From Botryllus schlosseri (taxonomy: Eukaryota): DNA of 60,000 bases. The position numbers were made by a program, and so were the translations under genes. The notes under the pieces were generated by a model. The model made no database searches. It was not told the DNA's origin and was given only the letters and a program-made list of their open reading frames with translations. Where the stretch lies: contig CM119372.1 in the NCBI GenBank assembly GCA_051294905.1, positions 24,988,001 through 25,048,000 of the forward strand. The letters run 5' to 3'. Positions 1-60,000 of this stretch are shown here, in pieces (position 1 is the first letter of the stretch; the number at the start of each line of letters is the position of its first letter).

Positions 1-256
1 GGTTACCATATTTTGGTAATCTGAAAAGAGGACACTCTTTCCAATTTTTAGACTTACAACGCTGGAGTAAAATCCTGAAAAAATGCCAAATTTTTCCTGG
101 CATTGTGGTCGGTTGACTAAAAAATGAAAAAAAAAGGTCATTTTTCTGGCTCAAGTACCAATAACCATGTCGGACCGTTACTTGGCTGCTGAATTCCTGT
201 AACTCATTCCAATTTCCATGTGCATTTAAATAAAAAAGAGGACATATGGTAACCCT
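1..256. mobile_element. MITE of the TAGGGTTACCATA-TIR family (left end cut by window edge)
   Basis: Starts ggttaccatattttgg..aaaagaggacac and ends aaagaggacatatggtaacccta; same family as 43600-44029 and ~46900-47165. Confidence 0.6.
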
Positions 257-387
257 ATGTAACAAAGTACTTCTCCTTTTTCAGAGTAGTCCAGTAGGTT
301 TTGCCTAATTGCACTACTTCTACGCAATAGCTATTCTTACTCAACAGCTACAACTATGGTGAGTGAAATTGAACATAACAACTGGGC

Positions 388-834
388 GCAGGGTTTTAAC
401 CAAGTCACAAGGTTCCGAGTCACAACTCAATCTGACTTTTACAGTTTTGACTTGAGTCAAGTCGAGTCATTTTCAATTCACCACCGAGTCCAGTCCAAGT
501 CAGTGAGAAGAGGGTCGAGTTCAAGTCATTGTGTGCAGTGCACTGTTCAGTTTTGTGTTCAATCCAGTGCAAAGCACTTTTTTCAACTCTGCTCGAGTGA
601 TATAGAATGGCTCACCTTCATAGTATAGTAATTATCACCAGTCCTGACAGTTTCTGGCCCTATTTTCCAAGTATCAGGACTGACAGACGAAATACCAATA
701 ATGTGGTAACTTCGAAGTCCTCGTCTCGAGTCACATGACTTGGGTACATGACTCAAGTAGAGTCATTTTACACATTTGGAAAAATGACTCAAGTCGAGTC
801 ACCAAAAAATCATGACTCGCGTCATTACAACCAT
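388..834. mobile_element. Non-autonomous DNA transposon (GACTCGAGTC-rich MITE family, ends cagggttgtaa/ttacaaccctg)
   Basis: Shares long blocks in inverted orientation with 12400-12879; many gactcgagtc/gtcaagtc motifs. Related pieces at ~18060-18650, ~22794-22950 and ~36420-36540. Confidence 0.65.
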
Positions 835-924
835 GACTGAGCGACTGCTACTGAGCACTGACCAGAGTACTTTTTGAACCTAGATTTTTAAAATTTCACT
901 CAAAGCAGTTTTGATGTACCACGG

Positions 925-2238
925 CAGTGCTTTTCAACCTGTGTGACGGTTTGCACGTGTGCGAATGAAAATCCGGATCAAGTGCGAATGAAAATCGTGA
1001 TTATTAATTGTTAACTTTTCTGACGTGGAATAATTCAAATAAACCTAATAGGAAATTTAAGATCAGTGTAGCTAACTTTTGTAGTTGCGGCGCAATTGTA
1101 AAAACTTAATACGACACGCTCTCACAAGCCGTAGTGACTTAATATTTCCGCACTCTAATTATTACGTAACCAAAGGCCTGGTTTGAAGCTGGTCTAGTGG
1201 CAGTATAGAGATCTCTACAATCTCTATAGTGGCAGACATGCAGTATATCAGCCTGTCTGAGCCTGCGGATGCTGGATGGCCAAACCTTTCTAGATGGATT
1301 GGATATGCTCCGTTGTCTTCACGGAATAGTCCCGTTCTTGCAATCTTAGTAGACAGTAGTACAACAACTGCGATACGCAGAGGAATTTAATTCGCCCTGA
1401 TTTGAAATCGCGTGCGTCAAACATGTTTTGTAGAGCTGTGTTGGATAGAATTGTGGTGTTCGCGTTCTGTATGTCATACATGCCCGTAAAATCGTAGCAT
1501 ACAACTGTAATATTAAAAATAAATTCCTTTTCATGGGTGGGGCTCGGGTCGCGAGATGTCACAAAAACTCAGATTTTGGGGGTTGTCTAAAAGCTGCTTT
1601 ACCGTTATTAAACTGTCATGAATTCTCAAGCTAGATTGAGCTAAAGAGTAGAACACACAGTATCGTGAGTGTATTTGCTCTTCTTATAAACTTGCGAGAC
1701 AGAAGTTGGAGCAACGTATCATCAGGTAGCGAGCTCTAATGTACCTACTCTCCTTGATCGTTTCGTACTTTATGTTCTAAAGAAATAAAGAAAAAGCCTC
1801 AACACAATCATGTGGGTTTTTCATCCTATCGACAAACTGGAGCCTCGTGTCAGCTCTCAAATACGATTTCTGCCAGCAAGCAATTTTCACTCGCGAAAAA
1901 TACGCTTTATTTTGGATAGGAGTGCAGAACAGATTTCAAGACCTGGCCATCCAAGCACTAGTAGACGTTTTTGTACAAATACCCATCAACATTGATTGGC
2001 CGAGAAGGGTTTTAGCGACATAATTGAAAGCAAAACGAGCGAAAAAGGTGTCTTTTTATTAAGACACTTGATAGCTTAAGCCACATAGTAGCCAATTTGT
2101 TGCACATCTGAACAAAATGTTTTTAAGTAGGCCTATATTCATCTACTTTTTTTATAACAATTTTCGATTAGTTTGTGCGAATGAAATTTATTTTACAAAA
2201 AAAGTGCGAACGGAGCACAAAAAGGTTGAAAAGCACTG
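925..2238. mobile_element. hAT-type non-autonomous element
   Basis: TIRs cagtgcttttcaacct / aggttgaaaagcactg; perfect 8-bp TSD taccacgg at 917-924 and 2239-2246. Related copy at 13416-14495. Confidence 0.85.
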
Positions 2239-2307
2239 TACCACGGGAATCCACTACTGGTGCTTATAATAGAGTATAAATTCACCGCGTGACTTCTAGT
2301 AGATGAC

Positions 2308-2884
2308 TAGGGCTGGGCACAACGATTGTAGTGCTCAAATCTGAATCATACCAATTGTAATGATTCAAGTAGAGCAGTATTTCCGGTACAGAAATTCAGC
2401 TCCCTCAAATTATGAGTTACTCTATCAATCAGAACTGTTTTCAATTCTTTTCTCTCAACAAACAGCCTACCAATATCCATGCAAATGACCTTCGTGTGAA
2501 GCGGTAATGTACCTGCAACGCATGATCACGACACACGCCATGTCTAGTCATACTCAAGAACGACAAAATTATTCTGATCAAGTGCGACTGGCATTATATT
2601 ATTAAAGGTACAATCTGAACTTTGCAATTGTTGTTACTGTATATGACATAAAAATGATGATTTTGTCCTGCTATACGGATAGGGCACGTAAAATTGACGA
2701 CTATGGGTATGTAAAATTAAGTATTAGTTGAGTGGAATATCATGAAATGTTCAAATACCTTCCTTTTATGATATATTACTCTTTAGTGGATAGGGGCTTG
2801 TAATTTCAGTACTCAAAGAATAGTGTCTCACTACTCAACTCGAATCATCACAATACTCCATTCGGATCATTCTGCCCAGCCCTA
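2308..2884. mobile_element. hAT-type MITE
   Basis: TIR tagggctgggca / tgcccagcccta; flanks tagatgac vs ttgatgac (7/8 TSD match). Confidence 0.7.
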
Positions 2885-2901
2885 TTGATGACATGAGCCG
2901 G

Positions 2902-5900
2902 TTAACGACAAATTAATAGCACCCATTGACTCACGTAAGACTGGGCCGGCATCATGTAAGACACCATCAGCCCCGGCACTTGGGACTGGTCGATCGGCGA
3001 CGGATTCGGGTCCACGACCACCGGCACGGAAGGCTGAGCGCTGGAAGTGAGCGGCACGATGAAAGTTTTCTGCGTGCTGAACATCGGATATCCCAGCGAC
3101 GCGGTCGGGTCCGACTTTGTCAGAGTAGAAGCCGGAGGCAGAGTCGTCGTAGCGAAAGTCGAGACGTCCGAGACCGTCGTGAACTGAGCGTGGTACGTTT
3201 GCTCCGACTGCGGTACGGGATACGAGAAATGATGGGAGGTCTTTTCGTTGTTTATCAAGGTAGCTTCGGAAACTTGACCTTCGCCTAAATCGCAAAACTC
3301 TGTCACACCGTATTTGCATTTTCCCGAACAAGACAAAAGCCAGCACCTGCTACCAGGCTGACGTGTTCCGTAATGTTGGCGATGATCTCCTCGTCGCTTT
3401 TGCCAAGGTTCATGTCGCTCGATGAAATAGGAAAAGGGAATGACTGAAAACAAGTGAGGGGTTTAATTGGAGATCAGGCGACGTATCGTACATGTTGCAA
3501 TAAAATAATAAGGCGTTTCACAACCTTTTTTTCACCACATAACTCTTTTTTGCGATTTCTGACGGGATATCAAACGAAAGGTCATTTTGACACGATGAGA
3601 AATTAAAAACAATCTATGCCCTGGCGGTTTTGGTGTTCGGATGTACGGCAAGGGATTCCAGAAGGATAGTACCTTATTTAATGTTTTTAAATCTAGAACC
3701 ACACTAAATTTAGAAAAATAGCAGGGAGAAATTTGAAAACTGTGCAAAAACAAGTGGAGCTAAGTAAGCCCACCGGAACGCTTCAAAACAGAACTCACGA
3801 GCAGTGACTTGTTAGCATTGTTGTTTTTGGAACTCTGGATTTTCTTCCCTTTGCCCGTCTTTGCATCCTCGGGAGACGGGGGTAGCGGCCCTTTCCTCCA
3901 AATACCCACCGCGTAATCGGGAACGAAAACGTCGTGCTCCTTTTTCTTGTGGCATTTCAAGCTCCTATTGGCTTTGTAACGCATGCCGCAGATGTCGCAG
4001 ACGTAAGGCTTTTCACCTGAGATGAAAGAGGAATCGTGGCTCGCCGTGCAGTAGAAATAGGCGAGCAGGATGACAGCAATTTGCGTTTTATCCTCTGTAT
4101 TTGGCTCATTGTAAAGGGACGCATGCTGACAGCGTGACATACACAAGAATAATCATGTCCGATTGTAATGATTCGAGTCGAATCTTTTGTCCAATAAAAA
4201 TATAGGTCTTCAAACCAATAGTAATATTTTATCCATATAGATTCAATAAGTCATCCACCCTCACAATGGTTGCAAAGCACTACAAAATAATCGTGGTTCA
4301 AAAAGTGGAAATCATTTTGAAAGGCATGTATCGGGCAACATTTACCTCGGGGTCGCAAAGGACATACCTATCTGAACACATTGATACTGTTCTGACTTCA
4401 TAATAGTTGGTACTCGATTTTGGCTGGCCCTACCAATCAAGAGGCCAATCACACTCCCGATTTTCCGATTATCCTATACAGTTTGCCTCAAACTGTACCG
4501 ACAAGTCTTGATAGGATACATACCGAGAGTTAAAAACACCTATTCAATAATTCACAGCGAGCAAAACAGCACCAACCAGAACCTGGAATCAGATTGGATT
4601 TGAGGATTTCACGAATAATACATTTGGCCAAATCCAGTTTTCGATCAAGTATTTATTTGACAGTTGCTACTAAGCTAGCACTCAATGACGGCGGAATTTT
4701 CAATTACCTGTGTGCATACGCGTGTGTTCGATCAACTTCGTTTTTCTGGGGAAACTCTTCCCGCATTTATCGCAAACAAACGGTCGGCTTTTGTTGTGGA
4801 TGTCGGCGACGTGCCTTGTTAGACCGCACTTGTGCGCAAAAATCTTCAGGCAAATATGGCATTGAAACCTGCGAAAAGTAAGGAGTTTAGGCAAGTCGTC
4901 AGTATGGTCGGCTGTAGCGGAGCGTTATCATGTTTGCTAATTTGATTGCGTTTACAGATCAGAAAATGCAATAAAGGCATAAAACATGAATTACCTGTCA
5001 ACAGGGGACTGGCAGAAAGAAGTGAATATTCAATATAATTTTTAATTCTATAATATAACTGTCGCCTTAGACCAGTGGTTCTCAACCGATGTTCCGTGGC
5101 ACACTAGGGTGCCGATTGAACCACACAGGGGTGCCACGAGAAAGCAAGATCAACATGATTTAAAAAAGCATCGTCAATCTACGTCATATCTCTGAGATGC
5201 TTCCGTCCTGGAGTGCGCAACTTACTGGTTCACAGACAACTGAATCATATTTTTCAACTTGAAGTGGAAAATGGCGACTAAATACACGAGTCTGTGATGC
5301 ACATTCTTTCATTTCAAACCCAGAACAAAAAATGCTCAATTTTGCCTAAAAAACTGTTCAAGAAGAGGCGGAAGTAGTTATAGCCACTCTAGCAAGTGAT
5401 GCAAGTTGGCACACACTACCCAAGTACTCCAAAAAAGTAGAAGTAGGTACTTGATTACTGACATCTCAAGTTAAGATTATCTTCATTAGTGCGATTCGCA
5501 GTGTAATAACAAACGCTACCATAAAATAGAACACAAATCCACAATCATAAAACATACAAAATGAGACTTACTGTCTCTTGATACCCTGGTGCTGCATCTC
5601 GTGTTCTCTGGCGTGAATTTTCTGAACAAAGCATTTCCCGCAGATCGAACAAATGTACGGCTTCTCGCCTGGAAGCGCAAACGAAACGTTCGACGCGTTC
5701 ATGAGCACAAAGCGTACAATCACCAACCCGTATGGAGCAACATATGCATTTTCAAGCTGCTCTTGTAGGGGAATCTCTTGTTGCACATTGTACAGACGAA
5801 CCTCTCCTCTCCTGTGTGCGTTCTACGATGGAGCTGCCAAAAATACGCTGGCTTACGCGGAGGTGGTCGGCAACGAATCACTTTTACTTTTTCGGAGCAC

Positions 5901-8900
5901 TCAAGTAGATTTTGCCTGCTTGCACTAATTACCATGTGGTGTGACTTCAGACTACTTCCACTCCACAGTTTTTTAGACAAAACTACTTACTTTTTAAGTT
6001 TCGGATTTAGTAAAGTAAAAAGGTGTTTGGGGATCTGTTGCATCATTTTTACGAGTGAGTAATTTTCAAGTAGTTTTGACATGTCTTGGAAATCACCACT
6101 TACAATTTAAATTCAAGATCTTCTTGGAGGTACAGATCTTCAATATACAATAGTATATTCATATTGAAATGAACCCGAATATTTTCAGCTGACACTCGTA
6201 AGGGGTAATCGTCAGCAACTAGTAGAGCATCGGAAAGAACATTGTATGTCAAATCGCAAAATATGACGTCACCGACATGAAATATTGGATAATCAGGGCG
6301 CGCTTAAGCTAAATGTTAGATGATACACAAACTCCTTCTGTAGGCACAGGTCTGGTTGGCGTATTTTGATAAAAGTTGAATCCAAGGCACCCACAAACGA
6401 AAGTGCAAAAACTACCTCACCCGACAACACTGAATGTGTCGACCCGGTAATTTTTCGCGCAGACAGGATTATCCAACAAATGTTTGCCAATGGCAGAATT
6501 TATGGCCTTTGCCTGCTCTGAATCAATGTAAATTGAGTAGAAATTTAAGGTGATGCTTCTACTTCTATTTCAGTACCAACGATGATTGCTTAGACCACTT
6601 CTGGGCATTAACAATGATGTGTCCTTAGTCCTAAGGAGTGCCTACTATTTCATCAAGGATAGAATAGTTTCGCGATGGGGTTAGTGCAGTGCATGCTGAC
6701 ATCTTAATCCAATTCGACACCAGGTTTGCCTCAAATTCAAACAAACAACCTCACGATACCTGCATCACATATTCGCTGGTAAAAGTCTTGTCGCAGTCCG
6801 GACATTTCGTTCTCATCTTCTTCTGGTTGTGTTTGGCCATGTGCTTTGTCATTTCGCGCTGCGAAAATATCTTCTCGTCGCAGTTCGAACAAGGCAGCCC
6901 GCCGTTGTGGAATTGCATGTGTCGGTTCAAGGCGTTCCTGAAAAGTAACAGTTCAACAGATCCTGGCGAAGATTGGTGAAGCGCATTTCTACCTATTGAT
7001 AATACGGGAAATAGAAACTCCATCATTTTCAGCTTTAGTTTGTTACAATGTTTCTTTAAGATAAATTACATCGCTAGGTTTACGAGAGCAAAGTTCACAA
7101 ACTACAAAATTACTGTTTTTCACAAATTACTTTAGAACACATTTTCTCCAAATTAGATTACAATTAGAATTACCAAATGCGTAGAAACTCGAAATATATT
7201 CTGAATGAGAAAGATATGTAGTAAGAATTCAGTTCAAAACAAATCAGAGTTCATTATAATAAAGATGAGAATGGAAAATGTCTGTGTACGAAGCTTGGCT
7301 CGTTTCGCACTATACAGTTCTCCTGTGTCATTTTCAGAAAGACAAGAAATTACAACAGATTTAAAACTAGAGCATAGAAACATTTCACAAATTAGATCAG
7401 ACTTAGATGACCGGCATTTCGGCCTAATTAGACTAGAATTATTCAGTTGTCAAAGTCTGCACGAGAGGTCATCTCATCCTGAATTTTCACAAGGCATCAT
7501 TGGCATTATAAAGACGATTCAAACCTGACTGATTGACTTCAGGGTCGAGTTTTAGACTATTTTTTGAGTACCTGACATTATGATGTCAAACAACGTAAGA
7601 GATACTGAAAAAATTCAAACTTATCGAGTCATCATGAATTTTCGTTGCAGACATGATAAATCAGTCACTACTGCCAATGGCAGAGAGACATACGTTTTGA
7701 GGTATGGAACTTTAATACACATTCTAATAATATATTCATAATAAATATGTGAAAACCCTAATCTTTTCGAGCCAATACTCTTCAGGGGCAATCGTTAGCA
7801 AATGAGGAATTTTAATAACTTTAATATAACTACATCGCTTAGTGTCAGAATAACATGCTTTTGGTTTTAATATATCTTTATCGCGAACAAAATGGTAACG
7901 AGAAGACTTTGACGGTTACTACCTGTATTTGAAATTTTCTCCGCAGACATGACACGTTATCACCTTGGAATGGGTCTTCATGTGCGTCTGCAAGAAAGAG
8001 AATTCTCAAAGACACACCGCGGCGTACCGGAAGTCAAGAGAACAAACGAATCGGTCACCCGCATGTCAGTAACTTCTTTTCCGCAATCGCTGCATATCTG
8101 AGAATCGTCTTCGCCGCTCTTAGACTGAAATATATCACAAACATTTGCTAGGAGGTGAATTTTTTCAATTGCGACAACATGATTTGGTCGCGGCGGAGTC
8201 GAGAAGGGATCTGAATAATCAGTGAAATTTGTGTGTACATAGTTTGAACTTATTAACACTATACATAAAACTTGAGAGATACGGATACAGATAAGACATT
8301 TTTTGAGAAATTCCAGTTCTAGTTGAGGATTTTTAAAAGTGTGCAGTTCTAGTTTTATTGAATAGTATATTCATATTGAAATGAACCCGAATATTTTCGG
8401 CTGACACTCGTCAGGGGAAATCGTCTTCAACTAGTAGAGAATTCAAAAGAACATCGTATATCAACAATCGTAACACAAAATATGACATCACCTGCATGAA
8501 ATGTCGAATACGAGAGCGTTCAATGTACTCTTTTTAGATGATACACGAACTCTTTTTGTTGACACAGCCTCGACTGGTGTCTTTTGATAAAAGTCGACTC
8601 CAAGGCACACAAATGAAAGTGTGAGCGACCCTTTCCGAGTATGCGAAATCTGTCGTCTCGATAATTTTTCGCACAGGCGGGATTATCCAACAAGTGCTTG
8701 CCAATTGCAGAATTTATGGCCTTTGATTGTTCCGCATCAGTCTCGAGCGGATGACGATTACCCCTGACGAGTGTCAGCCGAAAATATTCGGGTTCATTTC
8801 AATATGAATATACTATTCAATTGTATATTGAAGTTCTGTACCTCCAAGAAGCTGTTCTAGTTTGATCTTAAATACCTTTCTTTTTTTCCTGGCCTTCATT

Positions 8901-11900
8901 TTAGAACTGCAATCCTGTGAATAGAAAATTCGAATATGAATGACACTTGCCGGGAAATTTCTCACCTTGTTTTACCTTGTCATGTTCGGCTCCCGCAAGA
9001 CTTTTGCCGAAGGTACTAGACGCTTCCTCAACAAAACTCTGAAAGATCAGTTGTAGCGAGTTAAAATCTGTCGAAGCCAGAAAATTAGCACTGATCGAAT
9101 TCCGGCCAAACGTCTTTCAATGGGTTTCCTTCCGAAATTGCGGAAGCCTTCAAATCTCGATTGGCCGTATCATAGAACTAAAACATGAAGCACACACTTG
9201 CGTCATCTCAAAGTGACACAAAATTGGTACGGCCGAAATTTACCAAAAAAACTTGAACGCGATCGCATAAAAGGTACACAGATTTGAACTTTCAAAATAA
9301 GCCAAGCGGTTGTTACGTCGCAATGAGCGATACTCCATTAAGAGTCGAATCACTCGCGAACTCGGTTTTGCACAACCCTTATCCTATTATGCCGCAACAA
9401 TAATCTCGCTAACCTGGCCTAAACCGTGAGAATCATTCTCATTAACGGCGGTAAACACAATCTCCTGTTCCATGGGTCGCCACTCCGCTTCCGTTTCCAC
9501 AACTTCCAGCTCCTCATCCACCGAATCCTCCGATAACACAAACGGTCGAACCACCTCCAACTCCGTCATGGTCTCGGCTCCGGTTTCGATATTGCGATCG
9601 TTGTTCACTACAATCGAACATGCTTCGTTCGCATTAAACGAGCCGTTGTCTTGATTTTGTCCGGGCGCTTTTGTGACCTTTTGTTCGACTCCAAACTTGG
9701 ACTTCATCATTTCGTGAAACTTCGCAGTAGAGGCTCTCATCGGCCGCTGCGAAGTTTTAGGAGTGTCGCCCCGATGCGGCGACACGCTTGTGTCGGATTG
9801 CGAGATCACGCTGGTGACAGCGATTTCAGTTTCAGACTCGTCATCTTCGTCTAGCTGCTTATTTCTCGACAGCGCCTTCTCGATTTCCGTTATGTGGTTC
9901 TTCATGTGAACCTGTAACACAGTGGTTCTTAACCTCCTTGTGACGGCGATCGCCTTTAAGCTGGATTTTACGAGCACGTTTCAATAGACAAAAGGTTCAC
10001 TTCACAAGACTTGACCCCTTTCTATTTTTTTTTAGAAAGATGAGATCCTCGTCTTGTCAATTATGTATTCACACAAGGTCCGCAAAGAAGAACTTGTGGT
10101 ACAAAATCCGAGATCCTTGAATGAGGACTCAGCCAGTTGGCGCTATGAGGCTGCAAATACCACAGCAAAGTGTTGTTAGGAGTCTCACCTTTTCAGTGAT
10201 ACCTGATCGAACCATATGAGAGTGTTAGTTTGAAAATGATCAATCAGAAATGTCTTCCGGCCTAATTGGTGTGACTCTTATACAAACAACAATGACTCAT
10301 CGCTTCCTGCATTTTTGATTGGTTGCATCGACCCCTATCGTGACGTAGTCCGCAGTGCAACCAAAGTTAGCGTCGACATGGATAAAAATTCTGAGTAGCT
10401 TTACTGCGACATTTGGCAAGCTTCCGGCTAAAAAATATGGCTGCTTTCGCCCAGTGTTAACAATTGTTCGTATCGTCCGAGTGGCTATTGGCAGTTGGCA
10501 CCCGTGGTGAGCATTGAAAATAAGGACACAAGTGAAGAATAAGGACAGATTTTATAAATGAGGACAGTGTAGTTTTATAGTTGTTGTTTCAACATTGGAA
10601 TTTGATGGACCCCTTCGAACCCCAGTTTAATATGGCACTGCGCTCTTAAATGAAGTGGTCTCAAATTAAAGATGAAAGTGAGAGAAATTTTTTGGGCGCA
10701 ACCATTTTCCTCGGAACGTCACAGTATTCAAACAGCAGGAAAAAGTGTTAGTTTCCACTCTAGCTCATCTCTGTGGCTTTTCAACACATTGTGAAAATTG
10801 TGGCAATGTGGCATGCATCACTTTCTTGACGAGATCAGGCAGGATATTTGTGATAGTTATCAGCCTAAATTATGAAGCGGTTTAGTTACAGTAAGGTGTA
10901 CCCCGTTGTTACGTCGTCTGTACCGTAACTAAACCATCGTGCCCCTTTAAGAACCCAAGTTGTAAGGTAAGTACTGAACATAAGTACATGACAATTTGTA
11001 ACTACAAAGACGAGATCAGTGGCTCTTAACCTGGATTTGATTGAACTCCAGGGATTTAGTGATTCAGTCTCAATGGTTCGGAGGTCAAGACTTTAAGATA
11101 CTCATGCCGTTTGTAACAAGATATCTGTGCGATCAGCCGGTCAGTGTGCTATACAAGTATGGTATGATATAACAACGAAGAAGAAAAGCAGCGGACGGAA
11201 CCTCGTAGATGGACGCGTCTTTGAACACTTTCTGACAGGTGGGACATTGCAGCCTTCTGACGGCCCGGGCCTTGTTTGTGCACTTTGGAGATCCATTGCT
11301 TTGCTCCTTTTCGCTATTGGACGCAGATCTGATATTGAAAGATGGTTGGTTCATTAGTTAGTTTGTTAGTAGCGAATTCCATCCAAGACACACCAAAATT
11401 ACTCAAGTAGATGCCGACACGGACAGTTGCAATTTGAATTCCAGATACCGTCACCAATTCACTCATTAGTATGACGCAAACATATATACAACACTAACGA
11501 ACTAGTTACAAGTGTTAATTTCCTAAACAATGCTGACGTGGAAGCAAACTCACAATTCATACCTCAACCACAACAAATCATTGCATATGACCATCGAAGT
11601 ACATATATAAAGCTATAAGAAAACAATTACCGAATTCCATATTGACCGTCCATATTGCCACAGTGCACTTCGTCAGTTACGTCCTAAAAAAACAGTTAAC
11701 AAGATTATTTTACTGCAGTCCCCTCCAGAGTTATGTCGGCATGGACGTGTGGTAATTTGGGCTGGACAAAATGTATCACTCATTTGAAGAATTTTTCATG
11801 CTGTAAGATTCGATCAGACGTGTCAAGCTCGCTGAGCTGATATTACTGAATGTGAATTTTACCAATTTTCGAACCAGAGTGGCATATTTGAGGTACACGC

Positions 11901-14900
11901 CAACACTATGATTGGAGCTTGGTACCTGCTATGAGAACTGGACGCAGGATCTGACATTCATCCTGTAGCAAAGACCAAAAATTATTTTCATTTAGATCCA
12001 CATTAGCGGTGTCGTACAAAACCCTAAGTGTGAAAGAGAGCCCTGCTATAAGTCGGCAACTTAGAACTCATATAAAAATACAAGTCAAGCCGACGCTACT
12101 TCAAGTGCAAGAAGAATACAACATGTCCGAGAAGAACTCGCATAATCATGACAAAGATAGGTGCGACTGCGATTATCGAAGTTACAATCGGTTGCCGTCA
12201 TAAGAGGTAAGCATCGCCTATGTCAATATCACTTTCTTTTGACCAAATCTAAAAAGTTAGCAGTTTGGATCCATACAGTAACATGGTTGTCTAAAAACGC
12301 AACCACTCGAGTGAGGAGTGGAAGCAGATAAATCCCACTTGAGTACTCCATAAAGGTTGCAGGCCTACTTTGTAAATGGCCATGTTTGTGTGTAATGGCA
12401 AGGGTTGTAATGACTCGAGTCACGATTTTTTGGTGACTCGACTCCAACAATTTTTTCAAATGTGTAAAATGACTCGACTCGAGTCAATTTGTGACTTGTA
12501 CTCGAGTCATTGTGCCCGACTCGAACCAAGTCATATGACTCAAGACTAGGACAGCCAAGACAGACATTTCATCGTAACTTCGAAGAATAGTACAGTCACC
12601 ACATTATTGGTATTTCGTTCATCAGCCCTAATACTTGAAAACAGGGCCAGAAACTGTTAGGACTGAGGAAAGTTACGATATCATGAATGCGAGCCTTCCT
12701 ATATCACTCGAGCAAAGTTGAAAAACGTGGGTTGAGCCGGATTGAGTTCAAAACTAAACAGTGAATGCAATGACTCGGACTTGACGGTGAATTGAAAATG
12801 ACTCGACTTGACTCAAGTCAAAACTATTAAAGGGAGATTGACTTGTGACTCGGAACCTTGTGAATTGGTTACAACCCTGGTAATGGCAATGACCATAGAT
12901 GCAGATACACCACAAGTACTAAACAACAAAAAAATCGACCCATGTCATTTCTATTCAAGGTATTACCTCCGATTGCATAACATTCTTTTTCGATCTTGTA
13001 TTCCGGCTTGTAGAAGCCACTGAGTTGCCTTTGTCGCAGACGACATCTTCCACACTTGTCTGACGAGTCGATTTCCTTCTCGTACCAGAATCAGAGCTGT
13101 TGGACTGTCTCTTTTTTTCACTGCCACCCGGATTTTCTCGACCGGCCCACTGTTCGTGTCTCGCGGCACTGTTGCCGACCTTTGTCGCATGCTTTGCCTT
13201 CTTTGCTGAAGGAGTATCAATAGCCGTGTCTCTAGATTCAGACATCTTCATTTCGGACAGCGTCACTGCCGACTCCAAATGTTCGGTCAGAGTTTGGATT
13301 TGGAGGCGACGCGAGGCTTTCAAGAACGCGTAAAGAAGCTGAATGTCCGGACCTGCTTCGCTGTCGACATTTTCTAAACAAATATGACATTCAAATCAAC
13401 GTTGATCATATAAGCCAGCGCTTTTCAACCTGTGGGACGGTACACACTTGTGCGGATAAAAAGCTTGCCGTGCGGATGACAAATGTGATGCAGATGATTA
13501 AATTGTGCAGATCGTTCACTTCTTCTGAGTGAAATAATTCAATTTCATTAGAATATTAGGTGTAGTGGCTCTCTAACTTTAGAAGTTGAGACACATTTGT
13601 AAAAACTTACAGGACTTTTCCGACATACCAGTGGCTAATCGTAGCTTTTACAGCAATTTAGTCTCGCGCCAATCGGAGCGAATTAATACTTGTGCACTAT
13701 TAATGTTAATGCTTCTTGGAGGTACAGAACTTCAATATACAATTGAATAGTATCTTCATATTGAAATAAACCCAAATATTTTCGGCTGACACTCGTCAGG
13801 GGTAATCGTCAGCAACTGGTAGAAAATTGTAAAAAACATTGCATATCAATAATCGTATCACAAAATATGACGTCACCGGTATCAAATTTCAAACGAGAGA
13901 GCGTTCAATGTACTATTTTCGGGTGGTACACGAACTCCTTTTGTTGACAGAGTCAGTACATTGAACGCTCTCTCATTTGAAATTTCATGCTGGTGACGTC
14001 ATATTTTGTGATACGATTGTTGATATACAATGTTCTTTCCAATTCTCTACTAGTTGCTGACGATTTCCCCTGACGAGTGTCAGCCGAAAATATTCGGGTT
14101 TATTTCAATATGAATATACTATTCTGTTAATGTTACATAATCAAAAGCAGGAATAAAGACCCGGCCAACCAAGCACTAGAAATTGTTGTACAAGACCTCA
14201 CTACTTATGTCGCCGAAAAGGGCTTTATTGCACTAATTGACATTAGAACAATGAAAAGGAGTTGTCTTCTTGAAAAGATACTTGATGACCTAATGCGGGG
14301 AGCTTTGAAGCAAGAAGTCTCACCTATCTAACTGTGGCAGCAATTGAGTTATCGATAAACCGGTCGCCTGCTTGTTGGACAGCTGATGAAAAGTGTTCAT
14401 TTTCTTTTGTATACTAATTTTAGGTTAGATTGTGCGGATGAAATTTGTGCAAAATCAAAAGTGCGGATGCTAATCACAAAGGCCGAAAAGCACTGATCTA
14501 TGATGTAAGTGATAGTCTGTAGACCAGTGTTGTCAAGTGTCAACCTCTTCAGCAAAATTTCAGATCTCAATTCTAGAGATTTTGACAGACAACATGAAAA
14601 CAGTTTAAATTTTCCGTTTGTATCAGAAGCTTGACTGAACAACCTTATGTGTACCTCAGGGTTTAACCAGGTGTTCTTGTAGTGTGGTGAATACTAGTCG
14701 ATGTGGTATAACCTGTGGTCATGAGGATGTTGATCGTTTTTTTTTATGACTAAGGAGTTGGTTTGCATTCACGCGCCATTTCACGGCAGTGAATTCATTG
14801 GCCTACCTCCACTTGCTTTTGCTTTCGACGATTGTCTTTTCGACTTTCGAGTACTTGGTCCTGTGTCTACAAAGAGTGATATTCTTTCAATCGGATATGC

Positions 14901-17900
14901 CGGATCAATGAACTACAGCCATACCGATTCCAGGACTTTTGAAATTCAAATCAATGTTCCCACTGTAGATGAAATTGAGCAGACTGTCCATACAGCAGCT
15001 TATGACTTCATCCGGTAATGCCACCAACAATTTTGAAGTTCCAGGAACCTAGATGCAGCGAGTTGAAATTCATAATTTCATTCATAAATTTACTATCACC
15101 AACAACAATGCTTGTCCTTTTTATATTAATTTAACTTTTCATTCAGTTTACAATGCAATGAGTAGCAGTGTTGGGATCAAGTCACTACCTTTGAGTCACG
15201 AGTCATTTCACATTTTGACTCGAGTCAAGTCAAGTGATTTTTGAAGATGAGTCAAGTGAAGTCACTCGATTTTTGGAGGTGACTCGAGTCAAGTCACAAT
15301 TCAAGTCAAGTTGCCTTTCGAGGTATGAGGTATGATTACGTCATTGCATTTTGCGATCTGTCTGAAATACAGATTGAGTGGTCATTGATTCCGAACCGAT
15401 GAACGAATATCGAGTTCAATGTTGTATCGCTCACATATACTTAGAACTATTAAACTACGTAAGTAATTGCATAGCCTCAGTTTATAGTTACCAGCCAAAA
15501 TAGAGAAACGAATTGATAAGATGCAATACATTACCCATTTACTAATTGATATGATACAATTCGAGCCTGCGCCAGTGGTTGAGGACTATATAAACTATAT
15601 TCGAATTCAAATTCAATAAAATAAGAAGTTTGGTTAAGGTAAGAACAAAGAACAGAAGTAGACATTTTGTTACTAAATTACTTTACTACTAGTATACGAC
15701 AACATAAGCTGTTAGCTTCGATCACTTCGTTTGCGGTCAATTTAGTTGTGAGGGAACAATAGAGGCTCAGTAAAACGCACGATCCTTGAGTGATTGGTCG
15801 CTCTCACGGGTTACACTAGCGCAGTGGTTCTTAATCTTTTTTCGTCCAGCGCCCCCTTTCAAAAATTATCGTGCTTCAGCGCCCCCCTCAACTTCATATT
15901 GTAAGGAATGTAATAAAGACAATGAGTAAGAGGGAGGGCCGTAACAGCACTTCGTCAACCCCCCTAAAAACGATTGCGTTGCGCACCCATAGCGTGATGA
16001 ACCGAACTTCTGAGGGCTTCGCCCCCACAAACCCCATATCGTGATTTTGATGGTCAGCAAAGTTTGTGTGGCCTGGTCGCCCTAGGTACCAAAATTTGCT
16101 ATAATGCATGGTAGTTACATTTATAAGTCGCTATAAACTTTTTATCCTCTCAGCCCACGTAATCAGATTTACCAGTAGCACTGAGTGAGCTGTTGTATAG
16201 GAAAATAAGGGGCACGTAATTAATAATTAAACATATTCGGGCGTTCCCGCAGGTGCAATTATTCGTTACCAGGGCCGTAACAGCACTTCGTCAGCCCCCC
16301 TCCCCAAACATAAAACGTTGGTCCTGGGCCCCCATCGGGTGATAAACCAAACTTCCGGGGGACTTCGCTCCCAGACCCCCATTAGGCTGTCCGCTATTTG
16401 CTGATAGCCTATTAGGTATCTACATTGGGTGTACATTTATTGAGGGAGCTATTCTCGCCTAGTCGCGCGAAGTGCGAAAAATTTCACTAATTAATGATTG
16501 AATTGGTCAATATCATCGGGAATTGCATGTAAATTGAGATCAATTTTTATCCTCTCTCTGCTCACGTTAACACATTTACCGGTAGAGCTGAGTTAGGTGC
16601 AATGTTCCCTCTAAGCTGCGCACGTGCACAGTGCTGACACGGTCTCTGCGCACAGAAAATCTACGTTGCGCACAACAAATCCGGAGTTATTACCTTTTTT
16701 TAGTCGTTACGCACTGTTGTCCAAGGGTCAGCGCAGTGAGTTGTTGAGTGTGCGCAGACTCATCAAAACTTAAAGCGAACATTGTGAGGTTTCTTGGAAA
16801 CTGTAGGGCCCGTTACCAATAATAAAACATATTCGGGCAGGCGAACCCGTTGGTATGACCTCGTTGCATGATGTTATTTCGTGACCCCCTGTCTGCAATA
16901 TCAAAAAATATAGAATCGCTCAACGGGGATATCGCCCAACAGGAATATCCCTGTCGCCCAATCGTATTAAACTAAAAGACGCACACGATTTCAGATTGGT
17001 ATTTCTTCACTGACATATAACTTTTCCCTGCCTGATGGAATTCGTCTTCTGGGGTTCAGATTTCCAAGACAGGAACATTCGGTGTCAGTCATTTAGGCGC
17101 CCATGGACAATTAAACCTATATGTATTTTGAAGGTTATATGTAACGAAGTTTTCGGTGTTAATTTGCTCTGAATACTCATTAAGGATATGTCCTATCACC
17201 ACATCATCTACTGCGAAGCCATTTTTCTCCAGCGCCCCCCATACCGCCCCCCTGAGCCCAGCGCCCCCCATATCGCCCCCTGAGTGTTTCTGCCCCCCTT
17301 CAACATCGCCAGCGCCCCCTGGGGGGCGCTGGGGGCAAGGTTAAGAACCACTGCACTAGCGTTTCGCGAAAAATCCAAACATATGCAAGATTTTTATCGA
17401 CACCGATTACTTGATGACTTGAAATTGACTCGTGAATTTTGCTCTGAGTCACGAGTCAATCCACATTTCTGATACGCCGAGTCAAGCCAAGTCAAGTCAT
17501 TTTACCAAAGTGACTCGAGTCAAGTCAAGTCATACGAAAAAGGTTACTCGAGTCAAGTCATGACTAGAGTCATCCCAACACTGATGAGTAGTACTCCTGT
17601 ACCTGGAAACGACATTTCCGTGAAGTAGCCTACCGTAGTGATCAACCTGTAGTGTTGTCTCCAGGCACTGTTTCGTGGTTGAGTTGGGCATTGTTTACCT
17701 GTTGGTCGTATAAAAAGTATATACCGGTATTGGAACTGAAGTCTGTCTACTGTCATGATGCCAAAATAAGTGGTACTCGATTTTGCACAGCCATAGTGAC
17801 AAATCTTTATAAAATTATAAAATGGAGTTTTGAATAGTGTCACCTGAATTTTGGAAATACCGTTACCAAAACTAGGGATTGATAGACTGGGAATTGATCA

Positions 17901-18965
17901 ATCCTATCGTAACCATGAAAGGGCATTGAAACTTAAAATACCAACTACGGAATAGCACAAATATAGGCATTGTGCTGACTGTCGTGGACAACGTTTCTTA
18001 ATCAGCTAGCCAGCACACAAAAATGTTGGCATGATCATCTGGAAGAGGTGGCAAAGCAGCAGGGTTGAACTGACTCGAGTCGTGACTTGCCTCACGATTT
18101 TTTGGTGACTCGACTTGACTCGAGTTATTTTTGAAATGCGCGATATGACTCAAATCGAGTCATATATGCATGACTCAAACCATTGTAACTTCGAAGAATA
18201 GTAAAGTCACCGCATTGTTGGTATTTCATCTATCACTCCTGATAGGGTACTTGGGAAAAAGGGCCAGAAATTGTGAGGACGGAGGACCATGTTATGTTAT
18301 GTTATTAATATATCATGAATGTAAGGTCTTCAATTTAACACAAACAGAGAAGCGGACGTGTAGTGAAAAAGTGAGTTGAACGGGATTGAACTCGAGAATT
18401 AACAGCGAATACAATGACTTGGACTCGAGTCACAACATTTTCTGACCCAATTTTACAACCACCAGTTTTGATAGACGAAATACCAATTATGTGGTAGCTA
18501 ACTATACTTCGGAGTCACAATGAAATGTCTGTCTTGGCCACCCGAGTCTCGAGTCATAGGACTTGGTTGAGTCAATACATAAATTTCCTCAGTTGAGTCG
18601 AGTCATTTTCCGTATTTTACAATATGACTCGAGACATTACCGCCCTGATTCTGTCACCTGGAGTGTGCACTGTGCATTGTTCAATCATTTGGGCAATATC
18701 CATGTGTCCATGACCGATATCGGCAGCAAACGCAGATCGAGAAATGACATACCATGCATTCGTTCTCCATTGCATCATTCAACAGCCCATCCAAGACAGT
18801 GGATGCCGCTGACAAGACACACCCGTGCGCATTGAAGGATTGGTTGGAGTCGGAACATTTCAGTACGACATCGCAAAACTTGCCCTGCTTCTGTTTCTCA
18901 TGCAGACTGGAGAACATGGTCGATTGATGCTCACTCCAATTCTCATGGTGAGGGACAACCGCCAT
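2902..18965 (-). CDS. BTB/POZ-domain C2H2 zinc-finger transcription factor (ZBTB-like), multi-exon
   Basis: Phase-consistent GT-AG exons (minus strand): 18965-18753 ([29 protein letters not shown]-part), 15048-14925 ([10 protein letters not shown]), 14866-14807, 13373-12967 ([14 protein letters not shown]), 11683-11631, 11328-11202, 9911-9414, 9038-8976, 8124-8059, 7987-7923, 6937-6760, 5833-5728, 5668-5572, 4868-4708, 4016-3799, 3443-3347, 3284-(2935 donor or stop at 2902). About 10 C2H2 fingers, several with HTGEKPY-type linkers. Probable non-coding first exon ends at a gtaagt donor near 19988. The 3' end is uncertain. Confidence 0.88.
6120..6530 (-). mobile_element. Penelope-like retroelement 3' fragment (GIY-YIG endonuclease C-terminus + pseudo-LTR, hammerhead core mutated)
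   Basis: Frameshifted [22 protein letters not shown] homologous to 55326-55592; shared 3' end gaagatctgtacctccaagaag. Confidence 0.75.
7756..7788 (-). ncRNA. Minimal hammerhead-ribozyme motif, divergent variant
   Basis: Minus strand reads ccc-CTGAAGA-g-tattggct-c-GAAA-agat-TA-ggg: core and stem I retained, with loops different from the main family. Confidence 0.5.
8386..8417 (-). ncRNA. Minimal type-I hammerhead ribozyme motif (PLE-associated)
   Basis: Reverse complement cccCTGACGAgtgtcagccGAAAatatTCggg: intact core, stem I ccc/ggg, palindromic AATATT stem III. Confidence 0.65.
8761..8792 (+). ncRNA. Minimal type-I hammerhead ribozyme motif (PLE-associated)
   Basis: ccc CTGACGA g tgtcagc c GAAA atat TC ggg; predicted cleavage after C8789 (UUC). 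Confidence 0.65.
12400..12879. mobile_element. GACTCGAGTC-rich MITE (inverted relative of 388-834)
   Basis: Ends agggttgtaa / ttacaaccctg; internal similarity to 388-834 on the opposite strand. Confidence 0.7.
13710..14125. mobile_element. Inverted pair of Penelope-like pseudo-LTRs (near-palindrome), each with a hammerhead motif
   Basis: ~13745-13915 is the reverse complement of ~13955-14124; hammerhead cores at ~13771-13802 (-) and 14067-14098 (+); 9-bp flanking repeat ttaatgtta (13700-13708 / 14127-14135). Confidence 0.8.
14067..14098 (+). ncRNA. Minimal type-I hammerhead ribozyme motif (PLE-associated)
   Basis: cccCTGACGAgtgtcagccGAAAatatTCggg, identical to 8761-8792. Confidence 0.65.
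15166..17583. mobile_element. hAT-type non-autonomous element with nested insertions
   Basis: TIR cagtgttgggat / atcccaacactg; perfect 8-bp TSD atgagtag (15158-15165, 17584-17591); gactcgagtcaagtca subterminal repeats. Confidence 0.88.
15822..17353. mobile_element. hAT-type element nested inside 15166-17583
   Basis: TIR cagtggttcttaa / ttaagaaccactg; perfect 8-bp TSD cactagcg (15814-15821, 17354-17361); gcgccccc subterminal repeats. Contains a further small caatgttc..gaacattg element at ~16599-16783. Confidence 0.88.
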
Positions 18966-19213
18966 ACTCTCCCTGAAATGTATTTGAACACAGTCAGCCA
19001 AGTTACATACGATAGATCAAGTAAAGAAGTGATATGCTTGAAAGTAATAGACTTAGGCCTATGAGTGTCTGCCTATATCTAGTGAATGTCGCCGATTGGC
19101 AATGTTCACTGTTCCAGGAGATATTTCATCATTTTACTTGAGTAGCATCAGTGATTACTTTGACTATCGTAGTATAGCTTGACTGGACGACCTGAAGATT
19201 GATCACTGATGAC

Positions 19214-19556
19214 TAGGACAAGTTTTTGTTGCAGTTAAATTCGTGAAAAGTTGCATTTATTTTTGACAAAAGTTGCAGTAAAAAGTTGCATTTATCTTGG
19301 ACCAGATTTTGCTCGGCTGACTAAAAAAAAAAGAAAAAGGTTAACTTGGAATACCCGTAAGAGCGTTGCTTCAGTGCTGATTTACGGTAATTCAGTCGAA
19401 TTTGGCCGTGTATTTCACCAAAATCAAAAATACTTTCATGAAAAATCAAAAAAGTTGCATGAAAAAAAATGGACAAAAGTTGTAAAAAGTTGCACTATAA
19501 GATTTCTTCAAACAGCATTCTGAAGCTGCCGGAAGCTGTAACAAAAACTTGCCCTA
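19214..19556. mobile_element. hAT-type MITE (aagttgca-repeat family)
   Basis: Ends taggacaagtttttg / caaaaacttgcccta; perfect 8-bp TSD ctgatgac (19206-19213, 19557-19564); second copy at ~51436-51820. Confidence 0.85.
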
Positions 19557-20774
19557 CTGATGACGTTTGACTTGTATTAAGCTACAGTGAAATTATTTAC
19601 AATTGAGAGATGGCTTTAAGTGGTGAGCGTCGCGTCGGCGCGAATCAATGCTTCAATGGGCGGAATTACAGAATTACAAAGAAGTTGCGTAACAAAAGCC
19701 GTCACTGGGATCCACGGGATTTTGATGTTTATTTGGTAGTACTAATACAAAATTAAGCCCTTGAGATGTTGATAAACGATCGTAGCTTGGACGTTTGAAA
19801 TGCAGCGTGCGATGAGCGTGAGCAAAATTTTATCGCAACATATCTCTGCTATCGTTTCAAACCCTGCAGTATGAAATTCAACAACACAGGGTGCAAAATT
19901 CCATGTCCTTCAATTGACGTTGTATTTACACCGTTTGGAACTCAATCGCATACTTTTACTAAATATGTCAATCTAAATATAACTTACCGAGTAAATGAAA
20001 ACTTCTCTGGCTACTGTCAGAAAAGTATGGCCTCCGAAAACGTCGATTTCTTCAGATAAACAAGTAACTGCATTCACGCCGAGTGAATTAGTGAATCCGT
20101 ATCTCGTAGCAGTGCCTTTTCATCACGTGACCTCGATCAATGTTTCGCATAAAGTAGCAACCATGACATAAGGTCAATTAATACGGTGGTACATACTGGT
20201 ACCTTCGACTGAATTCATCGAAATATTGTTTGGAGGTATATTAGGATCAACGAAATAACGGAGAATATCCATTACTGATGTTAAAAAATTAACTACGGAC
20301 AGCGTTTCCGGAGCTTATTTAGAGTACCGCCTTACAGCGTCACGCATGAGAAAGTTGAAAAATTACCTCAGTGATTTGCCTACCAGTAATTGTCAGGACG
20401 TTGATTGCCTGGAAATATAGCAGGTGATGTTTTTGCGTTATCTGTAGTGAACTTTTCATTGTATCGCAATCATGGTTCCAGTGCCCGGACCAGATTTTTA
20501 ATTATATTTTCGGAATCAGTGTAAAAATATCTTTCAATTGAGACCGGTTTAATAAAATTTTGCGCTCTGGCCGCCAGCTATAAGATTACCGACATTTCCT
20601 GGGCATCCCTAAAAGACGGAGAAGCGGAGGCAGCGGAGACAGCGGAGGCAGCGGAGAACGGACCCTAAAACGCGGAAGCAACGGAGACGGCGGAGAGAGC
20701 CAAAAATGCCGATTCCTAAAAGACGGAGATAGCGGAGAGCGGAGCTTTCGGTCATTAACCTTTACAGACACGCG

Positions 20775-22670
20775 CGACATAGCGGACGGATACTGAAAGC
20801 GGAGTTCGGGGCTCCGCGAAATAGACATAGCGGACGGTTATATAATATAGAATGCGGAGATCAGGGCGTATCGGAAGATGTTTTGAAGCAGTGGAGAATA
20901 ACGGAGAAGTCAGCCATGCGAGTTCAAGGCCAATTTGGCGACTGATTGCCCGTCGATGAGATGACATAGCGGGCGGTTATATAATACAAGGAAAGCGGAG
21001 TTCCGGGCGTATCGGAAGATGTTTCGAAGCAGCGGAGAATAACGGAGAAGTCAGCCATGCGAGTTCAAGGCCAATTTGGCGACTGATTGCCCGTCGATGG
21101 GATGACATAGCGGGCGGTTATATAATACAAGGAAAGCGGAGATCGGGACGTATCGGAAGACGTTTCGAAGCAGTGGAGAATAACGGAGAAGTCAGCCATG
21201 CGAGTTCAAGGCCGATTTGGCGACTGATTGCCCGTCGATGAGATGACATAGCGGACGGATACTGAAAGCGGAGTTCGGGGCTCCGCGAAATAGATATAGC
21301 GGACGGTTATATAATATAGAATGCGGAGATCAGGGCGTATCGGAAGATGTTTCGAAGCAGTGGAGAATAACGGAGAAGTCAGCCATGCCAGTTCAAGGCT
21401 AATTTGGCGACTGATTGCCCGTCGATGAGATGACATAGCGGGCGGTTATATAATACAAGGAAAGCGGAGATCGGGACGTATCGGAAGATGTTACGAAACA
21501 GTGGAGAATAACGGAGAAGTCAGCCATGCCAGTTCAATGCCAATTTGGCGACTGATTGCCCGTCGATGAGATGACATAGCGGACGGATACTGAAAGCGGA
21601 GTTCGGGGCCCCGCGAAATAGACATAGCGGCTCCGCTATCGGAAGATGTTTCGAAGCAGTGGAGAATAACGGAGAAGTCAGCCATGCGAGTTCAAGGCCG
21701 ATTTGGCGACTGATTGCCCGTCGATGAGATGACATAGCGGACGGATACTGAAAGCGAAAGCGGAGTTCGGGGCTCCGCGAAATAGATATAGCGGACGGTT
21801 ATATAATATAGAATGCGGAGATCAGGGCGTATCGGAAGATGTTTCGAAGCAGTGGAGAATAACGGAGAAATCAGCCATGCCAGTTCAAGGCTAATTTGGC
21901 GACTGATTGCCCGTCGATGAGATGACATAGCGGGCGGTTATATAATACAAGGAAAGCGGAGATCGGGACGTATCGGAAGATGTTTTGAAGCAGTGGAGAA
22001 TAACGGAGAAGTCAGCCATGCAAGTTCAATGCCAATTTGGCGACTGATTGCCCGTCGATGAGATGACATAGCGGACGGATACTGAAAGCAGAGTTCGGGG
22101 CCCCGCGAAATAAACATAGCGGCTCCGCTATCGGAAGATGTTTCGAAGCAGTGGAGAATAACGGAGAAGTCAGCCATGCGAGTTCAAGGCCGATTTGGCG
22201 ACTGATTGCCCGTCGATGAGATGACATAGCGGACGGATACAGAAAGCGGAGTTCGGGGCCCCGCGAAATAGACATAGCGGACGGTTATATAATATAGAAT
22301 GCGGAGATCAGGGCGTATCGTAAGATGTTTCGAAGCAGTGGAGAATAACGGAGAAGTCAGCCATGCGCGTTCAAGGCCAATTTGGCGACTGATTGCCCGT
22401 CGATGAGATGACATAGCGGGCGGTTATATAATACAAGGAAAGCGGAGATCGGGACGTATCGGAAGATATTTCGAAGCAGTGGAGAATAACGGAGAAGTCA
22501 GCCATGCAAGTTCAAGGCCAATTGGGCGACTGATTGCCCGTCGATGAGATGACATAGCGGGCGGTTATATAATACAAGGAAAGCGGAGTTCCGGGCGTAT
22601 CGGAAGATGTTTCGAAGCAGCGGAGAATAACGGAGAAGTCAGCCATGCGAGTTCAAGGCCAATTTGGTGT
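20775..22670 (+). repeat. Modular tandem array forming the left MULE arm (12 copies of the ggagaataacggagaagtcagccatg core)
   Basis: ~140-bp core unit with an optional ~46-bp module (gacatagcggacggatactgaaagcggagttcgggg); inverted counterpart with 3 cores at ~25550-26070. Confidence 0.9.
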
Positions 22671-23442
22671 ATTTCGAACTATTCGACAATATATAATAAC
22701 CGGCACATATATTTTTTTCGATCTGAGAACTAATAATTCACTCCAAAATTTTCTAAAAACCTGAAACTGCTCATCTAACGTTACTGTCACACAGGGTTGT
22801 AACCAAGTCACAAGGCTCCAAGTCACAAGTCAATCTCAATTTTGACTCGAGGTCTGATACGATCTGAGGTTGGATCGATCTCAAAATGCGGCGTTGGAGC
22901 ATTGAGCAAGCGCTTTCCGAGTCAAGCCCTTTGACTCGAGGCCTTACTCATTCACTTTTTTTTTACGGTTTGGCCAATAATATTGAGTGCATGGAAATTG
23001 TGCTGTGAGCATGTTTGGTGCCTGAATTCACAATTTCAATTGTAATATATACAGAGGTGGTCAGTAACGAAGTACTTCTACTTTTTCGAAGTGCTCAAGT
23101 TGTTTTCCTCTACTTCTAGTCCTTACTCAAGGAGATCTGATTTTCACTACTTCTACTTCGTAATATTTTGTGATCTACTTACTTTTCGCTATTTTCAGTT
23201 TGTCAAGTAGAAGTAGCCTAATCCTCTAATCAGGAAGATAGCCTGCAGAATTTCGGGGCTGTTTTCACGGAGTATCCACATCTAATTTTCATAAAAGTTG
23301 AGTAAAGCCCAGAATTTTCATCGCGTTTCGCGCGCAGTGGATGCGGCATAAATAAAGCTACACTATATGGCATTTTTACGATGCACCATATTTTTATTAG
23401 CGTTTACTAATCGCGCAAGGTGTTTACACCGTATCCTATAAT

Positions 23443-24900
23443 GTGACAAAATTCTTCAGGTCAAACAATAAGTTGAATCAAAGATTCTCCCAGCGCGCTA
23501 TGGCGAGGTGGTGCGGGATAAATAATATGGTTGGATTCTCGTCGACCAATGGTGTGTTCACCGTTGCTTCAATGACTCAACGTCAAGTTCATTGCGTCAG
23601 GTATTTCCCACAGCCTTCCTCATGTACTTGCCCAAGCACAACAATATGCTATCATATTCTAGCTGTAGCCATGTCATTAAAAGACAACAGCACACAAAAA
23701 GCGGTCCCCTGCAATTTGAGTCAGCTCCTGAAAAATCGCAAGGGTAGGACCAGGAAGTCCGGTCGGAAAAGGCCTCGCCGGGTAGATTTTGACTATACCG
23801 TAAATAGTACACCAGCTCACCATTCAACACCAAGAAAACAGCAACCCAACAACCGCTATTGCATTCTGATCTATCAATGATATCCGACGAGCAGATGTCT
23901 GAAATCAATGAAGAAACAGCGCCATTGGACTTGACGACCGACTCTGTGAAGCTGCCCGCCCTCAATGATTACCCTTGGCTTTCGTCGTCAAAGGAAGATA
24001 AAGATCCGCAGCATGTGATACGCCAATGCTTGAAACCTGAGCGATGGCTAGATGATGAAACAATAGAGCGAGCGATAGAAGCATTTTGTACCTTTGGTTT
24101 TGTTTTTCACCTCGTACAGGTATCAATGGACTGAACAAGATCACAATGTGCCGTCGCTATGCCGATTTGCGCGTAAGCACCAAGCAGCGAACAAAGACTT
24201 CTTCATTTTTCTAGTGCATGTTCCAAATCACTGGATACTGACAGTAGTTAACTTTTGAGTACCAAAACTGTACTGGTGATGGACTCTTTTATATCTCATA
24301 ATCGGACGAGATATGAGGGTATTTTTCGCCAACTCATTCAAAATTGTCAGTGCTTGCTTCAGGGTTGCGAATGTGAGATGCACAATTGACGACTGGCAGT
24401 TCTTTCTGTGCAGGGACGTTAAACAACAGGAGAACACATTTGACCGCGGCATACATGTGATAGCAAATGCTTATTGCGTGACAAATAATTTACCTTTAGC
24501 GCGTGATTTTCCGTCTGGAAAGTGCCGAGTCTGGGTAGATTACTTGGCAGGGATTCGAGAACGGTCAACTGAGAACCAACTGCCAACCGGCCGTCGACCG
24601 ACTGACGAAACGCAATCAGAATCCGGTTGTATTTTGGATGATTGGAATGCAATATCAGAAAGTGATATTACATATGCAGAGCTAGCCGATTCCTCATCTG
24701 CCATTGGTGTCATGAATAAATCGAAATGGGATAATTGCGACAGCAGCTTATGTAATGGTAGTAAAGACCAAGATCAGCAAATAATGTGTGTGAAATGTCG
24801 AAGATGATTCCACAAGTCCTGCCACAAGTCGATGAAAAGGCTGATGAGATGACATACTTCATTTGCTACCGCAAAAACTGTTTAGCTGCTAAAATTCAGC
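23443..24900 (+). pseudogene. Decayed transposon ORF: SWIM zinc finger + Ulp1/C48-like peptidase + PHD-like finger
   Basis: SWIM CTCPSTTICYHILAV; Ulp1-like motifs LKPERWLDDETI, VPNHWIL (~24229), VMDSLY and QQENTFDRG (Cys position is CGC/Arg, 24445-24447); C-terminal CDSSLC..MCVKCRR*FHKSC. Multiple frameshifts and stops. Confidence 0.7.
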
Positions 24901-27276
24901 CGTGAACTTTTATTTAACCTTTTATCATGACTGTATATATTTTCTTCGTTTCATTCATCGTTTCATTTTGGTAACATCTGTATATAATTTGTAAAAGATA
25001 TTTCGTTAATGAAGTGACATGTGTTAGCAAATAAGGAGAAGATCGAGTCGAGCAAAGGTGGATTGTTAAGGCCAGGCAAAATGCACCGATATTAGGTTCA
25101 TAGCAAGTTGTTACGGAGTTCGCATTATAGTCACTAGTGCAGAGGTCTCAAACTAGAATGTGCTCACGGGCCAATTTCCTGGTTTGATGGCGTCGCACGC
25201 CGCAGCACCAATAACGCTGATCTACAGGATTTTTGCGCCAGGACTTCTTCGGGTCAATTATACCTAATTTGGGGGCGCTGAATACGAATCTGACGTTATT
25301 TTTGCTTCATCACATCACGTTGTTCAGATATTATATATGTTGAATATTTTTACTTTTTCGGGGTAATCAAGTAGATTTGGGTTATTTCCCGTACTTACTG
25401 ATGTGGTAATGTTCCGCAATTACTTCAAAATCTACCTGAACAGTATTCTGGATGAACTAATTACATTTGCAATTCGGTTTTTGTAAAGTAGAAAGTAGTT
25501 CAGTATAATATTCCACAACTATCATCAGTTAAATTGTCATACGAAACGCGTCCGCTGTCATCTCATCGATGGGCAAGCAATCACCGAATTGGCCTGAAAC
25601 TCGCATGGCTGACTTCTCCGTTATTCTCTGCTGTTTCGAAATATATTTCGCTACGCCCCGAACTCCGCTTTCAGTATCCGTCCGCTATGTCATCTCTTCG
25701 ACGGGCAATTAGTCGCCAAATTGGCCTTGAACTCGCATGGCTGACTTCTCCGTTATTCTTCACATCTTCGAAACATCTTCCGATACGCCATGATCTCCGC
25801 TTTCTATATTATATAACCGTCCGCTATGTCTATTTCGCGGAGCCTCAAACTCCGCATTCAGTATCCGTCCGCTATGTCATCTCATCGATGGGCAATCAGT
25901 CGTCAAATTGGCCTTGAACTCGCATGGCTGACTTCTCCGTTATTCTCCACATCTTCGAAACATCTTCCGATACGCCCTGATCTCCGCTTTCTATATTATA
26001 TAACCGTCCGCTACGTCTATTTCGCGGGGCCCCGAACTCCGCTTTCAGTATCCGTCCGCTATGTCGCGCGTGTCTGTAAAGGTTAATGACCGAAAGCTCC
26101 GCTCTCCGCTTCCTCCGCTATCTCCGTCTTTTAGGAATCGGCATTTTTGGCTCTCTCCGCCGTCTCCGTTGCTTCCGCGTTTTAGGGTCCATTCTCCGCT
26201 GCCTCCGCCGTCTCCGCTGCCTCCGCTTCTCCGTCTTTTAGGGATGCCCACATTTCCTATTCCTGTTCATTGTATCGCAGTCTTGTGGACTGTGGTGTAT
26301 TGAAATAATAAAATGGTCAATAATAATAATGAAGTTACAAATAATATAATTGCTGTGGATTCCGATACCCAACACTACTGCAGTGCATACAATTTAACAC
26401 CACAACAGACTCAATTTGACTACGGTACTGATCAGGTCTAATTATATACCTGCAACCCTATATGGAGTCTCGGTCCATTTTTTGAAATAAATCCTGCGTG
26501 ATGAGAGCTTTTTTGTATAGAATAATTAAGCAATTAAACAGAAAATCCTGCGTGACGTTGCCACCAATTCCACTCCGGCCTTCAACGGCTGCCTACAACC
26601 AATGATAGCGTACATCAACCAATATACAAATACAGGCTTATCGTCACAACTGACAAATCATATGTCTATGAGTGTGTGCTACTTCACTTCCAGGGAACAT
26701 CTGAGAGTGAGACTGAGACTGGCTCAGGTCTAGGATAATTAGATAATCGTCAGGTTATATTTTTATCTAGGAACAACACAAACACAATGTACGACGCGAT
26801 ATGACACAATATGATGTAATGAACAGATAGGAGGATGCCGAACGACCAGTTGCGGTCTCTTAAACTGGCATCCACCTTGGGCTAGTGCCCAATGCCGCAG
26901 TTCTTTCTCGATGTTTGTCTCTATTCCTCTCTTTCCATTCCTATGTAAGTGCGCTTTTTCATCAGCTCTTTTTCTGGGCTTTTTGTCTTCGTAAGAACCT
27001 GTTGTTCCATGGAAAACCAGTTAAGAACGGCTCTGAGTGTAGTAGTATACGCCAATTATATTTGCCGTTTGATCATCGTGACGTTATCTCTAATACCGGT
27101 AGTGATTTTACTAACGTTTTTGCAGAGTTTTTTATGACAAATTTCACCTTGATGTTTTCACCTATACGACTTCATGCCGTCGCGTTGTGTGTCCTGATTA
27201 GAACGTCCCAATTGATTTTCGATTTATTACCGATCTTATATCTAATGTTCATTATTTCAGTGTGGAAGCCGGTGAT

Positions 27277-27831
27277 ATGTCTATGCTAGGAGATAGCCTT
27301 CTGATCGTATTCATTTCAGTGTTCACTGCACTTGTTGCTGAAGGATTGACATGGCTCCTTGTTTACCGAACTGAACAATATCAAAGACTGAAAGCAGAAG
27401 TAGAGAAACAATGCAAGAAATTGGAAAAGAGGAAAGAGGCAATTGGGGAACACAGTGAGAAGAGTCAGAAACGTCGTTTGGAACGAGAAGAAGAAAAACT
27501 GAAATCAAACAATCGTGATTTATCTGCAGTTCGTATGAAGTCTATGTTTGCCATTGGGTTTTGCTTTACCGCACTACTTGGAACGTTGAATTCGGTATTT
27601 GAAGGAAGGGTTGTCGCCAAGTTGCCATTTGTACCTATCGGTCTTCTGCAAGGTCTCTCTCATCGCAATCTTATGGGCGAAGATTATACCGACTGTTCGT
27701 TTATATTTTTATACATCTTGTGTACGATGTCCATACGACAAAATATCCAAAAACTACTCGGATTTGCTCCTTCAAGAGCTGCAAACAAACAATCCGGTGG
27801 ACTTTTTCCGACACCTCAACCAGGCAAATGA
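27277..27831 (+). CDS. TMCO1: Calcium load-activated calcium channel TMCO1 (184 aa), CDS intronless
   Basis: Recognisable TMCO1 sequence: LLIVFISVFTALVAEGLTWLLVYRTEQYQRLKAEVEKQCKKLE..NNRDLS..MKSMFAIGF..VAKLPFVP..GLSHRNL.GEDYTDCSFIFLYILCTMSIRQNIQK. ATG at 27277 (the ORF track start at 27262 is a GTG); acceptor tttcag at 27260, probable 5'UTR donor near 26754. Confidence 0.96.
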   Translation: MSMLGDSLLIVFISVFTALVAEGLTWLLVYRTEQYQRLKAEVEKQCKKLEKRKEAIGEHSEKSQKRRLEREEEKLKSNNRDLSAVRMKSMFAIGFCFTALLGTLNSVFEGRVVAKLPFVPIGLLQGLSHRNLMGEDYTDCSFIFLYILCTMSIRQNIQKLLGFAPSRAANKQSGGLFPTPQPGK

Positions 27832-28132
27832 TTGTGACATAGAACCGTTGTATCTTCTGCGCACTGTTACAATTGCATGTGTGGTTGTGATTTGAAAGGT
27901 ATTCTATTCGTTACAAAAAACTCTGATATGGCTTACCTACTATAAGCCAACTTCCAGATTTATGTGAATTGTTGTAAATAATGTGATATAATAGCAACAA
28001 TTTTTCAATATCACCTAAATGTACCGATGTTTGTGTTTCAGCAACGTATTTATAATTTCAATAATCAGATGTCACGTGATGACACTTTGAAGCTACTCTA
28101 GGAGATGCAGTAACCAGTAAAAGACATCAACC

Positions 28133-30565
28133 ATGACTTGTATGTGCTGTCCCGCATTTCGTCCAAGGTACAAGAACTTGGTCGATAGCATCTTTCCGAA
28201 GACTCACGGGGGTGGATTAGTTCGATCTGAAATGGAAAAGTTGACGTACTACGCAGTTTCCGCACCGGAAAAGTTGGACCGTATCGGCGAATATTTAGCT
28301 CATAAATTAACGAGAGGTATTAACCGCAAGCGCGACGAGTCCGTCTTTATTGCCATGGAGGCTTTGGATCGACTACTCCTAGCTTGTCATGCGCAACAAA
28401 TCAATTCGTTTGTGGATAGTTTCTTGCGAATGGTGGCCAGTCTGTTGGAGTCGGACAATCTCGAGTTCCAAGCGCTCGGCACAAACTCGTTCATCAAATT
28501 TTCCAACATCGAGGAAGACGCCGCGTCTTATCACCGAAGATATGATTTCTTTGTATCCAAGTTCAGCGAAATGTGTCATTCCAACCTGAAAGACACGAAG
28601 GAAAGGAAGATGATGCAAAGCCACGGGGTCCGCGGCATACATGGCGTCATCAGAAAAACGGTCACCGACGAATTGCAAGTCAGTATTTGGCAAACGCAAC
28701 ACATGGAAAAGATTGTACCGTCCTTGTTGTATGTAATGATGCGCGAACAAGCCCATGACGAGACGCCGGCTAGGAGAGAATCTTTCGCAGCTCGAAGCAA
28801 GGACACAGGAGATAATCTTGGTGTGAGTGCGGAAGAATGCTTACGGGAATTATTATCGCGAGCGTCGTATACTAATGTGGGATGCGCCGTGAAGCCCGCA
28901 TTAGCTCATTTAGATAGCCACAAGCTTTGGAAACCGAGCAATTCGTTCGCGATCAAGTGTTTTAAAGTGTTTATGTTCTCCATACAGTCGCAGTATTCTC
29001 ACGTTATTGTCAAGATGTTGCTTGATCATTTGGACGAGCAAGATGCCCTGGAAGGTCAGCTAAAAGCAAATATGCTTGAAGTCCTGTGCTCTATAGTCAT
29101 CATACCGTCGACCTCTCCAATTGGACCGGCGGTCGTGGAGGTTTTCAGTCAGCTGTCCCATAATTTGAGACATTCATTAGATCGCAAGAAAAATAGCGAG
29201 AGCGAAATTTTCGAGAAAACTTTCATCAACGCCGTCGGCGTGTTGTGCGATGTTTTGCCGGACTTTCAAAAACTCGAAGCGATGGTGTTTTTCATTTCGA
29301 AAGCGAAGGAATTCAAGTCGAGGTCGAAAAACGGCAGCGGCGAGATGACCGAAGAGAGGCATGACAGGCTGGTTGAAATTCTGCTGCTCTGCTTGCATCG
29401 GATATCGGAAAAGTACACCAACAAAAATCTGTCGGGTCTAAGCTCCAGCTTACTAGACCCGATGATAAAGGTATCGTCCGCGTCCAAAAGCCGTAATCGT
29501 TACATACTGCACAAGGTTTTGCTTCTCCTTTTGGATAGAAGTAAAAATTTCGACAAGATGACTTTGGTGAATTCGGTCGCCACGGTTGAAGGATCGGGTC
29601 TGACGATCCGTGATGTAGGACCCCAGGACGGTGATGTCGTCGAACGGAAGATACCGAAAGTTCTGCAGTTCATTTACGAATCGTCTCTGTCGAGTGATAA
29701 CACGCCAGATAACTACATTATTTTGTTCAAATGCGTGAGCATGATCTGTATTAGTTTATGTTCACCTGATATAATCACGGACGTGTGTCGAGTATTGTTG
29801 TCTTTACAGAATCGAGCCTTGCACAAGGTACTGCCGTTCAACGAGGAAGAAATGTTGGATGTAAAAAGCAGGATTTACTTGATGAATGTGGTCGCAGCGG
29901 CATTTTGCTTCTTATCGTTCACTTCCAAGGTGTCTAACTTCATCAAATACGTGTCGAACGTCATGCACGCGCGCAGAAACGTAACGCATTTGAATCCCTG
30001 TCACGTTTTCAGCAGCGAATTCTCCCCGCCTTCCGTCATGCCCGATGATATCGATGATGCCGCAATATTTAATGAGAAAAAAATCCAATCTGCTTTTGAC
30101 GAAAGCAGCAATTACAAGCTGGAAAGGATCGAACAGCCCTTTGTGCCGACAAGCAATGACGTTGAAAGCGTGCACGTTCATAAAAGTTTCGTAGACGCCG
30201 AGTCAATACGTCTCGACTTCACCGGCATTCAAGAAGACAATACTACGGCTGACGAAGGAATGGTCAGTCCAAAGACGATCACGTTCGAATATTTGAAAAG
30301 AAAATTTATGGAACCCTCGCTATCGTCGAAAGACCTGGAGGACACGAAAAGCAAAGTGGCGCAACACGTCATGAACGCCACATTTGAACAATTGCAATCG
30401 GAAGTGCAGTCGAAGACGCCGTCGAATAAACAGCTACTCGAGCTGATTGACAGGGTTTGCCAACCCGCTAGCAAGAACAGCTCGGCGTTTTTACCGTTTA
30501 CGTCGCCAGGCGACGATAAGCCGACATCTGGCGGTATCGTTTTCCCATCTGTATGTGTGTTGTGA
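28133..30565 (+). CDS. EFR3: EFR3 homolog (PI4KIII-alpha plasma-membrane anchor), 810 aa, intronless
   Basis: N-terminal Cys cluster MTCMCC followed by RPRYKNLVDSIFP..MEKLTYYAVSAPEKLDRIGEYL..IAMEALDRLLLACH..KFSNIEEDAASYHRRYDFFVSKFS; C-terminus FPSVCVL. Confidence 0.95.
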   Translation: MTCMCCPAFRPRYKNLVDSIFPKTHGGGLVRSEMEKLTYYAVSAPEKLDRIGEYLAHKLTRGINRKRDESVFIAMEALDRLLLACHAQQINSFVDSFLRMVASLLESDNLEFQALGTNSFIKFSNIEEDAASYHRRYDFFVSKFSEMCHSNLKDTKERKMMQSHGVRGIHGVIRKTVTDELQVSIWQTQHMEKIVPSLLYVMMREQAHDETPARRESFAARSKDTGDNLGVSAEECLRELLSRASYTNVGCAVKPALAHLDSHKLWKPSNSFAIKCFKVFMFSIQSQYSHVIVKMLLDHLDEQDALEGQLKANMLEVLCSIVIIPSTSPIGPAVVEVFSQLSHNLRHSLDRKKNSESEIFEKTFINAVGVLCDVLPDFQKLEAMVFFISKAKEFKSRSKNGSGEMTEERHDRLVEILLLCLHRISEKYTNKNLSGLSSSLLDPMIKVSSASKSRNRYILHKVLLLLLDRSKNFDKMTLVNSVATVEGSGLTIRDVGPQDGDVVERKIPKVLQFIYESSLSSDNTPDNYIILFKCVSMICISLCSPDIITDVCRVLLSLQNRALHKVLPFNEEEMLDVKSRIYLMNVVAAAFCFLSFTSKVSNFIKYVSNVMHARRNVTHLNPCHVFSSEFSPPSVMPDDIDDAAIFNEKKIQSAFDESSNYKLERIEQPFVPTSNDVESVHVHKSFVDAESIRLDFTGIQEDNTTADEGMVSPKTITFEYLKRKFMEPSLSSKDLEDTKSKVAQHVMNATFEQLQSEVQSKTPSNKQLLELIDRVCQPASKNSSAFLPFTSPGDDKPTSGGIVFPSVCVL

Positions 30566-32261
30566 GAGGCCATAGTCTGTTACCGGGTCAACGATCAGTA
30601 TTTCTGTTGTTAGAAGTTTATTATGCGTAATGCCATTTCATTTATGTACCATCACGTTGATGGTTTCACGCAACTTGTGCAATGTGCAGGTTCAAACAGT
30701 TGTTCCATGATCAGGGTGGTCCAACTAGCCAGTGTTGCTAATTAAGTAGAAAGTGATGTCGCTTATTTGTACTTAATATCAAGAAGAAGTACTTCTACTT
30801 CAGAATTACCCAAGCAAGTAGTTTTAAAGAGTAGATTTGGTCGAGATGGCTACATTCGAAAACACAAGATCCATCTTTGCAACGAATGACGCTAGAAATT
30901 TAGGTGTGAGCTTCGAAAATAGTTGCAATTCAGTAATTCGTATTATCAGTATTGTGTGCTGCCAATTAGCGAGAATCGTCTGTACACAACTGTACTCTGA
31001 AAAAGAACAAGTACTGACCAGTGACCACATCGGTCGCCGATCAACCACTGCAGAGACCATTGCAGATGGTAATTCACTGTAATTTTGGTATATGGAGCTC
31101 GCCTGAAGACTCCTGAATTCGTGACAAGATCTGTAATCAATCATTCCTCGGTACCTTACAAACCATCAGCATTCAGATTTCTCTGGGTTGATATAGAAAT
31201 ATTTTGGGTATTGAATGTAATTGATGGACAGTTCACCACGAATTGCTTGCAGTTGGGTATCATGGAGGATTGGATTGTCATCTACTAAGCCTACATGAAT
31301 CTTGTTGTATGTGTTTACAATATACAGATATATATTGAAGTATTACAAAAGTAATCACATATCACAACTGCCGTTTCTTTGATTATGAAGGTATGTTTTA
31401 GCTACCCCAATTTCAATATTTCTGAAACCAACACTTCCTAGTAGCTTAAATACTCATTTCTTGTCTCTTGATTCAAGTGAAACGAACTCTATACTGCGCC
31501 GAGTTCTTGGAAATTAGAGCCCTCGTACCTATGTACTTTGAAGCAACTTCCTATGTCCAGGCTGAACCGAACATCTTCAAAGAATAAATGTTTGTCCTGC
31601 AAAACACTTTACTACTGTAATATATTGGTATGTGCAAGTGATATTAAGAATAAACCAATATTTAAACTCAAATTCTCTTGTTTATAGTCATACAAATCCA
31701 GTAGCAGGGTGATAGACTGACAGGCATTAAGACTGCATAAATTGATGAGTTGCATTGAACTGAAGATCCTAGCCATATCTAATGTCTGCACAAGGGTGGT
31801 CAACTGGTCATGGTCACTAAAGAACTACTGAGACTACTTGGACTTCGAGTACCCAAGTGTGTTTTCAAAACAATGTGCCCCTGCTGGCCCAAGAGTACGA
31901 GATAACGGTTTTAAGTGAGCCTTGGCTGAGATTAGGAAAGTATTTATTTCCCTTCAATAAACTGCAAGCTTAGAGATAGCTACTTGTAGTTGTCCTGTTA
32001 ATTTATGGCTTGAAGGATCATGCTGCATATTGAGCTGTGCTCCTTGCACACGTTGAAGCCAGCGAGTAGGCCTTTCTGCCATTAGAATTTGAGGCTGAAA
32101 CTACAAGTCAATTCAATTCTTCTCAATCATTTATTTGCTCACAAATATATATCGACATTTGAGAATATTATTGTCGAAATAAAATTATTTGTAGTATGGT
32201 AATAGGATGCATCTTGCATAGTTCACTATGGATTCAAAATATAATGAGGTACCAGTTTGAA

Positions 32262-33623
32262 TTATAAGTTAGAAGACATCTGCACCCAGGACTTTTGAAG
32301 TTGATGAGCAATGGCATGTTTCGGTGGAACTATCAATCCCTCTGACCGCTTAAAACCTGCTGCCAAAGCTTCAGCAACTTCAACTTTTGTAAACCACTTC
32401 GCATCCTCCAGTTCCACCTGATCTACTTCGATATCATCAGTAATAGCATGTCCTATCAGCCCGATCATCAACTGGCCTGGAAATGGCCATGGTTGAGATG
32501 AGTGGTATTCAAGTCTTCCGACTTTCACCCCACTTTCTTCGAACACTTCTCGTCTTGCAGCATCTTCAATAGACTCGCCAGGCTCCATGAAGCCGGCTAA
32601 ACAGGAGTACATCCTCGGAGGAAAACGGCGTTGTCTTCCCAAAAGACATTTCTTGCCGTCAGATGATATTACTAATACTATCGCGACAGGATCTATCCTC
32701 GGAAAGCATGTGTTGTGAACTCCTTGATGACTTCTGCAATCTGCATCCTTGCAAATTCTTTTGTATCCTGATTCCGCTATGTTTGTTTCAGTTCCGCACG
32801 TTGGGCAGAAACGATACCTATCGTGCCATGCCAGCACCGAACGAGCTTGTGCCACAACACCCGCCTCTTCCTTGGGTAGTAACATCAATGTGGGAGCGTA
32901 ACCTTTACCTATAAATTCTCCTTTAAGTGACTCGGAAGGAAATTTCTCTTCGTTAATGTCTTTTAAATTTACAGCAAAGTATGCTGTGTTTGATGCCTCT
33001 GATTCTACCGCAGTGTCATTTCCGGTGATGCAGCCATTGCCAATATATATGATGTCATGGTTTGCATTCGCGAGGATATCCTTTACCTGGTCGTAAGAGA
33101 GAAATCTTATCGATGGACGTCTATTATCGTTACTTCTAAACAGTTGAAGATCGGAAAAGACGATGTATTTGGTCGACTTCTGACATTTCAATGATTCCAC
33201 ATATTCTACATCTTTTCTTCTGTATGACTGCCTATCAGCAGAGTTGGTTCCGAAGTAATTCACATGCTCCAACCTTGTTTTAGACTTGGGAGAGAGGAAT
33301 TTGTCAATGGTTGCTACTACACTGTCATGGTTCCAGAATGATGCAATTTGCCGGGCAGTTTGTCCGCTTTTATTCATCAAAGTAGAATCAGCTCCAGAAT
33401 TCAACAAGTGGTCCACTGTTTCTTTGTGACCGTTCCTGGAAGCCAACATTAGAGCTGACCAGCTGTTACTATTCCGCTCATCGATGTCCACAGAGTTGAA
33501 GAGGCCAGATGTGCGTCGGATGGTGCCTACATCGCCATCCGACGCAGCCCTAAAAAATCTCGCCAACATCTCATTTTGGGCATTGCTTGCTTGAAGATTC
33601 GAAACATCGTCTTTACTAGTCAT
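32262..33623 (-). CDS. NUDT12: NAD-capped RNA hydrolase / NADH pyrophosphatase NUDT12 (453 aa), intronless
   Basis: N-terminal ankyrin repeats, zinc ribbon WHDRYRFCPTCG..KRIC, FPRIDPVAI, Nudix box GFMEPGESIEDAARREVFEESG, NudC signature SQPWPFP; C-terminal SNL is PTS1-like. Confidence 0.95.
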   Translation of the reverse strand: MTSKDDVSNLQASNAQNEMLARFFRAASDGDVGTIRRTSGLFNSVDIDERNSNSWSALMLASRNGHKETVDHLLNSGADSTLMNKSGQTARQIASFWNHDSVVATIDKFLSPKSKTRLEHVNYFGTNSADRQSYRRKDVEYVESLKCQKSTKYIVFSDLQLFRSNDNRRPSIRFLSYDQVKDILANANHDIIYIGNGCITGNDTAVESEASNTAYFAVNLKDINEEKFPSESLKGEFIGKGYAPTLMLLPKEEAGVVAQARSVLAWHDRYRFCPTCGTETNIAESGYKRICKDADCRSHQGVHNTCFPRIDPVAIVLVISSDGKKCLLGRQRRFPPRMYSCLAGFMEPGESIEDAARREVFEESGVKVGRLEYHSSQPWPFPGQLMIGLIGHAITDDIEVDQVELEDAKWFTKVEVAEALAAGFKRSEGLIVPPKHAIAHQLQKSWVQMSSNL

Positions 33624-34599
33624 CCACTAAATGGGCAGTATTCGTTATAGTAAAATTTTAATTCAGCTGATTAAAAGATTATAGCTTGTATGAAATACAA
33701 TGAAAGCTTCAGCAAAATATATCGTAATTACCACCATCTCTAGATCTAAGACATCGACGAATGCTATACTTATCTCTAACAGTACAGACGGACAAATTCA
33801 GGTTGAAGAGAATCTGAGCAACTTCATTATGGGGTTGACGATGCTTGTATTCGACTCTAAAGATGTAAACCGGCTGGCACCGGTGAGTTTTTCCGAAAAA
33901 TTTTGCTTCACTCTTCAAAACTGTTAAACATGACCTCAATGAGATGCGAAACCAACAAGTAATATATCGTTATATTCAGAATTTCGAGGAGGGTTGGTGC
34001 GATGACATGCAAAATAAGGTCAAAAACATGCAAAATAAGGTCAGTCGCGACATGCAAAATAAGGTCAGTCACATGCAAAATAAGGTCAGTCGCGACATGC
34101 AAAATAAGGTCAGTCCGCGCATTAATCCAAATCTATACTTCAACTCCAAATCCAACTCTTTTTCTTATGAAAACGAAATTCAAAATATCTTTCCTGTATA
34201 GTAGCCTACGTTCAACAGTGAAATTCCTTATCTATATCCTAAGTCTTAGGATGTTTCAATCAAAAGATAACCATGATTATCTTGATTACGAAGTCAGTCG
34301 CATGTGAAATATTATTATCAGTCGGCGCGTAAATCCAAATCCATATTTTAATTAGAAATCCAAGTCTTTCTCTTATGAAAAATAAATTTAAAATATCTTT
34401 CCTATATATAGTAATTTCATGATTGAGATTCCTCATCTATATCCTAAAGGTGAAGATGTTTAAAACAAAACATAATCAGACGATTATTTCGATTACGGGG
34501 TGATTAGTCGCATCTAGAATATTAACAGTCCGTGTATAAATCCAAATATTTACTTCAAATCCGACTTTTTTCTTGTGACACTGACCATATAGTCCGCAA

Positions 34600-35370
34600 T
34601 CTGCATGTGGCGACTGACCGTATTTCGCATGCATCTGACCTTATTTTGCATGCGAATGACCTTATTTTACATGCGACTGACCTTATTTTGCATGTGGCTG
34701 ACCTTATTCTGCATGTCCCGACTGACCTTATTTTGCATGTCGCGACTGACCTTATTTTGCATGTGACTGACCTTATTTTGCATGTCGCGACTGACCTTAT
34801 TTTGCATGCGACTGACCTTATTTTGCATGTGACTGACCTTATTTTGCATGTCGCGACTGACCTTATTTTGCATGTGACTGACCTTATTTTGCATGTGACT
34901 GACCTTATTTTGCATGTGACTGACCTTATTTTGCATGTCGCGACTGACCTTATTTTGCATGTGACTGACCTTATTTTGCATGTGACTGACCTTATTTTGC
35001 ATGTCGCGACTGACCTTATTTTGCATGCGACTGACCTTATTTTGCATGTGACTGACCTTATTTTGCATGTCACGACTGACCTTATTTTGCATGTGACTGA
35101 CCTTATTTTGCATGTGACTGACCTTATTTTGCATGTCGCGACTGACCTTATTTTGCATGCGACTGACCTTATTTTGCATGCGACTGACATTATTTTGCAT
35201 GTGACTGACCTTAATTTGCATGTCGCGACTGACCTTATTTTGCATGTGACTGACCTTATTTTGCATGTGACTGACCTTATTTTGCATGAGACTGACCTTA
35301 TTCTGCATGTCGCGACTGACCTTATTTTGCATGTGACTGACCTTATTCTGCGTGTAGCGACTTATTTTAC
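34600..35370 (+). repeat. Minisatellite of mixed 21-bp and 24-bp units (actgaccttattttgcatgtg / ..gcatgtcgcg)
   Basis: More than 30 near-identical units read directly; explains the repetitive TDLILHV / MQNKVS / CKIRSV ORFs. Confidence 0.95.
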
Positions 35371-35399
35371 ATATCACGAAGACCTATAAATTCAGGGAC

Positions 35400-35740
35400 T
35401 GGTATATTATTATCATTATTACAACTCACAATACAACAGTGATGCTTATAGCCTGATTAGGGCTTTGTGCTCCACGACATCACATTTTATCACACAGTTT
35501 AATGCATTTCTTCATGAGCTGATGGGCAGTCTCTGTATCTTCAAGGCTTTCATCGGTTCGTTATTTTCGACTCATAGCTTATAGCTCGATCCACTGTCAT
35601 ATCTGGGCCTTTTAAGTCACCGCAATTGCAGTGAGGTCGGTGATGAGGAGCCCATGTAACCTCCGACACATATAAGTTATAGTCCGAACCGGGATTCGAA
35701 CCACTCCCCTTGGTGCTTAACCAACTACGCCACTCGCTAG
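35400..35740 (-). mobile_element. tRNA-derived SINE
   Basis: Minus strand: A box TGGCGTAGTTGG (35732-35721), B box GGTTCGAATCC (35702-35692), ~300-bp body ending in a (taa)-like tail; no complete cloverleaf. Confidence 0.6.
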
Positions 35741-37193
35741 CAAACTAGTAAAGTTATTTATATAACATGTTGCGGCGAGTCGTCAAGCTGTTTGAAATAC
35801 ATTTCTGCGTGGGAAAATAAACCGAGCTCTCTGCACATTCCGCATATTTTCATCATTTTAAAACTGCGATACAATGAGAAGAAAGGAATAGGTGTCGAAA
35901 CGACTTGGAGTGGGCTAGTCTTTGAAATCAGGCACCCCCCTTAACCTAGCCGAAGTAGAGAAGAGGTATGCACACTAAATGAAAAGTAAAAGTAGATAAT
36001 ATAGAAAAAAATGAGGTGGCATGATGGCGGCTGGCGAGATCGATATGTTAGTTCATGATCCGGTAATCCTGAAGGCTGACTAATAGTAGGCCTATTCATC
36101 TAGAAGAAATTGCTTGTATTTCGACTTGAATGCGGACATGCTCGGCGATTGTCGGGAGATGCTGTTTCACCACTACAGGTCCGGCAACTTGATAGCGCTA
36201 CGCTTTTTCTTGTATTCCGCCCTGATCATATGGTAGTTTTTCTTCGTTCAAGCATATGTCGGTTTCCAGGTTTTGACGGGCAACGAGAGCACATTTATAA
36301 GTGCTATTTAAAACTACTCACTTGAGTAGTTTTCATAGTCACCTAATTCTACTTAAGGATGTTTTTGGCTGCTTCGAAAAGAACTTCTACTCGTAAAAAA
36401 ACGCCTGTTTTTTGTTGGACCCAGTCTCGAGTCATTTGACTTGGTCCGAGTCATGCAAAATAAGTCGAGTACAAGTCGAGTCAATGAGTAGAGTCATTTT
36501 TAATTTTAAAGAAAATGACTCGAGTCACCAAAAAATCGCGATCCTGCATAAGACCGACTTCAATTATGCTTCTTGAACGCGGCAACCCGCTCGGCACTAA
36601 CTACTAAATGACGGGTTTACCCCTGACTCCAGTAAGCAAATATTTAGTTTTACAAACCTTCTTTGAACTTTGGGCTTCCTATTTATGACAGGCCAGCTCG
36701 TCCTTTATGGGGGATGATGACACATAGTATTGACGCCACTGATTGACTTCATTTATGAATATTAAGCACAGACCGTGTAATTCGGTTTTGGGATATGAGA
36801 ATGGTGATAAGGAAGGTTTGGTGACTTCTGGGGACAATAATTGTCAGGCTTAATTTGCTACATTGACATTATTTTGATTCTGGATTACGCAGATCAATTG
36901 TGACTAAGAAACTTTGCAGTTACGACGCTTTTAAAGCTCGTAAGTACACGGAGGTGTCAGAAAAATGAATTGATAATAGGAACGATTGTGTTGAAGGTTT
37001 GTCGAAACACGTTACGGTCCAATTTTGTCTTTTCCTTATAACAGCCGACGATCTATATAATGCAGACTTTTTCAGAGTTCAATTGTACATTTTGTATGAT
37101 CAATATCCAAAAAGTCCTCTGGAATGTGTCCTATAAGTTGCTTAGGGATATCTAAATATCCCTGGATTTGGTAATTTAATTTAAAGAAGATGT

Positions 37194-37426
37194 CAGTGTT
37201 GGGATCACTCGAGTCATGAATTGACCCGAGTCAGACTCGAGTCAACTTTTTCGTATGACTTGACTTGACTTCACTCGACTTGACTCCAGTCACCTTCAAA
37301 AAACGAGTGACTTGACCTGACTCGAGTCATCTTCGAAAATCGATTGACTTGACTTGACTCGAGTCAAAATGTGCCAAGACTCGAAATGACTCGGGACTCG
37401 AAGGTAGTGACTTGATCCCAACACTG
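37194..37426. mobile_element. MITE derived from the 15166-17583 hAT family
   Basis: TIR cagtgttgggatca / tgatcccaacactg; flanks gaagatgt / gaagatat (7/8). Confidence 0.8.
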
Positions 37427-37729
37427 GAAGATATACGCATATGCTACTCGTTCAACGCAATTCACGCATAAAGATAGGCTAATTGCAAAGTTCAATTCGT
37501 ACAACGTGTCGTTCCGAGAAATATCCGACTTTAATAATATTATAGTAGGCCTATGGCTAAATTATTATAGAAGTACTTGAAGTCAATGCCATTTCGGGAA
37601 TCTAGTCTGGCCATTATTGTTTATTATTGCCAATACGTTAGACCACAGCGATAACGTAATTATTAGGGCCACTCAGTTAATAGAAATATGCCTCGACTAG
37701 AACAATATTTCAAAATTTATACTCAAAAT

Positions 37730-38165
37730 GGAAAAAAATCAAAGAGGCTCATGCCGATCTAAATACCCTTGATTTCGGAAAAGAACTGCTTGAGCTCAGA
37801 AACTACACGAAGAAGCGATTCGACAAAAACGATGGGAAACAAATTATGGAGCTACAACGACAAGACATTTCGCCAGTGCTGTATGCAAAACTGCAGAAGT
37901 GTCAACCCTCATCAGTGTCTGTGAAATCATTTTACGTCCAAATCGTAACTTCAGAGACTCTAACATTCCACACTAGGATGAAACTGTACTACAACAGTGG
38001 GTTAAAATAAAAATGGATGTGTATTAGTGTTATGTTGCGTATGTTTTACTCCGTAATTCCGTGAGTAAAAATACGCAATTTTCACATAAAGTCATATAAA
38101 GTCATATTTTCCAAAAATTAAAGTCATATTATTGATTTTTTATGGTCATATAAAAATGGCCCTAG
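37730..38165 (+). pseudogene. 3' remnant of a hAT-like transposase with its right end
   Basis: Translates IKEAHADLNTLDFG..ISPVLYAKLQKCQPSSVSVKSF then frameshifted LRPNRNFRDSNI, resembling the hAT C-terminal (P.TS..VERSFS) region; followed by aagtcatat repeats and a ..ggtcatataaaaatggcccta end. Confidence 0.5.
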
Positions 38166-39158
38166 TAAAAATGAATGACTGTTTGATTTTTCAAGTGGAA
38201 TATGATCTCTTCTGACATTAATCGTATCTCCGTGTCATTGCCAAGGCCCCAAAAAGGTCCTGTGCAACTTGCGAATCGCTCACTCGACCTTTAAACTCGT
38301 TTGCAATGAGAGAAACGAATTTTAAGTAGTTATTTATAGTATGTATTAGTTTATACTGAGATCGCCATAGTGTATTTTTCATTTTTATATCCTTTGATAT
38401 AAATTTCTAGCCTAATAAATTTATTTTTATCCGCTCAAGACACACAATGCAGTATGCAATACATATAACACACCCGATATAATGAACGGATAGAAGATTG
38501 CTGAAACGATATGCCCTGGCCCAATGCCTGATATAAAACTGTTCGCTATATATCTTTTGACGCTTCTCCTTGCTCTCTTTATTCACTTTATATTTTGTAT
38601 AACTTTGTATTCGTCATTCACCACGTCTTTTTTCAAAAGGACGCTGTATATGAATACTGACGTAACATCATGTCTGCGATGAGGAGCCTGGACATCAATT
38701 TACATTATACAGTGACCGTCCGGGCGAAGATGACAGCGGTCTCAAACCACCTCTTCAACATACAATCCATGCATAAGAAGCAAACAATTCAGATTTTCTG
38801 GCGCCGGCAGTAAAGACATAATGACCTGACGATATACATCCTGAATCAAGCATTTTTTTAGTAATGGCTGGAAGAGCCCACCGCTGTAACTTTGCTCTCG
38901 GTCTTCCCCTATATTTGGATATGAAATTTAAATCATAATGTAGGCATGCAATTTGCAGAGAAGCAAAATAGGATTTTGATTTTAAAATGACCAAAGGAAA
39001 CAAATCGAACGTTTCAATTTTCACGAGGACTTATACCTGAATTTTCATTCGAATTTTGCAATTTCAATGTTGAAAGTAGGGTAGGTAGCAAAATATATAT
39101 ATTTTGATTTCAAGTAGAAAAAAGTTGGATTTGAAATTATGCTTTATGCGCGGACTGT

Positions 39159-39665
39159 ATGCAGAATAAGGTCAGTCAAATGCAAAATAAGGTCAGTCCA
39201 TGCAAAATAAGGTCAGTCACATGCAAAATAAGGTCAGTCACATGCAAAATAAGGTCAGTCGCGACATGCAAAATAAGGTCAGTCACATGCAAAATAAGGT
39301 CAGTCGCATGCAAAATAAGGTCAGTCGCGACATGCAAAATAAGGTCAGTCACATGCAAAATAAGGTCAGTCGCATGCAAAATAAGGTCAGTCGCGACATG
39401 CAAAATAAGGTCAGTCACATGCAAAATAAGGTCAGTCGCATGCAAAATAAGGTCAGTCGCGACATGCAAAATAAGGTCAGTCACATGCAAAATAAGGTCA
39501 GTCACATGCAAAATAAGGTCAGTCGCGACATGCAAAATAAGGTCAGTCACATGCAAAATAAGGTCAGTCACATGCAAAATAAGGTCAGTCGCGACATGCA
39601 AAATAAGGTCAGTCACATGCAAAATAAGGTCAGTCACATGCAAAATAAGGTCAGTCGCATGCGAA
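39159..39665 (-). repeat. Minisatellite, inverted counterpart of 34600-35370
   Basis: About 22 units of catgcaaaataaggtcagt(ca/cg/cgcga). Confidence 0.95.
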
Positions 39666-41574
39666 ATACGGTCAGTCGCCACATGCAGATTGCAGACTGT
39701 AAGGTCAGTGGCACAAGAAAAAAGTCGGATTTGAAGTAAGTATTTGGATTTATACACGGACTGTTAATATTCTAGATGCGACTAATCACCTCGTAATCGT
39801 AATAATCGTCTGATCATGTTTTATTTAAACATCTTCACCTTTAGGATATAGATGAGGAATCTCAATCATGAAATTACTATATAGGAAAGATATTTTAAAT
39901 TTATTTTTCATAAGAGAAAGACTTGGACTTCAAATTGAAAGATGAATTTGGATTTACGCGCCGACTGATAATAATATTTCACATGCGACTGACTTCGTAA
40001 TCAAGATAATCATGGTTATCTTTTGATTGAAACATCCTAAGACTTAGGATATAGATAAGGAATTTCACTGTTGAACGTAGGCTACTATACAGGAAAGATA
40101 TTTTGAATTTCGTTTTCATAAGAAAAAGAGTTGGATTTGGAATTGAAATATAGATTTGGATTTATGCGCGGACTGACCTTATTTTGCATGTCGCGACTGA
40201 CCTTATTTTGCATGTGACTGACCTTATTTTGCATGTCGCGACTGACCTTATTTTGCATGTTTTTGACCTTATTTTGCATGTCATCGCACCAACCCTGTAG
40301 AGAATTTCAACGCCTAACCAAGTATACGCCAGGAAGCTACACCAGAGCAGGGCAGCCAAGAGTGTATAATCAAGAAGACGGGATAACGTTGTTGTAAAAA
40401 TGAACCAGTTTTGGTTACCTCCTTATAGAGTCCACAACGTATACCTAGTGCGAATAAGTTCGTGATATTCACTGCGACGGAGATGTCTTCTTTTAAACAA
40501 GCCATGAGTGACCGCTCTTGCTCAACTAATTCGATCGATACTATCAACACATGGTCGCCTAGAGCGTTTCACCCTATCAGACTGCATACAGATACAGCTA
40601 AGACTGCATACGGAAATGAATCACAATCACAGCTCAAGAGAGTAATGAAATTCAAGGTAGTAATTGAATTCAAAGTAACTAAATTCAAGTTAATCTACAG
40701 TGCAACGAGCAGAATAGAAATGACCAAGCGGCCCCATTCGCAAAACTAGGCCCACGGGGCCACAGCCTATAACAAATCGTATAGCTGAGTAGAATGTACG
40801 ATAGAATCGATTACCAACGATGACTATGCTTTTTTGACCACCACCTCTGCTCGACTGGTCGTACCATAGCAATTTACAACGTATAGCTACGTTGTAAATT
40901 GCTATAGATATGCTCGTACATTGTCTATTCTTACGACATCTATATATTCCTTCCGCATTCCAGGATATCTTGGAGAGGATGAATGGGAGAGCTCAGTAAT
41001 AATAAAATAACTGAGACTTCACCAGCCCTCCTTTAGTCCCCAATCTTCCTGTTGCAGTTAGCGGGTAACTGTAGGATAACTGAGCTCAGCTCTCAGTGAG
41101 CTGCACTGGGAATTAATGAGTTCGGTCGATCGATTGCTGCAAAATACGTCACAAGCAGTATGGATTCATCAATGTACATTTGCTGCATTCAACTGCCCTG
41201 ATTACGTCACCGATGCCGTACAAGATGATTAACTGATTATTTACTTCAACGTTTATTGCCTATATTTATTCACACATGTATTCAATAAAAAAAAATTACG
41301 AATGCTATAGTCATTTTGTTTCTCTGTTCTCCCAAATGACTACTTTCTTGAGCAACCTGACGCCGTCGTAAGGCCATCTCGCGGCAATATTATCTTGAAC
41401 AATGACACCGTCAGATGTTAGTCCAAGTTAATTTCGTGAAGCGGCTGTGCTGTCTGTTGTTGTTGTTACGGGGTTGGTATACTAGCTCATTTGTCGTAAC
41501 TCGTATAAGGGATTGAACACCAGTGCTCCACTGGTCCCAGCTAATTGACGTACGCTCTGTTGAGAGGATGCCCG

Positions 41575-44500
41575 ATGAGTCTATTCAAGAAAAAACCTCG
41601 CCGTTCTACGACCGTGACCATGACAGATCAAACTAGATCTTCTAAGGCATCACTATCGAGTGCGGATGGCAGAAACTCATCTCAGGGTTCAACTTTGTCG
41701 TTGAAAGTAACAGGCTCAAAGAAGGTTTGACTATACTTATCCATCTTACATTTATTTGCTTTGCTTTCAAATCTTATGTATACATCCTGTGGGCCAAGGT
41801 GGTCTGATTAAAAGACTATACTCGTCGTAGGCTACTCCATTTCAGCACCCGCCTATCTTTTCATTATATCGCAATCTTGTGGTGTATTAATTTGATAAAA
41901 ATCAATCAATCGTCAGATTATATTTTCGTCTGCCCAAGACACACATACAATGTACAATGCGATATACAAAGACGAACAATGCGATGTAAGGAACATGCAG
42001 ATATTGGGGCAGACAGAAGGGGGATGCCGAACAACCAACCAGTTGGCCAGTTAGAGTCTCTTGAACTGACATCCACCTTGACCTTCTAGTGCCCGATGTC
42101 ACAGTCTTCTTCGATGTATTCGTTCTTCGTCGGTCCTTTTTAGAAGCTATTTCTTTCTTTTTTCTTTCTTTATCGAGTCTTTTTTCTGGGCTTTTTTGTC
42201 GCCGTAAGAAAAACTACATGGGATTAACCAGATTAACCTCCGACGTCGGGAATCGAACCCGAGCCGCCTGCTTGGATGACGAGGTTGAATTGATTTAGCA
42301 AATCCGCAACGCCGTAATTGTAGTTTACCCCTATGTCAAGACACCGACATCCTATTGAAATTTGTAAGAGTGAACAAATGAAGTGCTGTGATCCCGATGA
42401 CATTTTGATAATTTCTGTGTTGCATGCATGAACAATTTAACATGTCAATAGATGGTAATTTCCAGAATCGAACCACACCTGCCAGTCCGTGTGGCTGTAC
42501 GTTCAACTACTAACTACAAAGGTCATATATTTTTTCAGATTGGGTCGTTGGCATCAGTGAAGTCTGAATCAAGAATAAAGAAGACTAGATTTTCTGATGA
42601 CACAAGTACGCAATTAACTTTTTATTTCACCACTCCCATTGTGCGGGGAGTTTTTTTGATAATGCTACCCTATTATTTGTTTGGTAATTGCGTCACGGAG
42701 ATATTGAAAAATATTACTATTATGGTGGTAACACGAAACCACTCACGTGACAGCAATATATTATTAACAGGTTGTGGTATGTAAGACTGTCTTATAGGAT
42801 TACTTAGGAATTACTATTCTCAGACATATAGTGACTAATCTCCGTATTCGTGGTAATCTAATGAATAATTGATTTGCATTCTGAGTACTAATGGCATGCT
42901 TTTCCATCTGAATATCTATGGATTTGTGTACATATCAGTCCGAAGGCAATACGGTTGCCTACCCATCATCATTATATTATTATAGCGGTTCTGTTATTTT
43001 TTTCCGCTCACAACAGACAATAGTGTGATACACAAGACACAAAGCAATGTAATAGACAGATAGGAGGATGTCGAAAAGACCAAGTATGATCTCTCAATGT
43101 AACATCCACCTCGGCCTAATGCCTGATGTAACAGTCTTTGATCTTGCTCTTTCGGATGTCTCTTCTTAGTTCTTATTAGACGATTTTTCCTTGCTCTATT
43201 TATTCGCTGTATTTACACTCATCCTTCTCGAGGCTTTCTTGTATAGACTTTGTAACAACAGCCACGTGCGGAATGGTAAACCTATGAAGGTATGGTAAAC
43301 CCAGGGTAAACCTATGAAGGGTGCTGCTGACGAGACTCTCCCGCACCAACTACGCATACATTTGTTCATGATTCTCACACCAGGCGAAACTTTTCCAATG
43401 ACCAAGCTCTGCTGATAACATAATACACCAATACATGAAATGTGTTCGTACAGAAAAAGTTACATATAGAAGTATGATGTCTGTATTCTTATTCTGATTA
43501 GTATATACAACATGTAACCGTATTTTTCACCGAACCAATATTGTTGGTTGTTGGTCTCATTTCATTCAGTCCTACCGTATGTCAAAAAGTGTCATATACT
43601 AGGGTTACCATACGTCCTCTTTTAAGAGGATTTGTCCTCTTTTTTGACTTTTTTGAAAGTGTCCTCGAGGGACGCGCGTTTGTCCTCTTTTATGAGATTT
43701 TGCCCTCTTTTTTTGAAAATTTTGATCAAATTTAAGGCCAAATTCGATTGATATGCTGTAAATCAGCCGCGAAGTAGCGCCCCAGCGGGTATTTCGAGAG
43801 CTGGCCCGGAAAGTTGACCTTTTTTTTTAGTCAACCACCTGATAATGAGAAAAACTATATTTCAGGCACTGAGTGAGACTGAGAAAGTTGACTTTTTTTA
43901 GTCAACCGACCACGAAGTGGGAGAAATGAAGGTTACCATTTTTTCAGGATTTTCCTCCGGTTTTGCAAGTTTGAAAATTTTGAGAAAGTGTCCTCTTTTC
44001 AGATTTCCAAAATATGGTACCTAACCCTATCGTATACACATGGAAAATAGTTGAAAATTGACATCGATTTGGCAAATCATCTTGAAAAAAATAAATTACA
44101 ATTTCTTCGTTTTCAATGTACAATTGTATTGGGCAATGGAGATCTATCACTGTAGACCTAACTAAATTTAGATACAATTAATGACCTAATTTCTTGAATT
44201 CGCAGTTCATCCAGGCATTCCAGGTGTGCTTGTCCAGGTCACTTGTCTCTAGGTATTGTGTTCCCAACCTTTCAATCGTCACTGGAGTTAGTGAAATGTT
44301 TCCCCTAGTGCTATTGTCTATGAAATAATCTTACTTATACTATTACTTATAGCTAGGGCGTTATCTGGCCCTATGAAGAATTCCAGTGGTTACAATATGT
44401 ATTATGGTAGAAATAATTAAAATATTTTGTAGTACAACGAAAGATGCTTTCCTACATTCTTGGGTAGAAAGTGCACGTCCTTACTAAGAAGCTTGTCAAG

Positions 44501-47500
44501 GACGTTCAACAGCAGCAGTTGTTGGCCGACAACACTGAAGTTGTGCGTACACTGCTGGTGCTAGTGACACACCGTGTTGCTTCATTCTGACAATGTTGTC
44601 GACATCACAATTTTTCATCATGCGCTTCTTAATATAAGAATGATGCAATGCACAAGAAGTCTTTCTTCAGTTAGGATATTGCGGTACGTTGACCATAACA
44701 CCATGGCTACCTATTATTTGTTTTTTTTACTGTGTATGATTCACAATGAGCAGACGATTAGCCGTTTACAACGGTAGGCCTATAAAATAGGCTAAAAGCG
44801 GTAAAATATCAAATTATAAGTTCACCGACAGTGCTAAATCTACGATACAAACAAAATGCAGACGTCAAAATTTTTTTAATTTTATGAAAAATTTTGACAA
44901 ATTTTGACCTAACGCTACAATTTTGACGAATTTTGACATGTAAAAAAAAAACCGCCCTACTTATAACCTTCAATACTAAGAGATTTAGCATTTGCATTGC
45001 TCCAAGCCATCGTAATCATGTTTTTCCTGCCACAATGCCTATGTATCCATTGTTTTGACAGTAACATATATACTAATGTATGTATATGAATGAATAAACA
45101 TATTTACATGTGTTCAAAATCTCGATATTGTTTCAGACCACAATGTTATCGATGCACCGCGTACTACCATCAATAATGACATCACTACGAAAGATGACAA
45201 ATATTTAACTGCAGATCATGCCCGGCATATGGCTCTTTTTAATCAGCCAGACGTCAATTTGATGCAAGACGCCCAGATGACCGGAGCGCCGATGGAGATG
45301 TATGCCTCTATTATTAATGGTGATAAGGCGGAGTTGAAGAAGATAATTTCAGGTTCTTATTATTACTCTTTTGTTATTGTTTTCATCTCGAATTACTAAT
45401 GTGTGCGAGGTGGACAACATTAGAAGGAGCATCAGTTGAATGCTCGACTTAGCTTAATTGTTCTGTAGCTATAATGAATTAGTAGTATTGTGTGGCAGAG
45501 TATGAATTCGCAATTAAATTTGTGGGTTGCGGCCGTGAGGATAATATCCTGGGAATATCGGTTACATAACTGATGCTTTGATTGCACATTCCATGTGTTG
45601 AATAGCCCTGGGTATACTAAAATAAAGTACTCTCAGCTGAAATGATCTCACTGTGTCACGAAATTAAATTTTTACCATTTTGTTTCAGTTGTAGAGGGCC
45701 TGCAGTACATTTCTGTTATTCAAACTTCAGATAGACTATATCAGTTGCATTTTCCCATTTGGTACAAGTAGTGAAGGCTACTGGAATTATTTCAATTTGA
45801 ATATTAGTAAAACTGTTGTCACTTCGTTAGACTATCTATTCGAACGCAACATGTCTCTTGAAAATGGGGGTTTGTAATTTGTTTACAACAAACACACGTG
45901 CATGTTTTTATCAAAGTTTCTAAGGAGGTGGTTCTCAAGCTTTTTTTACACGCCCCCCTTTATGATAGGGAAAAATTTCGCGCCCCCTTATCCTCATATC
46001 ACAAAATGCAACCAGAATGCTAGCAATCCCAACAGATAGTTTGATGGCATAGAAGGCTATAACTGTTGATGAGAGAATTCTCAAAAATGAAATTCGGACT
46101 ATAGCCTACACGGAGCAATATCACTGAAAAGGAAGTAAATCACGCCTAGCGCAAAACAATTTTCTGTTGACCTTCGCGCCCCCTTTAGATGCTTTCACGC
46201 CCCCAGTTTGAGAACCACTGTTTTAAGCTATTATAGTTTTACTTTGACCGATCAGTAAACCCCAAAATAGTTCAGAGGCTCTTAATGCTGTATTCGATAC
46301 GGTACCAAAAGCTGTATTTATTGGCGGTGAAACTTATGAACTGCTTTAGCATGTATAGTGTACACTGAGCAGTTTATGTTCTCGTTTGTTGGAAACTTGA
46401 ATAAAGTTTTTGTTTTTGTATCAGTATACCTACTGTTATCATATTTCATGAAACTCTTCCAGGAAACCTGAAATTTTTGGACACTGTGGACAACTTTGGC
46501 CGAACTCCACTGATGTATTGCGTACTAGCCGACCGATTGGATTGCGCAAAGTATCTCATCAATATGGGCTGTAGTTTGGACCAGGTTGATAACGCAGCCA
46601 GAAGCGCCACTCATTTAGCAGCTCACAAGGTAACTAATGCAATACCGGTAGTGACTGTTTTGTAAAACACACTCATTCTTTCTTTACAAATTTCACTTCT
46701 CCCTCCTCTTGGGGTAATGGTCGCAAGCCCCTGGTAAGCCGATCAGTTGATGCCAGTCCGCCCAAGAAACTGGCGATTGGTATCTATAAATATGCAATCC
46801 TGTAATTGTATGGAAAAGCTATCATTGGCCGTCAGATTTCCACAGCCGAATTCCTTTTTAGATGTTAGGTATTAAAGTGAGAAGCTTGGGACAACACAGC
46901 AATTTAGTGAAATTTTTTGAGAATTTTGGTTAAATATAGGGCAAAGTTTGATTGAAATACAGTGAATCAGCACTGAAGTAACGCTCCGGCGACGGAAAAC
47001 CGTAATTCGTGGATCAAGCCGGAAAGTTGACCAGAATTTTTTTTTAGTCAACCGACCATGAAGTGGCAAAATCCACCATTTTTTCAGTATTTTCCTCCAG
47101 TATTGCAAGTCTAAAAGTTTGAAAAAAGTGTCCTCTTTTCAGATTTCCAAAATATGGGAACCCTACTTTAGTAAATTTTCATAATACCCGACACCCGTTT
47201 ACACTGCACAGCCTACTCTCAGCTTATTTCTTCCATATTTCTTTTCATATTTTCGCCAACTCTCAATCCAAACATCCCCACATTCCATACTTAAAAGTTT
47301 GCATTGCTAAAATGGGATCATTTCGAATACCTTTGAACCGTCCAAGCGAAGCACTTACCTTGTAATATCTTATTTTCTTGTTATGTTATTGATTATGAGA
47401 CTATTCTGAACGCCTTCAATTCCTCAAATACTTATCTATTGTTATTGTATTCCCCACCTTTGATGTTCCCTGTGGTATTCATTGGATAGTGTTCGACTTT

Positions 47501-50500
47501 GGTGGGAATGACTTTCGATCTCGCCTCATGTATGGTGTCGACAACGGTGGTCAAAATAGCTTTGCTTTGCTAGTCACGTAGAAGTAGAAGTAACGACTTG
47601 AATTTCCGCTCAATTCAAAGAAGTTTTCATTTCCAACACATTTCAAAACATTGCAAGTCGAAGTAGGAAATAAGACGTCAGAAGTATTCTATATATACTT
47701 TTTACATTGGTGGTATCTAAATTCAAAATTAGAATTCAAAATTAGAAAACTATATTGAGCACTTCGAAAAAGTAGAAGTACTTTGTTACTGGCCACCTCT
47801 GGGTGTTGAATAGATTTTGTTTGTTGTATTTGACGTGTTATTGATTATTACGATTATTTCTTAACCAGATGTGGCGTGCAATAATCTACTAAGTGTTGCC
47901 TATTTTGACCTGAGGTATCATGTGTGGGTGTGCCTATTTTAAACTGCATGACTTGTGACTACTCTGTCCAAGTTTGCAGTCAGGCGGAAGACCTAGTTTT
48001 GTGGTTCCTAATATTCACTAACCCGTGCAGGGCGCTAATCTGCGAGCCTTTGCGGAACCAACCTACAATTTTTGCAGAGGCATAAAAACAGAACTCTACC
48101 ACATTTACCTGACTAACTATACATCAAATACGTTACTATATCTTACTGGTGCAGAAAATGAACTGTGCATCAACAGCGTGTTGAAAGAACGAAACCAATT
48201 AAATATGATTTTTAAACAATTGGAAATTATTGTCACTTCTGCTGTTGCCATTCCGATTCCAGTTCAGTAATGAGAGGCTTCACCTTGGAAACTGTCATCG
48301 TATTGTTCGGTCGAAACGCAACAGCGTGATACTAATTGCTCAATTGCAAAAGAGCTAATAAATAATGGAGACAGAATAGGGATTTCAGAAGGTCGGGGTT
48401 TCGATTTGGAGTCCCAACCTCTCCTGCTTACGCCGCTGCACACCACGCACCGCCACAGCGAGCACAATTCAGCTACTGATCACGCCTAATTGCCCGCAAC
48501 AAATGTTGGCCAAGACGGGTGTATCATCACAAATCATATGTATGAGTTGAATGAGTGTATTGATCTCCAGGGAACCTCTGAGACTGACTCCTGGAACCCC
48601 TAGTGTTCCGGGGAACACCGGTTAAGAACCACCGTATTAGAGATATTTTGCGATAGGAGAAAGTTATTTTAGATCTTCATACTTCCATTTGCCAAATTGA
48701 TACAAATTATTACCGTTCCAGGGAAGTTACAAGTTCCTGGAGCTGCTTCATCACAGAGGCGCCAGTCTGCACATGAAGGATAACGACGGACAAACTCCAC
48801 TACATCTCGTTACTAGAAACCGGACGCCGAAATGTTTGGAGTTCTTATTGAGAAATCTCGGGCCCGGAATGGTTGACGTGCCTGATAATCAAATGGTAAG
48901 GATCCGTTTCATCTGCATTGCTGGAAAGGAATTATTACCCATGACGGGTTTCTGTAATTGCATTTTTCGATAGATTTCAATGAAATCACAGCAACCACTC
49001 GGAGATGTGTCTCCTCTATTGTATCTAGTCAAAACATCATGTGATTAAACTTCATGGCTGTAGTAACTGGCATTGCTTTTTAGGTATGAATCAGTGCACA
49101 CCCAGCAGTTTATAATTTGAATGATCATTGTCTGCAGAAGAGAGTTGGATTATCCCAGTCTCAAGCAAAACTATTATATCCTATTCTTTCATGATTTTCT
49201 CTTCTTTTTCGAGATTGTTCTTTTGTAACGAATGATTTTTTCTAGAATCCCACAATGCTTGATGCACACTTGATATAGCTACAATTTTGTTTCTGAAAGT
49301 TAATAAATAAAACCTGAATGACACTAGAGTTGATCTTACTTTCAAAACTTTCTGAATGACGGTATATCAATTTGAAATTGCATTGAAGAATGTCAAGTTT
49401 TTTTTTTAGTTATTTTCAAAAATATTTGTTTGAAATGTAATGAAAGGTTCATCTTATATCACAATTCCATCTCGTAGCACTCGGTTAATTAGCGCGCTGT
49501 GTTACAGAGAACAGCACTTCACTGGGCCGCCGCATTTAACAACACGGAATGTGTGAATCTCCTTATCAAATACGGAATCAATATTGCTCTCACCGACGCG
49601 GAATGTAAAACGCCTCTGCACTGGGCCGCAAATAATCATGACCCCCCAACCGTGCATACAATGGCTGCTCTCTTGGTTGGTATATTTTCTTTACATTAAA
49701 TTACTCTTTGCCGTTCTTTCTACACATTTTTCCTCACCATGTTGAAATTTGCTATTTCCCATTCCCGAAGAAAATGAGATTCTGGTATCGCAAAAAGGTT
49801 ATTTTGATATGGTAAGGGTTGCTACAAATTATATTTAAACATTTGACGTAGTGGGTGAACCCACAAACGTTATTTGTTGCTTTTGTTGTTCATGTAACAA
49901 TGATATTTAATTTAATGGGACATTCCTCAAATTCTCCAGTGTATGTTTGAAATGCATTTAGGTACCAAGATACATAGACAGGCCGGATATCAAGTTCAAT
50001 TTTATTCACTATGTTGTCATGATTTATGTACGTATGAATCCCTTCCGCTCCAAAAGTTTTCTACTCTTTCTATTCTTAACTCTTTTGCTTTTCTTTCGCT
50101 TTAGCACCTGATAGAAGAGTGATGCCCGAAACGCTTGTGTGTCGAGTAAAATTATTGAAATGAATGTAGACGTTAAGCAAGGTGTGACAAGCTATCGAGA
50201 ATTCAATTACCTCTATCTCGTCTGCTATTGGCTCTACAAAGGAATCAATGTAGATAATAAGTTTTGTTTAGTGATAAATTTATGATCCTCGACAATGATA
50301 CATATTTCATCACGAACAATCAGAAAAAATGATAGTGTGTTGCTTTTTTGTTCTACAGTTATTACGGTGAGATTTTTTGCTGAAATCTTATGTTTCAATA
50401 GCCTCAAGAGTGGCAACGATTTTCTTGATACTCAATGAAACCGGGCTGATCAATATACGCCATGATCTTACTGTAGCTTAGCGTGTTTGTGATGATAATG

Positions 50501-53500
50501 GTAGTAGGACAATGCACTCATACCTTTAGTATACTCTATGAGGGGTAAGTCAAGTGTCTCTTGACTTTTAGAGATAAATAAGGATGTACTTGACTGCTAT
50601 GTACAGTTGGCAATTGTAATTTTGAGCATGAATAATTTTGCTACCCGAAAGTTGAGGGAATAATCATTAAGTCAATAGTACATATTCTACATAACGCAAC
50701 ACATCACAATGGGAACTATTGTAATAAGTCATTCTACTCAATTCCAGGCTGGTTTTGAAATTTGTTGCATCAGCAATGTTTATGTGATAGGATTGCTGCA
50801 AAAATGTTGTGAAAAAATGATGTTCAAATCGAGGATCCACTCTACTGGTTTTAATAGGAATGAGAATAAATAGTAACTGTCTTGAATTGTTATTAATGTA
50901 TCGTAGATGGGTATGGATGGAGTTGATGAAATTAATCAATTGTAAGAGTGATGAATTATAGTCGAACTAACTAAGGAACAAGTCCCTCGGATGAATGTTG
51001 AGATGTCACAAGTTCTGTCTTGAATCGATTCACCTTTTGTGCATCAATTGACCGTGCTCGAATCACTGCCCTGTGCTAACTTGACTTCACATGGACTCGA
51101 GGTATAAAAAATATGAAATGACTTGTGACAAATTTGTGACTTTGAGTCATCCAATATTTTACTTTGCAAAGCCACCTGCTCAATGCTAATCCTTTGTTTA
51201 TATAATAAATTTCGTTTACATTTTCGACGTGGTCAGTTCCATCAGCAGTCAACTCGCATACATAACTTCTACAATCTACATACCCTAACGTAGGGTTAAC
51301 GTACCATATTTTGGAATCGGGAAAGGAATATACTTTTACCAAATCCTAACAGTTTGTTGATCCAAACTGAAAACAGCTGATTTTGCAATATTTACTGGAA
51401 ATCATGTTGAGTTGACTAAAATAAAGGTCATCAACTAGGGCAAGTTTTTGTTGCAGTTAAATCCGTGGAAAGTTGCATTTATTTATTTATTTATTTTTGA
51501 AAAAAGTTGCAAAAGTTGACAACATTTTCCGGCTCAGGTCCCGAAATACCCGTAAAATCGTTACTTCGGTGCTGTTTTACGGTGTTTCTGTCGAATTTGA
51601 CCGTGTATTTCACCAAAATCGAAAATACTTTCATGAAAAATCGAAAAAGTTGCAAAATGCTGCAGAAAGTTGCATGAAAAAAATGGACAAAAGTTGCAAA
51701 AAGTTGCCCTATAAGATTCCTTCAAACAGCTTCAAGCAGCATTCTACATATCTTACGAGTATTTAGGAAGCTGCCGGAAGCTGTAAAAAAAAGTTGCAAA
51801 AGTTGCAAAAACTTGCCCTTGACTCATCACATTTATTCGACTCCTGAATGACCCGCTCAAACGTCCGTATTATTTATTTCACGTCATTTACACCGATTTT
51901 TGGTTGAACCTGTCCATTATCCTGGCTGTAAAAGATGTAGCCTAAAGGAGGACATTTTCGAAAACCTGAAAAAGGAGGATGTACGTATGGTATGGTGACC
52001 CTACCTAACACATTGGTGTTGACTGCAATCACTGGGTATCGAAATTGATTCCCAATCTGAAAATTTAAGATCTCTTGTCTCGAGTAACTTCGAAAATTTG
52101 ACTTGGACTGACTCTGCTCGAAAATTACAATTGTAAATCGAAATGACTTGGGAGATTGAGATCTCTCCTAATCTCAACGTCGGGCAATAACTATGCTTCC
52201 GTGATACGCTGTCTGATTTTTCAACCGTTTCATACATTGTGTCGTCACCGCTAATTTATGATATCCAATGTTGGCCGTGTCTCGTTTATGCACGTCTCTC
52301 TCATTAGGAAAAGTCTCCTTCGGTACTGAACTGGCAAGATAGCGACGGGCGTACCGCTCTCCATTACGCCGTTGCTCACGGCAACAGCGTGGCTGTCAAA
52401 TTTCTTGTAGACTTCCGCGCCGAAGAGTTTTCCGAGATGTTCGAATGTGATCTAGACAGATCGGACTTTGCTCACAGAACGCCGTTGCATTGGGCCGCTC
52501 AACTCGGTAGGTGAGGGTGTCTGCGTGGTTTTATGGTTGCTTGAAATCGTGTTTTTGTTGCTGCAGGTCACATACAAGTGGTGGAGATTTTGTTGAAAGG
52601 AAATGCGAAAATATCTTCGTCCGATGGGCATGGAGCGACACCGTTTCTGTATGCTGCGATCACAGATAAAAATGTAATTAACACAGATTAGTGCTAGGAT
52701 GCTATCATATGTTTTATGGTAGCGCCCCACTGCCCTGAACTATTTTTCAAATGAAAGACCAGACATGGTCAAAGTAGTTGTCTTTGGTACTCAATTACTA
52801 CAATTACTCAAGTATTATTAATGATTTCCTAGTACCGTAATTTTCCAAGTAACGTACGCCCTCATGTATAATTCGCACCCTCAAAATGGCGTGTAAATTT
52901 GGGGAAAAAGCCTGTGCCCATGTATAGTACGCACCCTGGATTCGTAGTGCACGAATAGCTGTGTTTTATTTGCGATGTCACTGCTCAACAATCATGACAT
53001 AACGATCGCTAATCATCATGCAATTACCGGCATTGTCTCTAAACAACAGTAGATAGCAGCCGAAGCCTGCGAGGCTGGCGACGCGATAGTTCAGGCCAGC
53101 GACACGACATCTTGCGCAAGAGGCCTATTACAGATGCAATTGCTCAGGCTAACGGTTATGTCATGTGCACCAGGTCTGTTGGAGAAGCGACTGATTACGC
53201 AAGTGATTATATCTTGCGCCCATGGCCTGTCGTATATGCGATTGTTCAGACCTGTCGTTGACGAGATGAATTAGCGAGGATTGGCGTGCACTGTGCAGCA
53301 ATCAATGACCTAATTTCCCGATAATTGGCAACACGTGTTACACCGATAATATGAATTACTGGGCACAATGTCTGAATGTGATGCGCGATTGGAAACAAAC
53401 ATGAAGAAAGGCGTGATTTCAAGTTTTTTATCGAGGGAGATTTTTTTAATGCTTGTTGTACCCATGTATAATACGCACCCCCCTATTTTAGGGCAAAAAA

Positions 53501-56500
53501 TCGGTAAAATTATTCGCATTATACATGGAAAGTCACGGTAAGTAAAAAAGTAGCACTCTAGGTCTAATTTTGAAAGCTTGAGTAGATGAAGTCTGATATC
53601 ATAACCACTAAGTCAGCAGTAGGCATAAGTAAGAAGGCAAAACCTTCATGAGTACTCGGAAAAAGTAGGTATACTTGTTATTGACCACCTGGCTGGTAAA
53701 TACTGGAATAAATTTCAAAGCTACGGTTTCATTCTAGTGGAACTAGTTTTATTTTAAGTACGATATCGCGATTCCTATTTCTAGTTCTCGGGTATCGATC
53801 ATGACAATTTTGGCATGGGAAATTATCCAATGAAAGAATATCATTTGTCAACAATTCTCACAGAAGGCCGTTGTCGAAGCTATGATCGCTCACGACCCCA
53901 AAGTAACGGAACAGGCCGATATCGAAGGCAGGAACGCATTGATGTGGGCGGCCGGCAGAGGAGCGAACGCAGTGATAAGGACCTTGCTCGGAATTCGGAA
54001 ACCGACATCCAAAGACGATCCGGAGGGAAGCAAAACGAATGGAATCTCGGAAGTTGATGAGACTGAGAGAATACTGGATTTTAGTCCGATGGACGTCAAC
54101 AAGCTGGATAATAAAGGGAACACAGGTTAGAATCCAGGGCAATGGTATGGCATGTAATGGGAAATTTCCATATTCCGTACTCACCTCACTCGTTCCATAT
54201 CATACTCTTCCACACTATTCTTCCATACCATATTTGATACATTTTCCATACTTTCTCAGTTGCGCAATATCTCGGATACTATTCTATTTTCGACTTCTTT
54301 GTACCATATTTCAGCGATGTAGTTTGCCTTTCTGCCCTGATTATTCAGAATTTCACGCCGGTGATGTCATATTTTGTGATACGAATGTCGATACACAATG
54401 TTCTTTCCAATTATCTATTAGTTGCTCAGTTACCAATGATGGGTGTCAGCCGTAAATATTCGGGTTCATTCCATTATGAATAATACTATAATACTATTAA
54501 ATTGCATATGATATGATTGTGAAGCATTGAGGAATACCCCGGATTTTCAGCATTGCACGCTGCAGCAAGGAATGGCCACGGGGATTCAGTCGAGATTCTG
54601 TTAAAACACGGAGCCAAGCACGAAATCGCCAACACAGAGTCCCACCACACTCCAATTTTCGGTGCTTGCGAAAAGGTATTTCTTGCTTTTTCAGTCGCGT
54701 TCAAAAGTCTTTGTGGTTGGCTGGTTGCACACTGCACAGTCCAAATTAGTCTGAAATATTGATTAATGAAATCGAGGATTTAATCGGATTTGTGACACCC
54801 AACTGTAACCCTTCTAATAATCCTGTGTGAACTGAATTTTCAGGGTATTGAATGAAGTTGGTCAAATTACCACTCAATGAATGTTAAATTACCCCGTTCA
54901 GGGTGATTATCTGAGTTCGTCAAAGTATTCAATGTTACTACTCAATTAGATATAGAAGTATCAATTTCCAAAACTCCTTCAAGTGGTAATAGTAAATGAC
55001 AGGTCTGGTGACTACTCCAATGAGTTTTGTAGTAGTTTTGATTACAGGGTCGTATACTTTTAACAGTTAATCGGAATTGACTACTTCTGAATATGTATAG
55101 TTGCGACTAATGAACACTAAAGAAATAAGGTACAATCTTCAAAAATATATTCAATTACCGTAATGCAGAACTATTTCACATGTTTTTATGACAATTTCAC
55201 TCAGAAGAGTAATGCAAACTTGTCCCAAAATTGCTTTTCACTTTTCGAATCCAAGAAGTAAAATCTAAGTAGTTTCATATAAAAACTGTTTAACTAGAAA
55301 TGGAAATAGTCTATAAACACAACCTATGCAGAAGCTACTTTTGTACTCTGTGATAACTCATCCGTTCAAGATTGATGCGGAACAATCAAAGGCCATAAAT
55401 TCTGCAATTGGCAAACACCTGTCGGATAATCCCGCCTGTGCGAAAAATTGTCGAGACGACAGATTTCGCATACTCGGAAAGGGTCGTTCACACTTTCATT
55501 TGTGTGCCTTGGAGTCGACTTTTATCAAAATACACCAGCCAAGGCTGTATCAACAAAAAGAGTTCGTGTATCGTCTAAAAATAGTACATTGAGCGCTCTC
55601 GTATTCGACATTTCATGCTGGTGACGTCATATTTTGTGCTACGATTGTTGATATACGATGTTCTTTTGAATTCGCTACTAGTTGCTGACGATTCCCCCTG
55701 ACAAGTGTCAGCCGAAAATATTCGGACTCATTTCAATATGAGTATACTATTCAATTGTATACTGAAGTTCTGTACCTCCAAGAAGCTGAGTAGAAGTACT
55801 CCGTTACTGACCATTTCTGTTGGTGACCGCTTTGCCTGAGATTGGTTTGAAATCATTTAGTGTCCTAATTTCGTTCTTATCATATTGTAAAACTGGTTCA
55901 GTGCAGTCACTTGGTTAGGTTCCAACGGAACCGGCTTCCTTTATCAGTCTTTGAGTGACCAATTATCTCGGCGTCATGTACAGGGTCACGTGAACTGTGT
56001 CACATATCTTTTGGACTACAAAGCCAGCGTTCGAATCATTGATTCCTACAACAGAGCGCCATTGCACTGGGCCGCTTTAGGCGGACATGCGGAAGTATGC
56101 GATCTACTATTACAAGAGGGTGAGTTTCGTCAGCTACTTCCACGCAGTAGCAGTAGAAAATGAATACGTGAAAAAATAACTTGATGGTTAGTTTCAAAAT
56201 ATAGATTTGCTAGAGGGGTCACATAGTTTTAGCGGTGACTATTTTCAGAATAGAACACATTTTCTCGACTAATGGAAAATGACTAATATGACTCGACAAA
56301 TAGGTTCAATTTCCGAATATATATTCAGTTCCTGTCGCAGAGGGACTGGTTCGCCCAGTTAATAAGATTATTTTACTCAAAACAAGTGATGTATGCATAT
56401 CCTAAAACTGCATTCTACAAAATCCCAGTTGTAAAAAGTCAGTAGCTTTGCCTTAGAAACTGCCGTGTAGAAGTGGAAGTGTTCTAAGCCCCAGCACCCC

Positions 56501-59500
56501 CCTAATACCCAATACCTAACGGCAATATATTATGTGCATACGAAACGATGACCGACGTCTCAGTTTATTCAGGCCGCAAAATGCAATGTACGTATAATTT
56601 TGTTCTGCAGGACTAGATGTTGACATGAGGGATAAATTGGAGCGTACTCCTCTCCACTGTGCAGCGATTAGCGGCTTCATCAACTGCATGAATCTTTTGT
56701 TGGAGAACGGCGCAAACGTTGACGTACAAGACCAAGCGGTATGGTTTGGTCTGTTTTTTTTTATCTTCCAGCAATTGGTGCTTACTGGGCAACTTCCTAT
56801 GTCAGGGACACTCTGCGTTACACTGGGCAGCACAGTCTGGCAATTTAGACGCAATCAAATTGCTGTTTCAACACTCGGTTTTTCCTAATCCCATGGAGTA
56901 CACTGAGGAGCGTCTCACGCCGCTTGATTACGCTTTGCAAAAAGAAAATGAAGACGTCATGCATTATCTTATTGAACAAGGTGTGTGCTACTATCAGTTT
57001 TTCGATTCTTCCCACCATATCAGAAGATGGTGTGCTGTTATCGCCGCAAGGGTGTTGGCACGAGTTAATGTCATAACACTGCAGTTTCATTCTTTCAACA
57101 GTAAAGTAGTCACTGATGTTGCTTGGACGATGTAAGCGATAAAATTCATAAAATAAAGTTTACACATGTTATGAAAATTCTACTTCAATCACAATTTGAC
57201 CCAACCAGAGTTAATCCAACTAGTCAATGTTAGTACTCCGTAGTAGTAGAAGTAATGCCGTAGATTTCTGCAACAAGTAGAAGTATAAACTCCAAAACAT
57301 TTCAAATTAGGCTGCTTCAGATGGAAGTGTGAAATGAAGGCTTTAAAAGTATACAAATAAAAGTAGATTTGGTGGATTTGGAGCAGTACTTTATAAATTG
57401 AAGGGTGCATCCTCTCGACTAACGAATCTTGTGTAATCTCTTACGCCATTTCACTGCAATTAGGGTACTCAACCTTCTTGAAGGCACCAAACCCAGCAAT
57501 TACCGTACATGAATTTATTGAACCTTTTGCACCAGAGTAGGCCACACTCCTAGTCTAGTCCAGCTTAGGTCTGTGGTCTAAGCCCGGAAACATTGCATAC
57601 CCTCATTGTCAGAGGCGCTGTCCGCCGAGCATATCAGGAACATAGCGGCGATGCGGATTCAGGCGTACTTTCGCGGTTATAAAGTTCGGCGAACGAAAAA
57701 TATCCTGATGAGGACTCTGGCGCTGCGAAAGGAAAAACGCAAACAGAATGAAGAAAAGGAAAAGTACGATTTTCATCTGTCATCCGTTGTAGAATATTTT
57801 TCGTTTCTTACTTATCATCTCATATTAACTTTTTTTTCTTCAAAATTAACATTCCATTCAAGAGGTAAGGGGAAATTTAGATATATTATACAATATATTA
57901 TAGAAATATATTGCAAAATGGCAATAGGAATGGAGAAATGAATGGATAGTCTAGTAAATCTTGTAATGTGATGAAGCTATACCAGAACCATAATGCATTG
58001 TCCTTATGGTAATCATACGATGTCCTTGTAGATCTGCGGCCATCAAGATTCAAGCTTATTACCGAGGGTATCGGGATAGAAAGAATATCGCTTCTTTCAA
58101 GAGATCAGCCTTGAAACATCCTGCTACTGCCATTCTGGACCGGGATGTAGAAGATGATATCCAAAAAAGCGATGCTAATGGTCCTGCTAAAGACGGTCCC
58201 GATTCTGAACCAGAAAGTATCGACAAATCTAGAGGCGAAGATAACAAGAAGGATGAAGAAAGTGATAAATCAATAGCGGAGTACGTTTTTGTCAAACCTT
58301 TGCTATGTGTTGAGGTGGTCATTAATGAAGTACATAAACTTTTTCAGAGTGTTCATGTCCATTTTGTCCGCTTTCATTACTTCCTGAGGTGGTTATGTAT
58401 TCAAATTACTTCCACTTCTACTTGAAAAGTTTTTAGGCAACTTTCTACACTTTACCTTTTAAAAAGTAGAATTTGCATCAATTTTGAGTAAATTTGACAT
58501 TAAAGCCGCATGAAATCTGTAGTTTTTCCTTTTAAACCTTGAAGTAGAATTGGAAGTCGCTATAAAACATATCCACTTAACTAAGTATTGTGAATAGGCC
58601 AAAACCACATCACTACACAGTAAAAAAGTAGAAATACTCAGTTGCTGACCACCTTTGAAATTAGGCTTTATGTAGACTTGAAAGTAAATTATGTGACTTC
58701 GGCAAGACACTCTTCCATATATTTGAGTATCTGTGCACAAAATTTAGTTTCCGTTTCCGATCAGATTATCAATAATGCCGGTTGTATTTTCTTCTTTTAG
58801 GAATGGAATTAATACGTTCGAAGTTGACAGTGGTTCCCATTCGCCAGAGCACGAGCCAGACTCAGTGGTTCAGGACCAGGACATGCAAGACTTGAATATT
58901 TTCTCCAACGACGAAGGTGTCATTTGCGATCAGGCATCGACAACGTCGTCACATTCGACGATTAGTTACCCGAGAAACGGTAAAGATCTTGTAACCAGCG
59001 CCACATCGCCGCAGTCACAGGACAGTCGACATAGAACAGACGCATCGTCTCGGAGTCAAATTAAAAATAAGGAAGACCGTATTTCTAGCTCAGGTGTGTT
59101 TTCTGTTATTGTGTAATTTTTGTCTGCTGTTGTTACACGAGAATTCATTGTAAGTAAGAGTTTCTTTAGCAGACAGCAGCAAATCATCGCAGTCCGACAA
59201 CCCGTCCGATGTCAACACGGTTCAGTCACCACCAATGTCAGAACAAACACCGGTTTCAGTCCCACGCGACGAAAAAGAGATGATAAGAAAGACCCAGCGA
59301 CGTAAAACAAAGAAAAACAGGTCGAAAATGGCGGCTCGACCTGGCCCACCAGACTCTGATTCGTCGAAAGACTACCCGGCTAACCCCCAGCCCGACGTGT
59401 TATCTAAAGTGTCTGGGACATCCGGCAGAGGTAGGACGAAGCTGATATCGCGGGCGCCGGCACGGAAATTTGACCCCACACCTCCTCCGAGACAGAAGGA

Positions 59501-59551
59501 GGGGGTAAAGACCAGAAGGAAACGTCTGCTCGTGCCAAAAAAAGATGAAAG
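41575..59551 (+). CDS. INVS: Inversin (ankyrin-repeat + IQ-motif protein), multi-exon, 3' incomplete
   Basis: Phase-consistent GT-AG exons: 41575-41724 and 42539-42605 (both less certain), 45137-45352, 46463-46629 (DNFGRTPLMYCVLADRLDCA, diagnostic of inversin), 48722-48895, 49508-49675, 52308-52506, 52567-52673, 53864-54125, 54551-54675, 55984-56119, 56611-56738, 56806-56980 (PNPMEYTEERLTPLDYAL), 57613-57763 (IQAYFRGYKVR), 58032-58280 (IQAYYRGYRDR), 58801-59093, 59170-59551; ends at a donor, so the gene continues. Confidence 0.92.
41930..42290 (-). mobile_element. tRNA-derived SINE (second family)
   Basis: Minus-strand head ..caagcaggcggctcgGGTTCGATTCCcgacgtcgg (B box); the body (gaacagataggaggatgccgaac..catccacctt..) recurs at ~26770-27050, ~38430-38590 and ~43010-43200. 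Confidence 0.6.
43600..44029. mobile_element. MITE, TAGGGTTACCATA-TIR family
   Basis: Ends tagggttaccata / tatggtacctaacccta; flanks tcatatac / tcgtatac (7/8); gtcctcttt subterminal repeats. Confidence 0.75.
51290..52003. mobile_element. TAGGGT-family MITE containing a nested aagttgca-family MITE (~51436-51820)
   Basis: Outer ends tagggttaacgtaccatatttt / tatggtgacccta; the inner segment matches 19214-19556. Confidence 0.6.
52835..53538. mobile_element. Tc1/mariner (pogo/Tigger-like) non-autonomous element
   Basis: TA-flanked imperfect TIRs ccgtaattttccaagta / tacatggaaagtcacgg; repeated catgtataa..cgcaccc motif. Confidence 0.65.
54340..54490 (+). mobile_element. Degenerate Penelope-like pseudo-LTR fragment
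   Basis: Aligns by eye with 13980-14125; hammerhead core destroyed. Confidence 0.6.
55355..55786 (+). mobile_element. Penelope-like retroelement 3' fragment (GIY-YIG C-terminus + pseudo-LTR)
   Basis: ORF ..[47 protein letters not shown], typical of PLE endonuclease C-termini; reverse complement of ~8360-8760; hammerhead core has CTGACAA (mutated) near 55698. Confidence 0.8.
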
Positions 59552-60000
59552 GTTATTTATTATGTATTTTGTGTCACATTTATGTGGTCCTGCCGGTTTC
59601 GGCGATAGCACAAATTCGTTTCCAGATGTCGTCAATAAACAATTACTTCTTTTTTATGTACTCGAGTAGGTATTGTCTGCTTGTACTACAACTGCTTGCA
59701 CTTAATTTTAACAAAAGTTGCAGTAAAAGGTTGTGTAAACTGTCCTGGAGAACACATAATTTAAAAATATACCAACAGTCAATCAACACTGCACTGTAAA
59801 AACATTTGTCTTAACCGACAACTAGAACTCTATCCTCCTTCAAACTGTCTCCGAAGCATTATTAAAATAAAAAGGCAAACCGAGACAGTAACAGCTCCCA
59901 TACTACACTATTACTACGCCCCTGAAATCGGGCCGCTGGTGGGACATCCCTGTCTTAGACTGTCATCTTGAAAGATATCAAGGTTATCGCTTCCAACTTC

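Follow-up and report, generated by a model that had tools for sequence, protein, structure and literature searches.

Intronic relic ends of a Penelope-like element carrying a putative minimal hammerhead ribozyme with a 1-bp stem II

Host genes and copies of the repeat

The window, that is, the whole 60-kb stretch of DNA analyzed, contained eight 3′ ends of Penelope-like elements (PLEs), all of which were 5′-truncated and intronic; six were located in a ZBTB gene and two in an ankyrin/IQ gene. The ZBTB gene model was built by hand from the sequence alone, includes an exon 4 with a weak donor, and predicts a product with a BTB domain and 10 C2H2 fingers. A homologue search using a ZBTB exon gave 0 of 648 candidates. 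The features are as follows.

3760..18965, minus strand: host ZBTB gene (predicted), open frame of 873 aa spread over 14 coding exons with GT-AG introns
6120..6527, minus strand: copy A, 5′-truncated PLE end with frameshifted GIY-YIG C-terminus, pLTR, hammerhead 6174–6216, ATG 6162, and tail
7696..7830, minus strand: copy B, sister-family pLTR end, core intact (C3 7785, A17 7759), ATG 7739, approximate 5′ limit
8357..8754, minus strand: copy C, GIY-YIG C-terminus of 77 aa, tail-less pLTR, hammerhead 8386–8428; D is the inverted partner
8752..8854, plus strand: copy D, hammerhead 8761–8792 (C17 = 8789), ATG 8804, ORF N-terminus, and tail
8346..8355 (left) and 8854–8863 (right): 10-bp target-site duplication flanking the C/D head-to-head insertion
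13711..13952, minus strand: copy E, final 15 ORF codons, pLTR, hammerhead 13771–13813, ATG 13759, and tail; F is the inverted partner
13955..14124, plus strand: copy F, tail-less pLTR, hammerhead 14056–14098, ATG 14110
13700..13708 (left) and 14127–14135 (right): 9-bp target-site duplication flanking the E/F head-to-head insertion
54334..54489, plus strand: copy G, decayed pLTR end with changes at 3 of the 13 core positions and a disrupted pseudoknot strand
55358..55788, plus strand: copy H, GIY-YIG C-terminus, pLTR, hammerhead in which G8 is changed to A, ATG 55738, and tail

The gene model places the ZBTB-sense copies A, B, C, and E in introns 10, 9, 7, and 2, respectively, one per intron, which agrees with the intronic location initially proposed; D and F are antisense to the gene. 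Copies G and H are sense to the ankyrin/IQ gene and lie in consecutive introns. Same-strand copies are 0.6–7.6 kb apart in separate introns, and the close pairs are on opposite strands. No same-strand tandem arrangement permitting hammerhead dimers was found within the 60-kb window.

Penelope-like origin of the repeats

The ORF fragments were 81–83% identical to the ENA proteins P0001 and P0176, the latter of which carries reverse transcriptase (RT) motifs, and 63% identical to P0152 (841 aa), which contains both RT and GIY-YIG. The Pfam scores of P0152 were 35.1 bits for RVT_1 (cut-off 29.6) and 22.5 bits for GIY-YIG (cut-off 22.6). The initial annotation had proposed a Penelope-like origin and named linkage to a PLE RT as a check on it; the 77-aa fragment of copy C was 83% identical to the RT-bearing P0176. 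The arrangement expected of an endonuclease PLE, RT before GIY-YIG in a single ORF, was found through these relatives, the window copies all being truncated. As a correction to the initial description of the repeat as attached to GIY-YIG C-terminal fragments, a long fragment of this kind was kept in only three of the eight copies (A, C, and H) and 15 codons in copy E.

The ORF starts 14 nt past the cut site, and the codons there resemble the N-terminus of full-length PLE ORFs. In a search of 3143 six-frame segments with a profile of 10 N-termini, copies D, H, and E ranked top (E = 7e-6, 2e-4, and 3e-3, respectively), and copy B gave E = 0.29. Within the C/D and E/F pairs, a tail of approximately 33–36 nt was present on D and E only, and the duplications were 10 and 9 bp. 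No convincing target-site duplication was found for the solo copies A, G, and H. The identity to P0176, the ORF N-terminus, the tails, the head-to-head pairs, and the target-site duplications bear out the proposed origin; at the sequence level, the repeats are shown to be relic ends of an endonuclease-bearing PLE linked to a Penelope RT.

Canonical insertions of PLEs with a C-terminal endonuclease, as described in excerpts of three reports (Craig et al. 2021, PMC8557442; Arkhipova et al. 2013, PMC3846280; PAc, PMC11167929), share with the window copies the 5′ truncation, the adjacent inverted copy, the tail of 30–40 bp at one end, the target-site duplication of 8–10 bp, and the pLTR with the first ORF codons and a TATA/initiator, the promoter here being read by eye; no structural difference from these descriptions was seen. 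In the excerpted account of Anolis PAc, the ORF begins within the hammerhead, whereas it begins 14 nt after the cut site here, 19 nt after it in copy B, and 3 nt after it in L001/L002, PLEs at 51–53% protein identity. The consensus of the relatives contained CxC and two His and no CX2-5CxxC linker, the absence of which would argue against the Neptune and Hydra clades by the published criteria as excerpted. Identity as a non-LTR retrozyme was rejected; by the definition excerpted from a preprint (bioRxiv 10.64898/2026.07.22.740005), it needs non-coding head-to-tail tandem repeats, and the present copies are solo or head-to-head and joined to ORF ends.

Hammerhead core and loop II pseudoknot

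Both strands of the 60 kb were scanned exhaustively with a minimal type I hammerhead pattern, which required a stem I of 3 bp, a stem II of 1 bp, the core, and the start of stem III. Five sites passed, with C3 at 8764(+), 14070(+), 13799(−), 8414(−), and 7785(−). Dinucleotide shuffles gave one match in 2 of 100 and zero in 98. The type I core CUGANGA/GAAA/UH with stems I–III thus passed in five of the eight copies, and the sites initially noted as intact or near-intact were recovered. No hammerhead was formed by the remaining CTGANGA sites of the window, among them those of a repeat (26745–26914 / 41908–42117). The layout consists of a stem I of 3–4 bp, a stem II of 1 bp, a loop II of 7 nt, and a 6-nt palindrome as stem III. 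The stem III region was AAUAUU in seven of the eight copies, AAGAUU (an imperfect palindrome) in copy B, and AAGCUU in L001/L002. All 13 core positions are common to F, B, and the distant-family L002, and the flanks diverge.

The covariance-model match sought as a check on the initial annotation was not obtained: an Rfam scan of the window at E ≤10 gave no hammerhead and three weak unrelated matches. We read this as the Rfam hammerhead models not covering a stem II of 1 bp and a short stem III. Since Rfam finds nothing, the motif is identified by the pattern scan and by comparison with related elements, not by a curated model. By its sequence, it should be a hammerhead of type I whose stem III is palindromic and which is expected to need a dimer. 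Minimal type I PLE hammerheads of this kind are already known, their monomers being inactive and their dimers weak in the excerpted account (PMC4209133). The minimum-energy folds of the present monomers were either hairpins that are catalytically inactive or just the pseudoknot helix; with the palindromic stem III and the published behaviour, these predictions support the probable dimer dependence initially proposed.

Pairing is possible between loop II (7 nt) and a strand of 7 nt located immediately upstream of stem I, a feature absent from the initial annotation. In the putative helix, 92.9% of cells were paired and two of the seven pairs were changed on both sides, and slid controls were 24–41% paired; the covariation derives from three families and two independent events, and both controls favour the helix because the structure was derived from the same sequences. 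Each helix contributes a computed −8 to −10 kcal/mol, approximately. L001/L002 have the same hammerhead layout with another palindrome and a compensated pseudoknot pair. Both came from a metagenome scan for further loci, which gave 2 of 83 stretches, both of this one family; viral contigs gave 0 by DNA pattern and 0 of 4 by alignment, and genome contigs 0 of 28. From these patterns we infer a pseudoknot on the 1-bp stem II. The upstream strand might instead be a core look-alike, arising by chance or duplication, with loop II pairing with the core only: in the main family the strand repeats the first six core letters (CUGACG in both), and a core-burying hairpin is the minimum-energy fold of C, D, E, and H. 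This seems unlikely to us, since the core of L002 differs (CUGAAGA) and yet its strand remains CUGACG and is 7/7 paired, and in copy B a G-C to A-U change affects both strand and loop, with the core unchanged.

The copies differ in preservation. The three initially called intact (C, D, and F) do have intact cores, and F is the only copy in which core, pseudoknot, stems, and C17 (14095) are all intact; the pseudoknot strand contains two mismatches in C (5/7 pairs) and is interrupted by the truncation in D (6/7 pairs). The proposed cleavage position C8789 is indeed position 17 of the 8761–8792 copy. Copy E, initially near-intact, has an intact core and pseudoknot and a U17; U17 is common among published PLE hammerheads and is not clearly a defect. 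Copy A was correctly described as mutated (G5-to-U and C11.1-to-U), its true span being 6174–6205, one base off the approximate 6175–6206 first given, and the changes in G and H likewise confirm the mutated state assigned to the copies at approximately 54435–54465 and 55695–55726. Copy B (hammerhead 7756–7799(−)) was absent from the initial annotation; it has a pseudoknot strand at 7799–7793 with a compensatory change, a non-palindromic stem III centre, and no adjacent inverted partner.

We compared this form with known hammerheads. The metazoan PLE hammerheads in the consulted part of Cervera and De la Pena 2014 (PMC4209133) are likewise of type I and located in the pLTR, with a short helix I, a G10.1–C11.1 pair, a palindromic stem III region, and C, U, or A at 17; they are mostly solo copies of truncated PLEs, and opposite-strand pairs spaced by 100–700 bp are also described. 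In contrast, helix II has at least 3 pairs in 56 of 56 representatives in Fig. S3 of that report, whose consulted part mentions no pseudoknot, and the min-HHR consensus has an unpaired base before a long helix II, whereas stem II here is 1 bp with no extra base between 9 and 10.1. By sequence, the form with a 1-bp stem II and a putative pseudoknot is different from the 56 published representatives examined. The short-stem-III PLE hammerheads of Lunse, Weinberg, and Breaker 2016/17, compared by their description in PMC6765202 and PMC6466107, share the short palindromic stem III, the PLE link, and the need for a dimer; if their alignments include pseudoknotted forms with a 1-bp stem II, the present hammerhead is a mere member of that group. 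A 2011 report (PMC3088659, in excerpt) describes a pseudoknot that joins the regions of stem I and stem II, and a stem II one base pair long, and losing two of six pseudoknot pairs lowered activity about 20-fold; the case tested there was a metagenome-derived type II monomer, whereas the present one is type I, retroelement-borne, and has a dimer-type stem III. We found no pseudoknotted PLE hammerhead with a 1-bp stem II in the literature excerpts surveyed, the Lunse et al. alignments and supplement file 1 of PMC4209133 lying outside that scope.

Function for the element and fate in host pre-mRNA

We consider it highly probable that the repeats represent 3′ ends in neutral decay, left by an abundant endonuclease PLE through ordinary PLE retrotransposition and carrying the hammerhead of the element's own 5′ region, and that host cutting is unlikely. 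The 5′ truncation, head-to-head inverted partner, one-sided tail, and 9–10-bp target-site duplication would reflect such insertion. The pLTR would be the 5′ region of the element, with a probable TATA-like and initiator pair read by eye, and the type I hammerhead would fill the 5′ UTR, followed by the ORF AUG 14 nt past the cut site. On the published model, and assuming a tandem pLTR-ORF-pLTR transcript, two hammerheads would exchange halves by way of the palindrome, so that each core cuts the site of its partner, and this may release a unit-length RNA.

Two RNA runs (of which 6 and 13 in 100 of each were read) and two contig sets were mapped to 3000–19400. Depth was zero over 3000–4640 and 9017–12298, both of which contain ZBTB exons, so that neither run is informative about host-gene splicing or cleavage. 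Of the mapped reads, 97–98% extended into other loci. No read-end pile-up was observed at the cut sites in the two runs, which is a weak test (pile-ups occurred only at 15408 and 15740), nor was there an A>G excess over other transitions.

The motif could alternatively be a hammerhead-shaped structural or regulatory 5′ UTR element (protein binding, translation start, or template selection) with negligible cleavage in vivo even in the full-length element. Without the pseudoknots, the predicted active dimer was near zero or positive in energy (+2.0 kcal/mol for F-F and −3.3 for L002); rival hairpins bury both core halves, and the cut sites lack read ends in both RNA runs. In the excerpted Anolis work (PMC11167929), the hammerhead is dispensable for insertion in vitro, mutants inserting unimpaired, and there were no reads at the cut site. 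Nevertheless, each pseudoknot helix would offset this energy, related PLE hammerheads cleave in vitro (excerpts of PMC4209133 and PMC11167929), and the core kept among F, B, and L002 despite divergent flanks is what catalysis predicts. We regard the structural alternative as possible but doubtful. The initial annotation had set conservation of the core above the flanks as a test; among the window copies, the mismatches were 6/91 and 54/648, respectively (Fisher p = 0.68), and the cores were no better kept. All structured positions (13/257) were slightly better kept than the flanks (p = 0.09), and these positions may be under weak constraint. Selective inactivation of sense solo copies (A, G, and H mutated, B not) was rejected, given the low number of copies, the old age of A and G, and a CpG-type transition as the change in H.

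A more speculative proposal, to which we give little credence, is that the PLE mRNA carries the knotted hammerhead at its 5′ end as a distinct variant that works as a switch: pairing of loop II with the core would be the off state and pairing with the 7-nt strand where the transcript begins the on state, and only the knotted form would dimerize with the 3′ pLTR copy and cut, removing the cap and leaving uncapped RNA 3–19 nt before the AUG. A similar role has been proposed for viral hammerheads just before the start codon (PMC13725137, in excerpt). If true, this would link cleavage with translation, or with whether an RNA serves as mRNA or as template.

As for the host, the initial annotation had suggested pairing between the minus-strand copies and, through it, cutting of the nascent ZBTB transcript. 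Within the pre-mRNA of the minus strand, antisense F directly precedes E and antisense D directly precedes C; the C and E hammerheads were predicted to be fully duplexed (pairing probability 0.99–1.0 at the sampled core positions), with duplexes of −257 (E/F) and −120 kcal/mol (C/D), compared with +1.9 to +6.3 kcal/mol for the secondary structure of the active dimer when pseudoknots are left out. That cutting affects the gene appreciably is very improbable, even though four copies are sense to it, B has an intact core with no inverted partner adjoining, and tuning of a host mRNA by a ribozyme in an intron is described (CPEB3, PMC10919898, in excerpt): C and E are predicted to be masked by antisense copies transcribed first, the A core is mutated and the C pseudoknot broken, the partners lie 0.6–7.6 kb apart in separate introns, the cores show no excess conservation, and PLE dimers are slow even in tandem (excerpt of PMC4209133). 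In the least obstructed case, core B would cut the UUC site of A, 1.6 kb downstream, a dead core still being a substrate in a swapped dimer; against this, the B-A stem III is mismatched and the dimer has +6.3 kcal/mol without pseudoknots. Core C would cut the A site if D were taken by the partner of A or C; D masks only one of C and A at once, and in a 3.1-kb fold D is paired with A and C takes another fold that is inactive. Splicing was unaffected by slow intronic ribozymes (Fong 2009, from the citation in the excerpt of PMC10919898). The relics most likely do not cut the ZBTB pre-mRNA at a meaningful rate, and long intronic double-stranded hairpins are the likelier effect.

As first noted, the finding is ordinary: hammerheads of PLEs have been described before, and their relics are to be expected in introns. 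The form with a 1-bp stem II and a putative pseudoknot escapes Rfam, and PLE hammerheads may therefore be undercounted; it is also a compact construct for asking whether a pseudoknot speeds a dimer-type PLE hammerhead. Head-to-head insertion places an antisense copy beside the sense ribozyme and would neutralize it in host transcripts. Such antisense masking is a simple possible reason for the tolerance of thousands of intronic copies.

Copies of the Penelope-like repeat

Comparison of the repeats in the window gave one group of eight pieces. A scan of both strands identified a minimal type I hammerhead pattern in five of them, with a single match in 2 of 100 shuffled controls; an Rfam search of the window reported no hammerhead.

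Repeat copies in the window
6120–6527, minus strand: copy A, repeat comparison
about 7696–7830, minus strand: copy B, repeat comparison and hammerhead scan
8357–8754, minus strand: copy C, repeat comparison and hammerhead scan
8752–8854, plus strand: copy D, repeat comparison and hammerhead scan
13711–13952, minus strand: copy E, repeat comparison and hammerhead scan
13955–14124, plus strand: copy F, repeat comparison and hammerhead scan
54334–54489, plus strand: copy G, repeat comparison
55358–55788, plus strand: copy H, repeat comparison

The initial annotation had placed the hammerheads of C, D, E, F, and H exactly and that of A one base off; B, a member of a sister family with about 76% identity, did not appear in its list.

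The coding remnants correspond to the last 77–81 residues of a Penelope-like element (PLE) ORF and are 81–83% identical to the ENA proteins P0001 and P0176, of which P0176 carries RT motifs, and 63% identical to the C-terminus of P0152 (841 aa, RT and GIY-YIG). Independently of these C-terminal remnants, an ATG 14 nt past the cut site starts a PLE-type ORF N-terminus, and a profile built from 10 full-length PLE N-termini ranked D, H, and E first of 3143 six-frame window segments. These results link the repeat to a PLE RT, as initially supposed. C/D and E/F are head-to-head pairs with a 33–36 nt tail on one partner only and target-site duplications of 10 and 9 bp, respectively, a layout that matches the standard PLE insertion described in the available text of PMC8557442 and PMC3846280.

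The summed depth of X12, a public contig set, was about 10,000 times greater over the repeat than over unique bins; since summed depth is not a copy number, this value is read only as very abundant. At each of two positions, 8853 and 8857, about 250 X12 contigs run out of the element into dissimilar flanks. X12, possibly the window's own source, bridges the junction of A and the whole of B, and its coverage extends fewer than 31 letters at the junctions of C and F.

In a hand-made model, the ZBTB gene (minus strand) has 14 coding exons separated by GT-AG introns; its 873-aa reading frame is open and encodes 10 C2H2 fingers along with a BTB domain. Several fingers are split in frame by the introns bearing PLE copies (E/F, intron 2; C/D, intron 7; B, intron 9; A, intron 10). 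The depth of its exon-only bins was zero in both RNA runs.

Other features of the window

A long inverted-repeat pair (33990–35372 and 39133–40296; 93–98% alike, about 4–5 kb apart) includes a 21/24-nt minisatellite and resembles a foldback-type DNA transposon. A second inverted-repeat element (20600–22667 and 25549–26250) has internal subrepeats of 141–190 nt and contains ORF pieces (23401–24807) weakly matching a SWIM zinc finger and an Ulp1-like protease, a combination typical of Mutator-like transposons. Six dispersed stretches (389–832, 12403–12879, 15166–15311, 17442–18573, 22792–22843, and 36420–37426) belong to a family in which a short GACTCGAGTC-type palindrome is abundant; the family is probably a miniature inverted-repeat element, and several copies lie within ZBTB introns. 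A diverged repeat (26745–26914, 41908–42117, and 43036–43123; 66–75% alike) that ends near a CTGACGA word contains no hammerhead and may be the 3' end of a further retroelement. Amid intron-rich genes, 27202–33626 holds three long, closely spaced, single-exon-looking ORFs, the last of which is presumably NUDT12.

Long ORFs in 27202–33626
27202–27831: TMCO1-like ORF
28121–30565: EFR3 ORF
32262–33626: ankyrin and NUDIX protein ORF

Hammerhead architecture and the putative pseudoknot

The hammerhead comprises, in order, a 7-nt strand, a 4-nt linker, stem I (3–4 bp), the core, G10.1, a 7-nt loop, C11.1, GAA, a 6-nt palindrome, position 17, and the 3' strand of stem I. The upstream 7-nt strand is complementary to the entire loop (7 of 7 pairs in E, F, and H; the same letters in A). 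L001 and L002, metagenome loci of one distant PLE family (51–53% protein identity), have the same layout with the terminal pair compensated and a different palindrome, and B has a second compensated pair, one wobble, and one mismatch. In an 8-row alignment the helix was 92.9% paired, with both sides changed in 2 of 7 pairs, versus 24–41% in slid controls; this covariation reflects two events in three families, in a structure derived from the very rows tested, and modestly supports pseudoknot formation between strand and loop. Under the pseudoknot reading, C and D, initially also called intact, are incomplete, with 5 and 6 of the 7 pairs, respectively (D is truncated within the pseudoknot strand); F, which is antisense to the ZBTB gene, is the only fully intact copy. 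In the supplement of PMC4209133, none of the 56 PLE-type representatives from metazoans has a helix II of fewer than 3 pairs; Lunse et al. may already include the form described here.

By eye, TATA-like words about 25–30 nt and initiator-like words about 3 nt before the upstream strand are found in all three families and may constitute a promoter. Loose ends in the RNA run X22 (78–231 reads, 14028–14066) reveal that a copy at another genomic site is expressed; in this variant the upstream strand of the pseudoknot is missing and loop II is 2 bases longer. Since the variant has no GT-AG ends, a genomic deletion between short repeats is more likely than a splice.

Possible cleavage and the ZBTB pre-mRNA

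Monomers were predicted to fold into inactive forms, and the swapped dimer was about +2 kcal/mol before its two pseudoknot helices were counted, each of which contributes about −9.6. These energies make a dimer plausible only for close, intact partners, such as those in a pLTR-ORF-pLTR transcript (pLTR, the terminal repeat carrying the hammerhead and ORF start). According to the available text of PMC4209133, monomers of PLE minimal hammerheads are inactive and dimers weak.

The initial annotation proposed that sense copies in the ZBTB introns pair and cut the nascent transcript. In minus-strand transcription, antisense F lies just ahead of E and antisense D just ahead of C; folding gave the E and C hammerheads pairing probabilities of 0.99–1.0 throughout and duplexes of −257 (F/E) and −120 (D/C) kcal/mol, which suggests that the antisense partners would mask the sense hammerheads. 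The 3.1-kb minimum-energy fold instead pairs D with A and releases C, into a different inactive fold, and B is without an adjacent partner, both of which favor cutting; however, the core of A is mutated, the pseudoknot of C is broken, the palindrome of B is mismatched to A and C, and heterodimers gave +1.9 to +6.3 without pseudoknots. Moreover, slow intronic ribozymes left splicing undisturbed in work cited in the accessible part of PMC10919898. The excess core conservation expected in the initial annotation is absent from the seven copies other than B: core mismatches numbered 6/91 versus 54/648 in the flanks (p = 0.68), and those at all structured positions 13/257 versus the same flanks (p = 0.09). 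Read ends did not pile up at the cut sites, a weak test with RNA reads from other loci only, in agreement with the available portion of an Anolis PLE report (PMC11167929).

E/F forms a 380-nt near-perfect palindrome (13745–14124) in ZBTB intron 2 with two pLTR promoter-like regions facing outward, and is a candidate A-to-I editing or small-RNA source.

The relics probably do not cut the ZBTB pre-mRNA, and host-gene regulation through cleavage is not supported. The repeat belongs to a known type of element, and the ribozyme that it carries is modestly unusual in architecture; full-length members would cleave as dimers.
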